This document shows positions 1 through 64,000 of a stretch of DNA of 64,000 bases, piece by piece (positions within the stretch are counted from its first letter, which is position 1; each line of letters begins with the position of its first letter). Source of the stretch: an uncultured Ignavibacteriales bacterium (GTDB lineage: Bacteria > Zixibacteria > MSB-5A5 > GN15 > FEB-12); the NCBI GenBank assembly GCA_964571235.1, contig CAZNAI010000003.1, forward strand, positions 77,924 to 141,923, given 5' to 3'. A program made the translations under genes and the position numbers. The notes below the pieces were generated by a model. The model was not told the origin of the DNA and did not search any database. It worked only from the letters and a program-made list of their open reading frames with translations.

Positions 1-454
1 AAATCCTGCTGTCCTGCGGATCGACTGCTCCGCCACCGATATCATACCGAAAGTCACCCAAGAACTGAAATGGTTCTTGTCCACTAAATGCCGAAATCTC
101 ATAGAAGAACGAGTCCAAAGGATTCGCGCAGGACCTACCAATCACTACATCCTTCACATGATCCCGATTTACATCCCCAATCATCACATAAGTCACAAAC
201 GAATCTGGCGAATATGACTGCTGGAACAAAATCGAATCGTTCAAAATGGAATAGAGCGCAAAGGCGTGATCGGTACGAGCGAGCGCCTCGGGTGTGCCGT
301 CGTTGTCAATATCACCAAACGCAATTTGCCGAATGGTGTCGGCCATCGGAATTTGAAACGAATATTCCTGAACCAGGTCAATAGATGCCCCGAAAATGGA
401 ACTCGACGATAACAGCCAAACGATTACTACCAAGCCTCGCATCTTGCCCATCAT
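1..454 (-). CDS. secreted FG-GAP/VCBS-like repeat protein, N-terminal fragment (gene continues beyond the left edge)
   Basis: Absent from the ORF track because no stop lies inside the window. My own minus-strand translation from ATG 454 (second ATG 451) reads MMGKMRGLVVIVWLLSSSSIFGASIDLVQEY..FGDIDNDGTPEALAR..IGDVNRDHVKDVVIG. It has a signal-peptide-like N-terminus, AAGGAG at 459-464 and two DxDxDG-type loops. The + ORF 88..384 is its antisense shadow. Confidence 0.55.
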   Translation of the reverse strand, partial: MMGKMRGLVVIVWLLSSSSIFGASIDLVQEYSFQIPMADTIRQIAFGDIDNDGTPEALARTDHAFALYSILNDSILFQQSYSPDSFVTYVMIGDVNRDHVKDVVIGRSCANPLDSFFYEISAFSGQEPFQFLGDFRYDIGGGAVDPQDSRI

Positions 455-523
455 CACACTCCTTTGCCAGTGCGCTCCTGCAAGATAATAGACGAGTTAC
501 TCAATGCCAATAACTAAACAGCC

Positions 524-1183
524 TCACTCCCCCTTGAACCCGATCATCTGATGCGTGCTGTCACAAAACGGCTTGGTCCCCGATCCGCCGCACCGACAAA
601 ACCAAGCCTCGTTGGTCTGGACCGATTCTTTGGTAAGTCGCGAACTGAGTGTCATCGTCCCGATCATTCCGATAGGGCCATCTTTGGAAAATTCGATTCG
701 GAGAGAACCGCTTGGCATGTCGCCGCCCGTTGATTCGACAATCCCATCCGGGATTGCTCCCTTATCGCGAAACTTTATTTCTATATGCTGATTGTCACAA
801 TGCGGCTTGTTGTTGGATTTTCCGCACCGACAGAGTGAGAGGCGCGTGGCGCGGCCAATGACTGCACCTTCGCTATCGACTATTTCAATGTTCCCGCGCA
901 CATAGATCGGGCCGTGCGGATTGATCACGACCGTGTTGTGCTCCGGTGGAATCTCCGAAACGGCCGCACCGGTAAACTGATACTGGAGCGCTCCCGATGG
1001 GCATCGCTCAACTGTTTCGGCCACCTGAGCGGCATCGGCATTGTCCGGCGCAATCCATACTCGTTGCGAGGTATCAAAGACCGCCGGCAGACCGCGCAGA
1101 CACTCAGCGACATGAATACACCGTGACTTGTCGAACGTGACTGTGATTTTCGCACCTTCGTACTTCTGCAATTTGCCCGACAT
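524..1183 (-). CDS. CDGSH iron-sulfur domain protein with an N-terminal divergent 4Fe-4S mono-cluster-like region
   Basis: Two CDGSH-type motifs are read directly: CRCGKSNNKPHCDNQH and CRCGGSGTKPFCDSTH (pattern C-x-C-x2-S-x3-P-x-C-D-x2-H). The N-terminus ITVTFDKSRCIHVAEC..ERCPSGAL carries the Cys pattern of the small ferredoxin-like domain usually fused to them. Confidence 0.8.
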   Translation of the reverse strand: MSGKLQKYEGAKITVTFDKSRCIHVAECLRGLPAVFDTSQRVWIAPDNADAAQVAETVERCPSGALQYQFTGAAVSEIPPEHNTVVINPHGPIYVRGNIEIVDSEGAVIGRATRLSLCRCGKSNNKPHCDNQHIEIKFRDKGAIPDGIVESTGGDMPSGSLRIEFSKDGPIGMIGTMTLSSRLTKESVQTNEAWFCRCGGSGTKPFCDSTHQMIGFKGE

Positions 1184-1194
1184 ACGCTATCCTC

Positions 1195-1659
1195 TCACCA
1201 ATAGTTCTTCATCAACTTGGTTACCCAGCGCGGCCCGCTGATTTTTCCCTGCGGCAAGAAGACACGTAGCACGGGCTTGATATCGATCACCGGAGTGCCG
1301 TCGATAGCGTCAAGCCCCTCAACAAACAGCTTCCGTCCTCGCCGCGACTTGAGTTTTACCATTGTTGCCCCAATCCGGTTGGGTCGGGCGCGGCCGCGCA
1401 GTGCGAAGATGCCAAATTTGGGATATTTTGGATTGTCGCGCGGATGACGTTTCCCCCAGCAGATTTCCGACGTTTTTACCCGATCGAAAACGAAGAGTAT
1501 CTCCAAGTGCGAGAAGACGTCAATTCCTTCGAGTGTGTCCAATGATATTTTCGGGTTCAGCTCGATCCGCACCTTCTCGCGGTTCCAGTTGTCATCGGCG
1601 ATTTTCTTGCGGGTTGACCTGACGACCCCAATCGGCTTAATGGTAAATGATTTTGGCAT
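1195..1659 (-). CDS. trmO: TsaA/YaeB-family tRNA methyltransferase (TrmO-like)
   Basis: Family strings IKPIGVVRS, HLEILFVFD, RPNRIG and GLDAIDGTPVIDIKP; the 154-aa size fits the family. Confidence 0.75.
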   Translation of the reverse strand: MPKSFTIKPIGVVRSTRKKIADDNWNREKVRIELNPKISLDTLEGIDVFSHLEILFVFDRVKTSEICWGKRHPRDNPKYPKFGIFALRGRARPNRIGATMVKLKSRRGRKLFVEGLDAIDGTPVIDIKPVLRVFLPQGKISGPRWVTKLMKNYW

Positions 1660-1715
1660 ACCTCAAAGTAGAATCCCGGCTCCAAATAGTCAATCCTCGG
1701 GTTTTCTCCTGGTTT

Positions 1716-1801
1716 ATAGGGCGGGTTCGTCATAAAACCCGCCGTCTTCTCTCGGTGCGTCTCTGCCAAGCAGTGCAGGTCCAAAGACGGACCTGCCCTA
1801 C
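1716..1801. repeat. two hairpin repeat modules (REP-like), one with a CTAC tail
   Basis: atagGGCGGGTTcgtcataaAACCCGCC (1716-1742) and GTGCAGGTCCaaagacGGACCTGCcCTAC (1773-1801). Same architecture as the clusters listed below. Confidence 0.5.
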
Positions 1802-1870
1802 AATAAGACTTGAATATTTCCGCTGGAAACTGAGTATCTTACCGTACTTCAAACAGGAGGAGATGAACAA

Positions 1871-2146
1871 ATGGCCACAGCCGCCGCCGCCGCACATGCC
1901 GCGATGATACAAGCGGTCAAAGCATCGGGAACACTCATCCGGGTGGAAGCAGAGGAGTTTCAGAAGCTTGTCAACAAAAGCGACTCGCCGCTGGTGATCA
2001 CCGCACCGGGAGGGTTCTTCACCAAACACATCAAGTATCTGACCAGCTACAAGGGCCTAAGTTTTTACACCCAGTCGACCACCCCGCTGACACTTCCGTA
2101 CAAAGCCGAGGTGGTCGCCGCCCGCACAATCTGGATGCCGAACTAA
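1871..2146 (+). CDS. small conserved-looking hypothetical protein, translationally abutted to hflX
   Basis: AGGAGG at 1855-1860 lies 10 nt before ATG 1871. The TAA stop (2144-2146) is immediately followed by the hflX ATG (2147). No motif recognised. Confidence 0.5.
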   Translation: MATAAAAAHAAMIQAVKASGTLIRVEAEEFQKLVNKSDSPLVITAPGGFFTKHIKYLTSYKGLSFYTQSTTPLTLPYKAEVVAARTIWMPN

Positions 2147-3259
2147 ATGGTCCTCTCCACTGGCAAAGCAGATACCGAACTTGCGATTCTTGTCGGATTG
2201 GTGCACGGCCGCCACCGGCGGGCCGAGGTCGCCGAGTCGCTCTACGAATTGTCGCAATTGACACTCTCCGCCGGCGCAAAAGTTGTCGGCCAGCGGATTC
2301 AATCGCGACCCGCCCCCGACGCCGCTTATTTCATTGGTCGCGGACTGGTCGACGAACTCAAGCAGTCGCTGGAGGAACTGGGCGGTAACTGTATCATTTT
2401 CGACGATCCCCTTTCCGCCGCTCAACAGCGCAATCTGGAGACCGCCATCGGCGCCAAAGTCATCGACCGGAATATTCTGATATTGGATATTTTCGCCACC
2501 CGGGCGCGTACGTCCGCCGCACGACTGCAAGTTGAATTGGCTCAGCTTGAGTATACGCTCCCCCGTTTGACCGGCGCCTGGGTACACTTCTCCAAACAAT
2601 ACGGTGGCATAGGCGCCAAGGGTCCCGGCGAGACCCAGCTCGAAATCGACCGCCGACAGATTAGAACCAAAATTGAGCACCTCAAAGAGAAACTCAAAAA
2701 GCTCGGTGTCCAACGCGAGACTCAACGCAAAGGTCGACGCGAGATGTTCAAGGTCGCGTTTGTCGGATACACCAACGCCGGCAAGTCGACGCTATTTAAT
2801 CTGCTGACCAAGTCCGATGTCACTGCCGCCAATCAACTCTTCACCACCCTTGATTCTACCACGCGGATGATGTCCGCCGGCTACCCCTGCCGGGTCATTT
2901 TTTCAGACACAGTCGGCTTCATCCGCAAGCTCCCGCATCAACTGGTCGAGTCATTTAAATCGACCCTCGAAGAAGTCGCCCAGGCCGACCTGCTTTTGCA
3001 CGTTGTCGACTGTGCCGACCCGGCTCTATCCAAGGCGATAGCCCAGACCGAGCAGGTCCTGTCCGAAATAGGCGCCGGCTCAATTCCCCATCTGTTGATC
3101 TATAACAAGATAGACGCCAACCCCGAATTTGTCGCGATCGACGGCCGCGGCGCGTCGAGCTTTGTCATTTCGGCTCTGAAACGTACCGGCATTTCCGAAC
3201 TCAAGGCCGAGATTGTCGCCCGTGCCGAACAAGCGACCCGACCTGCCTTTTCCGGTTAA
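2147..3259 (+). CDS. hflX: GTPase HflX
   Basis: HflX N-domain strings (AAQQRNLE, ILDIFATRARTSAARLQVELAQL, GPGETQLEIDRR) followed by a G domain with P-loop GYTNAGKSTLFN, DTVGF and NKID. Confidence 0.9.
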   Translation: MVLSTGKADTELAILVGLVHGRHRRAEVAESLYELSQLTLSAGAKVVGQRIQSRPAPDAAYFIGRGLVDELKQSLEELGGNCIIFDDPLSAAQQRNLETAIGAKVIDRNILILDIFATRARTSAARLQVELAQLEYTLPRLTGAWVHFSKQYGGIGAKGPGETQLEIDRRQIRTKIEHLKEKLKKLGVQRETQRKGRREMFKVAFVGYTNAGKSTLFNLLTKSDVTAANQLFTTLDSTTRMMSAGYPCRVIFSDTVGFIRKLPHQLVESFKSTLEEVAQADLLLHVVDCADPALSKAIAQTEQVLSEIGAGSIPHLLIYNKIDANPEFVAIDGRGASSFVISALKRTGISELKAEIVARAEQATRPAFSG

Positions 3260-3303
3260 CTTTCTGACCGGACTGCCGATACCTACAAAAAACAGGTGAA
3301 GGT

Positions 3304-3660
3304 ATGTCCAAAAGAATTCTCATCGTCGACGACAACCCCAATATGTCATCCCTTCTACAGGAAATGCTCGAGGTTTTCGACTACGAGTCGGTCCGCGCCG
3401 GCGACGGCCCCGAGGCGCTTGTAGAATTGGCCAAGGGCGGATTTTCCCTGGTGATCACCGATATGCGCATGCCGAACATGTCGGGGCTGGAACTGCTCAA
3501 AGAAGTCAAAGACAAATTCCCCAAAGTTCCGGTGGTGCTGATTTCCGGTTACTCGGTTTCCGAGATTGAACATCAGGCCGGATCGCTTCAACCCGATGGA
3601 ATTTTGGGCAAGCCGCTCATGATGTCCGATATCGAGCGGATGCTCAACTCGGTGCTTTAG
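3304..3660 (+). CDS. stand-alone response-regulator receiver domain (CheY-like)
   Basis: ILIVDDN..., phospho-acceptor context LVITDMRMPNMSG, conserved K in GILGKP. 118 aa with no output domain. Confidence 0.85.
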   Translation: MSKRILIVDDNPNMSSLLQEMLEVFDYESVRAGDGPEALVELAKGGFSLVITDMRMPNMSGLELLKEVKDKFPKVPVVLISGYSVSEIEHQAGSLQPDGILGKPLMMSDIERMLNSVL

Positions 3661-3700
3661 AAATTTCGATACAGATTTCGTTTTCACAGCCACTACTGCA

Positions 3701-3723
3701 AAGCCCGCCACGCGGGCTTTTTT
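3701..3723 (+). terminator. rho-independent terminator after the receiver gene
   Basis: AAGCCCGC-cac-GCGGGCTT followed by a T-run (3718-3723). Confidence 0.6.
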
Positions 3724-3872
3724 GATATGCGCTAGATCTTCTTGTAGGTCGAAGTCCCCTGCCGCGCCGAAGGCCCCAGCCAGCGGTGCAACCACCGCGC
3801 CACCAATCTTGACAACAAGGGGTATTTTCACCATAATCCAGTAGTTGGCGAAATCACTTTGGGAGGATTGAC

Positions 3873-6059
3873 ATGTTGTCTCGGCTGATCCTGCTCTCCT
3901 TTCTGACGCTCGCGCTTGGTGCCTTTGCCCCGTCGGCATTCGCGGTGACCACCGAAGAATTCAAAGCTGTATACGATTCTTTGCAACGCCAGACGCTCGA
4001 CCGCTCCGGCGAGGTGGCCGAGATTGACAGTTTCACCTATGTCAAGGATGTCGCTACTTTCCGTTTCGGCAAAGGCACGATGCTCCTGCAACGCCCTGTC
4101 CACGGCCGCCCGACGTTGGCCGCTTTCGTTGGACAGGGGCACATTCAAATTGCAATACCGGTCGCGGTTGAACGCGAAGCTCTGGAAAATGTCGCTGGTG
4201 ATTCGACAATCGACGAGGATTTTAGCGTGTGCGTTTTTCGTATAGGCGACGATTTCGATCAGGCGCTAAAGAGCCGTTTCAATTTTCAAAAAGGACAGAT
4301 GGGAACAACTGATTTCGGTAAAGTCCGCGATGCACAGGGCGAGTACTTTTTCAAGCCGACCTTGGCGGACTTTCATGACAATATCACCGAACTGGCTGTC
4401 TCGGTATTTGAGAGGGCCAAAGACGGGTTTTTCTACGCCGCCTTTAACAAGAAGATGTTTCTATTTGACCCGAACCGCCCGGAAGAAGTTACTGTTGCCG
4501 ACTCCGATCCACTCCGATTCGCACTAAGCTCGCTCAATCCGAGTTTCCGACGATCAGAACGCATCGGTCCGGATCCCGAACTCTTGTCGGAAATGAACTA
4601 TCAGATCTCTCCGATCCGTCATGATGCGATTCTGGAAATGGGTGGTTCCGACGGTTGGTCGGTGGAGCGCGCTCAAATCCGGGCAAAAGTGGTCATTCGC
4701 GCCGATAGTCTTCGCTTTGTCAGACTATTTTTGGACCCTCATCTCACACCCGATTCGATCCGATGCAACAAAGCTCCGGTCGCATGGTTTCGCCGTTACG
4801 AGTTTTATCATCTGGAATTGCTCCTTGATCGGTATGCACGTCAAGGCGATACGCTCACGGTTGACCTATGGTTGCACGACGTGGGAAATTCCTATAATGT
4901 TCTGCGCTTGTTCACAGACGATCGTTCCCTTTCTCGAACAAGCATCCAATTGATCTTCCCTAAGGAGTACGAATATGCGGCTCCGGCTCGAAGCGAAAGG
5001 TTCGCCGTTGACAATTCGCGAGTCCAGTGCCAGGCCGGCCCGTTGTTCTGTCGAAACGTTCCGTTCATGGCGATGCCCTCTGGGTATGATACTTCCACGC
5101 TCTCGGTGAATGAAGATCTCGCGTTGACGTTTATTCGTCCTACGGATATCATTCATCTCCGGCAGGAGTTTGTGGACACAACGATTGATGCCTATCGCTA
5201 TTTCTATGAGAACTTCGGGCTGCCGTCCAATCTCTCAAAGTGGTACGTACTCCCGTTTGGCCCATTTGCGAACCTGGGCATGATCGGCTACCGGCTGAAC
5301 CGGACGGACAAGAACACCGGCGGCTTCTACACTGTCGCCGGACAAGGCGTTGCACCTGCCTGGTTCGATCCCACATTTCAACCGAAGTCCTACCGTGAAG
5401 AATGGATGCGAGAAGCAGTGCCCAGATACCTCGGTCTGCTCTATACGCAACAACGAGCCGGTGGCGGGCCTCTGTATACACAGCTCAATTCCCTGAGAAC
5501 TGGTGCCGAAGATGCCCGGGATCACAAAGTAGAAGCGCCACTCGCGATTGGAGATCGCTCGGGACAAACAGTGCAGATGATCCGCGGTGTCTGGCTTTTG
5601 CATATGCTCAGGACACTGATGTTCGACGCTGAAAGCATGAAAGAAGATGTGTTCTGGGCCTTTTTGAGAGATTTGGTAGAACTTGGCAATCAACAGAAGT
5701 TCTCAAACACTGATTTTTGTCATCTGGCCGAACAACATTTCGGAAGCGAGCTTGACTGGTTTTTCGATCCGTGGTTGTACAAACGAGGATTTCCTGATTT
5801 CGACGTCACTTGGAAAACCGCTCAGGAGAGCGACGGCTTCTATGTTGACATGCACATTCTTACTTCGAGAGTCGACCTCGAGAATGTCTATCCGGTGATG
5901 CTTAGAGTAACTGTCCCGGCCGGTTCGGCGCTTTTGCGTCAGGGAATAGCCGGTGCCAAGCAGGATTACCGCATCGGCCCTTTCAGAGAAGCTCCCACTG
6001 ACCTCAAATTCAACGAATACGAAAGTGTCCTGTGCCAATCAAAAATCCGCAAGCTCTGA
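3873..6059 (+). CDS. secreted M1-aminopeptidase-like protein with a degenerate zinc site (pseudo-peptidase), paralogue of 44067..46271
   Basis: Signal peptide MLSRLILLSFLTLALGAFAPSAFA and GGGAGG before the ATG. The C-terminal half carries M1-family strings (WLLHMLRTLMFD, DFCHLAEQHFGSELDWFFDPWLYKRGFPDF). The HExxH position reads QGVAP, and the downstream Glu sits exactly 18 residues later (WMREAV). Confidence 0.75.
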   Translation: MLSRLILLSFLTLALGAFAPSAFAVTTEEFKAVYDSLQRQTLDRSGEVAEIDSFTYVKDVATFRFGKGTMLLQRPVHGRPTLAAFVGQGHIQIAIPVAVEREALENVAGDSTIDEDFSVCVFRIGDDFDQALKSRFNFQKGQMGTTDFGKVRDAQGEYFFKPTLADFHDNITELAVSVFERAKDGFFYAAFNKKMFLFDPNRPEEVTVADSDPLRFALSSLNPSFRRSERIGPDPELLSEMNYQISPIRHDAILEMGGSDGWSVERAQIRAKVVIRADSLRFVRLFLDPHLTPDSIRCNKAPVAWFRRYEFYHLELLLDRYARQGDTLTVDLWLHDVGNSYNVLRLFTDDRSLSRTSIQLIFPKEYEYAAPARSERFAVDNSRVQCQAGPLFCRNVPFMAMPSGYDTSTLSVNEDLALTFIRPTDIIHLRQEFVDTTIDAYRYFYENFGLPSNLSKWYVLPFGPFANLGMIGYRLNRTDKNTGGFYTVAGQGVAPAWFDPTFQPKSYREEWMREAVPRYLGLLYTQQRAGGGPLYTQLNSLRTGAEDARDHKVEAPLAIGDRSGQTVQMIRGVWLLHMLRTLMFDAESMKEDVFWAFLRDLVELGNQQKFSNTDFCHLAEQHFGSELDWFFDPWLYKRGFPDFDVTWKTAQESDGFYVDMHILTSRVDLENVYPVMLRVTVPAGSALLRQGIAGAKQDYRIGPFREAPTDLKFNEYESVLCQSKIRKL

Positions 6060-6112
6060 GGCGGCACATTATGCAGGATTGACCGTTCTCACCGCAGGTT
6101 ATATCTTGGGGT

Positions 6113-6808
6113 ATGCCTGCAAGCACCACCCCCACCAAATCCCACCTGAGGCGTTGTTACCTCTTTGCCGAACTGCCCGACAAACTGCTCGAGCAGATCG
6201 CCTCGGCGGCGTCGATCGTGTCGGCCTCGCGCGAGGAGATACTCTTCTCCGACGGTGAGCCGGCGCATTCGTTTTATGTCGTCGCGGAGGGACGGGTGAA
6301 AGTTTTCAAAATGTCGCCCGACGGTAAAGAGCAAATCCTGTTGATCGCCAATCCGGGGGATTCCTTTGCGGAAGCCGCCATGTTTGCGGGCGGGCGGTTT
6401 CCCGCTTCCGCTCAGGCATTAACCGACTCAGAATTGATTGCACTCAGTCGCGAGAAATTTGTCGCGCTGGTGAAGGCCTCACCGGAACTGTCCCTTACGC
6501 TAATCGCCCGCCTGTCACAATTACTGCGCAAGCTCACCGGATTGGTTGAAGAACTCTCGCTGACCGATGTCACCACCCGCGTGGCGCATCATCTGCACAA
6601 CATGATCGATACCAAAACCGGCAAACCCCAGCGCAAGATCAGTCTGCCCGAGAAGAAGACGACATTGGCGTCGCAACTTGGGACAATCCCCGAAACACTT
6701 TCGCGCTCACTTGCAAAACTTACCAAAGAGGGCGTGATCAAAGTCGACGGCCGCGCGATTGAGATTTTAGATCCGGCGAGATTGGCCGAGATTGCGGGTG
6801 GGGAATAA
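6113..6808 (+). CDS. Crp/Fnr-family transcriptional regulator
   Basis: Cyclic-nucleotide-binding fold strings (FYVVAEGRVKVF, GDSFAEAAMF) plus a C-terminal HTH (TLASQLGTIPETLSRSLAKLTKEGVI). Confidence 0.85.
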   Translation: MPASTTPTKSHLRRCYLFAELPDKLLEQIASAASIVSASREEILFSDGEPAHSFYVVAEGRVKVFKMSPDGKEQILLIANPGDSFAEAAMFAGGRFPASAQALTDSELIALSREKFVALVKASPELSLTLIARLSQLLRKLTGLVEELSLTDVTTRVAHHLHNMIDTKTGKPQRKISLPEKKTTLASQLGTIPETLSRSLAKLTKEGVIKVDGRAIEILDPARLAEIAGGE

Positions 6809-6838
6809 TTGATTCGGCAATTGTCCCGCATCCAATTG

Positions 6839-7378
6839 TCAATTTCGATTACGCTTCACCGCCGCCACCAAAATCGGCACCAAAATTAACTGAAGCGCAA
6901 TTCCCGGTAATCCGCTCACAATCGCCCCGCCGGTCGAGAACCATTTCGCCGCGGTGTAGGGCAGATCTATAAACATCCCCAGCACAAAGAGCGACAAGCC
7001 AAACATGATTCGCCCGACAATCATCGCCGCCACCAGCGCGACATAGATATTGAGTTTGAGCCGGTTGTACGCAATCCCCGCAACCAGTCCGTAAATGGGC
7101 AGTTCGACCGACATAAGCGGCACCGCGTACGGCGGCGGCATTTGAGTCAGCAGATGCGAAATGGTCGGCGCGAGAAGCCCGACCACCACGCCGCTTGCCG
7201 GCCCCACCAAGAACCCGGCCAGCAAAACCGGCAGGTGCATCGGCAAGAAGACTCGTCCCGCAATCGGGTACCCGGCCGCGTTGCCCAAAAGATGAAACGC
7301 CATCGGCAAAGTGACCGCCAACGCCAAATAGAGCGCAGAGTGGGTTATCCACCGTGCTCGCGAGAATTGTTCGCTCAT
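6839..7378 (-). CDS. small polytopic membrane protein, ECF-transporter S-component-like (tentative)
   Basis: About 5-6 hydrophobic segments in 179 aa. Size and Gly/Pro-rich TM pattern resemble ECF substrate-capture subunits. No ECF A/T genes are adjacent. Confidence 0.45.
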   Translation of the reverse strand: MSEQFSRARWITHSALYLALAVTLPMAFHLLGNAAGYPIAGRVFLPMHLPVLLAGFLVGPASGVVVGLLAPTISHLLTQMPPPYAVPLMSVELPIYGLVAGIAYNRLKLNIYVALVAAMIVGRIMFGLSLFVLGMFIDLPYTAAKWFSTGGAIVSGLPGIALQLILVPILVAAVKRNRN

Positions 7379-7391
7379 TGATTTGAAATGT

Positions 7392-7991
7392 TCAGGAATT
7401 GATAGCAGTCGCCAGATACAAGTTCGGGTGATCGTCGATCACCAAATTCTTAAATCCGGCGCCTGCGAAAAGCTTTTGCATCTGTTCGGCGGTAGGAAGA
7501 ACATCCTCGGCGACCACTCCCCCCTGACGGTGGTGGTGCATCGCCAGTTGTTTGGATGACACCAGATGAATGAAGCACAATTTCCCGCCCGGTTTGAGCA
7601 CCCGGTGAATCTCCGCCAATGCCTTTGACTTGTCCTCGAAATGCGGAAAAGCGCGGAAACCGACACTCAGATCAAATGTCTTGTCGGCAAACGGCAACGC
7701 CACAACGTCGGCGTCGACCACATTGACATTCTCAAACGGAAAATTCCGGTGCGCCCGCTTGACCATTTGAATCGAAAAATCGACTCCGGTTACAGTCCCG
7801 CGCTCGCCGGTTTTTCGCCTGAGCATATCAAACAAAATCCCGGTGCCACACCCTAAGTCCAGAATGTGCGAACCTGCGGCTACTTCCATCGAATCGACCA
7901 GCCGCGACAGCCGCTCAAGGTCCTCGGCGGTGTAGTCAAGGTCCCATTCGGCGGCCATCCGGTCAAAAAACTCCTGGCGGGCGTCGTGCAT
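7392..7991 (-). CDS. class I SAM-dependent methyltransferase
   Basis: Motif I ILDLGCGTGILF and post-I VTGVDFS; Methyltransf_11-like layout. Confidence 0.8.
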   Translation of the reverse strand: MHDARQEFFDRMAAEWDLDYTAEDLERLSRLVDSMEVAAGSHILDLGCGTGILFDMLRRKTGERGTVTGVDFSIQMVKRAHRNFPFENVNVVDADVVALPFADKTFDLSVGFRAFPHFEDKSKALAEIHRVLKPGGKLCFIHLVSSKQLAMHHHRQGGVVAEDVLPTAEQMQKLFAGAGFKNLVIDDHPNLYLATAINS

Positions 7992-8188
7992 AATGGCCCA
8001 ATTTGCCCCAGAGGCGCGATACTGTCAAGCGGTTTCGGGACGTTGACTGGCAAGAGGTTAACTCCAGCGACTGAATTCGTCCACTATCGACCACCCCGAC
8101 TATCACTTTAGCTATTTTCTCCCGGATTGCCAGTGTGGCCGCGCCACTTTGTGCGTATATTTCAAGTTACCCGATTTTGGAGCAACTT

Positions 8189-11038
8189 ATGGCCGGCAAT
8201 GGAAATAAATACCAGCAATACCGCGACTTCCTGTTCGTTAAAGGAGCGCGGGAACACAATCTCAAAAACATCGATGTCAAAATCCCGCGCAATACCCTGA
8301 CGGTTATCACCGGTCTTTCCGGTTCCGGCAAGAGTTCGCTGGCCTTTGACACTATCTACGCCGAGGGTCAGCGGCGCTATGTCGAATCGCTCTCGGCCTA
8401 CGCCCGTCAGTTTTTGGGATTGATGGAAAAACCGGATGTCGACTTAATCGAGGGTCTTTCCCCCGCCATCTCCATTGAACAAAAAGGCGTGGTTAAGAAT
8501 CCCCGTTCGACTGTCGGCACGATCACAGAAATTTACGACTACCTCCGTTTGCTTTTTGCCCGTATCGGCGTGCCCCACTGTGTGAAATGCGGCCAGCCGA
8601 TCACCCAGCAAACCGCCGAACAAATTGTCGATTCAGTGTTGACCTATGAAGAAGGGACCCGCCTGATTGTGTTGGCGCCATTGGTGCGCGGCAAGAAAGG
8701 GGAACATCAGGAGATCATCGATGAGGCCCGTCGCGAAGGGTATGTCCGCCTGCGCGTCGACGGCGAGATTGTCGAGTCTGATTCTGTCCCCAAACTCGCG
8801 AAAAACGTCAAGCACACGATTGAAGCAGTCGTCGACCGCTTGGTAGTTCAGGACAAATCGAAATCGCGTTTGGCCGATTCGGTCGAGACGGCCCTGCGCA
8901 TGGCGGGCGGGACAGTCATCATCAATATCAAAAATCAGGATCTGCTTTTTTCCGAGCAGTTCGCCTGTCTGAATTGCAATATCAGTTACGAAGAACCGAC
9001 TCCGCGCCTTTTCTCGTTTAACTCGCCGTTTGGTGCGTGCAAAGTGTGCGACGGCCTCGGTCAGAAAATGGAAATCGCCCCTGAGCTGATTATCCAAAAT
9101 CCTTCGCTGTCGATCAACGAGGGCGCCATTCACCCGTGGGGTGGCGCGGAAATGTCGAACTGGTACCGGTACCGTCTGCGCGGTCTGGCCAATCACTTCA
9201 ATTTCAAATTCAGTACGCCGTTCAATAAGCTGTCTGAAAAAGTGCAGAAACTCATCCTCCACGGCTCAAGCGAAGAGATTACTTTTGAATACGAGCATGC
9301 CTCCGGTTCGGGCCACGGCTCTGGTGTTTACCAGTCTACTTTCGAGGGTGTGATCCCGCACCTTGAGCGTCGGTACAAACAGACCGAATCGGACGGTGTG
9401 CGCCAGTGGATCGAGAATTACATGACTGTCTCGCAGTGCCCTGCCTGCAAAGGAGCGCGACTTCGTCCAGAGGCGCTGGCCGTCATTATCGACCGCGAGA
9501 CAATTGATTCGGTGGTCGATATGTCGATCCGTCGCTCACGTGAATTTTTCAAATCGATCTCGCTAACCAAACGCCAGCAGACAATCGCCAAACAGATTCT
9601 CAAAGAAATCAACGAACGCCTCGGCTTTCTCTGCGATGTTGGCCTGGATTATCTCACCCTCGGTCGCGCGGCGGCGACACTTTCGGGCGGCGAGGCCCAG
9701 CGGATTCGTCTGGCTACTCAGATCGGTTCGCGACTGGTGGGTGTGCTGTACATTCTGGACGAACCCTCGATTGGCCTACACCAACGCGACAATCAGAAAC
9801 TCCTGCGCACGCTCATTGAATTGCGCGATATCGGAAACACGGTTCTGGTCGTCGAACACGACCGCGACACTATCGAACAAGCCGACTATGTCTTCGACCT
9901 TGGTCCAGGCGCCGGTATCCACGGCGGCCAGATTATCGCCTCCGGCACACCGGCCGAGATAAAAGCCAATCGAAAATCGATCACCGGCCAATACCTCGCG
10001 GGAACGAAAACAATCGCGGTCCCCGCCGAACGCCGCGCCCCCAACGGCAAGAAGATCAAACTGATCGGGGCGTCTGGCAATAATCTCAAAACTGTCGACG
10101 CTGAAATTCCGCTCGGGACATTTGTCGCAGTCACGGGTGTTTCCGGTTCCGGCAAATCGACTTTGATCAACGAAACGCTCTATCGTATTCTGGCGCGGCA
10201 CTTTTATGCCTCGCGCACCATGCCGTTGGCGCATAAATCTATCGACGGCGTCGAGCATATCGACAAAGTCATTGATATCGATCAATCGCCTATCGGCCGC
10301 ACACCGCGCTCCAACCCGGCGACCTACACCGGCCTGTTCACGCACATTCGCGACCTGTACGCCTCACTGCCTGATTCCAAGGCCCGTGCTTTTGGGCCGG
10401 GACGATTCTCGTTTAACGTCAAAGGGGGACGGTGCGAAGCGTGCGAAGGTGACGGCATCATCAAAATCGAAATGCACTTTTTGCCCGATGTCTATATCCC
10501 CTGCGAGGTCTGCAAAGGGAAACGCTACAACCGTGAAACGCTGGCGGTGACATTCAAGGGCAAGTCAATCGCCGACGTTCTGGACATGACCGTCGAAGAA
10601 GCGCTCAACTTTTTTGAAAATGTCCCGCGCATCAAAAAGAAACTGCTCACGCTCGCCAATGTCGGTCTTGGGTATATTCATCTGGGCCAGCAGGCGACTA
10701 CTCTTTCCGGCGGCGAGGCTCAGCGAGTCAAACTAGCGACCGAACTTTCCAAACTAGCCACTGGCCGCACATTGTACATCCTCGACGAACCAACCACCGG
10801 CCTGCACTTTGAAGATATCCGTATGTTGTTAGGCGTGCTCAACGAACTGGTCGACCGCGGCAACACCGTGGTGGTGATCGAACACAACCTCGACGTTATC
10901 AAAACCGCCGACTGGATAATCGATATCGGCCCGGAGGGTGGCGACGAAGGCGGCCGCATCATCGCTGTCGGCACCCCGGAAGATGTGGCAAAGGTTAAGG
11001 GCTCGTACACCGGGGAGTTTTTGAAGAAGGAGTTGTAA
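8189..11038 (+). CDS. uvrA: excinuclease ABC subunit A
   Basis: [17 protein letters not shown], two ABC modules ([12 protein letters not shown] and [20 protein letters not shown] twice) and zinc-finger Cys pairs. The track ORF starts at GTG 8135; ATG 8189 ([10 protein letters not shown]..) is the more plausible start. Confidence 0.95.
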
Positions 11039-11047
11039 GCTTCCCCC

Positions 11048-11890
11048 ATGCCCTCCCCCTACTCCCTCCCCCAAATCTACGACATCGCCTTTGATTTTCG
11101 CGACGTACCCGGCGAGTGCGATTTTCTTTTGAAAGTCGCAGGCGATCAACTCGGCCGACCGGTCCGCTCCGCTATCGAACTTGCCTGCGGCCCCGCATAC
11201 CATGTCCGCGAGTTCGCGCGACGAAACCTGATTTCCCACGGCCTTGACAACTCTCCCGAAATGGTGACCTATGCAAATGAGCTAATTACGCGAGAAAAAC
11301 TCGACGCCAAAATTTTTCTCGGAGACATGCGCAACTGGCAATCCGATCAGAAATACGACCTCGCTTATATCCTGATCGCATCGTTCGCCCATCTGTTGAC
11401 CAACCGCGACATCCTCGACCATCTCAACTGTGTGGCCGACATGCTCACGGACGACGGCCTCTACATCATCTCCACTGCCCACCCGCGCGACTTCTGGCAC
11501 GAGGCACACAGCGCTACGACCGACTCGGGTAACGTGCCGTCGGGCGTCCTCAAAGGGCGGCCCGATTTGGCTGACGACACCTCGTGGACTCAATCTCGCG
11601 ACGGCTTCACTGTCACCACCAACTGGGGCGGAACGAATCAGCAGTTCGATCCGCTCACTGAGATTGACGACGTTGTTATTTCTTTTGACGTAGAGCACAA
11701 CGGCCAGACCACTCGCCATGAATTTCCGACCCAGCTCCGCCGCTTGTCATTTCAGATCTTCATGGCATTGGTGCAATTGTCGGGAAGATTTGCGGTGGTC
11801 GATATGTACGGTGATTTCGATCTCGACACAAAGTTATCCAACGACCCCGCCTCTGTCCGTTTCGTGCCGGTTCTCAAAAAACTGTCGTAA
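11048..11890 (+). CDS. class I SAM-dependent methyltransferase-like protein
   Basis: SAM-binding-type string AIELACGPAYHVREFARR..GLDNSPEMV and an acidic loop FLGDM. Substrate unknown. Confidence 0.65.
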   Translation: MPSPYSLPQIYDIAFDFRDVPGECDFLLKVAGDQLGRPVRSAIELACGPAYHVREFARRNLISHGLDNSPEMVTYANELITREKLDAKIFLGDMRNWQSDQKYDLAYILIASFAHLLTNRDILDHLNCVADMLTDDGLYIISTAHPRDFWHEAHSATTDSGNVPSGVLKGRPDLADDTSWTQSRDGFTVTTNWGGTNQQFDPLTEIDDVVISFDVEHNGQTTRHEFPTQLRRLSFQIFMALVQLSGRFAVVDMYGDFDLDTKLSNDPASVRFVPVLKKLS

Positions 11891-11961
11891 CAAATCCTTC
11901 TCCCTTTGGGAGAAGGTGCGCTTCGCGAAGGGCGGATGAGGGGTGTACAATTATCACGTTT

Positions 11962-12196
11962 GTAGAGCGGGTTCGTCTTTGAACCCGCCTCTCTTCTTTC
12001 GTTCGTAGGTCAATCCCGGCCGCCAACGGCGGATCGGGGTTGACATGCAGTATCAAAAGAAGATGTCACCCGCGAAGACGCGAGTGACCTACGAAGAGTT
12101 ATGGTTTAGCACTCGTAGGGCGGGAGCCCTTCGCACTCGCCTTGTCATCGCGAATGTATGAACAAACATGGCAGGAGCACGGGGCTCCTGCCCTAC
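11962..12196. repeat. cluster of GTAG-headed hairpins (REP/REPIN-like) between convergent genes
   Basis: GTAGaGCGGGTTCgtctttGAACCCGC (11962-11988); GTAGGTCAATCCCGGCCGCCaaCGGCGGATCGGGGTTGAC (12005-12044); GTCACCCGCGaagaCGCGAGTGACCTAC (12065-12092); GTAGGGCGGGAGCC.. (12115-); GGCAGGAGCacggGGCTCCTGCcCTAC (12170-12196). Confidence 0.7.
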
Positions 12197-12298
12197 TTGA
12201 ATTTCCAATTTGTAAATACACTCCAAATACAAAGCGGCGAAGCCCCCAGGCTCGCGGCCCAGCCGCGCGGCGAAGGCCCAAGGCCGTCACCCTGCGAC

Positions 12299-12328
12299 AA
12301 AACGCCGCCGCAGAAAACTGCGGCGGCG
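12299..12328 (-). terminator. probable rho-independent terminator of the 12386..12916 gene
   Basis: CGCCGCCGCAG-aaaa-CTGCGGCGGCG (12303-12328). On the minus strand it is followed by a short U-run (complement of 12299-12302). Confidence 0.45.
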
Positions 12329-12385
12329 TAGTAGACCCGGGGTACCGCGTGGACAGCATCCCGTCCAGGAGCGATTCCGGTCGTT

Positions 12386-12916
12386 CTAGTTCTTGGAGAT
12401 CTCGGGGGCGTCTTTTTCCGAGGCCAGTTTCAGTTTCGGCAATCCCACATCGCGACGGATCAACTCAACATAGTCACCGAGCAATCGATATTTGTAACTG
12501 AACGCGTCCGACTTGGCGATCGATTCGACCAATAGCCGCTTGACATTGACCGCTGAGCGGAGAAACTCAACCGAATCGTTAAGCGAACTGGCGCCTGAAT
12601 CAACTTTGGCAAAGGAGGCATCAGTCGACTGCTCACGCTGGGGAGCGCTGGCCAGAATTTTCATAAGGCGTTCGCGCGATTGATTTAAGTCGATCGTCAA
12701 CAGGCGTAGAATTTGTTTTTCAAGATCATGTGATTCGCTGTCGCTTCCAGTTAACACCGACTGGTACCACTCTTCCATTAAGAAGGTAACTGAGTCAGCC
12801 GTCGCAACCGGAGCCGTCGATTGGACGGTGTCTCCTTTGAGGTCTTTTTCTTCGGCCTGGGCTATCCCCAAACCCACAACAAGCAACATCCCTGACAACC
12901 ATGCGTATTTCTTCAT
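12386..12916 (-). CDS. hypothetical secreted protein
   Basis: Start placed at ATG 12916 (MKKYAWLSGMLLVVGLGIAQAEE = signal peptide); the track ORF extends to 12958. No recognisable domain. Confidence 0.55.
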   Translation of the reverse strand: MKKYAWLSGMLLVVGLGIAQAEEKDLKGDTVQSTAPVATADSVTFLMEEWYQSVLTGSDSESHDLEKQILRLLTIDLNQSRERLMKILASAPQREQSTDASFAKVDSGASSLNDSVEFLRSAVNVKRLLVESIAKSDAFSYKYRLLGDYVELIRRDVGLPKLKLASEKDAPEISKN

Positions 12917-13105
12917 ACTGTTGTTCCCTCTGTTTCCTTCTCTCCTGCCCAGGAACAACTCAAGAACCGTGCCCGATGGTCAAACCTACCGCCCGCCAAT
13001 AAGTTCAGCACATCGCGTCCGGGACAAATGATAAGGGATACCCGCCACTGTATGGGATGAGCCCCATACCTGTACGAGAGTCGATGAAATTGGACTAGTG
13101 GGAGG

Positions 13106-14113
13106 CTATTTCTTGCGCGATTGCTCAACCGAGTCGGCAACCCTTCGGTTGTCCTGCTTGGTCTTTTGCATTTCAATCAGCGCAAGCATCTGATAGCCGA
13201 GCGTCGAGTCAACGTGAAAGAGCTTATACAGAATCGTGTCGGCGCGGGCAAACTGCCGGGTTAGCGCGGCGGTCGCGCCGAGTGATATCCACGCCGGATA
13301 GAAGTTTGAGTCTACCTTAATCGCTTTTTCAAAGTACGGCTGAGCGGCGACGAACTTCTCTTTCTGAGCCAGTAGGAGCCCCATCGCCTGTAAACACTCT
13401 TTGTATCCCGGCCTCAGTTCAATTGCTTTTTGGAAGTTCTTTTCGGCCGCCTCAAAGTCGCCCCGTTGGCGCTTGGCCGTGCCTAGAAAATAGAAAAGCT
13501 CCGCGGTTTCTCCCCCCAGCTCCACACTTTTCTCGAAGTAAACAACCGCACTGTCGTACTTTTTGTCTGCCGCAAAGCAATTGCCGATCAGAAAGCTCGG
13601 CAGAGGATTCGTGGGCGATAGCGTCTGTGCACGTTGAAGATTGGGCAGGGCTTTCTGGAGCCGGCCGATCTTGAGCAGTTCCCCACCCAATCCGGTCAGA
13701 TAGATGGCTGAGTTTGAATCAGCCGCTACCGCCATCTCGAAATACCGGATTGCGTCGGTCGGACGGTCCAAATTTGAGTATATCGCTCCGAGGTTATTGC
13801 AAGTTTCTGGGTCGTTTGGTTTGAGTCGGTCGGCTTTCTCAAGATAGACCCGTGCCTGATCGTTCCGGCCGGTGGCGCCGTACGCCGCGCCAAGATTTCG
13901 CAAGGCGGTCAGATTCACCGAATCGAGCCGTAGAGCGGCGGCCAGATACGGAATCGCTTCGTTGTACTGCCCTTTTTTGAGCGTCGATCCCCCCAAGCTC
14001 AGATAAATCTCAAGCGAGTCATTCGGTCCGGCCGTCACTGCTCCCCGACCGATCACCAGACAAATCGCCGTCAATAGGACTTGAAAGAATGTGGTTCTCT
14101 TGAGTTTCATCAT
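13106..14113 (-). CDS. secreted tetratricopeptide-repeat (TPR) protein
   Basis: Start at ATG 14113 (MMKLKRTTFFQVLLTAICLV..). Repeated 34-aa A-x3-Y/F..G-x2-Y-x-x-A-I-x-x-F/Y-x-x-A pattern throughout (e.g. GQYNEAIPYLAAALRLD, KKYDSAVVYFEKSVEL). Confidence 0.8.
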   Translation of the reverse strand: MMKLKRTTFFQVLLTAICLVIGRGAVTAGPNDSLEIYLSLGGSTLKKGQYNEAIPYLAAALRLDSVNLTALRNLGAAYGATGRNDQARVYLEKADRLKPNDPETCNNLGAIYSNLDRPTDAIRYFEMAVAADSNSAIYLTGLGGELLKIGRLQKALPNLQRAQTLSPTNPLPSFLIGNCFAADKKYDSAVVYFEKSVELGGETAELFYFLGTAKRQRGDFEAAEKNFQKAIELRPGYKECLQAMGLLLAQKEKFVAAQPYFEKAIKVDSNFYPAWISLGATAALTRQFARADTILYKLFHVDSTLGYQMLALIEMQKTKQDNRRVADSVEQSRKK

Positions 14114-14265
14114 CGTTGCTTGTACACGAAAATTGGTTTTTCGACCACTGTCCACCGCCGCTCTGGCTATGAGGACACTACATATATACCGGTTGTTCGG
14201 AATCAGTGCAATACAGAGTACCGTGGAAGATCACGATATTGACGCAGAACCTAACAGGCTCGGCT

Positions 14266-14937
14266 TTATGACCGGGTCCGCTTCTGCATGTGGTTGTTCA
14301 CCATCGCAAACGAGAGATACTCAAGTTCCATCGACATGTTCTCGTGTCTGATATACACGTCGTCGGGGACTTTCAGATTAATCGGCGCAAAATTCAATAT
14401 CGCTTTGATCCCCGCCTTGATGACATCGTCAACGATATACTGCGCCACCGAGGCCGGCACCGCCACAATGACGACTTCGATCTTGGCATCACGAAGCTCC
14501 TGCTCTAAGGCACGGACATCCGAAACGACAATTCCCTTGTGATTTGAGCCGATCTTGCGCTGATCGTTATCGAACAACTTGACGATCTGAAATCCTTGTC
14601 TGCTGAATTCCTTGTAGCTGACCAGGGCCGAACCGATGTTTCCGATACCAATGAGCGCCACCCGCCAGGTCCGGTCGATCCCGAGAATAGTGGCAATCTG
14701 CGCCTTGAGTTCCTTGACCGGGTACCCCAGCCCACGAGTACCGAATGAGCCAAAAAACGACAGGTCTTTGCGTACCTGCGCGGGCGTAAGCTTCTCGCGG
14801 CGGGCCAGTTCCTTGGATGAGACAGTCTCGTAATTGTCCTTTTCCAAAAGCGATAACGCTCTGAAATACAACGATAAACGGTGAATCGTCGATTCCGAAA
14901 TACGCTTTCGGCCAAGAACCGGGAACGTGTTTTTCAA
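14266..14937 (-). CDS. rex: redox-sensing transcriptional repressor Rex
   Basis: RLSLYFRAL..VSSKELA..AQVRKDLSFFGSFGTRGLGY winged helix, then Rossmann IGIGNIGSAL. Confidence 0.9.
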   Translation of the reverse strand: MKNTFPVLGRKRISESTIHRLSLYFRALSLLEKDNYETVSSKELARREKLTPAQVRKDLSFFGSFGTRGLGYPVKELKAQIATILGIDRTWRVALIGIGNIGSALVSYKEFSRQGFQIVKLFDNDQRKIGSNHKGIVVSDVRALEQELRDAKIEVVIVAVPASVAQYIVDDVIKAGIKAILNFAPINLKVPDDVYIRHENMSMELEYLSFAMVNNHMQKRTRS

Positions 14938-14974
14938 GCTCAGATTTGCCTTTCGGGTAATAGTATACCGTTTA

Positions 14975-14990
14975 TGTGAAAAGCTTCACA
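14975..14990. promoter_or_regulatory. Rex operator (ROP-type inverted repeat) in the rex upstream region
   Basis: TGTGAA-AAGC-TTCACA, a perfect inverted repeat 38 nt upstream of the rex start. It matches the published Rex-box core TGTGAA-n4-TTCACA. Confidence 0.65.
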
Positions 14991-15106
14991 AGTACTAAAG
15001 AATACCCATTCTTCAAAATCTGTCAAGTGAAATTTGTAACTAATACAGTCCGGTATTTGCCGGCCCTATCTTCCCATCGGCGATGTCGGCAGTCCATTTT
15101 TCCGCC

Positions 15107-16282
15107 CTAACGGACAATCAGTCGCGGGATAGCGGCCGAAAGTCGGGCCAACAGCTCATAATTGATCGTCCCTGCCTGGGCCGCCAATTGCTCCGCGGTG
15201 ATCCGCTCGCGGCCATCACGGCCGATCAGGGTGACCGGGTCATGGAGTTTCACTCCCGGTATATGAGTGATATCAACCATCATCAAGTTCATGCAGATAC
15301 GCCCGCGTACCGGCGCCCGTTTCCCCTTGATCAGCACATACGATTGATTGGAAAGTGCCCGGTCGTACCCGTCGTAATACCCGATCGGCAAAACAGCCAG
15401 TTTGGTGGGGGCGCTGGTTCGGTAGGTACATCCGTACCCGATAAACTCTCCCGCCTTGATCTGCTTTAATTGAGTCACGCGTGTTTTCCAAGCGAGAGCC
15501 GGCTCAAACAGATCGTTGTGTCTTCCCTTCATATGAAAACTGACGTACGTCTCTTTCGACGGCCAGTGACCGTAAAGCGATATCCCCGGGCGGACCATTT
15601 CAAAGTGTGTTTTGCTAAACAAAATCATCGCCGCGGAAGACGCCGTGTGCCGAACTTTTGGGCCGATACCAAGCACCCGCAGACGCTCTACCAGTGACAC
15701 AAATTGTTCAAGCTGATACTGCGCATATTCGTGAGAGGTAGTGTCTTCGATATTGGCGAAATGCGTCGAGGCGCCGAACGGCTGTAATAACGGATACTTC
15801 TTGAATATCTTCGCAAAGGCCGGCAGTTCCTTTTCGGTGATCCCCTGTCGGTTTGTACCGGTTTCGAGCTTGATGTGTGCGCGAATTGTCTTTCCGGTCC
15901 GCTTTGATAACTTCCCAAGTCCGTTCAATGTCTCTGTATCGAAAACAACCGGCTCAATATCACGCTCGGCTACTAAATCCAATGCAGCAAGCGAAACCGG
16001 CCCCAATAACAACAGGCGTCGACTCCATCCGTGCTCTCGGCAAACAATCGCTTCTTCGATCGAATGCACCGACAGATAATCAACCTGCTTTGATCGAGTC
16101 AACATGCTCACGATCTGGGGCAGACCGTGGCCATAGGCGTTGGCCTTCACCGACGGCGCCAGCAGTCGTCCGCGCACCAGTTTGGCGAGCGCTTTGACAT
16201 TGCGCTCCAGCGCCGAGCGCGACAATTCTATCCAATTTAAGAGTGGTGGAGACGACATGCCGATTTTATAGCAGAAAGCCAA
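15107..16282 (-). CDS. alr: alanine racemase
   Basis: PLP-lysine motif VKANAYGHG and C-terminal PIGYYDGY..RGRICMNLMMVD. The track start is TTG 16282; ATG 16258 (MSSPPLLNW) is an alternative. Confidence 0.9.
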   Translation of the reverse strand: MAFCYKIGMSSPPLLNWIELSRSALERNVKALAKLVRGRLLAPSVKANAYGHGLPQIVSMLTRSKQVDYLSVHSIEEAIVCREHGWSRRLLLLGPVSLAALDLVAERDIEPVVFDTETLNGLGKLSKRTGKTIRAHIKLETGTNRQGITEKELPAFAKIFKKYPLLQPFGASTHFANIEDTTSHEYAQYQLEQFVSLVERLRVLGIGPKVRHTASSAAMILFSKTHFEMVRPGISLYGHWPSKETYVSFHMKGRHNDLFEPALAWKTRVTQLKQIKAGEFIGYGCTYRTSAPTKLAVLPIGYYDGYDRALSNQSYVLIKGKRAPVRGRICMNLMMVDITHIPGVKLHDPVTLIGRDGRERITAEQLAAQAGTINYELLARLSAAIPRLIVR

Positions 16283-16371
16283 CGGCGAGACAAGATAAAG
16301 GTGCGGTCTGCTGAATCCCGATCTGATGGTTGAATCCGTCGGTGGCAGAGTACCATGCGCCCCGGCGCAAT

Positions 16372-17175
16372 CTATCGCAATCGTACCAATAGTCGTTCGA
16401 CCGATTCCTTGCGCTGACGGGAAAGCGGAATCGATTTGCCGCTCCGAAGAGTCAGTTTGTAGTTGCCGCTCATATCCGATACCAACTCGCGAACAACTTT
16501 GAGATTCACCAGCGCTTTGCGATGCGATCGAGCAAAGAACTTTCCGATCAGCATTCGCTCCAGATTCCGAAGGCTCTCCCGAAGCATATACCGTTTATCT
16601 GCTGTATGGATCACGCTGTAATAGTCGGCCGCCTCTATCCATTCTATCTCGTCGACCGGAACATAACTTGTCCGGGCGCCGTCACGGACCGAAATTCGCA
16701 TCGGTTCAGCCGACTCCGCCTGCTCAAGACCGGCCGGCGGCAATCGCGACTCATACATCTCGACCAGCCCTTTGATTTGGCGAATGAAATCGTCCTCATG
16801 TTTCTCGTTGAGGCGCTGACGTGCCCGGTCAAGTGAGTCTCTTAGCCTTTTTTCGGAGAACGGCTTTAGGAGATAATCGACGGCGTTTATTTCAAATGCC
16901 TTCAACGCAAAGCTGTCAAAAGCGGTCACGAACACCGTCAGCGGCATTTTGTGAAGTCCGACTCTCTGCACAACTTCTATTCCTGTCAACCGTGGAAGCT
17001 GGATGTCCAGGAAAACCAAATCAATGCTTACTTCAGCAAGCAGTTTCACCGCCTCTTCACCATTGCTCGCCTCGCCGACGATCTTCACTCGCGGCTGAGA
17101 TTCAAGCATGTGCCGCAAGAGTTCCCGCGCCAACGGCTCGTCTTCAACTATTAGAGTTCGAAGGTCGCGGTCCAT
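16372..17175 (-). CDS. LytR/AlgR-family response regulator (receiver + LytTR DNA-binding domain)
   Basis: Receiver (LIVEDEP.., DLVFLDIQLP) plus LytTR strings (IEWIEAADYYSVIHT.., FFRSHRKALVNL-like: FARSHRKALVNLKVV). Confidence 0.9.
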   Translation of the reverse strand: MDRDLRTLIVEDEPLARELLRHMLESQPRVKIVGEASNGEEAVKLLAEVSIDLVFLDIQLPRLTGIEVVQRVGLHKMPLTVFVTAFDSFALKAFEINAVDYLLKPFSEKRLRDSLDRARQRLNEKHEDDFIRQIKGLVEMYESRLPPAGLEQAESAEPMRISVRDGARTSYVPVDEIEWIEAADYYSVIHTADKRYMLRESLRNLERMLIGKFFARSHRKALVNLKVVRELVSDMSGNYKLTLRSGKSIPLSRQRKESVERLLVRLR

Positions 17176-17178
17176 ACG

Positions 17179-18327
17179 TTAGGCCGGGTGGGCGGCGAGG
17201 GTTTTGGTGTGAAACGGAAGTTCTATTGTCACGCTGGCGGCCCCGGCGCTCCCCGACTCAAGTTCGATCCGGTGATTGTCGCCATAGAGTGTCCGCAGTC
17301 GGGCGCTTGTGTTGGATAGGCCGATTCCGAAGCTCCCTTCGCTCATTGTCGATGGTTCTTCCCCCCCAGACCCGCTGTTATTCACCACGATGATCAGATC
17401 GCCGTTTCGTTTTGTCACTGCGATTGAAATCGATCCGGCCCCCCCTGTCCGTTCGATCCCATGGCGCACCGCATTCTCAACAATCGGCTGTAGTAGAAAC
17501 CCCGGAACTAAGGCCTCGCTTGTGGTCTCGTCAATCGATGTCGAGATCGCCAGTTGCCGCCCAAAACGTATTTTCACGATTTCGAGGTAATGCCCGAGCA
17601 GTTCCAGTTCTTCCCGCAGGGGAATCTCCCCGCGCGACACTCCCGCAAGCGACGAACGAAGCAGTTCAGCAATTCCGTTGAGCATATCGATCGCCTTGGC
17701 GGTGTCCCCTTTGCGCACCAGCGCACCGAGAGCGTGTAGCGAGTTAAAGAGAAAATGAGGTTGGAGTTGCAGGCGAAGCGAGGTGAGCTGTGCTTCGGCA
17801 AGTCGAGTTTCCAGGCGCGACGCCTGCAGGCGCTGGTCATGATACGCCCGGTAATATCCCAGCGCATGCTCCACTCCTATCATCGCCCAAAAGGCGAGCA
17901 GGAAAAAGGTGCTGTGGACCGACAGCACAAACCCAAGCATCTCCTCAAAAGAATTGCCGTGATCCACATGCGAGAGATTAGCAAGCAAAATGACGGCATA
18001 CGCCAGCAGATAGAGAAGTGTGCCGACAACACTCGCCACCATCAGAATGATACTGTTTCGCAAGGCGTTGGGTGGCTCGATCCGGAAACGACTGGCGAGC
18101 GTCAAGATCAGCGGGGTGATTCCTCCCCAGATAAGCCAGAGCACAACTTTGACCCGGTGCAATTCCCACCAGGTGTACGGGTAGTCGCTTGGCGGAAACC
18201 AACGCCAGAACATTGCGGATAACGTCCCGATCAAAACCCACAGAGCAAGATAGACCCCACGTCGCACCCGCTTGTCAGGAAACATCGTGTGGTAAAGCTC
18301 GAGCGTCTCACTTCTTGTGACCGACAT
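17179..18327 (-). CDS. LytS/YehU-type sensor histidine kinase
   Basis: N-terminal TM bundle, His_kinase motif LQLQPHFLFNSLHAL and an HATPase_c region (ENAVRHG.., GIGLSNT). A 4-nt gap separates it from the response-regulator gene. Confidence 0.85.
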   Translation of the reverse strand: MSVTRSETLELYHTMFPDKRVRRGVYLALWVLIGTLSAMFWRWFPPSDYPYTWWELHRVKVVLWLIWGGITPLILTLASRFRIEPPNALRNSIILMVASVVGTLLYLLAYAVILLANLSHVDHGNSFEEMLGFVLSVHSTFFLLAFWAMIGVEHALGYYRAYHDQRLQASRLETRLAEAQLTSLRLQLQPHFLFNSLHALGALVRKGDTAKAIDMLNGIAELLRSSLAGVSRGEIPLREELELLGHYLEIVKIRFGRQLAISTSIDETTSEALVPGFLLQPIVENAVRHGIERTGGAGSISIAVTKRNGDLIIVVNNSGSGGEEPSTMSEGSFGIGLSNTSARLRTLYGDNHRIELESGSAGAASVTIELPFHTKTLAAHPA

Positions 18328-18629
18328 ACTTCAATATATATCGAACCTCGTCGGATTCAACACGTCAATCGACGTACTTGTTTTTTTCTGCGTCGCTGAT
18401 CGAACGCTTTCGCGAGTTACAAACGACCAGCTCAAAATAGTTCCCTGCGTGGCGACTACCATTCACTGCACTTTTCTTCCATTGGCGGAATCGACCGGCG
18501 CAAATCGCAACTGCCTCACGTTATTGATCTGCAGAGCGGTATCTGCCGCAACATCGGCCCCGCCACAAAAAATCAGTCGGGGTCCATATCACCGAGTACA
18601 CAAACAGTCGTAATAAACGAGGAGATATC

Positions 18630-20885
18630 ATGCAGAGCTACTTGATCACTACTGGCAAATCGCTACTACATCACGCCGCTTTGGCTGTGATGTTGTGGGC
18701 GTGCTGTGCGGGCCGGGCCAACGCACAGGCATTTGAACGAATACTCGCCCCGTCGGGCAATCCGGTCGTTGTCGACACAACCCGAAGCACCTGGGTTGGG
18801 TGCGCCTTTGTCGATTTCAACAACGACGACAAACTCGATCTCTTCATCGCCGATTTCAACGGATGCCACTTGTATCGCAACGATGGCTCCGGATTCACAC
18901 GTCTCTCGACCGTCGCGATGGCGCTTGACCTCGCCACATATTATGGCACCAGTTGGGCGGATTACGACAACGACGGTGATCAGGACTGTTTTTTGGCTGG
19001 CGATGTGTCGTCTCTTTACCGTAATGACGGTAGCGAACAATTCACCCGCGTATCTCAGATCGATCAGTTTGAGGCGCGTGGCTGGAGTCCTGCCTGGGCC
19101 GACTATGATGAGGACGGTGATCTGGACATCTTGGTTGCCCATCCCAATGGATTTGTCGGCGGAGGCCCAGTACCAAATCGGCTCCTAAGAAACGAAGGCC
19201 CCCCGAACTACCAGTTCTCGCGCATCGATACCGGCGTGGTAGTCACTGGTCTTGCGCCGTACACGTCGGCCAACTTCTCCGATTTCGACCTCGACGGCGA
19301 TTTGGATCTGTTTATCGGAACCGGACCGGCTGTCGCCGTCGGCGCCCCCGATAATCTCTATCGCAATATGTTCACTGAAACCGGCGCCGCGGGATTCACG
19401 CGTATTACCACGCCGCCAATCGCCACCGACACCAACGATGGTCAGGCATGGACCTGGATTGATTATGACAACGATCGTGATCTGGACGCCTTCGTTACCA
19501 ACTGGGGTGGCGGCAACCCCGCTCTGAGACCCAATCGGCTCTATCGGAATGACAATGGAACTTTCACACGTATAACCGGCCAGCCGCTGGTGACCGACGC
19601 CGATCAGTCATTGTCAGGAGTTTGGGGCGATTACGACAACGATGGCGACCTCGATGTGGTAGTAGCCAATTCGGGCTCCCCCAACAGTTACTACCAAAAC
19701 CTGGGTGGTGGCGCTTTCTGGCGGATCGATGACGGGAGCGCCGGCGACTTGGGAGTGCGCGGTGGCAATACCGGCGCTTCGGCCGGCGACTACGATAACG
19801 ACGGCGACCTGGATTTGTTCTTCACCGGTCCGCTGGGTGGTCCAACGGGAAACCGACGCGGACTCTATCTTAATCTGAACGGCAATCTGAAAAAGTGGCT
19901 GAAACTCGAACTGACCGGCGTTCGCTCAAATCGCAGTGCGATCGGCGCGAGAGTGTGGGTATTTGCCAACACCGGGTCCGGCAGTATCTGGCAACAGCGA
20001 GAGATTTCCACACAAGATTGTTGGCTTGGGCACAACTCGCTAGTTGTTCACTTTGGACTTAAGAACGCCACTACCATTGACACTTTGCGAGTCGTCTGGC
20101 CATCAGGAATCACCTGGGATACCACCGGTGTGGCGGTCAACCAGTTCTTGCACTTGACCGAGCAGTGCCCCGACACCGACGGTGACGGCGTGACTTGTCT
20201 GGACAACTGTGAGTTTGTGAGCAATTCCGATCAATCCGACACCGACGGCGACTTTATCGGCGACGCTTGCGACGCCTGTCCGAACGATCCCCTGGACGAC
20301 ATTGATGGCGACGGAATGTGCGCCGATGTCGATCCCTGCCCGCTCGATCCGGCCAACGACGCCGACGGCGACGGTTTCTGCGCCAACGCAGACAACTGCC
20401 CGAATCTGTCAAACCCCACTCAGGCGGACGGCGACCTCGATGGTCTCGGTGATGCCTGCGATCTCTGTCCGGGAGATTCGCTTAACGACATTGATGGCGA
20501 CGGCGTGTGCGGCAATCTCGACAATTGCCCAACTCTCGTCAACGCCTTGCAGGAAGACACCGATAACGATCTGATCGGCGATTCCTGCGATAACTGTATT
20601 TCTGTCGCCAATTCAAATCAGGCCGACGCCGATCAGGATGGAATCGGCGATGCCTGTGAGACCTGCTGTCTGGGTGTCTCCGGAAATGTCGATTGTGATC
20701 TGACTCAGGGGGTAGATATCTCAGACTTGTCGGCGCTCATTGACTACTTGTATATAACATTTACTCCGCTCTGTTGCCCCCAGGAGGCCAACTGCGACGG
20801 TCAGCCGGGAGTCGATATCGCCGATCTGTCGGCTCTGATCGACTATCTGTATATCAGCTTCACTCCGACGGCGGTTTGCCAGTGA
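18630..20885 (+). CDS. secreted CRTAC1/ASPIC-UnbV-type FG-GAP repeat protein with 8 thrombospondin type-3-like repeats and a twin dockerin-like C-terminal module
   Basis: GAGGAG RBS and signal peptide. FG-GAP loops (FVDFNNDDKLDLF, WADYDNDGDQD, WADYDEDGDLD, FSDFDLDGDLD, WIDYDNDRDLD, WGDYDNDGDLD, AGDYDNDGDLD). UnbV/ASPIC string SNRSAIGARVWV..HFGL..VVWPSG. TSP3 array at 20172-20663. Tail at 20664-20885. Confidence 0.85.
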   Translation: MQSYLITTGKSLLHHAALAVMLWACCAGRANAQAFERILAPSGNPVVVDTTRSTWVGCAFVDFNNDDKLDLFIADFNGCHLYRNDGSGFTRLSTVAMALDLATYYGTSWADYDNDGDQDCFLAGDVSSLYRNDGSEQFTRVSQIDQFEARGWSPAWADYDEDGDLDILVAHPNGFVGGGPVPNRLLRNEGPPNYQFSRIDTGVVVTGLAPYTSANFSDFDLDGDLDLFIGTGPAVAVGAPDNLYRNMFTETGAAGFTRITTPPIATDTNDGQAWTWIDYDNDRDLDAFVTNWGGGNPALRPNRLYRNDNGTFTRITGQPLVTDADQSLSGVWGDYDNDGDLDVVVANSGSPNSYYQNLGGGAFWRIDDGSAGDLGVRGGNTGASAGDYDNDGDLDLFFTGPLGGPTGNRRGLYLNLNGNLKKWLKLELTGVRSNRSAIGARVWVFANTGSGSIWQQREISTQDCWLGHNSLVVHFGLKNATTIDTLRVVWPSGITWDTTGVAVNQFLHLTEQCPDTDGDGVTCLDNCEFVSNSDQSDTDGDFIGDACDACPNDPLDDIDGDGMCADVDPCPLDPANDADGDGFCANADNCPNLSNPTQADGDLDGLGDACDLCPGDSLNDIDGDGVCGNLDNCPTLVNALQEDTDNDLIGDSCDNCISVANSNQADADQDGIGDACETCCLGVSGNVDCDLTQGVDISDLSALIDYLYITFTPLCCPQEANCDGQPGVDIADLSALIDYLYISFTPTAVCQ
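20172..20663 (+). repeat. array of 8 TSP3-like calcium-binding repeats (protein-level tandem repeat inside the CDS)
   Basis: Eight units of D-x-D-x-D-(G/x)-x2-D-x-C-D-x-C-P type: DTDGDGVTCLDNC, DTDGDFIGDACDACP, DIDGDGMCADVDPCP, DADGDGFCANADNCP, DGDLDGLGDACDLCP, DIDGDGVCGNLDNCP, DTDNDLIGDSCDNC, DADQDGIGDACE. Confidence 0.8.
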
Positions 20886-20921
20886 GAAAGTTGCGGAACA
20901 TCACAAACCGTGGAGTCATGT

Positions 20922-21428
20922 ATGAAATTATTAGTGATCGCCGGCATGCTACTGATGGGAGTATTGCCTGATATGGGTTCTGCCCAATCCAATACTCCGC
21001 CCTGCTCGTCCCCTGAGGCAAGCCAGTTTGATTTTTGGGTTGGCGGTTGGGAACTAACCTGGAATGATACATCCAAGGGGTTCAATTCCATCTCCAAGGC
21101 GTTCGACGGGTGTGTGATCCGCGAGCAATTCAGCGATTCTGCCAACGGGTATTTCGGCGGAAGTCTCTCCGTTTACAATCAGAAAAAGAAGGTCTGGGAA
21201 CAGACCTGGGTAGACAACGCCGGAAATTTCATGATTTTCGAGGGGCGACTTGAAAACGGACAAATGATCCTCGGCCGATCGGTGCTCGATACCGCCGGCA
21301 ATTCGATACAACAACGAATGGTCTTTCTGAATATTTCCAGCGATAGTCTGGATTGGCGGTGGGAATCATCGGCCGACGGCGGCACGACCTGGAAAGAGAA
21401 CTGGTTCATTCACTATCGGCGAAAGTAA
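20922..21428 (+). CDS. small secreted protein of unknown function (DUF1579-like, tentative)
   Basis: Start placed at ATG 20922 (MKLLVIAGMLLMGVLPDMGSAQS signal peptide, GGAG upstream). The FDFWVGGWE string resembles small secreted beta-barrel families; no firm assignment. Confidence 0.5.
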   Translation: MKLLVIAGMLLMGVLPDMGSAQSNTPPCSSPEASQFDFWVGGWELTWNDTSKGFNSISKAFDGCVIREQFSDSANGYFGGSLSVYNQKKKVWEQTWVDNAGNFMIFEGRLENGQMILGRSVLDTAGNSIQQRMVFLNISSDSLDWRWESSADGGTTWKENWFIHYRRK

Positions 21429-21540
21429 GCACTAACAACAAACCCGCGAGGGGCCTCGACTGTCCCTCCGTTCTTCCCCTCAGGTCGCTCGGAAAGACAA
21501 TTACCGGGCGACCTGTCACTTCTGTTGATTGATGAAGCTG

Positions 21541-22218
21541 TTAGCGGTTGGTTTGTCGGCGAAGAAATTCCAGCGTCCGTCGCCACGCCGCCTCAGCCGC
21601 AACAGAATTATACGCGTCGATGCGATCCGATTCGAAAAACCAGTGCCCGGTCGAAGGATAGACATAGAAATTCACCGGTCGATTTGCCTCAGTAAGTTTC
21701 GCTTTCAGCGTGTCGACTTCGGCCTGGGGTTCGTACGGATCAGATTCGGCAAAGTGACCCAGATACGAAGAGCGCGACTTGCTGTAGTCGGCCGGCCCGG
21801 TGCCATAGAAGATTGTCACAAGGTCAACGGTCTCCGGCTCTGAGCACGATAGATCGAGCGCGAAATACGCCCCCAGCGAAAATCCGATTACTGCCAATCG
21901 TTTGCGTTTTTTGCCGTACTGTCCAAAGATCCATTTTGCGGCCTTGGCAACCTCGGCCCTGGCTTTCTCGTGGTCGAACGAATCGCGGAGCGCCTCCGCC
22001 TCGGGAATTGTCTCGGCCGTCTTGCCGCCGTACAAATCAGGCGCGAAGACAATAAATCCGGCCTCGGCCAATCGCCTGCAAAAATCCCGCATCGTTTGAT
22101 TGAGCCCCCACCAGGCATGGAGCACCAATACCGGGTCTCCCTTTCCCGATTGAGGCAAGGCCAGATACCCCGATGGCCGCGGGAGCTTCGCTACGTTTTC
22201 TGATTCTTGATTTGTCAT
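21541..22218 (-). CDS. dienelactone hydrolase-family alpha/beta hydrolase
   Basis: VLVLHAWWGLN..FCRRLAEAGFIVFAPDLYGG and the nucleophile elbow GFSLGA. Confidence 0.85.
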   Translation of the reverse strand: MTNQESENVAKLPRPSGYLALPQSGKGDPVLVLHAWWGLNQTMRDFCRRLAEAGFIVFAPDLYGGKTAETIPEAEALRDSFDHEKARAEVAKAAKWIFGQYGKKRKRLAVIGFSLGAYFALDLSCSEPETVDLVTIFYGTGPADYSKSRSSYLGHFAESDPYEPQAEVDTLKAKLTEANRPVNFYVYPSTGHWFFESDRIDAYNSVAAEAAWRRTLEFLRRQTNR

Positions 22219-22248
22219 CGCTCCCGCTCCTTCTAATCTACCGTTGAG

Positions 22249-23313
22249 TTATGCTATTCTCTTTCCTGTTCCGACTTCAAACACCAGCACATTCTTTCCG
22301 CTCACCCCGAATTTCACCGTCCTTCCTACGGCTGTTTCCGGAGAGGCAACACTGGTCACGGTCAGCAGAATATCCCGGTACTTCAATTCCAGCACATAAT
22401 GGTCACCCATATACTCGCACGCTGTGACTTCGCCGGACAAAATTCCTTGCGGCGAAATCTCTATTCCCTCCGGCCGGATGCCAATACGCACTGTCCCCAG
22501 TCTGCGAACCTGCTCGCTTGTTGCAGATTCCAGATCCTCAAGTGCGATCCCCAAAGGCAAGAGCCGTCCGTTTTCTACGATCGACTCAATCAAATTGATC
22601 TTCGGCTGGCCGACAAACTGCGCGACATGAGTAGTCGTCGGCGCCTCGTACAACTCTTTCGGCGTGCCAATTTGCTCTACTCTTCCCTGATACAGCATCG
22701 CTACCCGGTCGGCCATAGTCAGCGCCTCGGTCTGGTCGTGCGTCACATGCACCATCGCCACCCCCACCTGCCGCTGAAGCCGGACAATTTCGCCGCGCAT
22801 CCGCATGCGCAAATCGGCGTCGAGATTGGATAGCGGCTCGTCGAGCAGAAATATCGACGGATTCCGTATGATCGCTCTACCGAGCGCCACCCGCTGACGT
22901 TGTCCTCCGGATAGTTGCGCCGGACGATCGTCAAGGCGGCCCTCAAGCCCGATCATCGCCGCGATTTCCCGAACACGCGCCGCGATTTCCTGCTTGGGTG
23001 TGCCGGCGACCTTGAGCGGGAATCCCAGATTTTTCTCCACACTCATATGTGGGTAGAGTGAATAATTCTGAAAAACCAGCGCGACATTCCGGTCTTTGGG
23101 CCGCAACTGATCGACCTGTTTTCCGCCGATCCAGATCTCGCCGCTGTCGGCCGATTCCAGCCCGGCAATAATTCGCAGGAGTGTCGACTTGCCGCACCCG
23201 GAAGACCCCAGCAAGACCAGCAGTTCACCTTCGGCCAGTTCCAGCGAGACATTGTCAAGCACCTGCGTACTTTCAAAGCGCTTGCTGATGTTCTTTACAA
23301 TGAGTCCGGCCAT
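22249..23313 (-). CDS. MalK/UgpC-type ABC transporter ATP-binding protein (no permease or binding protein nearby)
   Basis: Walker A GSSGCGKST, Q-loop, signature LSGGQRQRVALGRA, Walker B IFLLDEPLSNLDA and a C-terminal TOBE-like region. ATG 23313 is preferred over TTG 23340 because it avoids overlap with recF. Confidence 0.9.
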   Translation of the reverse strand: MAGLIVKNISKRFESTQVLDNVSLELAEGELLVLLGSSGCGKSTLLRIIAGLESADSGEIWIGGKQVDQLRPKDRNVALVFQNYSLYPHMSVEKNLGFPLKVAGTPKQEIAARVREIAAMIGLEGRLDDRPAQLSGGQRQRVALGRAIIRNPSIFLLDEPLSNLDADLRMRMRGEIVRLQRQVGVAMVHVTHDQTEALTMADRVAMLYQGRVEQIGTPKELYEAPTTTHVAQFVGQPKINLIESIVENGRLLPLGIALEDLESATSEQVRRLGTVRIGIRPEGIEISPQGILSGEVTACEYMGDHYVLELKYRDILLTVTSVASPETAVGRTVKFGVSGKNVLVFEVGTGKRIA

Positions 23314-23323
23314 ATTTCCAAAT

Positions 23324-24412
23324 CTAGTTCGTGGCGGCAATCGCGCCGTTTTCGATCCGATACCTCGTCGCTCTGGCCCGCAGTGGTTCCGGCGGTTCCA
23401 GCGCGGTGGTCAAAAATAACTGTTCAACCGCGCCAAAGCCATCAATCAACGCCGCGGCCCGCCGTTCATCCAATTCGGCGAATATCTCGTCAAGTAGTAG
23501 TAGCGGCGCCATTCGCCGTTTTTCTTTCAGCATCTGGTAGATCGCCAGCTTCAGCGCCACTGCGGCGGTCCGCCACTGCCCCTGCGAGCCATGGGTGCGC
23601 GCCGGATATCCGCTGATGAAAATCGCCAGATCATCGCGGTGCGGCCCGACTACCGCTGTCCTCTGCGCCAATTCCCGGTCACGATTTTGGGCCAGTTGTT
23701 TGGCAAACGCTGACCGCGCGATTGCAATGTCATCGCATTCCGGATCGATTTCAATCTCCGGCGCATACTGTAGATCAAACGGCTCGCCATCGGAGATATC
23801 CCTATAAAACGGCGCCGCCGACACTCGCAACTGCTTTACAAACGCCGCCCGCCGCACCGTGATCGACGAACCATACTCCAGCAATTGTTCGTCAAAAAGT
23901 GTCGCGTCCATTCGCGCCTTGAGCGCGGCATTTTTCTGCGAAAGCGCCCGTTGGTAGGCCACCAGTTCTTTCAGATACGATTGCGAGTGTTGCGACAGGT
24001 GCAGATCGAGAAACAACCGCCTTTGCGACGGCGCCCCCGACAAGATCACGCTGTCCTCCGGGCCGGCCGCCACCGCGCAAAATCGCTCGAACAGTTCTAC
24101 CGCCCGCACCGGAACTTCATCGATTGTCACTTTCCGCTTTCCCCCGCGCTGATACGCCACCGCGACCTGTGCGTTGTGCCCACCCGCCGATACCTGTCCT
24201 GCAACCCGGTAGACCTCACATCCGTCGCGCAGGAGCACGCTGTCGGCCAGCCCGCGTTGCGACCGTCCCAAACACAGACAATAGATCGCCTCAAGTAAAT
24301 TGGTCTTCCCCGACCCGTTTCCGCCGAAGAAGACATTCACTCCCGGCGCAAACGAAACAGCCAATTGGGGGAAATTCCGAAACGAGGTGACATCAATAGC
24401 GTGAACGAGCAT
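23324..24412 (-). CDS. recF: DNA replication and repair protein RecF
   Basis: N-terminal FRNF..FFGGNGSGKTNLLEAI, signature-like SQGQWRTAAVALKLA and Walker B LLLLDEIFAELD. Confidence 0.9.
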   Translation of the reverse strand: MLVHAIDVTSFRNFPQLAVSFAPGVNVFFGGNGSGKTNLLEAIYCLCLGRSQRGLADSVLLRDGCEVYRVAGQVSAGGHNAQVAVAYQRGGKRKVTIDEVPVRAVELFERFCAVAAGPEDSVILSGAPSQRRLFLDLHLSQHSQSYLKELVAYQRALSQKNAALKARMDATLFDEQLLEYGSSITVRRAAFVKQLRVSAAPFYRDISDGEPFDLQYAPEIEIDPECDDIAIARSAFAKQLAQNRDRELAQRTAVVGPHRDDLAIFISGYPARTHGSQGQWRTAAVALKLAIYQMLKEKRRMAPLLLLDEIFAELDERRAAALIDGFGAVEQLFLTTALEPPEPLRARATRYRIENGAIAATN

Positions 24413-24472
24413 GCCGGAAAGTACGAAAAAACCCGGCCCAAATCAGCGTTCAAATGTTGGTGGTATTGCCGT

Positions 24473-25990
24473 CTATCTGGGAACGAACCAATAGTGGGGA
24501 CGGGTCGCCAAACCGGTAACCGGATAGAACATGGATCGGTCGGGGAAGGGATCGCCCAAATTGCGATAGCTTGCGGCAACATCGTCGGAAAACCAGTCGG
24601 CGTTCAAAATAATAGCCGCGTGTTTCTTTTCTGCGATGGTCGCCTTTATATCCCGCTCCAATTCTGCATACGCCATAGAATCACCTGACCGGATTTCGAC
24701 CAATGCCATTTTATGAGCGCAAGATGTCTTGCCAGCGAGGACCGGAATGTAGCCGTGATAGGGTAACAGTATTTCCCCTTGCACCGCTTTAAGTCGGTCG
24801 ATAAACTTGTTGCCCCACTCTTCATCCGCTTTGGTAGGTATTTGCTTTGCGGGATTGTACCACAGGAGCCCAAACTGTACCACGAATAGTGCGGCAAAGA
24901 CAGTTACGTATTTACTCGACGGAGCACCTGCAATTTTGAACGTCGGATCGCTGAGTTTTCCCAGAAATATTCCTGCGGTGATAGCAAGTACTGCGGCAGT
25001 AGGAATGAGGGCGTTTTCAAATCCCCCCGCGAACATACGCATCGACCACGAGCTTGCCAGCGCCCCAATCACGAAGCAGATCCAGAACAGACGGTCTTGG
25101 CGACCCTCCTTGCCACGTAAGCCTGTCACCAGCGCCAGAAATGTGATCAGCATAATTGGCACCTGTCTAAAGATGTCCTTTGTCCAAAATCCGAGAACGA
25201 GATTGGTATCCAGTGTGTGCCGATTCGGAAGAACAAATACATAGTAGCTGTACCAGCCGGAAAGCGCCGCATCAAACCACAACGTTGTTCCAAGAACGAC
25301 CGCCAATGCCGGAAGCACAAGCCAAAGGGATTTCAGTCGACCATAATAGACAGCGTACAATGTCAGAGTTATAGTCGGCAAGAGCGTTGACTGTTTCGCC
25401 AGGAAAGCCAATCCAAGTAAACACCCCGCAATGAAAAACCGTCGCACTTCACTTCCGCCCCTAATTAGATATCCGGCCCCGAAGAGCAATGCAATCGCCA
25501 ACATGTCAACACGGCAAATATCGTACCAGTAGCCACAGGCTCCATAACTGGCCGCAAAAAGCCCAACGGAAGTCGCGGAAAGCAATTTGCTATTTGTCTC
25601 TCGCTTTACCCATTGAAAGATTAGAGCAAAGACGCTGATCGTCGAGAGAATTGACACTAGTCGTACCGCCAAAAACCCCGGCCCAATGATCCACGACACC
25701 ACTGCTGACACATAGTAAAAGAGCGGTGTGTATATAAAGGGAATAAACTCCAGCGACGGCTTGGCATACAGTGGCTGACCGTGCATGATTCGGAGCACAT
25801 GGTCAACAATCGCCCCCTCCATCCACTCCAGTTCGAACGGGTATCGCAATCGGATAAGAGCGAGAACAAGAAAGAGGGCAGTAAACCCCGCCCCAAGTAT
25901 CGATAGAACTCCAAAGAGAAGTTTTTGTAGTTTGACAGTCGATTGCTTTTGATTTGTTCGACCCACAACCCAAATATACCACTCACCCAC
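24473..25990 (-). CDS. polytopic GT-C-fold glycosyltransferase-like membrane protein (GT39/ArnT/PMT_2-like, tentative)
   Basis: At least 10 predicted TM segments, an early extracytoplasmic loop with an acidic/aromatic motif (YPFELEWMEGAIVDH) and a soluble C-terminal domain. GTG start. Confidence 0.55.
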   Translation of the reverse strand: MGEWYIWVVGRTNQKQSTVKLQKLLFGVLSILGAGFTALFLVLALIRLRYPFELEWMEGAIVDHVLRIMHGQPLYAKPSLEFIPFIYTPLFYYVSAVVSWIIGPGFLAVRLVSILSTISVFALIFQWVKRETNSKLLSATSVGLFAASYGACGYWYDICRVDMLAIALLFGAGYLIRGGSEVRRFFIAGCLLGLAFLAKQSTLLPTITLTLYAVYYGRLKSLWLVLPALAVVLGTTLWFDAALSGWYSYYVFVLPNRHTLDTNLVLGFWTKDIFRQVPIMLITFLALVTGLRGKEGRQDRLFWICFVIGALASSWSMRMFAGGFENALIPTAAVLAITAGIFLGKLSDPTFKIAGAPSSKYVTVFAALFVVQFGLLWYNPAKQIPTKADEEWGNKFIDRLKAVQGEILLPYHGYIPVLAGKTSCAHKMALVEIRSGDSMAYAELERDIKATIAEKKHAAIILNADWFSDDVAASYRNLGDPFPDRSMFYPVTGLATRPHYWFVPR

Positions 25991-26060
25991 ACCCGCGCAT
26001 AATGAAAAGTCGCTCTCTGTGCTTCTCTCACAGCGTACAAAAACATGTTATCTTTCCCTT

Positions 26061-28112
26061 ATGACACCCCGCGGCGAGAAAATCCCTGCCGCCATCCTCG
26101 GCGCCTACTACGCGACACTGGCCGCTTTCTTCGTGGCATCATTTTTCCCCGAGTACCGCGTCTGGGGAATCAACTGGTGGGCGTACTTTCCGCTGTGGGT
26201 GAAATTTCTTCTGCTCGGCATAGGGGTGTCCGCCCCGACAGTGATTGATAGAGTCATCGATCGCACACTCAAAAGCCGCGACGATATCACACCTACGTCC
26301 TATCGCTGGCTGGTCGGCGGCTTTCTCGTCGCCATGCTCGCCTTATTCTACCTGCTTCGTGCACAGACACATTTCCTCGGCGACGGCTACACCCTGCTCC
26401 ACCTGCTCGGCTCAGAAAACCCCTTCATCAAACCGCGCAATTTCGGCGGCACCATTGTCCAGTACTGGATATTGAAATGGCTGGGAGGAACCTCCGAAGC
26501 CGACGCCCTTCTTCCCTATCAGATTGTCTCGTACACTGCCGGCCTTTTGTTCCTCTCGATCAATCTCTGGCTATCGCACCGACTGTTCACTCATCTGCTC
26601 AGTCGTTTCTTGTTCTTGGCGGTCACCAGTACAGCCGGATTTGTTCTGCTGTTTTTCGGGTATGTCGAGAACTACTCGCTCTTTGTTGTTACGGTCTATC
26701 TGCATGCCGCGATTACTTTGCTGATAGTTCACAGGCAGGCCAGCCGGTGGTGGATACTCCCGGTTCAAGGATCGGCGATCTTCTTTCATATTTTCGGCGT
26801 TGTGCTCCTGCCGGCTACAGCCGTCGCCTTGCTTGTGCATTCTCCGCTATGGCGATATATCGTGTCGTTGCGTCTTGCAGTCAGGTCGACGTTGCTGGCT
26901 GTGATACTTCTGGCGGGCACCGGTGGATTCTTCTATTGGATTCGCGAAAATCTCTTTGTCCGTTTGTCTATACTGCCGCTGGTTACCGACAAATTCACAG
27001 TCGGCGGGTACACCCTCTTCTCTTTTCCCCATCTTGCGGATATTTTCAACCTGACCATTCTCCTCTTTCCCGGAATCGCCGTGGCCGCCCTTGCTCTTTG
27101 GCAACTTCGCAGTTCGCGCATACCCGAAGGAGAGCAAAGCCAGTGGAGCCTGGCATTCACTCTCTCCATAGCCGGATGTTTCGGAGCCGCATTCATATTC
27201 TCACCCGGACTCGGCATGCCCCGCGACTGGGACCTCTTTGCCCTGGCCGGTGTGCCCCTTATTCTGTTCCTTTGCCATCGGCTATTGTCCGGCTATTCTC
27301 TGTGGAGGTCCAAAGTGGCGATGGCGACTGCACTGCTTGGCGCCCTAATCCTCTTTCCGCGGGCGGTGGTTTTTTCAGGGCATGAGATTGCGCTGAAACA
27401 TATCGAGGCGTACGCCGGTCTCGACCTTGAAAAAAGCGGCTCCTTGAGATTCTTGCTGGCGAAGTACTATCGCGAGCACGACCGGCTGGCCGACGTTCGC
27501 CGGGTTGATTCAATCGGCCTGGCCGCTGATCCCGATACCTACCGCATGAACGAGGCAATAGAACGCCGGGAAGCCGGCGATACCATAGACATGATCCCGA
27601 TTCTGCGGCGCACCACTCAGCGAAATCCGCTCAATTGGGCCGCTTGGGGAAATATTGGGGTTATCGCGCTTTTCAACCGATCATTCGATTCGGCCTACTA
27701 TTATCTGCGGATATCCGATGCCCTCAATCCGCACAACGCTTCAACAAATCTCAATCTGGCGTCCTGTCTCTATCATTTGAAACGGTACGACGAGGCGGAA
27801 GAACGAATTGCCGAGGCGATCCGCCTTGATTCAACTCAACAGACGACCGAGCTGATGACCCTTCAGTGCGATATTTATCGTGAATCTAATCAGCAGGCAA
27901 AGTATGTGGCGATGTTTGCCGCGATTGCATCAAAGCCCGACGCGCCCGAGAAATATGTCCGTGGCTGGATCGAATTACTTCTGGCACAAAAGCGGATTGC
28001 CGAAGTTGAAATCGTCCTCTCAAGCCCCTCTGCCCGAAACCTCGACCCCTTGTTCCTGTCAGAACTACGCTACCGATATCCGAACCTGGCAATGCCGGCA
28101 GACCGTCGCTGA
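26061..28112 (+). CDS. polytopic membrane protein with a C-terminal TPR domain (GT-C/TMTC-like architecture, tentative)
   Basis: Many TM segments over the first ~430 aa, then TPR-like repeats (NPLNWAAWGNIGVIALFNRSFDSAYYYLRISDALNP.., YHLKRYDEAEERIAEAIRLD). ATG 26061 (MTPRGEK..) is preferred over the track start 26019. Confidence 0.55.
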   Translation: MTPRGEKIPAAILGAYYATLAAFFVASFFPEYRVWGINWWAYFPLWVKFLLLGIGVSAPTVIDRVIDRTLKSRDDITPTSYRWLVGGFLVAMLALFYLLRAQTHFLGDGYTLLHLLGSENPFIKPRNFGGTIVQYWILKWLGGTSEADALLPYQIVSYTAGLLFLSINLWLSHRLFTHLLSRFLFLAVTSTAGFVLLFFGYVENYSLFVVTVYLHAAITLLIVHRQASRWWILPVQGSAIFFHIFGVVLLPATAVALLVHSPLWRYIVSLRLAVRSTLLAVILLAGTGGFFYWIRENLFVRLSILPLVTDKFTVGGYTLFSFPHLADIFNLTILLFPGIAVAALALWQLRSSRIPEGEQSQWSLAFTLSIAGCFGAAFIFSPGLGMPRDWDLFALAGVPLILFLCHRLLSGYSLWRSKVAMATALLGALILFPRAVVFSGHEIALKHIEAYAGLDLEKSGSLRFLLAKYYREHDRLADVRRVDSIGLAADPDTYRMNEAIERREAGDTIDMIPILRRTTQRNPLNWAAWGNIGVIALFNRSFDSAYYYLRISDALNPHNASTNLNLASCLYHLKRYDEAEERIAEAIRLDSTQQTTELMTLQCDIYRESNQQAKYVAMFAAIASKPDAPEKYVRGWIELLLAQKRIAEVEIVLSSPSARNLDPLFLSELRYRYPNLAMPADRR

Positions 28113-28122
28113 CTTTGCTTCT

Positions 28123-29235
28123 TCAGTCGGCCAGCCGCAGGGGCATCACAAGGCAGAGATAATCTTCTTTTGAAACAGCCGGGCTGTACACAATGCCGGC
28201 GGCAACAGCACTGGACAATTCAAAAATCGCCTCGCCGCCGTCGAGTTTGCCGAGTATCTCCACGATATACGTCGCGTTGTACCCGATCTCCATCCCCTCG
28301 CCATTATAGTCGCAGTCGAGCGTCTCGCGACCTTCACCGCCAACATCGGCATTGCTGGTGGACAGCGAGAGTGACCCCTTTTTCAGGGAGAACTTAACCT
28401 GATGTGTAAGCGCATTCGACAGAATCGATACCCGCCGCACAGCTCCCGCAAGTTCTTCTTTGTTGATAACCAGTTTCTTGTCGTTACTGGCCGGAATGAC
28501 CTGTTCGAAATTCGGATACGGCCCCTCGATCAGACGCGAGGTGAGCACCGTCTCGCCGATGGTGAAAATGATATTACTCTCACCAAAAATGATTCCGACT
28601 TCAGCGACACCTGACTCGGCAAATTTCGGAATCAAATTGAGCACTTTCGGCGGGATAATAACATCGGCGCTCATCCCTTTGAGCTTGGAGTTATCAGATG
28701 ACATTCTCGCCAGGCGGTGGCCATCGGTCGCCACCATCTGCATCCGATCAGCTTTGGTCTGCCAAAGCACCCCGTTGAGTGCTGGGCGGGTCTCATCAGT
28801 CGAGCAGGCAAAGGTTGTCTTGCGGATCATCTGCACCAGCTCTTTGGCAGGCACCGGAATCTCTTTTTTAGTATTCACCGCCGGTAGTTTCGGAAAATCT
28901 TCGGCCGAAATCGCCGCGATCTTATATGATCCGTTTGGAATTTTGATCTCCACCCGGGCATTTATTGCCTCAACCGTAATCTCCGATTCCGGCAACTCTT
29001 TGATAATTTCAAAGAGTATCCGCGCCGGCAGGACCGCCGATCCCTTTTTTGTGACCGCACACTCGACCGTAACGGTGATTGAGATATCCAAATCTGTCGC
29101 CGATATCTTCAGTTTATTTTCAAGTGCTTCAACAAGAATGTTGGTAAGAATTGGTAAAGTTGATTTGGTTGGCACAACCTGCAGAATCGACTGCAGTCCG
29201 GAGGCCAAGCGGGATTTCGGAAGAGAAAATTTCAT
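28123..29235 (-). CDS. dnaN: DNA polymerase III subunit beta (sliding clamp)
   Basis: MKF..L...LQ.V..VVPTKSTLPILTNILVEA.., three-domain length of 370 aa and the C-terminal MPLRL-type ending. Confidence 0.92.
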   Translation of the reverse strand: MKFSLPKSRLASGLQSILQVVPTKSTLPILTNILVEALENKLKISATDLDISITVTVECAVTKKGSAVLPARILFEIIKELPESEITVEAINARVEIKIPNGSYKIAAISAEDFPKLPAVNTKKEIPVPAKELVQMIRKTTFACSTDETRPALNGVLWQTKADRMQMVATDGHRLARMSSDNSKLKGMSADVIIPPKVLNLIPKFAESGVAEVGIIFGESNIIFTIGETVLTSRLIEGPYPNFEQVIPASNDKKLVINKEELAGAVRRVSILSNALTHQVKFSLKKGSLSLSTSNADVGGEGRETLDCDYNGEGMEIGYNATYIVEILGKLDGGEAIFELSSAVAAGIVYSPAVSKEDYLCLVMPLRLAD

Positions 29236-29522
29236 TTGTAGATGCTCCCCACAGCGGGTATCAACAGGTCTGTATTCTTATTCAGTTTGGATATATATAA
29301 GAAGTAGTAATAGTAAAGGGTGTGAATTTGTGGATGACTCCTTGCGGAGGGCGAGGTCTTGATTGCTAGTACGAAGTCAAATACGGTCTTAACCCTACGG
29401 AATACCGTCACCGGGATTCCACAATTGTTCTGCATGCAATTCACAATCAGGGCTACCTTACCCACACAGTATTTTCGCAAATCTCTTTCTCCACGCATAT
29501 CCACCGGCCTGTACACAACTTA
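29236..29522. other. dnaA-dnaN intergenic region with DnaA-box-like 9-mers and an AT-rich tract (oriC candidate)
   Basis: TGTGGATGA 29329-29337 (rc TCATCCACA, 1 mismatch to TTATCCACA); TTACCCACA 29458-29466 (1 mismatch); ATATCCACC 29497-29505 (2 mismatches). AT-rich tract atatatataagaagtagtaatagtaaa at 29291-29317. Confidence 0.5.
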
Positions 29523-30971
29523 TCAATATAAGAGTGCCGCAGAAATCTTGTCAATCTTCTCGCGAAGTGTGATGTCTCCTGCGATCCGACGCGATACCAA
29601 ATCGCACGCATGGATTACGGTCGAATGATCTCTTCCGCCGAAAGCATTACCGATCGCCTTCAGTGAATTGTCTGTCAGCGACCGCGACAAATACATCGCC
29701 ACCTGGCGAGCCAGCGCGATCTTGGCGGTCTTTTTCTTGGCCCGCATCATCTCAAGCTCGATCCGGAACTGTTCGCTGGTCTGCTTTTGAATCATCTCGA
29801 TTGTGATATGCCGTTTCTGCGACGAGAAGGTATCAGAGAGGACCTTCTGAGTCATCTCCAGGTCAATCGGGACTTTCTTGACAGAGGAGTACGCCAATAG
29901 GCGAATCAAAGCCCCTTCCAGCTCACGGATATTGGATGTCACCCGGTCAGCGATATACGTCAACACTTCGGCGGGCAGTTCCGTTCCCTCGACTGAAAGC
30001 TTCTTGAGTAGGATCGCGGTACGGTTCTCCAGATCGGGAGCCTGAAGATCGGTCACCAGCCCCCAACTGAATCGGGACAGTAGCCGTTCTTCCAGCCCCT
30101 TGATCTCTTTGGGCGGACGGTCGGATGTGAGAATGATCTGTTTTCCGGAATGGTACAGCGCATTGAACGTGTGAAAGAACTGTTCCTGCGTCGATTCTTT
30201 CCCGGTGAAGAATTGAATGTCGTCGATGATCAGCACATCTACATCGCGGTACATCTTTGTGAAATCTGAAATCGACCGGTCAGCGATCGCGTCGATGAAG
30301 TCCGATGTAAATTTCTCCGAGGTAGCGTACATCACCCGCTTGTTTGGAAAGAACTCCAGGATCTTATGCCCGACCGCCTGTACAATGTGTGTCTTGCCCA
30401 ACCCGGTGCCGCCGTAGATGTACAGCGGATTGTACTTGGTCATCCCCGGACCCTCAGCCACCGCCGAAGAAGCCGCACAGGCAAACTGATTGAAGTCACC
30501 TACGACGAGTGTCTCAAACGTATATCGCGGACTGAGATTGTGATTGGCCGGCGCTGGAGAAGCACTCGCCGGCGTCGCGTATGGGGCTTCGTCTGCCGGT
30601 ACAGCGCCGTCGAGCGCCAGCCGGGTTTGATCTCCGTTGTCACTCCCACTGGAGATGACATAGAGGATATCGTACCGTTTGCCGAGCACCTCGCGAAAGG
30701 CCTCTTCGATGTATTCGCGAAAATGCCCTTCGATCCAGTCAGCGACAAACTGATTTGCCACCGCGACCTTGAACGTCCCGTTGTCGGTCGCTTCGCCGCG
30801 TGTGGCGGCGATCCAGGTATCATACGACTGTTTTTTCAGCCGCTTCTTGATGTACTCTTTGCAGTCAATCCATGCCTGCGAGTTCGGTATTCCGTTGTTC
30901 ACTGGTGTTTCCCCCACCAAAGATTTATTCACAGCGTCCACACTTTCTAATTCACTCTGCCGCACATGCAT
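29523..30971 (-). CDS. dnaA: chromosomal replication initiator protein DnaA
   Basis: AAA+ core IYGGTGLGKTHIVQAVGH, DVLIIDDIQF, sensor and box VII strings, and the C-terminal DNA-binding helix (ALARQVAMYLSRSLTDNSLKAIGNAFGGRDHSTVIHA). Start placed at ATG 30971 (MHVRQSELES..). The 83-codon upstream extension in the track overlaps the DnaA-box region and looks non-coding. Confidence 0.93.
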   Translation of the reverse strand: MHVRQSELESVDAVNKSLVGETPVNNGIPNSQAWIDCKEYIKKRLKKQSYDTWIAATRGEATDNGTFKVAVANQFVADWIEGHFREYIEEAFREVLGKRYDILYVISSGSDNGDQTRLALDGAVPADEAPYATPASASPAPANHNLSPRYTFETLVVGDFNQFACAASSAVAEGPGMTKYNPLYIYGGTGLGKTHIVQAVGHKILEFFPNKRVMYATSEKFTSDFIDAIADRSISDFTKMYRDVDVLIIDDIQFFTGKESTQEQFFHTFNALYHSGKQIILTSDRPPKEIKGLEERLLSRFSWGLVTDLQAPDLENRTAILLKKLSVEGTELPAEVLTYIADRVTSNIRELEGALIRLLAYSSVKKVPIDLEMTQKVLSDTFSSQKRHITIEMIQKQTSEQFRIELEMMRAKKKTAKIALARQVAMYLSRSLTDNSLKAIGNAFGGRDHSTVIHACDLVSRRIAGDITLREKIDKISAALLY

Positions 30972-31268
30972 CCACAGTGTGCGACAGGGCCTGTCGACAA
31001 GTTTCCCACACAGATTTCCACAAATTCGCCAAATCGGCCAACTCGATAAACCGGTGAAATTGAGCGGGATAGCAATTCGTCGTGCGAGGATACCCACACG
31101 TTGTCCACAGACCGCTTCGTTATCTTTAACATGTGCATTGTTATCCCGAAGTGAACAAAGCGTCAAGTCGGCGTGTGGAAAAAACCCGATGAAATCCGAA
31201 CCGCTTGTCCGGTTGTACATTAGCCAGATAAAAAAATCGCCGCCTTGTCTGGCGGCGATTTGTCCACA
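30972..31268. promoter_or_regulatory. DnaA-box cluster upstream of dnaA (dnaA promoter and/or oriC candidate)
   Basis: TTTCCCACA 31002-31010, ATTTCCACA 31014-31022, ATACCCACA 31090-31098, TTGTCCACA 31101-31109, TGTGGAAAA 31174-31182 (rc TTTTCCACA), TTGTCCACA 31260-31268. Each has 1-2 mismatches to TTATCCACA. Confidence 0.55.
31229..31259 (-). terminator. rho-independent terminator of the mrp gene
   Basis: ATCGCCGCC-ttgtct-GGCGGCGAT (31236-31259). The preceding A7 run on the + strand (31230-31236) becomes the U-run after the hairpin on the minus strand. Confidence 0.6.
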
Positions 31269-31321
31269 TCTGATTTTATCGACAGGCGAGTAATACTCGC
31301 ATACACGACAAAAGGTTACCC

Positions 31322-32395
31322 CTACTCCATCGCCAATAGCTTCCGTCCGATCGCCGCGAATACTTCCATTTGCGCGTCAGTCCCGTCGATCGCCACCGGT
31401 CTGCCCGTATCAGCGCCCTCGCGGATAGAACTTTCCAGCGGAATTTCGCCAAGAAACGGCACACTCAACCGCTCGGCCAGCCGCTTGCCGCCGTCGCGAC
31501 CAAATATGTAATCGCGTTTTCCATTCGATTCGTAGTACGACATATTCTCAACCACACCGATTACCTGCAATTTGGTCTTCTCGGCCAATTTGGCGACTCG
31601 TCCGGCGACATGAGTTGCGGTCGCCTGCGGTGTGGTTACTACCAACAGCTCCGCCGAAGGTATCGCTTGCGCGATTGTGAGTGTGACATCTCCCGTTCCC
31701 GGCGGCAGATCCAGAAAGAGAAAATCCAGATCGTCCCACATCACATCGCTCAAGAACTGATTGACCGCCTTGTGGAGCATCGGTCCCCGCCAGATCACCG
31801 GGTCGTCTTCGTTGACGAAAAATCCCATCGAGACAACCTGCAGATTATCCCCTTTGCGGAGCGGCACAATCTTGTCGTCGATTATCGTCGGCTGACCAGT
31901 CACACCAAGCATTCGCGGCACTGAAAAACCATACACGTCCGCATCGAGCAATCCGACATTCTTTCCCATCTTCGCCAGCGCCGAGGCGAGATTTGTGGTG
32001 ACAGTCGATTTTCCGACTCCGCCCTTTCCTGATGACACCGCGATGAACCGCTTGGCGAAATTGACAATACTCACCGGCTCGCGTCCTTCAACCGGCGCAT
32101 GCCCCAGCTTTTGACGAAGGCGCATTCTCTGTTCGTCGGTCATGACATCGAACTCGACTTTGACCGATTCCACTCCCGGAATCAAACTCACACCATTGCG
32201 AACATCCGATGTAATTTTCTCTTTGAGTGGACATCCTGGCACAGTCAGGGTGATCCCGACTCTCACATTCCCGCCGATCACATCCACAAACCGAACCATA
32301 TCCAGTTCGGTCAGCGGCTTTTTCAGCTCCGGATCGTTGATCCCGGAGAGTATGTGCAGTACTTGTTCTTTAGTTGGCATATTAGCTCTTTTCAA
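31322..32395 (-). CDS. mrp: Mrp/NBP35 (ApbC) family iron-sulfur cluster carrier ATPase with an N-terminal DUF59/MIP18 domain
   Basis: DUF59 string (INDPELKKPLTELDMV..TLTVPGCPL), deviant Walker A AVSSGKGGVGKSTVTTNLA and LDLPPGTGD. Confidence 0.9.
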   Translation of the reverse strand: MKRANMPTKEQVLHILSGINDPELKKPLTELDMVRFVDVIGGNVRVGITLTVPGCPLKEKITSDVRNGVSLIPGVESVKVEFDVMTDEQRMRLRQKLGHAPVEGREPVSIVNFAKRFIAVSSGKGGVGKSTVTTNLASALAKMGKNVGLLDADVYGFSVPRMLGVTGQPTIIDDKIVPLRKGDNLQVVSMGFFVNEDDPVIWRGPMLHKAVNQFLSDVMWDDLDFLFLDLPPGTGDVTLTIAQAIPSAELLVVTTPQATATHVAGRVAKLAEKTKLQVIGVVENMSYYESNGKRDYIFGRDGGKRLAERLSVPFLGEIPLESSIREGADTGRPVAIDGTDAQMEVFAAIGRKLLAME

Positions 32396-32805
32396 TTGGA
32401 CTTGTCGAAATTCAGGTCGGCCAGGGTGACATCGCGGAATGTGTCCTCAAGCGATTTCTGCGCCTTGTCGTACACCGCCTGAAGTTTGCAGTTTGGCAGA
32501 TGCTGACACTGGTAGACGCAGGCCTGGCATTCGTACATGGTCATTTTCCCCTGGGTCGCCTCGATAATTTCCAAAAGCGTGATTTCTTTGGGCGCTCTGT
32601 TGAGGCGCAATCCGCCGCCGAATCCGCGCGAGGTAACCACCAGCGCCGCCCGCGACAGTTCGGAAACGATCTGCGGAAGGTACTTGGGGGGGATCTGCTG
32701 ACGATTGGCAATGGCGGTGGCGGTGGTGAGGGTGGAGCCGTTGTGGTGAGCGATCTCCCACATAGCTCTAATGGCGTACTCAGTCTTTTTTGTTAACATA
32801 CTCAT
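32392..32805 (-). CDS. Rrf2-family (IscR-like) transcriptional regulator
   Basis: LTKKTEYAIRAMWEIA.. winged helix, GGLRLNRAP..ITLLEIIEA and a Cys cluster (CQACVYQCQHLPNC). A 4-nt overlap with mrp suggests an operon. Alternative GTG start at 32814. Confidence 0.85.
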   Translation of the reverse strand: MSMLTKKTEYAIRAMWEIAHHNGSTLTTATAIANRQQIPPKYLPQIVSELSRAALVVTSRGFGGGLRLNRAPKEITLLEIIEATQGKMTMYECQACVYQCQHLPNCKLQAVYDKAQKSLEDTFRDVTLADLNFDKSN

Positions 32806-32844
32806 ATTATACACCCCCGCCCGGAATAAGCAAGGGGGGGTAAA

Positions 32845-33123
32845 GTCACCCTGAGCTTGCGAAGTCCCGCGGCATGAGCCGCAGGGGTCGAAGGGCCTCC
32901 GATGCGAGCCCTCGTGTAGGTCGAAACCCCCGCGGTTTCGACACCGTGTCTGTCACCCCGACCCCTCTTTGTCACCCCGGCGAAGGCCGGGGCCCAGTCG
33001 TGTAGGTCGGCGACCCTCGCGGTCCCGACAACTTGGCGTCACCCTGAGCCTGCGAAGTCCCGCGGCTTGAGCCGCAAGGGTCGAAGGGCCGCCCCCGTCT
33101 GTCATCCCAGCGAAAGCTGGGAC
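32845..33123. repeat. repeat cluster: 52-bp direct repeat pair plus GTAG-headed and GC-stem hairpins
   Basis: DR1 at 32845-32896 and DR2 at 33038-33089 (gtcaccctgagcYtgcgaagtcccgcggcWtgagccgcaRgggtcgaagggc, 3 mismatches). GTAGGTCGAAACCcccGCGGTTTCGAC 32916-32942; GTAGGTCGGCGACCctcGCGGTCCCGAC 33002-33029; gtcaCCCCGGCgaagGCCGGGGc 32971-32993; gtcatCCCAGCgaaaGCTGGGac 33101-33123. Confidence 0.75.
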
Positions 33124-33172
33124 CCATCTTCTCTTCGCCTTGGTACCCCACCATTCATGGCGGATTTATCAA

Positions 33173-34426
33173 CTAACCCCTTTTCTTCAATACGACGATA
33201 TACTCATTTACCATCGTTGTGTCCAAAGCTCCAACGACATTAGTAGGACTATTTTTGCTCGGCATGCGTTTGTTCGGAATATTACGCACCACCGTTTCAA
33301 TATGTTCAAACCCGTTCAATTCAAACATTTGGCTAGTTATCAGATCTGTGGGTAGAGTGACACCTTTAACCCGTCGATTTCCTACGACGTAACAAACGGT
33401 CCCTTGGGGGCGTACTACACGCGATACGTTGTCAATAGATCTCTTGTAGTCGTCATAAAATGAAACGACATCCTCGACTCGTCGGGCATCCTGATTTCGA
33501 ATTTCGCGAATAGCTAGATCAAGGCAGTCGATTCCGAAATCCAATTTTCTGAGATTTCTCATCCCACCCATTAGCAAATTATCAAGACGCTCGGCGTTTT
33601 CAAAGCCTAGCCACTGACTAGAAAGTCTCGAAAACTGGCCGTACGCAACTGTGGTTTGCGAGTCCCCGTACGGGGGTGATGTTACTACGATATCTACAGC
33701 CTCAGGATGAACAATTTCTTCCGGAATGTAATCCACAGAGTTGAAATCGAAGACGCGCGAAATTGCATCACCGTTCTTCTCTTGCATGTACATTGCTAGG
33801 CCAGATCTACACTTTCTCAACTTCGTCTGCATAAGCCTGAAGACGTCAGGATTGTGAGCGGATCTACTTTTTTCGGTCATCCGAAACAACTTGAATTCGC
33901 CGTTTCTTGTCCAAGAGGCATCCCGAACTGTCTCGCTGAATGGTACCATAAAGAAGTTGCGCACATGTTGATCGGAAATATCAAATATGAACTTTCTAAC
34001 CGTGGCCAGCTGAGATTGGATTTCCGGTGCAAACCAGAAATTGATATTTCGAAAGTTTGGAGCTTCAACCGGTCGTTCACCTTCAATACCAAAATCCCGA
34101 TTAAAGACCAATTCTTCGAATCGATTAATCACCTTGTCGAGTCGCGAAAGATCTATTGGAGTAGTCTTGGCGATCGACAATAGTCTTGCCAGCGGATTGA
34201 GATCGGTACCAATAGCATCTATTCCCCGTAAATTTGCTTCTACGAGAGACGTCCCAGAACCACAATAGGGGTCAAACAAGAGTTTGGCGTTTGAACAATG
34301 ACGGTCGATGAGTTCGCCTGCTATTTGGGGGATCATTATAGCGGGATAGCTATGAAAACAATGAGTATATCCCTTTGTGTCAGCCCCGCGAAAATCCCAC
34401 GTTGTGTCCGTATAGACTGCGCCCAC
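33173..34426 (-). CDS. type II DNA methyltransferase (amino-MTase, SPPY catalytic motif; probably N4-cytosine)
   Basis: SAM motif I LFDPYCGSGTSLVEA near the N-terminus, catalytic motif IV VVTSPPYGD about 200 aa later (alpha-like order). Divergent from the C-protein/endonuclease operon. Visibly AT-richer than its flanks. Confidence 0.85.
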   Translation of the reverse strand: MGAVYTDTTWDFRGADTKGYTHCFHSYPAIMIPQIAGELIDRHCSNAKLLFDPYCGSGTSLVEANLRGIDAIGTDLNPLARLLSIAKTTPIDLSRLDKVINRFEELVFNRDFGIEGERPVEAPNFRNINFWFAPEIQSQLATVRKFIFDISDQHVRNFFMVPFSETVRDASWTRNGEFKLFRMTEKSRSAHNPDVFRLMQTKLRKCRSGLAMYMQEKNGDAISRVFDFNSVDYIPEEIVHPEAVDIVVTSPPYGDSQTTVAYGQFSRLSSQWLGFENAERLDNLLMGGMRNLRKLDFGIDCLDLAIREIRNQDARRVEDVVSFYDDYKRSIDNVSRVVRPQGTVCYVVGNRRVKGVTLPTDLITSQMFELNGFEHIETVVRNIPNKRMPSKNSPTNVVGALDTTMVNEYIVVLKKRG

Positions 34427-34465
34427 TTATACTCCCTTACACAATCGCTTCTATAAATGTCTACT

Positions 34466-34477
34466 TACCTATAGGTA
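34466..34477. promoter_or_regulatory. perfect 12-bp palindrome in the divergent R-M promoter region (candidate C-box operator)
   Basis: TACCTATAGGTA is self-complementary. It lies 40 nt upstream of the C-protein ATG and 40 nt upstream of the methyltransferase start. Confidence 0.5.
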
Positions 34478-34517
34478 GGTGCAAATATATGCAATTTGAA
34501 GTAGTATTTCAATACCT

Positions 34518-34772
34518 ATGGGCAAGAATGTGACGTCAATCGATCAATATGTGATAGACGCAGTCAGACGAAAGCGGCTTGCGGCCGGCCTGTCGCAAGC
34601 CGAGCTAGCCGCAATTCTCAGTGTGTCTCCGGGGTTTATTGGCAAGGTGGAAAGCCCTAGGAATTCGGCCAAATACAACTTGGGGCACATCAACATCATA
34701 AGCCTGTACTTCAATTGTAGTCCGCAAACTCTTTTACCCAAGAAACCGATCAATGTCAGCCGAAAGAAGTAA
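34518..34772 (+). CDS. XRE-type HTH protein, probable R-M controller (C) protein
   Basis: HTH_3 string LSQAELAAILSVSPGFIGKVES. 84 aa; its 3' end overlaps the endonuclease ATG by 20 nt, the classical C-R arrangement. Confidence 0.75.
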   Translation: MGKNVTSIDQYVIDAVRRKRLAAGLSQAELAAILSVSPGFIGKVESPRNSAKYNLGHINIISLYFNCSPQTLLPKKPINVSRKK

Positions 34773-35508
34773 AATCATTAAGGAGTTCAAGAGAATTCGA
34801 GCACTCGGCTTCGTTCCAGCGACGAGATCTGGCGACACTGCTATAGGTAAGACATTTGAAGATCATTTGGGAGTCACCGAAAATAACTTGAAGGACCCAG
34901 ATTTTAAGGGATTTGAAGTAAAGAGCCAACGGGATTTGACAGGGTCCAAAATCACTCTCTTTACGAAGTCCCCCACCTTTCCGAAGGGTGCGAATACGAT
35001 CCTTCGCCAAAACTATGGCTCACCTGACTCGGAGTTTCCTCGAATCAAAGTTCTGCATACGTCTTGCTATTCAAATCGATTCAATACGCACTCGAGCGGT
35101 TTCGGCTTCCGGTTATTTCCCAACGATGAAGAATCGAGGCTTGAGCTTCAGATTAGGAGACTCAAAGATTCAAGGATACTTCCCGATCAGATTTATTGGG
35201 ATTATGATCGACTCCGCGCCATTACGGCTCGAAAACTGGATAATTTATTCATCGTCTATGCTGATGTGCGCAGGGAGGAAGCAAAACAGTATTTTCACTT
35301 TACTCGGTCAATGATATTTCTCGGTTTCAAATTTGAGAGTTTTCTAGAAGTTCTTCGCGAAGGAAAGGTGATGTTCGATACACGCATCGGTGCCTATAAG
35401 ACGCCAGGATCGAAGAGCTTTGGAAAAACTCACGATCATGGTAGCGGGTTTCGCGTAGATAGATCGTCGCTCGAATTGCTCTATTCGCACAAGTTTGACA
35501 TCGAGTAG
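34753..35508 (+). CDS. type II restriction endonuclease, MvaI/BcnI-like (MutH/Sau3AI-related fold)
   Basis: N-terminal G-x-T-x-E-x2-LG-x4-N-x4-PD-x2-G-x-E-x-K pattern (IGKTFEDHLGVTENNLKDPDFKGFEVKSQR). Later strings LFIVYADVRREEAKQYFHFTRS and HDHGSGFRV resemble my recollection of BcnI. Family call is from memory, not from a search. Confidence 0.7.
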   Translation: MSAERSKIIKEFKRIRALGFVPATRSGDTAIGKTFEDHLGVTENNLKDPDFKGFEVKSQRDLTGSKITLFTKSPTFPKGANTILRQNYGSPDSEFPRIKVLHTSCYSNRFNTHSSGFGFRLFPNDEESRLELQIRRLKDSRILPDQIYWDYDRLRAITARKLDNLFIVYADVRREEAKQYFHFTRSMIFLGFKFESFLEVLREGKVMFDTRIGAYKTPGSKSFGKTHDHGSGFRVDRSSLELLYSHKFDIE

Positions 35509-35797
35509 AATCTGATTTATTAACGAAATCCCTATCTCTTCCCCCCTCTTCCCACCCTCACCCGCAAGGGTATGAACAACCCTTATCCCACTCTCGCTCA
35601 CTCGCGGCCGACAGGCCACACACAGCAAAACATTTTATTTTGCTCAAACGAACCCAATTTGCGCCGTGTCGTGTCACACTCCAACCGTCTGCCCCCAAGC
35701 GTCTTGCGCGCTCTCCGTGCTGGCCGTGGCGTACACCCTCGAACCCAAAACCAAACCCATTTGCGGTGTGATCAAACCCGATTATTGGCTCTGGTGG

Positions 35798-36026
35798 CCC
35801 ACCATTTATGGTGGGTCCCTCGCCCCTTCGACACGCTCAGGGTGAAGTCAAAGAGAGATTGCTTCGGTCGCCCGTCCTTCGACGAGCTCAGGATGACGAG
35901 CGACACTTGCAATGACGAAACGGGCCGTGTGAATCGAACCCAATTCAAGCGTAGGTCACGCGCGTCTTCGCGGGTGACATCTCTATTTGACGAAGAACGT
36001 CAACCCCGAAGACGAGATTGACCTAC
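35798..36026. repeat. repeat cluster with an inverted copy of the hairpin doublet
   Basis: CCCACCatttatGGTGGG 35798-35815; ccttcgacacgctcagggtgaag 35825-35847; GTAGGTCACGCGCGtcttCGCGGGTGAC 35951-35978; GTCAACCCCGaagaCGAGATTGACCTAC 35999-36026. Confidence 0.7.
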
Positions 36027-36033
36027 GAAATCA

Positions 36034-36621
36034 CTATGCTGCCGGTGGAATTTCCGGCGACTGGTGTTTGCGGGAGAACATCATGTGAACCAGCAGAAAG
36101 ACAATCGCGCAGGTGATCGCGGAGTCGGCGATATTGAATGTCCAGAATCGGTCGAGCTGGTAAAAGGGCAAATTGATATCCGGAATATCGATATCGATAA
36201 AATCGACAACCTTGCCAAGGCGTATCCGGTCGATCAGATTCCCCACCGCTCCCCCCAAAATGCCGGCCAATGGCCAGGCGGTGGTGTGGTCGGTGCGGTA
36301 TTTCCAGAGGTAGTATCCCAAAAACGGGAGAATCGCCAGTGCGACAATCGTGTAGTAGGTGGTCGAGCCGAACTGTGTGCCCATCGCGCCACCTTCGTTG
36401 TAGACCAGCGAAAAGCGGATCGCGGTACCAATGACGTTTATCGGTGGGCTATCGGACAGCGCCCCCACCGCCCAGACTTTGGTGACTTGATCGAGAATTG
36501 CGATCAGCGCGATGGCGATGACCGGTATGACAATATGCCTGCGAGCGCTATCGTCCAGACTTTTTGTCCTCTTCGGCCGATTTGCAAGCGATACACAAAC
36601 GGGCGTGCGGGACTGCCTCAA
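36034..36621 (-). CDS. lspA: lipoprotein signal peptidase (signal peptidase II)
   Basis: DQVTKVWA, FSLVYNEGGAMG, GGAVGNLIDR and WTFNIADSAI. The only ATG start (36621) overlaps the upstream dksA-type gene by 74 nt. Confidence 0.88.
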   Translation of the reverse strand: MRQSRTPVCVSLANRPKRTKSLDDSARRHIVIPVIAIALIAILDQVTKVWAVGALSDSPPINVIGTAIRFSLVYNEGGAMGTQFGSTTYYTIVALAILPFLGYYLWKYRTDHTTAWPLAGILGGAVGNLIDRIRLGKVVDFIDIDIPDINLPFYQLDRFWTFNIADSAITCAIVFLLVHMMFSRKHQSPEIPPAA

Positions 36622-36943
36622 GGCGCGCGGCGCCGATCATCTTGCCGCAGGTCTGGCAGAGACCATACGAGCCGTCTTTGATGCGCAGGAGCGCCTGATC
36701 GATATGATAGAGCAGACGGCCTGACTTGGAGGCCATGGCGAACGCCATTTCGCGATCCATGGTGTCTGTTCCCTGATCGGCCATGTGGTACGAATACGAC
36801 GACAAATCTCCACTGGCTTCTTTGGGCGAGGACCCAAAAGTGTCGCCGACAATGCCCATCTCGGAGAGCATCTCTTTTTTCTTCTGCAGAAGGAGCGTCT
36901 CGTATTTTTTCAGGTCGGTTTCCTTCAGTTCGGACTTGGCCAT
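36548..36943 (-). CDS. DksA/TraR-family C4 zinc-finger protein
   Basis: Coiled-coil N-terminus, then CQTCGKMIGAARLEAVPHARLCIAC (C-x2-C-x17-C-x2-C). Confidence 0.85.
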   Translation of the reverse strand: MAKSELKETDLKKYETLLLQKKKEMLSEMGIVGDTFGSSPKEASGDLSSYSYHMADQGTDTMDREMAFAMASKSGRLLYHIDQALLRIKDGSYGLCQTCGKMIGAARLEAVPHARLCIACKSAEEDKKSGR

Positions 36944-36956
36944 CAGATACTCCGAT

Positions 36957-39900
36957 CTATACTTTGGCGACAGCTATCGTTGCCTTCTCGCCGTTGATGT
37001 TCCATTCCATGCCGCTATCGGCCGATACCATCTCTGTAAACTCCAGCCGCTGGGCTAAAGTTTCATCTTTAATAAACGTCTCGTACCGCGTGGCGGCGGC
37101 CTTTAACTTATCGGTCGACGCCACCCGGACTGTAATCCGGTCGGTAACTTCAAAGCCCGAGGTCTTGCGCATGTTCTGGATCTTGTTGACCATCTCACGC
37201 GCGAAGCCCTCGTCGATCAGGTCGGGCGTCAACTGTGTGACAATCGCCACCGCCAAGGGGCCGTCGAACTCGACTGCGAACCCGTCGCGCTGTTTGGCGA
37301 CTATCTCAATATCTTCCTTTGTCAAAGTCAGCGGCGCACCGGGGGTATCGACCTCGATCTTGCCGGCCTGGGCGAATTCGCGAATCCGGGACGAATCCAG
37401 TCCAGAAACAAACGCCGCCGCCCGCTTAACTTCGCCACCCAGCCGCGCTCCCACCAGCTTAAAATTCAGCTTGGCCGAGTAGGTGACATACTCGTCAAGC
37501 GACTCAACCAGGGTTATCTCTTTGATATTCAACTCGTCCTGGATGATCTCCAGATACGCGGTCAGGCGCTCCTGGTTGCGCTTGGCGGGCACTGCCACCA
37601 GTAATTTCGACAACGGCTGGCGAACCTTGAGATTTTCTTTGGTTCGCGCGGCGCGGCCAAGCGAGACAATGCGAGCCACCAGATCCATTGTTTCTTCAAG
37701 TGATTCGTCGATCAAAGTAGCATCACACTTGGGATATGAGGTCATGTGCACTGAGATCGGCAAGCCGACTTTATCGCCATGCTCACCGACCAGTTGTTTC
37801 CAGAACATCTCGGCAGTAAACGGCGCGACCGGGGCGCTTAAGCGGCAGACACCTTCGAGCATACGCCAGAGAGTCAGATAGGCGCGCATCTTGGAGGGAT
37901 CATCTCCCTTGGCCCAGAACCGACGGCGGTTATTGCGGACATACCAGTTGGAGAGATCGTCGATCACAAAGCTCTGGATCGCCCGCACCGGACGCGTGAT
38001 CTCATATTTATCAAATGCGCCGGTGACTTCCTTTACAAGCGAGTGGTGGCGCGAGACTATCCAATTATCAAATCGATCGGGCTCCCCCGCCAGTTTTTCC
38101 AGATACGCCTCTACCGATACACCGGATTTGGCCGCCTTGGCCATGACATCGTCAATGTTGGCGTAGAGCGCGAAGAACGAATAGGTGTTGCGAAGAGTGT
38201 CAAAGTATTTGCGTCCGACTTCGGCGAGACCTTCAAAGTCAAACCGGGTAGGTAACCAGGCGTTCGAGGTCGAGACCAGATACCAGCGGAGTGGATCGGC
38301 GCCGTATTTGTCGACTGTGGTAAACGGATCGACCACGTTGCCTTTGTGCTTGGACATCTTCTTGCCTTCTTTGTCCAAGATGAACTCAAGCACCACAACA
38401 TTGCGAAACGGCGCCTTGTCAAAAAGCATGGTCGAAATCGCCAGCAGAGAATAAAACCAGCCGCGCGTTTGATCGACTGCCTCGGAGATAAAATCAGCCG
38501 GGTAGGCCTTGTCGAATTCTTCTTTGTGCTCAAACGGATAATGCCACTGAGCGTAGGGCATCGCGCCGGAATCAAACCAGACGTCGATTAGTTCCGGCAC
38601 ACGCGTCATAGTCGCGCCGCACTCGCAGGTCAATTTGACATCGTCGATAAACGGCTTGTGCAAATCGAGCGGCTCTTGCAGGCCGGTTCCCTCGGCACGA
38701 AGTTGCTCGACTGAGCCGACTGCGCGTTGTTTGCCGCATCCCGCTTTGTCGCAGATCCAGATTGGCAAGGGGGTTCCCCAGAACCGTTCACGCGAAAGGG
38801 CCCAGTCGACATTGTTTTCAAGCCAGTTGAGCATTCGCCCGGTGCGGATATCATCGGGCACCCAGTTGATCGCGTTGTTGTTTTTGATCAACTGATCGCG
38901 AAACTGGGTTGTGCGGATATACCACGACTGTCGCGCTATGTAGATAAGCGGCGAGTCGCACCGCCAGCAGAACGGATAGTTGTGTTCGTAGACTTCTTTC
39001 TTGAATAGCTTGCCGGCGATTTTCAGATCTTTGATGATTACCGGGTCTGCGTCTTTGATGAACATGCCTTCGTATGCGCCGGTGTGCTCGCGGAAATGTC
39101 CGTTTGCCTCAACCGCCTGCAAGATCGGCAGGTTGTATTCAAGTCCGATTTCGTAGTCGTCGGCGCCGTAGCCGGGGGCGATATGCACAATCCCGGTGCC
39201 GTCGTCCATGGTGACAAACTCACCGTTGATTACATAAAAGGCCTTGTCGGCCTCGCTGGCAAAAGTGTCAAAGAGCGGGAGATATTTTCGTCTGAGGTAT
39301 TCCGATCCCTTTTTGCGCTCGATGATCGTCACCGGCTTATCAAACACACGCGATAAGAGCGCTTCGGCCAGCACGAACTTCTCACCCTCATGGTCAACTA
39401 GTACATAGTCAGCGTCGGCTTTGAGACAAAGCGCGGCGTTTGAGGGCAATGTCCACGGTGTCGTGGTCCAGACCAAATACGAAAAGTCGCCGTCGGCTGA
39501 TTTCACTTTCACATACACCGACGGATCTTTGACCAGGTCGTACCCCTGCGCGACTTCATGGCTGGAAAGACCTGTGCCGCACCGCGGACAAAACGGCACC
39601 GTGCGGTGGCCCTTGTAGATCAATCCGCGGTCGTGGAAATTTTTGAGTATCCACCAGACCGATTCGATGTATTCGTTTTTCAACGTGACATAGGCGTCAT
39701 CCAGATTGAGCCAGTATCCGGTTCTTCGCGTGATTTCATTCCACTCAGCCAGATATTTGAAGACCGACTCGCGGCACTTCTGATTGAAATTGGCGACACC
39801 GTATTCGACTACTTTTGCTTTGCTGTCGAGCTTGAGCTGTTTTTCGACTTCGATTTCCACCGGCAGGCCGTGGGTGTCCCATCCGCCGCGACGGTCCACC

Positions 39901-40136
39901 CGGAACCCTTGCATCGCTTTGTAGCGGCAGACGAGGTCTTTGACTGTGCGGGAGATGACATGATGAATCCCCGGACGACCGTTAGCGGTGGGGGGACCCT
40001 CATAGAAGACAAACTGGGGTCTGGATTCCGCCGCCTCACACGCCTTCTCAAACACGCGATGCGTGTCCCAGAATTTGAGAACTCCGGTTTCGGCCTGGGA
40101 TTGCGAGAACCCGTCTTTGAGTGGATCGAACTTCAT
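36957..40136 (-). CDS. ileS: isoleucine--tRNA ligase (long, type-2-like form)
   Basis: HIGH region PPTANGRPGIHHV, KMSKS region KMSKHKGN and a CP1 editing insertion; 1059 aa. Confidence 0.95.
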   Translation of the reverse strand: MKFDPLKDGFSQSQAETGVLKFWDTHRVFEKACEAAESRPQFVFYEGPPTANGRPGIHHVISRTVKDLVCRYKAMQGFRVDRRGGWDTHGLPVEIEVEKQLKLDSKAKVVEYGVANFNQKCRESVFKYLAEWNEITRRTGYWLNLDDAYVTLKNEYIESVWWILKNFHDRGLIYKGHRTVPFCPRCGTGLSSHEVAQGYDLVKDPSVYVKVKSADGDFSYLVWTTTPWTLPSNAALCLKADADYVLVDHEGEKFVLAEALLSRVFDKPVTIIERKKGSEYLRRKYLPLFDTFASEADKAFYVINGEFVTMDDGTGIVHIAPGYGADDYEIGLEYNLPILQAVEANGHFREHTGAYEGMFIKDADPVIIKDLKIAGKLFKKEVYEHNYPFCWRCDSPLIYIARQSWYIRTTQFRDQLIKNNNAINWVPDDIRTGRMLNWLENNVDWALSRERFWGTPLPIWICDKAGCGKQRAVGSVEQLRAEGTGLQEPLDLHKPFIDDVKLTCECGATMTRVPELIDVWFDSGAMPYAQWHYPFEHKEEFDKAYPADFISEAVDQTRGWFYSLLAISTMLFDKAPFRNVVVLEFILDKEGKKMSKHKGNVVDPFTTVDKYGADPLRWYLVSTSNAWLPTRFDFEGLAEVGRKYFDTLRNTYSFFALYANIDDVMAKAAKSGVSVEAYLEKLAGEPDRFDNWIVSRHHSLVKEVTGAFDKYEITRPVRAIQSFVIDDLSNWYVRNNRRRFWAKGDDPSKMRAYLTLWRMLEGVCRLSAPVAPFTAEMFWKQLVGEHGDKVGLPISVHMTSYPKCDATLIDESLEETMDLVARIVSLGRAARTKENLKVRQPLSKLLVAVPAKRNQERLTAYLEIIQDELNIKEITLVESLDEYVTYSAKLNFKLVGARLGGEVKRAAAFVSGLDSSRIREFAQAGKIEVDTPGAPLTLTKEDIEIVAKQRDGFAVEFDGPLAVAIVTQLTPDLIDEGFAREMVNKIQNMRKTSGFEVTDRITVRVASTDKLKAAATRYETFIKDETLAQRLEFTEMVSADSGMEWNINGEKATIAVAKV

Positions 40137-40273
40137 GAGTTTATTCCTCGACAGCCCGATAATGTATAGGGGGATGGGGTGTTTGTAAAGGGGGGAAATG
40201 GGAGGTTCTTATTCACCAACGCGGTTGACATTACAAAGTAAACGCCCCATATTTATCACCGGAGAACATCTCC

Positions 40274-40858
40274 ATGTCTATTATTCTCTTGAACCGTCGG
40301 TGGCTCCCCCTAGTATTAAGTCTGATTCTGTGTGTCCTCAATGGATGTACCACATATTTAGCGAAAGATCTCAAAAAGGGCGTCACTGGTCAATTCGACT
40401 TATCCATGTTCGATCAGGAGACTTCTGATAATTACGATTGGACTAAGCTGAAAGGCGATTACGGACTCTTCGCCTTTTCTTATCGCCTGACGACATTCGC
40501 CGAAACAGGGGGAAAGTTCGAGACTATTGAACATCACGAAGGTTTGAGAATCTTTGAACACAAGTTTGAGCCCAATCAACCAGATACGATTATCAAGGTT
40601 CTGGATTTCGAATTGCTAAGAGAAATAACTGAGAAACTCGGATATTCAAAAGGATATAAATACAGCTTGTGCATACCGTGTACATTTGTCAAGCGACAGA
40701 TTATTTACGGCGGGGTAGCGGAGATTGATGCCAAGCCAGGATTTTCCCAGTGCGTAGCGGAGTTGTGGGTAGACCCGATATTTACGGACTTTCTGAATGC
40801 AAACAGGGGCCAACTTGAGAGCGTTGTAGTCGACACCATTAAGTTGAGAAGCAAGTAG
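40274..40858 (+). CDS. hypothetical lipoprotein
   Basis: Lipobox LILCVLNGC after a basic/hydrophobic N-terminus. No recognisable domain. Confidence 0.55.
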   Translation: MSIILLNRRWLPLVLSLILCVLNGCTTYLAKDLKKGVTGQFDLSMFDQETSDNYDWTKLKGDYGLFAFSYRLTTFAETGGKFETIEHHEGLRIFEHKFEPNQPDTIIKVLDFELLREITEKLGYSKGYKYSLCIPCTFVKRQIIYGGVAEIDAKPGFSQCVAELWVDPIFTDFLNANRGQLESVVVDTIKLRSK

Positions 40859-41071
40859 CATTTCCTCTATATCGTCAGGCCACGCCGTGTTGACTCGCGC
40901 CGCAAGACTTGACGCGACCGCAAAAGGATTACGGGCTTCGACTCCGCTCAGCCCGACGCTAACGCGCCCACCGAACATCTCCGTTTACCTCGCACACTTT
41001 CCTTCAGATTGAGACATGCTTTGTTACTTAGCCAGAGGTTCGTGCAAAGCTGTACTCTCGATGATCGGAAC

Positions 41072-41385
41072 GTCGCCCTGAGCGGAGTCGAAGGGCGTCT
41101 TGGAGGAGAAGTTGTCGGGATCGCAAGGATCCCGACCTACAAGGATTCAGGATGTCGGGTTTCTCGTCCCCCGCCGAGGCGGGGGACTTCGGAACGACGA
41201 CCTGCAAGGTCACATATCATTTCCGAATCTCATCCCAACGCAAGCGTTGGGGCACCCGATAGTTCTTCCGTAGGTCAATCCCGTCCGCCGCCGGCGGATC
41301 GGGGTTGACATCTTTCAGCGAAATGCCGAAGACGTCACCCGCGAAGACGCGAGTGACCTACGAAGATATCGGAACACCGACCTAC
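41072..41385. repeat. cluster of GTAG/CTAC-flanked hairpins including the second copy of the 90-bp doublet
   Basis: gtcgccctgagcggagtcgaaggg 41072-41095; GTCGGGATCgcaaGGATCCCGACCTAC 41114-41140; GTCCCCCGCcgagGCGGGGGAC 41166-41187; CCCAACGcaaGCGTTGGG 41234-41251; GTAGGTCAATCCCGTCCGCCgcCGGCGGATCGGGGTTGAC 41270-41309; GTCACCCGCGaagaCGCGAGTGACCTAC 41334-41361; cgaCCTAC 41378-41385. Confidence 0.75.
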
Positions 41386-41428
41386 AAACCTTGACCCAAC
41401 GCCACTTTAAATCCATATTCCCGCCACT

Positions 41429-42067
41429 ATGAACCAAATCCTCGATTTCTTTTTGCATCTAGACAAGTACTTAAACAATGTCATCATCGAGTACGGCGTC
41501 TGGACCTACGCCATACTCTTCTTAATAATCTATGCCGAGACTGGATTTGTCATCACGCCGTTTTTGCCGGGTGACTCACTGCTTTTCGCCGCAGGCGCGT
41601 TTGCCGCGTCCGGTTCGCTCAATATTGTCTGGCTCTGTCTTCTACTCATAGCCGCGGCGCTACTGGGTAACACAACTAATTATTGGATCGGGTATCATAT
41701 TGGCGATCGGGTGTTCAAAGAACCTCGCCCCAAATGGGCCAAGAAAGAGTATTTAGACAAAACGCACGAGTTTTACGAAAAATACGGCGGCAAGACAATC
41801 ATCATCGCCCGTTTTGTGCCGTTTGTGCGGACGTTCGCGCCGTTTGTCGCCGGAGTCGGCCGGATGACCTATCTCAAATTCGAAAGCTATGATATTTTCG
41901 GCGGGACTTTTTGGGTGCTCGTCTGCTGTTTGGCTGGATATTTCTTCGGCAATCTGCCGTTTGTAAAAGAGAATTTCAGCGTGGTCGTATTGGTTATTAT
42001 CTTCATATCGGTTCTTCCTGCGATCATTACTTTCGCCCGGCACAAATGGGGAAAGAAACCGGTGTGA
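41429..42067 (+). CDS. DedA-family membrane protein
   Basis: Family strings ETGFVITPFLPGDSLLFAAGA and IIIARFVPFVRTFAPFVAG. Confidence 0.9.
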   Translation: MNQILDFFLHLDKYLNNVIIEYGVWTYAILFLIIYAETGFVITPFLPGDSLLFAAGAFAASGSLNIVWLCLLLIAAALLGNTTNYWIGYHIGDRVFKEPRPKWAKKEYLDKTHEFYEKYGGKTIIIARFVPFVRTFAPFVAGVGRMTYLKFESYDIFGGTFWVLVCCLAGYFFGNLPFVKENFSVVVLVIIFISVLPAIITFARHKWGKKPV

Positions 42068-42068
42068 A

Positions 42069-43736
42069 ATGCAAGCGTTCTGCAACATCCTCGCTGAAAA
42101 TTCACTCCTGCTACTATTTGTTGTCATCGGCGCGGGATACTTAGTCGGTAATATCAAGATTGCTGGATTCAGTTTCGGTGTAGCGGCGGTGCTGTTTGTT
42201 GGAATGGCGCTGGGCGCGTACGATCCTCGGTTGACCCTTCCTGAGTATATCTACATCATCGGACTGGTGCTGTTTGTCTACACGATTGGTCTCCAGGCCG
42301 GGCCTGGATTCTTTGCTTCTTTTCGCAAGCGGGGGCTCAATGTAAATCTCGCGGCGGTATTTCTGTTGGCGGTCGGTGCGTTGGTCGCCGTTATCGTGTG
42401 GAGTGTGACTGATCTGTCGGCCGGCGCGGTGGCAGGACTATTCTGCGGCTCGCTGACTAACACTCCGGCGCTGGCGGCCACAGTCGAAACAGTAAAATCG
42501 CTCACGACGGGCCTTCCGGCCGATGTCGCGCAACTACACGCCGCTAGTCCGGTGGTTTCGTATGGTCTGGCGTATCCGTTTGGCGTGCTTGGCGCGATTC
42601 TCTGGATGTACCTCTTTTCGCGGCATTACAAGATCGACTTTGCCAAAGAGGAGGCCGAGCGGCTCAGCCAATCGGGCGCGGAGACAATTCGCTCAGTCAC
42701 CTACCGGATCACCAATCCGAATGTGGCAGGCAAAACTGTCGAGCGAGTTCTGCGAACATTCGGTTACACCGATTTTGTGCTAAGTAGAATCAAGAAGGGC
42801 GAAAAGATAGAGGTGGTCAAACCGGAGACCGTGCTCTCACTCGATGACCGGATTGTCGCAGTCGGGTCCGAACGCGGACAGGAAATTGCGCGAATACTCT
42901 TTGGCGAACAGGCCGACGAACAACTGGCGGAACTGCACGAACAGATGAGTTACCGTCGGGTCTTTGTCAGCAACAAGGAAGTAGTCGGTAAGTCAATTGC
43001 CGAGTTAGAGATTCATAAATCATTCGACGGCACGGTTACCCGCGTCCGTCGCGGCGATGTTGAATTTGTCCCCTCACCTGAGACAGTACTCGAGCGGGGT
43101 GACCGTATTCTGGTCGTGTCGCGCCGTTCGCAATCCGACGCGATCGCCAAGTTCTTCGGAGATTCGGTAAAGACAATTTCCGAGGCCGATTTTCTGTCGC
43201 TCTCGCTTGGTGTCGTGCTTGGTGTGTTTTTGGGAATGATTCCGGTGCCGCTTCCCGGCGGCGTGACATTCAAACTCGGTTTTGCCGGCGGGCCATTGGT
43301 GGTTGGGCTACTGCTCGGGCGGATGGAGCGAACCGGGCCGATAATATGGGGAATGCCGTTTGCGGCCAATCTGGCTCTTCGTCAAATTGGACTGGTCTTC
43401 TTTCTGGCGGCCATCGGCACACGGGCGGGAGTAAGTTTCGGCGCGACCTTTCACCAAGGCGGCTGGATCATGATCGCCGCAGGCGCCTTGATCACCACGC
43501 TCGTCTCAGTGCTGGCGATAATTATCGGGTACCGATTTTTCAAACTGCCGATGGGGGGTGTGATGGGTCTTCTCTCCGGAATGCAAACCCAACCGGCCTG
43601 TCTGGCATTCGCCAATCAGCAAACTCAAAACGAATTGCCCAATGTTTGGTATGCGACTGTCTATCCGGCCTCGATGATCGCAAAGATCATGCTGGCGCAG
43701 ATAATTGTGTCGGTGCTGTTTCTGTTGTCGAAGTAA
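42069..43736 (+). CDS. YidE/YbjL-type (AAE family) transporter with two central TrkA-C (RCK_C) domains
   Basis: N-terminus LLLLFVVIGAGYLVGNIKIAGFSFGVAAVLFVG, duplicated membrane halves and two soluble RCK_C-like segments (..VAGKTVERVL.., ..VVGKSIAELE..GDRILVV). Confidence 0.85.
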   Translation: MQAFCNILAENSLLLLFVVIGAGYLVGNIKIAGFSFGVAAVLFVGMALGAYDPRLTLPEYIYIIGLVLFVYTIGLQAGPGFFASFRKRGLNVNLAAVFLLAVGALVAVIVWSVTDLSAGAVAGLFCGSLTNTPALAATVETVKSLTTGLPADVAQLHAASPVVSYGLAYPFGVLGAILWMYLFSRHYKIDFAKEEAERLSQSGAETIRSVTYRITNPNVAGKTVERVLRTFGYTDFVLSRIKKGEKIEVVKPETVLSLDDRIVAVGSERGQEIARILFGEQADEQLAELHEQMSYRRVFVSNKEVVGKSIAELEIHKSFDGTVTRVRRGDVEFVPSPETVLERGDRILVVSRRSQSDAIAKFFGDSVKTISEADFLSLSLGVVLGVFLGMIPVPLPGGVTFKLGFAGGPLVVGLLLGRMERTGPIIWGMPFAANLALRQIGLVFFLAAIGTRAGVSFGATFHQGGWIMIAAGALITTLVSVLAIIIGYRFFKLPMGGVMGLLSGMQTQPACLAFANQQTQNELPNVWYATVYPASMIAKIMLAQIIVSVLFLLSK

Positions 43737-43750
43737 TCGATATTCCTGTT

Positions 43751-44050
43751 CCGGCAGGTCTTGCGATGTCCGCGCCAAGCGGACAGCGTGTGACCTGCCG
43801 GTTTCATTCAGGCAAATCGTGTCAGGTCACACCTTGTCCTGCCTGCGGCGGGCCAAGTCAAGACCTGACCCAACAGTGTACCACAATCAAACGGGCAGAC
43901 GAGGGCGTCTGCCGCGCACATGTACGACTGTATTTGGACCCTTCGACAAGCTCAGGGTGAAGTCGGGAAGAGAAGGAGTTGGAAGAATAGACTACTATAA
44001 TGTCCACCGACTTGGCGTCCATCTGACTTCAGGCTGAGCCTGTCGAAGCC
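43751..44050. repeat. hairpin repeat cluster between convergent genes
   Basis: CCGGCAGGTC..(nested TGTCCGCgccaaGCGGACA)..GACCTGCCGG 43751-43801; GGGCAGACgaggGCGTCTGCC ~43893-43913; cccttcgacaagctcagggtgaag 43939-43962; caggctgagcctgtcgaagcc ~44030-44050. Confidence 0.65.
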
Positions 44051-44066
44051 TCTATTCCGATTTGTA

Positions 44067-46271
44067 CTATTCGTGGCCGAGGACCGAGAAGAATTCGTTA
44101 AAGACAAATTCTTTTGGTTTCTTGTCAAACGGTCCGAGTGCCAGTTCGGTTTTCCCTGAGGTCACTGTCTGCCGCACAAGAGTGGTTGTGCCGTCTTCAA
44201 AGTTCACACGACAGATCACCGGGAATGAAAAACTGGGGAGCATGTTGCCTGTTGTAATAGAACCGGTAATCCCCCACTTGTCCCCTTGTGCGGCAATCGT
44301 GTACTTATTTTCAAATTTGGGGAGGTTGCGGCCATAGACCCATTGGTCGAAGAACCAGCCGAGCGGCTTACCGTAATGTTGCTCGGCCAGTTTTTCCAGC
44401 AGAGTGTTGGACATCGGTGTGGTGTCGGCGGTGTGCATGTAATCGATCATGAATTTGAGAAATTCCCGGTCAGAATTCTTCTCGATATCAAACATCAGGT
44501 ATCTGAGCATGTGCAGAACCCAGGATCCCTTGGTCACGCGCAGTTCCACCGGAACTCGTTCACCGGCGGCGAGGGGTTGGTCCAGCCCTAAGTCGGCTTT
44601 TGTATAAATGACATCGCGTTGGCCCAGCAATTCTGAGAAAAAGACGCCTTCAGCAAGCGGCGGGGTTTGCGAAGTGAGGAACATAGTGCCGAGATAATAC
44701 GGCGCCGATTCGATCAGCCAAGACTCGCGTCCCGAGGCGATGCGGAGCCGGTGACCGAACCATTGCTTGGACATTTCCACCCCGGCGTCCAGATACAAGC
44801 CTCCTGCTCCGGGCAAAAGACACTTTACTTGCGGCACACAGACCAGGCCGGGCATCGAGGGTCCCTCGAGCGGAAAGACAGTGATCGAGTCGGCGTACTT
44901 CACTTTTCCGAACCGAGCGGTGAAATAATCAAGGGCCGCCATCACCGGCGGCTGATAAGTCTCGTCGTCGATGAAACAATCGTACTTTGATTTACTGATC
45001 TCCTTGGATTTTAGAAAGGTGACGGGTTGCCCCGCGGTGGTCGTCTGACTGATCGGTGTGTATCCGCCGACATGTCCCTTGAAGAAAAACCACTGATACG
45101 GATTTACCGGCGCCGCAGTCAGCCAAGATTTGCCGCCTTTGATTTCCGGAAAGACGGTCACACCTGGTACGAGATACTCATTCCCTTTCGGCGCTACGAA
45201 TGTGACTTTGACCGGGGCAACCGACGGATTTTCGACAAAAGGAAACGCCTGGACATAATTGGTCCCGTGATAATACACCGTAATTGCTATCGTGTCGCCG
45301 CGATGGACATAGCGCGGAAGGATGACGCCGACAAACGGGAATCCCCCCCCTCGACGTACAAAGTCGAGCGTCTTTCCCTCGAAGAGAAGAGAATCTTCCT
45401 TCAGCGTGCCGTTCAGATAGAGCGAAGAAAAGCGTAGCGAGTCCGTCAGCACTTCCAGTTGAATGACGCACTTGGCGTCATCAAGAGAGTTGCCATCCGG
45501 GCCGCCCATAGTCAGAACAGCGGTTCGTCCGACAGTTTTGGTTTGATAGGCCGCTGACGAAAGCGAACGATCATCGGATGCTCCGGCCGACTCACGGCGC
45601 ATCGAGACGCCGTCGGTGGTGACCAGATCATTGGGGTATTTTTCAAATCCAACCCGGACTTCATCGGGGCGGTTCGGATCGAACGAATAGGTATACCGGT
45701 TGAAATCAGCCCAGAAGTAGCCGTCGTCTTTTCGTTCGTAACAGGAACGCAGAAGTTGAAAATAGTTGTCCCGCTCATGCCCCAGCACCGGCCGGAAGAA
45801 GACTTCTCCCTGCGCCTGCTTGGTGGCGAGATTGTATTCTTTCCATTCGAGTGTTGCGGGGAGGAAATTGAACTTCCCTTTCAGGCGAAGATCGAAATCA
45901 TCGGCCATCCGAATGAAACAATTCTCAAACGCCTCATGCACTGACGAATCCCCGCAGGCGTACCAGAGGTCCATCCGCTCGGAGTGCGAAGGGACAGTGA
46001 TGTCGCATCGTCCCTTGCCGATGAAAATCGCAGTAGTCGGCCGGCCAAGCATCGGACGCGCGAGATAGAATTTGCCTTCGGTGAACGTGAAAGTCGCCAG
46101 ATCTTTCTTGTACACAAAGTTGGTAACAGTCGCAAATTCGACCGGAGCGCTCAATAGATCGTAATCGACCGCACCGTACAACTGCTTGAAGGATTTTAGG
46201 AATGGAGAATCGGCCGCATGAATTGTGGCGGCCCAGAGAACCAGTAGCGTAATCAGTAAACACTTTTTCAT
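44067..46271 (-). CDS. secreted M1-aminopeptidase-like protein with a degenerate zinc site (pseudo-peptidase), paralogue of 3873..6059
   Basis: Signal peptide MKKCLLITLLVLWAATIHA. Collinear with 3873..6059 from the N-terminus (KDLATFTFTEGKFYLARPMLGRPTTAIFIGKG vs KDVATFRFGKGTMLLQRPVHGRPTLAAFVGQG) to the C-terminus (WVLHMLRYLMFD, LAEQHYGKPLGWFFDQWVYGRNLPKF). The HExxH position reads VEMSK, with Glu 18 residues later (WLIESA). Confidence 0.75.
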   Translation of the reverse strand: MKKCLLITLLVLWAATIHAADSPFLKSFKQLYGAVDYDLLSAPVEFATVTNFVYKKDLATFTFTEGKFYLARPMLGRPTTAIFIGKGRCDITVPSHSERMDLWYACGDSSVHEAFENCFIRMADDFDLRLKGKFNFLPATLEWKEYNLATKQAQGEVFFRPVLGHERDNYFQLLRSCYERKDDGYFWADFNRYTYSFDPNRPDEVRVGFEKYPNDLVTTDGVSMRRESAGASDDRSLSSAAYQTKTVGRTAVLTMGGPDGNSLDDAKCVIQLEVLTDSLRFSSLYLNGTLKEDSLLFEGKTLDFVRRGGGFPFVGVILPRYVHRGDTIAITVYYHGTNYVQAFPFVENPSVAPVKVTFVAPKGNEYLVPGVTVFPEIKGGKSWLTAAPVNPYQWFFFKGHVGGYTPISQTTTAGQPVTFLKSKEISKSKYDCFIDDETYQPPVMAALDYFTARFGKVKYADSITVFPLEGPSMPGLVCVPQVKCLLPGAGGLYLDAGVEMSKQWFGHRLRIASGRESWLIESAPYYLGTMFLTSQTPPLAEGVFFSELLGQRDVIYTKADLGLDQPLAAGERVPVELRVTKGSWVLHMLRYLMFDIEKNSDREFLKFMIDYMHTADTTPMSNTLLEKLAEQHYGKPLGWFFDQWVYGRNLPKFENKYTIAAQGDKWGITGSITTGNMLPSFSFPVICRVNFEDGTTTLVRQTVTSGKTELALGPFDKKPKEFVFNEFFSVLGHE

Positions 46272-46309
46272 ATCAGTCCCTGCCTTGGAACATTATACAC
46301 TGTGACGTC

Positions 46310-46885
46310 CTACAAAGACGCGGCGGCGCCCGGTTTATCCAAAGCGATCTGCCGCTCGTGATTTTCGAGAATAGTCAATAGATTAACATACTTTTGTTCA
46401 TAGTCGGGGTGGGCCGGCACAAAACGATACTGCGGATGACCCGACCAAACTTCCCGCAATGCAGATTCAATACGCAGAGCTTCGTCGGTTGTTTCGGTCC
46501 GTACCGCATCTTTCTGGTAGAACTCTTCCCCGAGTCGCGCCGCCGATCCCAAATGCACGACCAGATCATACCTCAAATACTCATGGCTGATCGTTGTGCC
46601 GACTGCGTCCATCGCCGAGGGGTGAAAGGCAAAGGCATCGAGTGTGCCGCGGTCGGTGATAAACGACCGCCCCGCCGCCGCTTTTTCCCGTTCGGATTGA
46701 CAACGATAAATTTCTAAATGAAAAGCCATCCAGTCGTTTCGTATGTGGGGATTGTCCTGCAAAAGACGGCGAGCGATTTCGTCAAAGAACAAATACGCGG
46801 CGAAAGCCGGGTCCTGCTTAAGTCGATTGATACATTCAGATTTCCCCGAAGCCGGGGCGCCCGTAATGACAATGCGACTGACCAT
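46310..46885 (-). CDS. P-loop NTPase (AAA_28/NadR-kinase-like, tentative)
   Basis: Walker A at the extreme N-terminus, IVITGAPASGKSE; 191 aa. No further specific motif. Confidence 0.6.
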   Translation of the reverse strand: MVSRIVITGAPASGKSECINRLKQDPAFAAYLFFDEIARRLLQDNPHIRNDWMAFHLEIYRCQSEREKAAAGRSFITDRGTLDAFAFHPSAMDAVGTTISHEYLRYDLVVHLGSAARLGEEFYQKDAVRTETTDEALRIESALREVWSGHPQYRFVPAHPDYEQKYVNLLTILENHERQIALDKPGAAASL

Positions 46886-46999
46886 ACCCGCGTGAATCTA
46901 CCGGGACAGAACAAGAGAGTCAAGCGGTGGACTTGTGTACAAAAGCTCCGCCGGGTATACTGAGCAAAAGAAATAGTATTAGTTACTTACGGACTATCT

Positions 47000-48178
47000 A
47001 TGGGAATCCCGATTGACTCGATTCAGGCGTATCTGAAAGAACACGAACTCGACGGTTGGCTTCTGGCCGATTTTCACGGCCGCAATGAGATCGCCATGCG
47101 CCTTTTGGACATCCACGGCATGCTCACGCGGCGGGCGTTTTACTTCATTCCGGTTACCGGACAGCCAACGGCACTGGTCAATCCGATTGAGGCGGAGAAA
47201 TTCAAACATCTTCCGGGAAAACTCCAACCCTGCTTGGGATACAAACGGCTGGAATCAGATTTGGCAGAATTGCTCAAAGGGAGCCGCCGGATTGCCATGG
47301 AATATTCTCCGAAGGGCCGTCTGCCCTACCTTGGCATGGTCGACGCCGGCACTATTGAACTGGTGCGCTTGTGCGGATGCGAAATCGTCTCTTCGGCTGA
47401 TCTGGTGGCCGCTTTCCAGGCGGTGCTGTCGGCCGAACAAATCGCCACTCATAGAATCGCGGCGCACAATCTGATCGAGATCAAATCAGCCGCCTTTGCT
47501 TTCATCGCGCAGGCGCTCAAAGACGGCAAGCGAATCACCGAGTACGATGTCGTGCAGTTCGTCTTGCAGAAATTCGAAGCTACCGATATGACCACCGATC
47601 ACTCGCCGATCTGCGGGGTCGATGCCCATGCTGGTGATCCGCACTACGAACCGCTGGCGGGGAGTTCAAGTGAGATCAAAAAGGGTCAGCTAATCCTTTT
47701 GGATATCTGGGCGAAACTGAAAACCGACAAAGCCGCCTTTGCCGATATTACCTGGATGGCCTTTGCTGGAACTGCCAGCGAGATTCCCGCTCGATATGTC
47801 GAGATGTTTGCAGTCCTGACAAATGCCCGCGATGCCGCTGTCACCTTCCTGCGCGAGAATATCGACAAACGACCCGTCCACGGCTGGGAAGTTGACGATG
47901 CCTGCCGAAATGTGATCGCCGCGGCCGGATACGGCGAGCGATTCTTTCACCGAACCGGACACAGTATCACCGAAAGCACCCACGGCACCGGGCCGAATAT
48001 CGATAACCTCGAAACCGAAGACCAACGTCGGCTGGCCAAAGGACACTTGTTCTCAATCGAACCGGGGATTTATCTCCCCGATTGCGGATTTCGCACGGAG
48101 ATCGATTGCTTGATCGGCCACGACGGCGCCGAGGTGACCACGCTTCCACTTCAGACCTCGATTATTCCGCTGTTCTGA
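47000..48178 (+). CDS. M24-family metallopeptidase (Xaa-Pro aminopeptidase-like)
   Basis: Pita-bread metal ligands in order: LLDIW (D), ADIT (D), HRTGHSI (H), FSIEPGIY (E), RTEID (E). Confidence 0.85.
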   Translation: MGIPIDSIQAYLKEHELDGWLLADFHGRNEIAMRLLDIHGMLTRRAFYFIPVTGQPTALVNPIEAEKFKHLPGKLQPCLGYKRLESDLAELLKGSRRIAMEYSPKGRLPYLGMVDAGTIELVRLCGCEIVSSADLVAAFQAVLSAEQIATHRIAAHNLIEIKSAAFAFIAQALKDGKRITEYDVVQFVLQKFEATDMTTDHSPICGVDAHAGDPHYEPLAGSSSEIKKGQLILLDIWAKLKTDKAAFADITWMAFAGTASEIPARYVEMFAVLTNARDAAVTFLRENIDKRPVHGWEVDDACRNVIAAAGYGERFFHRTGHSITESTHGTGPNIDNLETEDQRRLAKGHLFSIEPGIYLPDCGFRTEIDCLIGHDGAEVTTLPLQTSIIPLF

Positions 48179-48183
48179 TCGCT

Positions 48184-48750
48184 ATGTTCGTCACCGATGA
48201 GATGATCGCGCAGATGACGCGCGAGTACGGCGTGCCCGCAGTGCGAGAATTCAACTTTCCGGCAATTCCGACGGAAATGGCGAGAATCAGATCGTCGCAA
48301 AAAGACGGACGGAATCACGATGTTACGTTGTATATCGAAAAAGGCGACAGATTATTTGTCATCGCCAAGCACCCCTACCCACCGGGATTGTACCGGACAC
48401 CGTCGGGAGGGATTCACCCCGGCGAAACGATAATTGACGGTATCAATCGCGAAGCGCATGAAGAAACCGGGTGCACCATTGAGCTCAATTCGTTTCTCCT
48501 GCGCACGTCGGTGATATTTCGATCCACCGAAAACCCCACCGACACGATCTTCTGGCGGTCGTTTGTCTTTCGGGCGACTTATCTCAGTGGTGACATGAAA
48601 TACACCGATCACGACGAAATTTCCGATTTGCGTCTGGCTGACTGGAGCGAATTTCCGCGCTTTGGCCAGATCATGCGCCAGACCGACTCGGCCGGCCTGC
48701 ACTACCGCGCCGCTTTGCACGAAGCGGTGGCGGAGCTGATGGGGCGCTAA
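48184..48750 (+). CDS. Nudix hydrolase
   Basis: Nudix box GGIHPGETIIDGINREAHEETGC. Start placed at ATG 48184, 6 nt after the M24 stop; the track ORF from 48082 overlaps the M24 gene. Confidence 0.85.
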   Translation: MFVTDEMIAQMTREYGVPAVREFNFPAIPTEMARIRSSQKDGRNHDVTLYIEKGDRLFVIAKHPYPPGLYRTPSGGIHPGETIIDGINREAHEETGCTIELNSFLLRTSVIFRSTENPTDTIFWRSFVFRATYLSGDMKYTDHDEISDLRLADWSEFPRFGQIMRQTDSAGLHYRAALHEAVAELMGR

Positions 48751-48914
48751 GAACAGCCGAGCGCACCAGATAGTATTTCCGTAGCGCCGCAAGTGCCTGC
48801 AATCCGTGCTTGACAAAAGACTCCACGTTATGTATTGTTGCTGATGTCGGTCCGTTTCATCTGGAACCGGCTGTCGTCGTGTCGCGGATCGCTTTCCTAT
48901 CGTGGAGGGTTGTC

Positions 48915-51914
48915 ATGAAACAACATTCAATAATCAAATGGGGTCTAGTCGTTTCCTTGCTCGGAGCGACGGCATGGGCTTTGCCTCCCGCGCGTGCAGT
49001 TGTTGGAAACCAGGCCGCCGGGCCGACCGAGATTGACTACAGCCGCTATCTAAATGCCAACAAACTACTCGGCTTTGTTAACAATACGGGGCATCTCTTC
49101 AATGACGGGCTACAGACATTTGGAAAATTCGACGGACTGTACTATCCGTATAGCTCTACTGATGACATACTGTCGGGAGAAAATACTAAATCCGTCGTTT
49201 ACTCAGCCGGATTATGGATGGGGGGCATTGCTGCAAATGACACGTTGATCGCGATTGCAGAATACAGTACGGAGTATACTCCGGGGAATATGCTCGGCAC
49301 AAGTTTCGACCCGGATTTCATGAATTCAAAATATCGGGTATACATACTGTACGCAGATAGCATGGTCCCGTGGTACCCGGACTACGCTAATTGGCCGGTA
49401 GATCAGGGAGCGCCGGTCGACGGTGGCGGTCACCCACTACTTATCGGCAAGCAGACGGCTTGGTCGGTCTACAATGACGCCAACGGCGCGAGGCACACTA
49501 ATGACGCCAGTAGCACCGCCCCGCTGGGAATTGAAGTGCGACAAGCTGTTTCGGCGACCGATGTAGGGGCGGACGCCTACATCATCACGGTCAAATACCA
49601 GCTCTTCAACAAAGGTGGAAAGAACATCACTGGACTCTATTTGGGACTCTGGTCCGATCCCGATCTCGGCACCCCCGCCGATGATCTGGTCGGGTGCGAT
49701 ACGCTCGGCGATCTGTTCTTCTGTTATAACGCCACGAATACCGATGCCGTGTATGATTCAACGCCACCGGCTTTCGGCGGCCGGATAGTCCAAGGACCGA
49801 TTGTTCCGTCGCAAGGCGATTCAGCCTGGAGCTTCGGTCAACTCGTGCATGGATACAAGAATCTGGGCATGACGGGTTTTTCGAAGTACATCAACGGCCT
49901 GGACCCTGCCAGCAAAGCACACACATACTCCTATTTACAGGGGTTGACTCGCGATGGCTCGCCGTACATGTATGAAGGGAATTTCCTTCGCTATGTTCAT
50001 TCAGGCGACCCGATTTCTGCTACCGGTGACGTGGATGCGAATCCTTCTGACCGGCGGATGATGGCAAGTTGCGGACCGCTGGCGTTCAATCCGGGCGATA
50101 GTCAGGAAATTATTGTTCGTTATGGAGTAATTCACGGCGGCAATCGCCTTGAATCACTCAACTTGCTCAGGCTTTTGCTTAAGGATAGTCTCCGCCAAAC
50201 CGAGTGTACATCACTGACTGCATCGGTGAACGACTACGGAAGTCTCGTGAGAGTAGAACGAAGCGCAAGCTGGCTCGGCGGTGTGAACTGGGGGGGTGAA
50301 TTTTTCCAGCGCAGTACCACTTACGGCGACGAATTCTGGGGAAGCCGACTGCATCATGTTGCCAATCCCGATTCATTTGTAAATGTTCAGATTCTCTTCT
50401 CACCAATTGTCCGCCAGAAAGCCTATCGATACCTGGGACCCGATTACAACTATGCCGGGTACGAATGGGTTCCGTTTACTGTATGGGACACCGACCACCA
50501 GCGAAAGCTCAATGTCGCTTTTGTCGAATATCCAAGTTCACGGACATTCAACCAGACGTGGGATCTGGATGACTACGATCACCTCGGCGGGCGGGAGTAT
50601 CTATTCATATTTGGGTCGCCGTACCCCGGTGATCTGGCATTACCGCTGGCGGAGTATACATCGCGCAATCTTAAAGCGGATGCTGATCAACTGGATGTAC
50701 TCTATGGCGCCTGGCTTTGCCTGAGTCCATGGGGTGGCTCTATGAGTGATCTCAAACATGGTGACCGGCTGTACTTCGATGTTCAAAACCGAAATCAGAA
50801 TGGTCCGGTAAGTACCGTCGCACTTCCAGTGACCGATCTTTACTGGTGGAGCGGCCAGAAAGTGGCGATTGCCTGCCAAACAGAGCAACTGGGGTCATTT
50901 GAGGCGATCAGTTCCGATTCGGTCGTATTTTCTTTGCGGACCCATGCCGGTTACGATTCGGCCAGCGCCCGCGGCAGAGTTGAATCGGTGCGGGAGATGA
51001 GTAATAGCTCAGGCCCGGTCCTGCCGCCGCGCGATGTACGGGGATCGGGTAACAGCACGGGTGATTGGTATGTTGCTCTTTCTGACGGGAATCCGTATGG
51101 TCATCTCGATGCGCACGACTGGGAGATTCGGTTTTCTGAGGGTGGCTCGGTGTATTATTTGAGGACGCCCGCAACACTCGGTCCCGGGCGAGTTCCCTTT
51201 GAGCTTTGGGACATAGGCATTGACACGCCCGATGATCCTTCCGATGATCGACGCGTGTCGGTTGTCACCACCGATCCCGATGGAAGCAGCTCCTGGACTT
51301 TTGGAGACAGAATCTACTCTTACGAACTGCCCTATACCGAAACACCGCCAAGCGCTCTGGCCCCGACATGGACCGACTCATGTCGGATCGGATCATTCTA
51401 TTTTCAAAAAGTGTGGAGTTTTGGCTCCCTGCCGGCGACTGGGACGGTCGTTCGCTTTTCTACTTACAAGAAAATACCTACTGTCCCGCCGCTCGGCCTA
51501 ATCTCTGATCACAGTTTCAGAGGACCGCAAACAACGGCATTCCCTTCTGAGTCACAGAATTTTGTTGAGGAGTACGACATTTATTTCACGCCGAAGCCCG
51601 GACACGATTCAGTTGGAGTGTTACTCCTGAAAGACAAATTGACTGGGCTGTACCGCGGGGCAATTGACATTGTAGGGCATGTGGCCGGATCATGTTGTGC
51701 AGGGCTGACCGGAAATGTCGATTGCGATCCGGCTAACAGGGTGGATATTTCTGATCTGACAATGCTGATCGACTATCTGTATATCTCGCTAAGTCAGCCG
51801 TGTTGCATCGATGCAAGCCGGCTTGATGGCCCCGAGTTGCCGGACATTGGAGACCTAACAGCGTTAATTGACTTTTTATATATCAGCTTTACGCCACTGC
51901 CAAACTGCCCGTAG
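48915..51914 (+). CDS. 999-aa secreted protein of unknown function ending in the twin dockerin-like module
   Basis: GGAGGG RBS at 48904-48909 and signal peptide MKQHSIIKWGLVVSLLGATAWALPPARA. No catalytic motif recognised. C-terminal tail at 51693-51914 (SCCAGLTGNVDCD..DISDLTMLIDYLYISL..DIGDLTALIDFLYISFTPLPNCP). Confidence 0.8.
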   Translation: MKQHSIIKWGLVVSLLGATAWALPPARAVVGNQAAGPTEIDYSRYLNANKLLGFVNNTGHLFNDGLQTFGKFDGLYYPYSSTDDILSGENTKSVVYSAGLWMGGIAANDTLIAIAEYSTEYTPGNMLGTSFDPDFMNSKYRVYILYADSMVPWYPDYANWPVDQGAPVDGGGHPLLIGKQTAWSVYNDANGARHTNDASSTAPLGIEVRQAVSATDVGADAYIITVKYQLFNKGGKNITGLYLGLWSDPDLGTPADDLVGCDTLGDLFFCYNATNTDAVYDSTPPAFGGRIVQGPIVPSQGDSAWSFGQLVHGYKNLGMTGFSKYINGLDPASKAHTYSYLQGLTRDGSPYMYEGNFLRYVHSGDPISATGDVDANPSDRRMMASCGPLAFNPGDSQEIIVRYGVIHGGNRLESLNLLRLLLKDSLRQTECTSLTASVNDYGSLVRVERSASWLGGVNWGGEFFQRSTTYGDEFWGSRLHHVANPDSFVNVQILFSPIVRQKAYRYLGPDYNYAGYEWVPFTVWDTDHQRKLNVAFVEYPSSRTFNQTWDLDDYDHLGGREYLFIFGSPYPGDLALPLAEYTSRNLKADADQLDVLYGAWLCLSPWGGSMSDLKHGDRLYFDVQNRNQNGPVSTVALPVTDLYWWSGQKVAIACQTEQLGSFEAISSDSVVFSLRTHAGYDSASARGRVESVREMSNSSGPVLPPRDVRGSGNSTGDWYVALSDGNPYGHLDAHDWEIRFSEGGSVYYLRTPATLGPGRVPFELWDIGIDTPDDPSDDRRVSVVTTDPDGSSSWTFGDRIYSYELPYTETPPSALAPTWTDSCRIGSFYFQKVWSFGSLPATGTVVRFSTYKKIPTVPPLGLISDHSFRGPQTTAFPSESQNFVEEYDIYFTPKPGHDSVGVLLLKDKLTGLYRGAIDIVGHVAGSCCAGLTGNVDCDPANRVDISDLTMLIDYLYISLSQPCCIDASRLDGPELPDIGDLTALIDFLYISFTPLPNCP

Positions 51915-51990
51915 AGTTTACGAGGAAGCGTCGAGTAACTGATAGTTTGAGAGCGAAGCTCTAACCGTCGATTCGTACTGGAACTGAATC

Positions 51991-53301
51991 ATGCGGCGAT
52001 TTCTACTCTTGACCCTACTCGCACTTGTTGGAGTGGTCCCGTCGGCGTCGGCTACTGACATAGTCTGGGACACGATCTCGACTGGCCGAGTGCGATTGGT
52101 TGTATCCAATGTTGGCCAGATCGGGCGGATGGGGAGCCAGGGCAGTGGTGGAGTCAATTTGGATTACGCCGGCATGGGGCAGGATTGCGACACAACTGCC
52201 CGCGTATATCTCTTCGACGGCGGTCCGTTTGTCATGCGGCAAGATTCGGCCGGATATTACACGTGGGCAACATCGCTCTATCAATCAGCCGGCACCACCC
52301 ACGGATTTGTGCCGCTAGGCGATATCCCACCGCTACATTTCACTGGGCCAAACTACAACGGTTTCCGCACCGGGACATTTGTGACAGCGGATTCGTTGAT
52401 TGGAATTCGGGCGACATACTGGGCACCGACCGATCTGTTACATCCGATTCCCTGCAAATACTCTTTCGATTCACTTTCAGACCATTTCATGATCGCCCAG
52501 TACTCCGTGTTTAACAGAACAGCCTCGATCATGCACAGAGTCACAATTGGTGGGATATTCGATTGGGATATTCCCTCATCTCCGGCCAAGGAAAACCAAG
52601 GTCACTTTTCCTGGAGCGCGGGAAGTGTTTTTTCAGGAACAACCGATGTGCCAGTTGGATGCACCAATAACAGCTCGCGATTCGGTGGGACTGCACTACT
52701 CGGTTGGTATACGACCCAGATGAGGTTCATAGACTGGTGCAGTTTCAATATGGGCTTTCATCAAGTACGTTCTGCAAAGGTCGATTCGTTCGCTCTGTAT
52801 CAAAGTCAGGGAGATAGCTTGCTGGTAGATTACTTGTGGTCGACTTCACTTTCACCGGGAGTGTACGTGGACTCCACTGCCACAGCAAACTGGTATCAGT
52901 GTCTTACAATGCAAAGTGATTCACTGTTGAAACCCGGCGACACAATAACAATTGTATTGGCGCTGTCTTCTGTAAAATCAGGCAATTTTGATTCGATGAA
53001 AGTCCTTCGTGCCGGAGCAAGAAGTTGGTACGAGGAGAACATCCAGTACCCCAAGTGTGAGCTAGCCACCTGCTGTAAAGGGCAGATGGGCAATGTTGAC
53101 GGCGATGAAATGCAAGGGATAGACATCTCCGATCTTAGCGCACTTATTGATTTTCTTTATATGACTTTCACGCCGCCTGTATGCGTCACGATGGCAAACT
53201 GTGACGGATCTCCCGATGGTGGTGTTGATATTGCCGACCTCGCGCGACTAATTGACTACTTATATATCAGCTTTGCTCCTTTGCCTTGTTGTCGCTTCTA
53301 G
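51991..53301 (+). CDS. 436-aa secreted protein of unknown function ending in the twin dockerin-like module
   Basis: Signal peptide MRRFLLLTLLALVGVVPSASA and tail at 53071-53301 (TCCKGQMGNVDGD..DISDLSALIDFLYMTF..DIADLARLIDYLYISFAPLPCCRF). Lies 76 nt downstream of the previous gene on the same strand. Confidence 0.75.
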   Translation: MRRFLLLTLLALVGVVPSASATDIVWDTISTGRVRLVVSNVGQIGRMGSQGSGGVNLDYAGMGQDCDTTARVYLFDGGPFVMRQDSAGYYTWATSLYQSAGTTHGFVPLGDIPPLHFTGPNYNGFRTGTFVTADSLIGIRATYWAPTDLLHPIPCKYSFDSLSDHFMIAQYSVFNRTASIMHRVTIGGIFDWDIPSSPAKENQGHFSWSAGSVFSGTTDVPVGCTNNSSRFGGTALLGWYTTQMRFIDWCSFNMGFHQVRSAKVDSFALYQSQGDSLLVDYLWSTSLSPGVYVDSTATANWYQCLTMQSDSLLKPGDTITIVLALSSVKSGNFDSMKVLRAGARSWYEENIQYPKCELATCCKGQMGNVDGDEMQGIDISDLSALIDFLYMTFTPPVCVTMANCDGSPDGGVDIADLARLIDYLYISFAPLPCCRF

Positions 53302-54185
53302 CGTCGCTGGCATTTCGGGCAATAGTGCGCTGAGCGGGCGCCGATTTTCTTGCGGACAATTTTGGTACTGCACCGTGTGCACGGCTCCCCCTCACGGTCG
53401 TAGACTTTCAGATACTTCTGAAATGACCCCGGTTGGCCATTCACTCCTGTATACGTATCAACCGAGGTGCCCGCTTTACGGATTGCCAATTTCAGAAGAC
53501 GCTGAATATGGCGGTGCAATTCAGTCAGTTTGTCTGCGCTGGCTGAAGTTGTTAGTCGCAAGGGATGCAGTTTAGCCGCCCAGAGCGATTCATCGGCATA
53601 AATATTCCCCACACCGGCGAGAAACGACTGGTCCAATAGCGCCGCCTTGAGTTGACGCGGCCGTTTGTGGCAAAGGGCGACAAACTCGTGAGCCGATATC
53701 TCAAGCGGTTCCGGGCCGAGTTCTTTGAGCCCTTTCTGTTCCGATAGTTCGTTTGCATGGTACAGGCGGTTGCGCCCGAAGCGACGGTAGTCGTTGAAGC
53801 GGAGATAGGAGAGATTGCTTCGCCGCTCCGAAGACGGCGCGTCTCGCAATGACTCGGCGGCGGGAGCCTCAGAAAGCGTGAAAGTTATCAGGTCGTGCTT
53901 TTCAGGAGTGACCGGTTGTTCATCGAAAAAGAAATGTCCGGTCATTTTCAAATGCACCCAGAGCACTAGATCACCCGAAAGAGCGATCAGGATATTCTTC
54001 CCTCGGCGATCGATCTGCAAAATAGTTCGCCCCGAAAGCGCAGTAGCGAAATCGCGTGGCGCAATCGATTGCGAAACAACTATCGAGCTTGCCGGTGCAT
54101 TTACCGCCACACGCTCGATTGTTTTGCCGAGGACAGTGGCGCGAAGTCCCCGGCAGACTGTTTCGACTTCGGGAAGTTCTGGCAT
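53298..54185 (-). CDS. mutM: formamidopyrimidine-DNA glycosylase
   Basis: MPELPEVETV N-terminus, H2TH region and C-terminal zinc finger CTRCSTKI..YCPKCQ. Confidence 0.9.
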   Translation of the reverse strand: MPELPEVETVCRGLRATVLGKTIERVAVNAPASSIVVSQSIAPRDFATALSGRTILQIDRRGKNILIALSGDLVLWVHLKMTGHFFFDEQPVTPEKHDLITFTLSEAPAAESLRDAPSSERRSNLSYLRFNDYRRFGRNRLYHANELSEQKGLKELGPEPLEISAHEFVALCHKRPRQLKAALLDQSFLAGVGNIYADESLWAAKLHPLRLTTSASADKLTELHRHIQRLLKLAIRKAGTSVDTYTGVNGQPGSFQKYLKVYDREGEPCTRCSTKIVRKKIGARSAHYCPKCQRR

Positions 54186-54196
54186 TTGACTACGGC

Positions 54197-54568
54197 TTAC
54201 GCTTGTTGGCGGGAGCGGAAATCAGTGATCGCCGCGCGGATAGCGTCAGGAGCGAGATTGGAACAGGACATTTTCTCCGGTGGCAGTCCACCGAGCTTGC
54301 GCGCCACCTCGTCTTTGGTCAGCAGTTCAGCTTGATCGAGCGTCTTGCCGATCACCATCTCCGAGGCGGCCGAGCTTGTCGCGATGGCGGCGGCGCAACC
54401 AAACGTTTTGAATTTCACATCCACCAGCAGGTTATTGCGCACCTTGATGTACAGTTTCATGACATCGCCGCACGAGGGATTCCCTACCTCGCCGACACCG
54501 TCGGCGTCGGCAATCTCCCCGGCGTGACGGGGATTCATGAAATGATCCATAACGGTGGGGTTGTACAT
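54197..54568 (-). CDS. IscU/NifU-N-type iron-sulfur cluster scaffold
   Basis: HFMNPRHAGEI, GNPSCGD, FKTFGCAAAIATSS and the C-terminal Cys in KMSCSNLA. Confidence 0.88.
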   Translation of the reverse strand: MYNPTVMDHFMNPRHAGEIADADGVGEVGNPSCGDVMKLYIKVRNNLLVDVKFKTFGCAAAIATSSAASEMVIGKTLDQAELLTKDEVARKLGGLPPEKMSCSNLAPDAIRAAITDFRSRQQA

Positions 54569-54612
54569 AACGGCAATATACTACTTTGCACCCTGAGGCG
54601 TATCAGGAGTGA

Positions 54613-55614
54613 TTATCTCTTTTCAACTGTCACTTCGCCGGCGGTGATGGGGATGAGTTCACTTCCGGAGCGGAGAATCAAACGGCCGTGGATATCGATA
54701 TCGTGCGCTATCCCGCTTATCCGGCTCCGTCCGGCTATCACCGTAATCTCTCGTCCCAGCAGTGATGAATACTTCCGCAATTGTCTGTGCGATTGCGCGA
54801 GCTGGTGCTTCTGGTAGTGCGTATATTCACTCTCGAACTGCGCCAGAAAATACCGAAGTAGTTCCACACGACTGACCTTGTGTTTGAGAAACCGCCGAAC
54901 GGAAGTGGCCGTTTGCTTTAGGTCATCCGGGAAATGACCCACACCGTGATTTACATTGATTCCCACACCAACAATGACATGCCCGATCTTATCTCTTTCT
55001 GCCGACAATTCGGTCAGAATGCCGGCGACTTTCTTTCCGCCCAGTAGTACGTCATTGGGCCACTTAATCGCCACTGCATCAGGACATAATTTTTCAAGTG
55101 TGCGGGCGAGCGCCAGCGCGGTCATGAGCGAAAGCCCCGGTGCCAGTTCGGGAGCGAATTTCGGCCTGAGGATAATAGAAACGTAGATTCCGGCGCCGGC
55201 TGGCGAGAACCAGGCACGGCCGAGCCGTCCGCGTCCTTTGGTCTGTTGATCGGCAACCACAATAGTGCCTTCGGGGGCGCCGTGCTCGGCCTGCGCGGCG
55301 GCCAAATCGTTGGTCGATTGAATTGTGCGGTACGCCAGTATGTGGCGACCAATCTGTTTGGTATTCAGGCCTAATGAAATTTCAGCCGACGTCAATTGAT
55401 CGGGGGCAGAAAAAAAGGTGATTCCTTTAGAGAGGCGCAGGCCTATGCGGTAATCCCAAAGCGCCAGTTGCTTTGCTCCGGCGATAAGTTGGTCGGTGGT
55501 GAGATTGAGTTTCTTGCTCAGACTTGCATAGGTGTGAGTCTGGCCGGGATGTTTGCGAATCACCTGTAAGAGAGATTCTGCGCTGGTGTCGCCTGAGTGA
55601 CTTGCGGAAGTCAT
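54613..55614 (-). CDS. birA: bifunctional biotin--[acetyl-CoA-carboxylase] ligase / repressor
   Basis: N-terminal HTH-like segment, QTKGRGRLGRAWFSPAG and KWPNDVLLGGKKVAGIL. Confidence 0.88.
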   Translation of the reverse strand: MTSASHSGDTSAESLLQVIRKHPGQTHTYASLSKKLNLTTDQLIAGAKQLALWDYRIGLRLSKGITFFSAPDQLTSAEISLGLNTKQIGRHILAYRTIQSTNDLAAAQAEHGAPEGTIVVADQQTKGRGRLGRAWFSPAGAGIYVSIILRPKFAPELAPGLSLMTALALARTLEKLCPDAVAIKWPNDVLLGGKKVAGILTELSAERDKIGHVIVGVGINVNHGVGHFPDDLKQTATSVRRFLKHKVSRVELLRYFLAQFESEYTHYQKHQLAQSHRQLRKYSSLLGREITVIAGRSRISGIAHDIDIHGRLILRSGSELIPITAGEVTVEKR

Positions 55615-56495
55615 TCCAAAACCTGCAGAGAAAAGTCGGAGACCGGCGCCGAATGCGTGATGGCGCCAATGGAGACAAAATCAACACCAGTCGCCGCGAT
55701 TGCGGCAACCGTCTCAAGAGTGACATTCCCCGAGGCCTCGAGTTGCACCACCGGATTGAGTTTGCGCGCGATTTTGACCAGCGACGCCAGCGATTCGATC
55801 GATTGATTGTCCAGCAGTATACGGTCGACTCCCGCGGAGATCGCCTCGACCAACTGCGCTTCATTCACTATTTCAACTTCGACAAGCATTTTGTCCGGGT
55901 CGGTGTCAAATTGCAATCTGAAATCACGGGTGGTGAAATATTCGCGAAGGTGCTCCACTGCCGAGGTGATCGAACCGGTCGAGGCGATATGGTTGTCTTT
56001 GATGAGCGCCATGTCGTAAAGACCGAAGCGGTGATTCATCCCGCCGCCGTGGGCGACTGCCAGTTTCTCAAGCGCACGCCAACCGGGAGTGGTCTTGCGG
56101 GTGTCCAATATCCGGCAGGGATTACCGGCGGGAATTTTCTGGACAAACTTGCGCGTCAGAGTTGCGATCCCGGAAAGTTTGCCCAGGAAATTGAGCGCCA
56201 CTCGCTCCGAACAAAGCACAGTCTGATTGAACCCCTCGATGGTGGCGATAATATCGCCGTAGACGAACGACTCCCCCTCGCTTTTCTGAAATTCGATGGT
56301 GTTGGCCGAGTCGACCGTATCGAAGACCAGCATAGCCGGAGTCACACCGGAAAGGACACCCTCGGATTTGGCGACAATTCGCGCCCGGAGCGGCCCCGGC
56401 TCAAGACACCCCAGCGAGGTAAGATCCCCCCGTCCGATATCCTCAGACAGCGCCGTTTTTACCAGATCTGTGGTTGTCTTATGAGTTGAGTCCAC
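55611..56495 (-). CDS. nadC: nicotinate-nucleotide diphosphorylase (carboxylating)
   Basis: EDIGRGDLT, ILDTRKTTPGWR, KLAVAHGGGMNHRFGLYD and LLDN..ASG. 4-nt overlap with birA. Confidence 0.9.
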   Translation of the reverse strand: MDSTHKTTTDLVKTALSEDIGRGDLTSLGCLEPGPLRARIVAKSEGVLSGVTPAMLVFDTVDSANTIEFQKSEGESFVYGDIIATIEGFNQTVLCSERVALNFLGKLSGIATLTRKFVQKIPAGNPCRILDTRKTTPGWRALEKLAVAHGGGMNHRFGLYDMALIKDNHIASTGSITSAVEHLREYFTTRDFRLQFDTDPDKMLVEVEIVNEAQLVEAISAGVDRILLDNQSIESLASLVKIARKLNPVVQLEASGNVTLETVAAIAATGVDFVSIGAITHSAPVSDFSLQVLE

Positions 56496-56545
56496 ACTAA
56501 TGCCGTGTTTCGCAGTTCGCTGTTCGCACCTATATTACCGACGCT

Positions 56546-57499
56546 ATGGCGGCAGGCAAAGCGAAAAAAGAAGTGACAGTTATCGGTTACGGCTCGCAAG
56601 GGCGGGCGATTGCGCTTAATCTGAAGGATTCTGGCTACCGTGTGGTGGTCGGACTGCGCGAGCGGTCGCGTTCGCGAGTTACCGCACGGCGCGACGGGAT
56701 GCACGAGATCATGTCGGTTTCGTCAGCGGTCGAACATGCCAGGGTTGTGATCATGGCGATCCCCGATCATGAGCATGCTCGGGTGTTCAAAGCGGATATC
56801 GAGCGGTCGCTTACTCGCGGTTCAACACTGGTTTTTCTGCATGGACTCTCGGTCCATTTCGGATTGGTCGGGCCGCCTAAGACATGCGATATCGTACTTA
56901 TTGCGCCGCACGCACCGGGCGTGGCTCTTCGGGAGAAGTTTCTGACCGATAAATCTGTCTCTGCCTTTGTTGCTGTAGCGAATAATTACAGCGGTGGAGC
57001 TTGGAAAACCGCCCGCCGACTGGCTACCGGTATCGGCATATCACAAAAGAACCAGATCAAAACCACATTTGCCCACGAAGCTATTGGTGACATTCTCGGT
57101 GAACAGGCGGTCCTATGTGGCGGACTGGCTATGCTCATCAAACATGGCTTTGACACGCTCGTCGAGCGCGGCATTCCGCCCGACAATGCCTGGCTCGAAG
57201 TTGCCTATCAGCTCGATCTGATTGTCGGGCTAATCAAACAAAACGGCATATCCGGCATGTTTGATCGGGTATCGGTTGCCGCACGATACGGCTCACTACG
57301 CACCGGACCATTTCTAATTGACAAGTCAGTGAAAAAGCGAATGTCCCAGTCGCTTAAGGAAATCGAGTCGGGCAAATTCGCTCGGTCTTTGGTTGCCCTG
57401 ACGCCCGCTGACCTCAGAGTTCTCCGGCATAAACTCTTCGCTCTGACCAGCCCAAAGTTGGAAATATCGGCCCGGAAATTTGCCCGCAAACGCCGCTGA
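56546..57499 (+). CDS. ilvC: ketol-acid reductoisomerase (class I, divergent)
   Basis: VTVIGYGSQGRAIALNLKDSG, IAPHAPG, GEQAVLCGG and LIKHGFDTLVERG. No other ilv genes in the window. Confidence 0.8.
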   Translation: MAAGKAKKEVTVIGYGSQGRAIALNLKDSGYRVVVGLRERSRSRVTARRDGMHEIMSVSSAVEHARVVIMAIPDHEHARVFKADIERSLTRGSTLVFLHGLSVHFGLVGPPKTCDIVLIAPHAPGVALREKFLTDKSVSAFVAVANNYSGGAWKTARRLATGIGISQKNQIKTTFAHEAIGDILGEQAVLCGGLAMLIKHGFDTLVERGIPPDNAWLEVAYQLDLIVGLIKQNGISGMFDRVSVAARYGSLRTGPFLIDKSVKKRMSQSLKEIESGKFARSLVALTPADLRVLRHKLFALTSPKLEISARKFARKRR

Positions 57500-57695
57500 C
57501 TTCTCGTAACTCCAATTCAATCTAAGGGCTAGGACAAGCGGACCCCCCTCGGTTCCTGTCTACCAGCCATGTGAAAAAAATCACCAATTTTCCTTGTAAG
57601 TCGTTACCCGTGACAATCTCGTGACAAAACAATACCAGTATTATGCAGATTTGACTCGACGAATGAGTCAAAGACGAAACCATTGGATTTGAAAT

Positions 57696-59903
57696 ATGAA
57701 CTCTAAATCAGTCCTCTTTTCTCTCTTCCTTCTGATAGCCCCAAATTTGCAGGCCGCTGACCTGGTCGGTCGGGCGGTCGATATCGCTACCGGCGGAGCG
57801 ATCGGCGATGTCAATGTGCGAGTCATCGAACAGAACAAGACCACCGCCACCGACCGGCACGGCGAGTTTCGGCTGAAAAATCTCCCCGACGGAACGTATC
57901 GGCTGATCGCAACGCATGTCGGATACGAAATCAGCGATACGATTACGGTAACGATTCCATCTATCTCTCACGCCATTGTCTCCCTCAAATCAACGCCATG
58001 GGTGCTTGATAATGTGGTGGTCACCGGTACGCGTTCACCGCATTTGCTCAAAGATGTTCCGGTGCAAACAGAAGTAGTCTCGCGCAAAGACTTCGACAAG
58101 ACCGGCGCGACCACAGTCGACGAGGCGCTGAACTCCTCGGTAGGCATTCAAGTCGACAACGATCTGTCGGGTCGCGGCGCGACAATACGCGGTATCCAGG
58201 GAGACCGGGTACTGGTGCTTGTCGACGGTGAGCGGGCAGTAGGCCGGGTGCGCGGCTCAATCGATTTGGAGCAGTTCGCACTGACGAATGTCGAGCAGAT
58301 CGAAATTGTCAAAGGAACCGGCTCGACTCTCTATGGCTCGGACGCTATGGGGGGCGTGATCAATATTATTACGCGGCGTCCGCCGGAAGAACACCGGAGC
58401 GGCACACTCTACGCCGATATTGGATCATTTAGGACTTCCAGCCCGACCGGAGAAGTTCGCTACGGTAAGAATGGCGTCGGATTCACGCTCGGCGCTAAAG
58501 GATTTGTCACACGTGGCTTTGATCTGGACAAGTCTTCGCCAGCCACCAACGGTCAGGATGAGATCAAGCGGTTCAACGGCGATTCGCGCCTCAATTGGAA
58601 ACTTTCTCCCCAATGGACACTGGGGGCCTCGGCCCGGTTCATGTCGGAAAAACGGAACTGGATCGAATCGGAGTACTGGCCGCCGCTGACATTTATTTAC
58701 AACGACGATGAATTGAACCGTCGCTACGAAGGCTCAGTCGATCTGGCATTTCTCTCAGGCGAGCGATACAACATGAAACTGAAGTTGTCGGGCACACACT
58801 ATACACATCGCTGGAACAAAGTCGACCGCGAGTCGAACACATGGGTAGATACTTCGAAGACCACCGATGACTTTGTCGAGGCCTCGTATCATTCCAACTA
58901 CATGATTGGGCAGGGGCATGTCGCCACCTACGGATTCAACTATAGCCGCACTTCGCTAAACTCGCAGGAGCTTGCCGGATCGAACCATGACGACAACGCA
59001 GGCGCGGGGTATCTCAGCTACGAATATTCCCCGTTCAAGTCGCTGGCATCGGTGTTGGGTGTGCGATATGAACGTCACACCTCGTGGGGCGGTCGGTTCA
59101 ATCCGTCGTTTAATCTGATGTATTCGAAATCCGACCGGTTCAAATTGCGCGGAATGCTCGCCTACGGTTTTCGGGCGCCGTCGATAAAAGAGCAGTACTT
59201 CACCTTCGATCATACCGCGGCCGGATATGTGGTGTATGGCGGTGAGGTTTCTCTCCCGGCCAATATATCTATTCCGGATAACATGTCGTTTAAGTCACTG
59301 GTCGAGGAAAACGCCATCAACAGTTCGATCTCGGCCGAATTTTCCTACGGATCAATTGGGCTTCACCGGATTACCTATTTCTACAATCACATCGAAGACA
59401 TGATCGATTTCGTCCTGGTGGGTTTCACACCCACCTATTGGCGCGGTGTGTATGTTTATCAGAATATCGACCGGGCAATCACACAGGGGATAGAATGGGA
59501 ATCGCGGGTGAAAGCGAGTGATCATTTTGATCTATCGTTTTCATACAACTATCTCCATTCGCGCAATCTGGGGACTGGTGAAAAGCTGGTCAATCGCCCC
59601 GACCACACCGGCAAAGTATCGGCCACCTGGCATACGCTCTCCAAAAAATTCGCCGTCACGGTCTGGGGAGACTATCAATCGCGCAAGCTCTGGGTGGCTC
59701 GCACTAACACCGGCGGTAACGAAGGCGACGCCAGCTACGCGCCGCATCGAGCTGAACTCAATATTGATATGTCACAAAAGCTCACAGCCGATGTGCGGCT
59801 CTCAGTACATGTAATCAATTTGTTCAACTATACCAATGTCACGTACGGATACTGGCCCGGGCGCCAGGTGGTCGCGGGCGTGAGATACGATTTAGGCATT
59901 TAA
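57696..59903 (+). CDS. TonB-dependent receptor with an N-terminal carboxypeptidase-regulatory-like domain
   Basis: Signal peptide; CarboxypepD_reg strings (GRAVDIATGGAIGDVNV..TDRHGEFRLKNLPDGTYRL..HVGYE); plug (VVVTGTR, IEIVKGTGSTLYGSDAMGGVINIIT); barrel ending ..GRQVVAGVRYDLGI. Confidence 0.9.
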   Translation: MNSKSVLFSLFLLIAPNLQAADLVGRAVDIATGGAIGDVNVRVIEQNKTTATDRHGEFRLKNLPDGTYRLIATHVGYEISDTITVTIPSISHAIVSLKSTPWVLDNVVVTGTRSPHLLKDVPVQTEVVSRKDFDKTGATTVDEALNSSVGIQVDNDLSGRGATIRGIQGDRVLVLVDGERAVGRVRGSIDLEQFALTNVEQIEIVKGTGSTLYGSDAMGGVINIITRRPPEEHRSGTLYADIGSFRTSSPTGEVRYGKNGVGFTLGAKGFVTRGFDLDKSSPATNGQDEIKRFNGDSRLNWKLSPQWTLGASARFMSEKRNWIESEYWPPLTFIYNDDELNRRYEGSVDLAFLSGERYNMKLKLSGTHYTHRWNKVDRESNTWVDTSKTTDDFVEASYHSNYMIGQGHVATYGFNYSRTSLNSQELAGSNHDDNAGAGYLSYEYSPFKSLASVLGVRYERHTSWGGRFNPSFNLMYSKSDRFKLRGMLAYGFRAPSIKEQYFTFDHTAAGYVVYGGEVSLPANISIPDNMSFKSLVEENAINSSISAEFSYGSIGLHRITYFYNHIEDMIDFVLVGFTPTYWRGVYVYQNIDRAITQGIEWESRVKASDHFDLSFSYNYLHSRNLGTGEKLVNRPDHTGKVSATWHTLSKKFAVTVWGDYQSRKLWVARTNTGGNEGDASYAPHRAELNIDMSQKLTADVRLSVHVINLFNYTNVTYGYWPGRQVVAGVRYDLGI

Positions 59904-59933
59904 CATCATTCTATTTGGAGGTTTACACACAGT

Positions 59934-61022
59934 ATGCGTACTCAACTGAAATGGACAGCCGCGATCATAATGGTCGCAGTCTCACTCTTGCTTGGAGCAG
60001 GATGCTCGGATAACTCGACACCGACCGGTGGTGGTAACACTACTCCGGCAAAGACAACTGAATGGTCGCCATCGGAAAATGTTTATCGTTCGGTTATTGA
60101 CGCTTCCAACAAAGATGCGTTCATGTACTTTTCGTTCACGACCAGAGACACTGTGACAACCGGCGTGCCGAAAGTGGTGACCGGAACCAACTGGGATATC
60201 GCGTTTCGTCGCACCGAAATCAAACTTAACGGTGGGGCGTCGTCGGGCGGCGGCACAGTGGTTGGAATGCAGTTGGATTCGGGCATGACGATTGGCGCCT
60301 GCGTGGCTGGCGACACCACTGGCAAGAGCTGGGTTAGCGACAAAATCAACTATGCGGTCGACCAGTGGTACAGCTACAATTCGATGACCCATCAACTTGA
60401 TATGACTCGCTGGGTGTATTCGATGGTCGATGCCAGCGCCCATCACTATGTCAAATTCCGCATTGATTCGATAGTTGGCGCAGGCATGCCGCCAAGCATG
60501 GGAACAGTCTGGATTTCGTATTACTACAACCCCACTGTCGACGACAAAGCGCTTGATGGCACAGTTGTCACCGCGGCGATTACTGTCGGCAACGGAACAG
60601 GGTATTTTGATTTTTCGTCGGCCACGCAAGTAACACCGTCGAGCACGGCTTCCACAGACTGGGACATTGCCTTTAGCAATTACGACTGCAAGCTAAACAG
60701 CGGCCCGAATGGAATAGGCAAATGCGCCGCTTTTGATGCCTTTACCGAACTGACCGATAAGACAGACATCAACGCCCTGACTGTCCACCCCACCGGCGCG
60801 ACCATGTTTCCCGATCAAGCCAGTTCGGTGTTTGAGCACGACGGCATTACCTGGTACAATTATACCGGAGCGCCCCTTCACCAAATTCTTTCCAAGGACT
60901 TTGTGTACATCATCAAGAGTCAGGGGAAGCTCTACAAACTGAAAATTGAAGGATACTACGCAAATGTCAGTGGCACCTCGGTCAGCGGCCACTACACCTT
61001 TGTGTGGAACGAAATACTGTAA
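59934..61022 (+). CDS. HmuY-like lipoprotein with an internal duplication (two HmuY-type halves)
   Basis: Lipobox LLLGAGC. NWDIAFRRTEIKLNGG (aa 86-101) and DWDIAFSNYDCKLNSG (aa 242-257), each followed by a W-Y-x-Y and a ..Y.KF/L.I..-type strand. Lies 31 nt downstream of the TonB receptor. Confidence 0.6.
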   Translation: MRTQLKWTAAIIMVAVSLLLGAGCSDNSTPTGGGNTTPAKTTEWSPSENVYRSVIDASNKDAFMYFSFTTRDTVTTGVPKVVTGTNWDIAFRRTEIKLNGGASSGGGTVVGMQLDSGMTIGACVAGDTTGKSWVSDKINYAVDQWYSYNSMTHQLDMTRWVYSMVDASAHHYVKFRIDSIVGAGMPPSMGTVWISYYYNPTVDDKALDGTVVTAAITVGNGTGYFDFSSATQVTPSSTASTDWDIAFSNYDCKLNSGPNGIGKCAAFDAFTELTDKTDINALTVHPTGATMFPDQASSVFEHDGITWYNYTGAPLHQILSKDFVYIIKSQGKLYKLKIEGYYANVSGTSVSGHYTFVWNEIL

Positions 61023-61050
61023 GCTCTCATCTTAGCGCGACACCATCGAA

Positions 61051-61090
61051 ATCCCCTGCTTCGCATGCGAAGCGGGGGATTACTTTTTCT
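61051..61090 (+). terminator. rho-independent terminator after the receptor/HmuY-like operon
   Basis: ATCCCCTGCTTCGC-at-GCGAAGCGGGGGAT followed by tacTTTTTcT. Confidence 0.7.
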
Positions 61091-61150
61091 TGCTTATCTA
61101 CACAGGAGCGGCGTCCCGCGTGAGGAGTTCGTCGAGTCGACAAAGAGTAT

Positions 61151-61728
61151 CAGGCGTTACGCCTGACACCACGTTGCACTACGTGATCCCCACATCGTTG
61201 CGTCGGGTCTTGCTGAGTCACGCCGTCGGCGGGACAAAGTGTGACCTGACACTCACTGTCACACTCGACCGGCAGGTCGCACACTGTTCGCTGGTTGCGA
61301 ACATCGCAAGACCCGCCGGAACGGCATAGAGAACAAATTTCACCCGCATGCGCCTGTTCAAATCCTGAACAGGGTTGCATACTTTCACAAACGCAAACTT
61401 TGCGTTCGCATAGGGTTCGAGAATGTGTTGTCCGGCAATATCTTAAACGATCTGCAATCAGGGACAATCTGGGGCATGGCGATTGCTCAATAGGTAGTCG
61501 ACCAAATACAGAACTGATGTACCAGTTTTGTTAGACCAGCCCCCGACTAACCACCGGGGGCATTTTTTTGTGGCACGGCCACGGCGTGGGGGCTTCGCCG
61601 CTTTCCATCGAGAGTGGATTTGAATTCCTTCGTAGGTCACTCGCGTCTTCGTGGGTGACATTTTGGTGCTCACCGTGGTGTCGGGCGTCCTCACCCGACA
61701 CCAATGCGGTCAGGCGGGATGCCTGACC
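61151..61728. repeat. long intergenic hairpin-repeat cluster (includes the fourth copy of the GTAGGTCAC..GGGTGAC hairpin and a terminator-like hairpin)
   Basis: CAGGCGttacGCCTG 61151-; CCGGCAGGTC..GACCCGCCGG ~61269-61320 (related to 43751-43801); CCTGTTCaaatcctGAACAGG; AACGCAAactTTGCGTT; GCCCCCG-actaaccac-CGGGGGC+T7 61539-61569; GTAGGTCACTCGCGtcttCGTGGGTGAC 61632-61659; GGTGTCGGG..CCCGACACC; GGTCAGGCgggatGCCTGACC 61708-61728. Confidence 0.7.
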
Positions 61729-61801
61729 GCACATGAATGTGACTGCGCAAACTTCATCTTACTGTGTATACTCTCGGTCGACGAAGTAAACGACAGAAGA
61801 T

Positions 61802-62407
61802 GTGAGGGTACGCAAGTTGACCGGTAGAGAAACAGACACGACACGATGCGCCTGGTGCGGCGAGAACCCGGCGATGATCGCATATCACGACAAAGAATGG
61901 GGTGTGCCGGTGCACGATGACCGCACGTTGTTTGAATTTCTCATCCTCGAGGGCGCACAGGCCGGATTGTCGTGGCAGACTATTCTGAACAAGCGCGAAA
62001 ATTATCGCAAGGCATTTGACAACTTCGATCCGCGCATAATCGCCAAGTACGGCGAAAAGGATATTGCGCGACTTCTGGCCGACGCCGGCATCGTGCGCAA
62101 CCGGCTCAAAGTGGCATCCACTATTCAAAATGCCCGGATACTGCTTGAAGTGCAAAGAGAGTTCGGCTCGTTCGATGCCTACGTCTGGCAATTTGTGAAC
62201 GGCCGCCCAATCGACAAGAAAATCAGGACGATCAAAGATATCCCGGCGACAAGCAAAGAGTCAGACGCGATGAGCAAAGACCTGCTGAAACGGGGTTTCA
62301 AGTTTGTCGGGTCGACTATCTGCTACGCCTTCATGCAGGCAACGGGGATGGTAAACGATCACGAAGTGGGGTGTTTTCGTTACACTGAAGTCAAGCGCCG
62401 AGGGTAG
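61802..62407 (+). CDS. tag: DNA-3-methyladenine glycosylase I
   Basis: Zinc-site start CAWC.., YHDKEWGVPVHDDRTLFEFLILEGAQAGLSWQTIL and the C-terminal H-x-x-x-C (DHEVGC). GTG start. Confidence 0.9.
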   Translation: MRVRKLTGRETDTTRCAWCGENPAMIAYHDKEWGVPVHDDRTLFEFLILEGAQAGLSWQTILNKRENYRKAFDNFDPRIIAKYGEKDIARLLADAGIVRNRLKVASTIQNARILLEVQREFGSFDAYVWQFVNGRPIDKKIRTIKDIPATSKESDAMSKDLLKRGFKFVGSTICYAFMQATGMVNDHEVGCFRYTEVKRRG

Positions 62408-62445
62408 TTAGTAAAGTCAGGTAGGATTCAAGAAGCGGACGAAGC

Positions 62446-62541
62446 GAGATTGCTTGGCCGCGTCGAGGAAGCCGCGTCTCGCAATGACGATTGGCTGAGA
62501 AGTGGTTCTAAAGTCAAGGATCCCACCGCAAGCGGTGGGGC
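62446..62541. repeat. short repeat modules downstream of tag
   Basis: gagattgcttggccgcgtcgaggaagccgcgtctcgcaatgac (related to gattgcttcggtcgcc.. at 35866-) and GGATCCCACCGCaagcGGTGGGGC 62518-62541. Confidence 0.45.
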
Positions 62542-62616
62542 GCCTAAGACTGCGAAAATTCTCGGTCGTATTAAAGATTGATTCGCCGCCTTCCCCCCCG
62601 TACTTTTCCGCCGGTT

Positions 62617-64000
62617 ATGGATCCAAAAGCAAAAAAAGTTCTCGCAGTTATGGGTGTACTCTTGCTGGCGGCCGGGGTTTGGTTCACCTGGTCGACTTTC
62701 AAGCCGCTCACTCCCGAAGAAAAACTCGCCAAGATCATCTTTTTGGAAAACCGTCGCGACTGCTCCAAAGAGTTAATCAATTTCCTTTCCGATGATTCTC
62801 CCGAAACGCGCACCCGCGCGGCGCTGGCAGTCGGACGAATCGGCGCACCGAAGTCCGGCGAGCATCTGTATCAACTGCTTAAAGATCAATCGCTCGATGT
62901 CGCCTCCACCGCCGCCTTTGCGCTGGGGTTGACCTCCGAGCATGACTACGCACGAAAACTTTTGGAAGTCGCCAACGATCTGCCTACCCAGGTAGCGGCG
63001 TGGGCGGTCCGTTCGGGCGGACGGCTGGCCGATTCGACTATGACCGATATTGGAAACGATATCGCCGAGTATCTTCTACATCCGGCCCCGGAAGTACGCG
63101 AGGCCGCCTGTTATGCCCTCTATTATGCAAAAGCTAAAGACGCCGCCTCGCAACTGGTGACATTTGTCAAAACCGAGCCGGATACTTCGGTCAAAGCGGC
63201 CGGACTTTTTACACTCGCGAGGCTGAGTATGGATGCCGGCACGCCGGTCTTTATCGACTACTTGGCCGACCCCGATCCGTACTTGCGGGCACTGGCGGTG
63301 CGCGGGCTGGCTAGTTCTACCTCGCCTGAGGCCGAGCATTACCTTGAGATCGCGCTCAACGACGGCGACAAAAAAGTAGTCGCACAAGCGGTGGCTTCGC
63401 TGGGTGGAAAAAAGACGCTGTCGGCCTCGCAGAGATTGGGCCAGCGGTTGAATCTCGAAACCGACGAGAAGCTGATACTTGAACTGATCGCCGCTCTACA
63501 AAGACAGAATAGCGATCAGGGATTGGTCGCGGCCAACACGCATGTAATGACCGGCGGGAGTGTCAATATTGTATCAGCGGCGTTGCCGTACCTGGCGACT
63601 ATCCAAAAAGACAAAGTGATGGCTCTCTTGGATTCGCTCTTAAACGGTAAACCCGATTCGAAAATCCGAAGTGCGGCCGCCGAATCGTTTGGACTACTAA
63701 GCAAGACCAGCGTTGTGCCGCGATTGGCGGGGCTTTTCGCCGACGAAGACCCCGATGTGCGCGCGGCGGCCTTTGACCAGCTCTACACACTGGATACCGC
63801 CAACCGATCATTCTATCTGACCAAAGCGCTGGCCGATCCGGACTACATGCTGGTGGTGGTCGCACTCGATAAAATCGGCACCGACACCCTCCGTCAATAT
63901 CTGCCGACTCTCAGTCAACTGATCAAACAAGGAGCGGGAGTCGACCGGGACGTGCGTCGCTCGGCGCTTGAAGCCCTAAAGTCGTTTATCACTGCCGGAG
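62617..64000 (+). CDS. HEAT/armadillo-like repeat protein with an N-terminal membrane anchor (3' end beyond the window)
   Basis: Not in the track because it has no stop. My own translation from ATG 62617 reads MDPKAKKVLAVMGVLLLAAGVWFTW.., then repeated D-x-(D/S)-P-x-(V/T)-R-x-x-A-(A/L) helices (DDSPETRTRAALAVG, HPAPEVREAACYAL, DPDPYLRALAVRGL, DEDPDVRAAAFDQL, DRDVRRSALEAL). Open to nt 64000. Confidence 0.7.
   Translation, partial: MDPKAKKVLAVMGVLLLAAGVWFTWSTFKPLTPEEKLAKIIFLENRRDCSKELINFLSDDSPETRTRAALAVGRIGAPKSGEHLYQLLKDQSLDVASTAAFALGLTSEHDYARKLLEVANDLPTQVAAWAVRSGGRLADSTMTDIGNDIAEYLLHPAPEVREAACYALYYAKAKDAASQLVTFVKTEPDTSVKAAGLFTLARLSMDAGTPVFIDYLADPDPYLRALAVRGLASSTSPEAEHYLEIALNDGDKKVVAQAVASLGGKKTLSASQRLGQRLNLETDEKLILELIAALQRQNSDQGLVAANTHVMTGGSVNIVSAALPYLATIQKDKVMALLDSLLNGKPDSKIRSAAAESFGLLSKTSVVPRLAGLFADEDPDVRAAAFDQLYTLDTANRSFYLTKALADPDYMLVVVALDKIGTDTLRQYLPTLSQLIKQGAGVDRDVRRSALEALKSFITAG

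What the first reader, a model, noticed from the sequence alone, without database searches (positions are those of the whole stretch)
11962..12196. GTAG-headed hairpins with variable stems (REP-like elements) populate most longer intergenic regions
Clusters lie at 1716-1801, 11962-12196, 32845-33123, 35798-36026, 41072-41385, 43751-44050 and 61151-61728, with a lone head at ~3744. In these clusters, many hairpins of 8-16 bp stems begin with GTAGGTC(A/G) or GTAG(G/A)GC, or end with the complement (..GACCTAC, ..GCCCTAC). The stem closes on GTC..GAC. Examples are GTAGGTCGAAACCcccGCGGTTTCGAC, GTAGGTCGGCGACCctcGCGGTCCCGAC, GTCGGGATCgcaaGGATCCCGACCTAC and GGCAGGAGCacggGGCTCCTGCcCTAC. A conserved 5' GTAG tetranucleotide next to a palindrome is the hallmark of REP elements recognised by RAYT (Y1, IS200/IS605-like) transposases. 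Here the head is conserved while the stems are diverse, which is unusual for a single REP family. No RAYT gene is in the window. The clusters sit mostly between gene 3' ends.
Basis: partly seen in the sequence, partly recalled or inferred. Interest (0 to 1): 0.6.

Follow-up and report, generated by a model that had tools for sequence, protein, structure and literature searches.

The report
REP hairpin repeats in a Zixibacteria genome
The GTAG-headed hairpins are genuine REP elements, the short palindromic repeats spread by a domesticated RAYT transposase, found here in an uncultured Zixibacteria genome: a well-known kind of element in a lineage where it has not been described.

Summary
GTAGGTCR occurs 13 times against 2.2 expected, and 12 of those lie in the 8% of the window that is intergenic. 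GTAG is the commonest tetranucleotide immediately 5' of hairpins. I count 17 GTAG-tagged units in seven intergenic regions. The "clusters" are mixtures, however. 43751-44050 has no GTAG head, 61151-61728 has one, and at least five unrelated repeat families share these spacers.

The units fall into three classes: A (GTAGGTCA..TGAC, subtypes A1 and A2), G (GTAGGTCG..CGAC) and C (GTAGGGC..GCC). The window is 100% identical to Logan contigs, and its nearest genomes are Zixibacteria MAGs. It holds no RAYT gene.

In related contigs, 12 RAYT genes are each bracketed head-outward by these REPs. They pass NCBI's REP-associated tyrosine transposase model, and HUH and the catalytic Tyr are conserved. Clade A RAYTs carry A1 upstream and inverted A2 downstream. 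That matches the window's three A1+A2 doublets, which look like RAYT-less REPINs.

Stems covary, flanks are conserved (TCTTC|GTAG..GAC|RTCTT), and REP content differs at orthologous spacers.

"Conserved head, diverse stems" reflects several co-resident REP families, each with its own RAYT clade, as already published. Verdict: a new member of a known kind, of low to moderate interest.

The parts
1716..1743 (+). C-class REP with a degenerate head (ATAG): ATAG-GGCGGGTT..AACCCGCC. Left half of a head-outward dimer, 1716-1801.
   Evidence: (D20: 84% identical to 11958-11989).
1775..1801 (-). C-class REP: GTAGG-GCAGGTCC gtcttt GGACCTGC. Right half of the dimer 1716-1801.
3744..3766 (+). 5' remnant of a long G1-type REP: GTAGGTCGAAGTCCCCTGCCGCG. 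The closing arm is lost.
   Evidence: the 5' part aligns with full-length long G1 units in L014, L017, L001 and L007. The 3' arm (TTTCGAC) is absent.
11962..11989 (+). C-class REP: GTAGA-GCGGGTT cgtctttg AACCCGC(C).
   Evidence: (D20). The same C-REP plus A-dimer composite recurs in L007 and L021.
12005..12044 (+). A1 REP, long variant: GTAG-GTCAATCCCG[GCCGCCAACGGCGGAT]CGGGGTTGAC. A nested hairpin replaces the TCTT loop.
   Evidence: DNA fold of the 36-nt hairpin alone is -13.6 kcal/mol.
12065..12092 (-). A2 REP: GTAG-GTCACTCGCG tctt CGCGGGTGAC. With 12005-12044 it forms a head-outward A1+A2 doublet (REPIN-like) with a 20-nt spacer.
   Evidence: The doublet folds at -25.9 kcal/mol, z = -5.2.
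12115..12141 (+). C-class REP, decayed: GTAG-GGCGGGAGC..cactcGCC. An intact relative is in L016: GTAGGGCGGGAGCCCTGCGCTCCCGCC.
12170..12196 (-). C-class REP: GTAG-GGCAGGAGC cccgt GCTCCTGCC. With 12115-12141 it forms a head-outward dimer.
32916..32942 (+). G1 REP: GTAG-GTCGAAACC cccgc GGTTTCGAC.
   Evidence: (near-identical copies in L014, L019 and L033).
33002..33029 (+). G2 REP: GTAG-GTCGGCGACC ctcgc GGTCCCGAC.
   Evidence: copy in L015 7828-7855. One search shows the F-repeat plus G2 adjacency also in L015.
35951..35978 (+). A2-variant REP: GTAG-GTCACGCGCG tctt CGCGGGTGAC.
   Evidence: Conserved in place in the related MAG, L006 2068-2095.
35999..36026 (-). A1 REP, short form: GTAG-GTCAATCTCG tctt CGGGGTTGAC. 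With 35951-35978 it forms a head-outward doublet with a 20-nt spacer, ending 8 nt from the lspA stop codon.
   Evidence: -25.3 kcal/mol, z = -6.5.
41114..41140 (-). G2-like REP: GTAG-GTCGGGATC cttgc GATCCCGAC.
   Evidence: Absent from the orthologous spacer of L006.
41154..41205 (-). G3 compound REP with a mutated head (GCAG): GTCGTCGTTCCGA-[GTCCCCCGCC tcg GGCGGGGGAC]-GAGAAACCCGAC.
   Evidence: the ortholog in L006 (6962-7013) has the intact head GTAG; relatives in L026 and L011. RAYT flanks in L041 and L091.
41270..41309 (+). A1 REP, long variant (second copy of the window-specific nested-hairpin form).
   Evidence: (D8: 90% identical to 11998-12046).
41334..41361 (-). A2 REP, identical to 12065-12092. 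With 41270-41309 it forms a head-outward doublet with a 24-nt spacer.
   Evidence: D4; -28.6 kcal/mol, z = -4.4. The doublet is absent from the orthologous L006 spacer.
41365..41385 (-). Truncated G3 REP: GTAG-GTCGGTGTTCCGATATC.
   Evidence: It matches the GTAGGTCGGTGTTCC.. flank of the RAYT in L041.
61632..61659 (+). A2-variant REP, a singleton: GTAG-GTCACTCGCG tctt CGTGGGTGAC.
   Evidence: -7.5 kcal/mol, z = -4.8.

Best explanation
These are GTAG-tagged REP elements, often paired as head-outward doublets (REPIN or BIME-like). They are the non-autonomous partners of REP-associated tyrosine transposases (RAYT, also called TnpAREP), in an uncultured Zixibacteria genome.

At least three REP classes co-reside:
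- A1 and A2, with head GTAGGTCA.
- G1 to G3, with head GTAGGTCG.
- C, with head GTAGGGC.
Each class matches the REPs that bracket a different RAYT clade in related genomes.

Proposed mechanism, inferred by homology to E. coli TnpAREP. When the GTAG strand is single-stranded, it folds into the hairpin. The RAYT reads the unpaired GTAG, the conserved lower stem (GTC..GAC) and the loop or mismatch. It then cleaves at a CT dinucleotide in the conserved flank, TCTTC 5' of GTAG or RTCTT 3' of the stem. Strand transfer follows through a 5'-phosphotyrosine intermediate and copies or moves REP doublets into other intergenic sites. The A1+A2 doublet is the two ends of the clade-A REPtron without the gene.

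Shown here: the sequence families, intergenic restriction, stem covariation, conserved flanks, heterodimer architecture, RAYT linkage in relatives, presence/absence differences between related genomes, and intact catalytic motifs.

Inferred: binding, cleavage at CT, current activity in this genome, and any secondary host role such as 3'-end RNA stabilisation.
For: Enrichment and intergenic restriction.

Families recur across Zixibacteria assemblies. There are 33 genome loci in 5 MAGs and 44 metagenome loci. Of 158 GTAG+hairpin sites in about 302 kb, 90 start GTC and 15 start GGC.

RAYT linkage. Clade A RAYTs (L056, L079, L089) have A1 upstream and inverted A2 directly after the stop codon. G-type RAYTs (L018, L035, L036, L039, L040, L041, L091) are flanked by GTAGGTCGG..CCCGAC REPs. 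L038 is flanked by GTAGGGC REPs. L090 is flanked by GTAGGTCAGGATCC.

RAYT identity. NF047646 scores are 114-134 bits against a cutoff of 80, while the IS200 model stays below its cutoff. PDB 4ER8 matches at 1.7e-18. E. coli RayT matches at 3.7e-25. HUH, Y115, Q95, D100 and R104 are conserved, with a C-terminal GE motif like E. coli's.

Structure is selected. At the three stem pairs left free by the search pattern, 61 of 66 cells pair, against 34.2 +/- 3.5 when partners are shuffled, and 0 of 5000 shuffles reach 61.

Flanks not in the search pattern are conserved. Position -1 is C in 81 of 107 copies, positions -5 to -1 read TCTTC, and positions +1 to +5 read RTCTT. Each flank contains a CT, the dinucleotide cleaved by E. 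coli TnpAREP 5' or 3' of REP (PMC8266576).

Doublets. There are 35 head-outward pairs, 31 with 15-25 nt spacers, and 28 of the 35 are A1+A2 heterodimers. They fold with z from -4.4 to -6.5.

Turnover. REP 41114-41140 and the doublet 41270-41361 are absent from the orthologous spacer of a genome about 82-84% identical. The doublet 35951-36026 is retained there with near-identical hairpins but a diverged spacer. A derived A1 variant with a nested hairpin occurs at two window loci and nowhere else.
Against: No RAYT is in the 64-kb window. The rest of this organism's genome could not be searched, so a cognate RAYT in the same genome is not shown.

No biochemical or transcript data exist, so mobility is inferred from comparative presence/absence only. 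The indel boundaries are not clean enough to define target sites.

The two A1-long/A2 doublets have different spacers. That argues against very recent whole-doublet copying.

Several units are decayed (3744, 12115, 41154, 41365, 1716), which is compatible with a declining population.

The related loci were fetched with a family-A pattern, so family-A counts there are biased upward.
Confidence: 0.85

Rival explanations
1. Fossil REPs. The units are REP or REPIN elements by origin, but this genome has lost the RAYTs. The hairpins persist only by drift, or because the host uses them as 3'-UTR stabilisers, terminator helpers or protein-binding sites.
For: There is no RAYT in 64 kb. About 5 of 17 units are head-mutated, truncated or stem-decayed. 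RAYT loss with retained REPs is reported for many E. coli strains (PMC3733652). Hairpins at 35951-36026 are conserved in place while the spacer diverged, suggesting selection on the hairpins themselves.
Against: A RAYT is normally single-copy per family, so its absence from 64 kb of a genome likely several Mb in size (related complete Zixibacteria genomes are 3.5-3.8 Mb) says little. Twelve units are intact. A window-specific derived A1 variant sits at two loci. Relatives at every distance sampled carry intact RAYTs with conserved catalytic residues.
Confidence: 0.2
2. The hairpins are primarily host transcription terminators or RNA-processing signals. They would have arisen independently of any transposase.
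For: Six of the seven GTAG-bearing spacers include at least one gene 3' end. G.T pairs on the GTAG strand outnumber A.C pairs 19 to 7, which would fit RNA folding. Di Nocera 2013 makes the same suggestion.
Against: No T-run follows the stems. The 3' flank is RTCTT, and separate canonical terminators are present nearby (3700-3723, 12302-12329, 61050-61090). Units occur in both orientations as head-outward pairs, and one dimer sits between two gene 5' ends (1716-1801). Independent origin cannot explain a shared unpaired GTAG head, conserved flanks, or the bracketing of 12 RAYT genes.
Confidence: 0.07
3. The units are MITEs derived from an IS200/IS605 insertion sequence (TnpA, with or without TnpB), or from another transposon, rather than RAYT partners.
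For: RAYTs and IS200 TnpA are homologous, with a Pfam PF01797 hit. Both use subterminal hairpins.
Against: The flanked proteins score 114-134 bits on the RAYT equivalog model and only 26-36 bits on the IS200 model, whose cutoff is 55. The REPs flank the gene in inverted, head-outward orientation, not as same-strand left and right ends. No tnpB is adjacent in any RAYT locus for which gene calls were returned. There are no matches in viral contigs.
Confidence: 0.03

Closest known systems
E. coli REP/BIME with TnpAREP (RayT, group 2 RAYT; structure 4ER8)
   Same: An unpaired 5' GTAG sits next to a hairpin. The elements are intergenic and high-copy. Inverted REP pairs are made of two different REP types (Y and Z in E. 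coli, A1 and A2 here). The RAYT gene is bracketed by REPs (a REPtron). HUH, Tyr, Q95, D100 and R104 are conserved, and a GE motif sits near the C-terminus. CT dinucleotides lie in both flanks, where E. coli TnpAREP cleaves. A conserved stem irregularity is present, a T.G at stem position 6 in A1 and A2.
   Different: The proteins are only 33-38% identical. The stems are short (9-10 bp) with a 4-5 nt loop, closer in shape to group 3 REPs. The irregularity is a single G.T rather than a two-base bulge. The host phylum is different. No biochemistry is available.
Stenotrophomonas maltophilia SMAG elements (GTAG-6 to GTAG-9), and other genomes with several GTAG families and repeat-specific REPtrons (Di Nocera 2013; Nunvar 2010)
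   Same: Several REP families with different stems share the GTAG head in one genome. Each family is tied to its own RAYT. Head-outward (HH) dimers predominate. G.T pairs occur in stems. Some units have self-complementary inner loops.
   Different: The stem and loop sequences differ. Here the heptamer GTAGGTC, that is the head plus lower stem, is shared by at least four RAYT clades that are only 42-50% identical.
Pseudomonas fluorescens REPIN-RAYT systems (Bertels and Rainey 2011; group 3 RAYT)
   Same: Two inverted REPs separated by a short spacer fold into one long hairpin. Doublets are the commonest arrangement, and the RAYT is flanked by the same REPs.
   Different: The doublets here are consistent heterodimers: 28 of 35 are A1+A2. 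Within-genome population structure could not be measured from a 64-kb window.
IS200/IS605 insertion sequences and their hairpin-ended MITEs
   Same: An HUH/Y1 enzyme acts on single-stranded hairpin ends. A tetranucleotide lies 5' of the hairpin in the position of the 'guide' sequence.
   Different: The proteins fail the IS200 model. The ends are inverted rather than on the same strand. There is no evidence of tnpB or of multi-copy genes.

Membership tests
GTAG-tagged REP superfamily (Di Nocera 2013) | A short (about 20-40 bp) palindromic unit forming a stem-loop | tested here: met
   Units are 27-28 nt, or 40-52 nt with nested loops. Stems are 8-10 bp. DNA folds range from -7 to -15 kcal/mol, with z from -3 to -4.8 for most singles. 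G2 33002 is weak (z = -1.4).
GTAG-tagged REP superfamily (Di Nocera 2013) | An unpaired GTAG motif at one end of the palindrome | tested here: met
   GTAG is the top tetranucleotide 5' of hairpins. There are 10 sites against 0.67 expected in intergenic shuffles. Fifteen of the 17 window units carry GTAG; one has ATAG and one has GCAG.
GTAG-tagged REP superfamily (Di Nocera 2013) | Many copies per genome, predominantly extragenic | tested here: inconclusive
   All 17 window units are intergenic, at about 3 per kb of spacer. There are 140 family-A units in 542 kb of related loci, but those loci were selected by the pattern. A whole-genome count for this organism is not available.
GTAG-tagged REP superfamily (Di Nocera 2013) | Compensatory stem variation defining subfamilies | tested here: met
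   At unconstrained stem pairs, 61 of 66 cells pair against 34.2 +/- 3.5 in shuffles, and 0 of 5000 shuffles reach 61.
REPtron (RAYT gene bracketed by its cognate REPs) | A tnpAREP gene immediately flanked by inverted REPs of the genome's own family | tested here: met
   Met in 12 related loci: L018, L035, L036, L038, L039, L040, L041, L056, L079, L089, L090 and L091. It is not testable for the window's own genome, and there is no RAYT in the window.
REPIN (Bertels and Rainey 2011) | Two REPs in inverted orientation with a short spacer, able to fold as one long hairpin, and commoner than other arrangements | tested here: met
   There are 35 head-outward pairs against 5 tail-tail and 6 tandem pairs. 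Spacers are 15-25 nt in 31 of the 35. The three window doublets fold at -25 to -29 kcal/mol, z from -4.4 to -6.5.
REPIN (Bertels and Rainey 2011) | A replicating within-genome population (a master sequence plus a mutant cloud) | not testable with these tools
   This needs the complete genome. The only hints are a derived A1 variant at two window loci and presence/absence differences against L006.
RAYT / TnpAREP protein family (for the flanked genes in relatives) | HUH motif and catalytic Tyr, RAYT-specific sequence signature, distinct from IS200 TnpA | tested here: met
   NF047646 scores 114-134 bits (cutoff 80). IS200 model NF033573 scores 26-36 bits (cutoff 55). H59, H61 and Y115 are invariant. 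PDB 4ER8 matches at 1.7e-18.
RAYT / TnpAREP protein family | Single copy per REP family per genome, vertically inherited | not testable with these tools
   Only isolated contigs are accessible.
RAYT / TnpAREP protein family | Strand-specific binding and cleavage of single-stranded REP at CT | not testable with these tools
   Biochemistry is required. Only the conserved CT-containing flanks are shown.
Intrinsic (Rho-independent) terminators | A GC-rich hairpin immediately followed by a run of T | tested here: not met
   The 3' flank consensus is R-T-C-T-T, with no T-run. Canonical terminators are separate features at 3700-3723, 12302-12329(-) and 61050-61090.
IS200/IS605-derived MITEs | Same-strand left and right end hairpins, and an IS200-type TnpA | tested here: not met
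   The REPs are in inverted orientation, and the proteins are below the IS200 cutoff.
CGTC-tagged REPs | An unpaired CGTC motif at one end | tested here: not met
   The heads are GTAG.

The most novel reading that the evidence does not exclude
Zixibacteria may carry a phylum-wide radiation of REPtrons. At least four RAYT clades, only 42-50% identical to each other, all read the same head plus lower stem (GTAG|GTC..GAC) and have diversified in upper-stem and loop specificity. Several REPIN populations then co-reside in one genome. The A1 and A2 sequences stay almost unchanged between genomes whose RAYTs are only 61-64% identical. If vertical, this would be an old REPIN-RAYT association outside Proteobacteria. 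The shared head would also raise the possibility of cross-mobilisation between paralogous RAYTs.
Probability: 0.3. Interest if true: 0.45.

Novelty: new member of a known kind. Interest (0 to 1): 0.25.

Why it matters
REP/RAYT systems have been characterised almost entirely in Proteobacteria. Di Nocera 2013 lists tagged REPs in 8 phyla. No paper in the searched library links Zixibacteria to RAYTs or REPINs.

This window shows a rich, multi-family REP complement in an uncultured FCB-group lineage, with clear cognate RAYT clades. That has three practical uses:
- It explains why these MAGs fragment at intergenic repeats.
- It flags spurious ORFs called across the repeats, for example 35572-36021 and 41009-41308.
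- It offers compact RAYT/REP pairs with short stems, a conserved loop and a single G.T, suitable for specificity studies.

It does not change the understanding of how REPs work.

Tried and rejected
- Perfect-stem test. Requiring at least 7 bp with the head exactly adjacent found only 3 GTAG hairpins, with GTAG ranked 59th. This was too strict because most units carry one G.T or mismatch, so I replaced it with the test allowing up to 1 mismatch.
- Energy-only scan at -7 kcal/mol. It was dominated by GC-rich coding noise and was not used for ranking.
- Rfam and tRNA scans of the window found nothing.
- Regex for HUH...Y..NP. It found one RAYT in L018 and none in the window. The RAYT HMM later superseded it.
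- Finding the window's own genome. The Tag protein (61802-62407) is not on record. The 219-aa protein (524-1183) led to Logan contigs of at most 9.5 kb, 100% identical to the window and extending it by only about 1.1 kb.
- Sample accessions. The listing of cluster members on ten Logan RAYT hits returned none, so a same-organism RAYT could not be identified.
- P0003 locus. No DNA was available.
- Orthologous comparison at 43737-44066. Synteny with L021 ends at the permease stop codon, so nothing could be learned about that cluster.
- Literature string search for the non-GTAG repeats returned only irrelevant hits.
- Viral contigs hold no family-A match.
- Considered and rejected on sequence grounds: CRISPR arrays (no regular spacing), integron attC sites (no R'/R'' cores) and operator palindromes (too many copies, an unpaired head and RAYT linkage).
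Full report

Largely yes. GTAGGTCR occurs 13 times in the window against 2.19 +/- 1.59 in dinucleotide-preserving shuffles, and none of 100 shuffles reaches 13. Twelve of the 13 fall in intergenic DNA. Intergenic DNA is 5,325 nt, or 8.3% of the window, once spurious ORFs lying over the repeats are set aside.

Three tests address the head-next-to-hairpin claim:
- Among hairpins with at least 8 bp and at most one mismatch, GTAG is the commonest tetranucleotide immediately 5' of the stem. It precedes 9 of 332 hairpins, where about 0.8 is expected. That is 3.0% of all GTAGs, against at most 1.2% for any other tetramer.
- Within intergenic DNA, 10 GTAG+hairpin sites are seen against 0.67 +/- 0.79 in 300 shuffles, with a maximum of 3.

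The focal interval 11962-12196 holds five tagged units.

Several corrections are needed:
- Cluster 43751-44050 has no GTAG head.
- Cluster 61151-61728 has only one, at 61632.
- GTAGRGC is enriched overall (19 against 6.9), but only four copies sit on hairpins.
- Only a third to a half of intergenic hairpins are tagged.
- The other hairpins are canonical terminators or members of at least five other repeat families.

**2. Anatomy**

I count 17 tagged units plus one remnant, with coordinates. They fall into three classes.

- Class A closes GTCA..TGAC around a TCTT loop.
  - A1 is GTAGGTCAATCCCGTCTTCGGGGTTGAC. It occurs at 35999-36026, and as a window-specific long form with a nested hairpin in the loop at 12005-12044 and 41270-41309.
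  - A2 is GTAGGTCACTCGCGTCTTCGCGGGTGAC. It occurs at 12065-12092 and 41334-41361, with variants at 35951-35978 and 61632-61659.
- Class G closes GTCG..CGAC.
  - G1: 32916-32942.
  - G2: 33002-33029 and 41114-41140.
  - Compound G3: 41154-41205, with its head mutated to GCAG.
  - Truncated G3: 41365-41385.
  - 5' remnant of a long G1: 3744-3766.
- Class C has head GTAG(G/A)GC and closes GGC..GCC. It occurs at 1716-1743 (head ATAG), 1775-1801, 11962-11989, 12115-12141 (decayed) and 12170-12196.

Three A1+A2 pairs and two C pairs are head-outward dimers. As single-stranded DNA the dimers fold at -20 to -29 kcal/mol, with z from -4.2 to -6.5.

**3. Whose genome is this?**

The first 8.4 kb of the window is 100% identical to Logan contigs from SRR13076506, SRR13076518 and SRR13076512.

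A scan of one genome per GTDB species with the family-A pattern hit only five MAGs. Four are labelled Zixibacteria. The fifth, CAYVWS01, is labelled Ignavibacteriales.

CAYVWS01 is the nearest relative. It is syntenic with the window at 76-84% nucleotide identity.

A metagenome scan gave 44 more loci. Viral contigs gave none.

**4. The RAYT test**

The window has no RAYT. An HMM built from 84 RAYTs finds nothing at E<1e-3.

Relatives do have them. Twelve RAYT genes were recovered, and every one is bracketed head-outward by GTAG-tagged REPs.

| RAYT group | Loci | Flanking REPs |
|---|---|---|
| Clade A | L056, L079, L089 | A1 upstream; inverted A2 directly after the stop codon |
| G type | L018, L035, L036, L039, L040, L041, L091 | GTAGGTCGG..[variable inner hairpin]..CCCGAC on both sides |
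| Clade C | L038 | GTAGGGCAGAACC.. and ..GGTTCCGCCCTAC |
| Other | L090 | GTAGGTCAGGATCC.. |

- The clade-A arrangement is exactly the A1+A2 layout of the window's doublets.
- The flanks of L041 and L091 are the G3 form seen at 41154-41205 and 41365-41385.
- L036 lies in the same MAG (JACRAV01) that carries family-A REPs.

Evidence that the proteins are RAYTs:
- They score 114-134 bits on NCBIfam NF047646, 'REP-associated tyrosine transposase' (cutoff 80). They fall below the IS200 cutoff.
- They match PDB 4ER8, E. coli TnpAREP, at 1.7e-18.
- They are 33-38% identical to E. coli RayT.
- They keep HUH, Y115, Q95, D100 and R104, and have a C-terminal GE motif like E. coli's.
- Identity is 61-80% within clade A, 50-80% within the G type, and 40-50% between clades.

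**5. Evidence that the hairpin, head and flanks are the selected unit**

- The family-A search pattern left three stem pairs unconstrained. Among 22 distinct variants, 61 of 66 cells still pair, against 34.2 +/- 3.5 when 3' partners are shuffled, and 0 of 5000 shuffles reach 61.
- A T.G at stem position 6 recurs in A1, A2 and other variants.
- G.T outnumbers A.C by 19 to 7 on the GTAG strand. This is weak evidence because the variants are related.
- Flanks outside the pattern are conserved. Positions -5 to -1 read TCTTC, with C at -1 in 81 of 107 copies. Positions +1 to +5 read RTCTT.
- The dimer architecture is specific. There are 35 head-outward pairs against 5 tail-tail and 6 tandem. Spacers are 15-25 nt in 31 of the 35, and 28 of 35 are A1+A2 heterodimers.

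**6. Turnover**

I compared the window with the CAYVWS01 MAG at orthologous spacers.
- The doublet 35951-36026 is retained at the orthologous site. Its hairpins are nearly identical but its spacer has diverged.
- REP 41114-41140, the doublet 41270-41361 and the truncated unit 41365-41385 are absent from the orthologous spacer.
- The G3 unit at 41154-41205 is shared, with an intact GTAG in the relative.
- The nested-hairpin A1 variant occurs at two window loci and in no other locus.

These differences fit gain and loss of units. The indel edges are too diverged to define target sites.

**7. Mechanism**

This rests on homology. E. coli TnpAREP binds single-stranded REP strand-specifically, requires GTAG, makes base contacts to GTAG and the lower stem, and cleaves at a CT 5' or 3' of the REP. 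Group 3 enzymes depend on loop positions (PMC8266576).

By homology I propose the following steps:
1. The Zixibacteria RAYTs recognise the folded GTAG strand. They read GTAG, the GTC..GAC lower stem, and the TCTT loop or the G.T.
2. They cut at the CT in the TCTTC or RTCTT flank.
3. They disseminate head-outward doublets.

The A1+A2 doublet is the clade-A REPtron minus its gene. The binding, cleavage and current-activity steps are inferred, not shown. A secondary host role at mRNA 3' ends is possible and untested.

**8. Comparison with known systems**

Everything structural here is already described:
- GTAG-tagged REPs in more than 80 species of 8 phyla.
- Co-resident families with repeat-specific REPtrons.
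- Predominance of HH dimers.
- G.T pairs in stems.
- Self-complementary inner loops.
- Preference for tandem and convergent spacers.

These are reported in Di Nocera 2013 (PMC3733652). REPINs are in PMC3116915, and RAYT groups are in PMC5581495.

Spacer context here agrees: two convergent, four tandem and one divergent.

What is new is the host lineage and the particular families. No paper in the library mentions Zixibacteria together with RAYT or REPIN. The observation that the GTAGGTC heptamer is shared by several divergent RAYT clades is a modest extension.

**9. Verdict**

These are real REP or REPIN elements with cognate RAYTs in the lineage. The 'unusual' aspect is explained by multiple families, and part of the cluster list is wrong. 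This is a new member of a known kind. Interest is 0.25, and confidence in the explanation is 0.85.

The main gap is that the organism's own RAYTs could not be looked for. The attempts that led nowhere are. The string search also found nothing.

Noticed in passing
window 33173-35508: A Type II restriction-modification pair. An N4/N6 DNA methylase lies at 33173-34426(-) and an MvaI/BcnI-family endonuclease at 34753-35508(+). The pair is bracketed by repeat clusters at 32845-33124 and 35798-36026. The sequence upstream of the 35951 doublet does not align with the related MAG (L006), so this may be an inserted island.
   Followed up: partly
window 32845-32896, 33038-33089, 35824-35848, 35868-35900, 40933-40958, 41072-41097, 43939-43963, 44030-44050: A 'D' repeat family without a GTAG head: GTCRCCCTGAGC..GTCGAAGGGC and its inverse. 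It forms the inverted termini of a 173-bp MITE-like unit at 40928-41100, which has two copies at about 82% identity in L017. It also forms the termini of 43939-44050. More than 30 hits occur in other Zixibacteria loci. From memory, similar strings occur in many phyla; this was not tested.
   Followed up: partly
window 35855-35916, 53811-53853, 62446-62488: An 'E' repeat: GAGATTGCTTCG..(hairpin)..TCGCAATGAC. The copy at 35855 has a D unit nested in its loop. The copy at 53811 lies inside ORF 53298-54185(-). About 20-27 hits occur in related loci. No literature was found by string search.
   Followed up: partly
window 32971-32994, 33101-33124: An 'F' hairpin repeat: GTCAYCCCRGCGAARGCYGGGRCC. The F unit followed by a G2 REP recurs as a block in L015 at 94% identity over 48 nt.
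   Followed up: no
window 43751-43801, 43821-43869, 61202-61250, 61269-61319: Four long (about 50 nt) imperfect hairpins with no GTAG head. Their lower stem, GGCAGGTC..GACCTGCC, resembles the stem of the C-class REP at 1775-1801.
   Followed up: partly
window 41146-41258: A 110-nt non-coding block upstream of the DedA-family gene (41429). It is about 95% identical to the related MAG (L006), while the flanking genes are about 82-84% identical. It contains the G3 REP and a second hairpin, CCCAACGC aa GCGTTGGG. There is no Rfam match.
   Followed up: no
window 20680-20866, 51709-51895, 53087-53279: Paired, roughly 59-nt dockerin-like coding repeats (..DISDLSALIDYLYISFTP..) lie at the C-terminal ends of three large secreted-type proteins. 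FG-GAP-like DxDxDG repeats lie at 18952-19826.
   Followed up: no
window 11962-12092; L007 3359-3492; L021 3308-3462: A higher-order composite, a C-class REP next to an A1+A2 doublet, recurs at different loci and genomes (78% identity over 145 nt with L007). This suggests BIME-like clusters that are copied or conserved as blocks.
   Followed up: partly
window 35572-36021, 41009-41308, 43705-44037, 61150-61467, 12099-12359, 1730-2029: ORFs of 86-149 aa run straight across the repeat clusters. The two tested (35572-36021 and 61150-61467) have no Pfam hit. They are probably spurious and would be miscalled as genes.
   Followed up: partly
L056 780-1560; L079 5960-6680: Around clade-A RAYT genes the REPs form an alternating array: A2-inverted, 29 nt, A1, RAYT, A2-inverted, 29 nt, A1 and so on. 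The gene therefore sits inside a BIME-like tandem of doublets rather than between a single pair.
   Followed up: no
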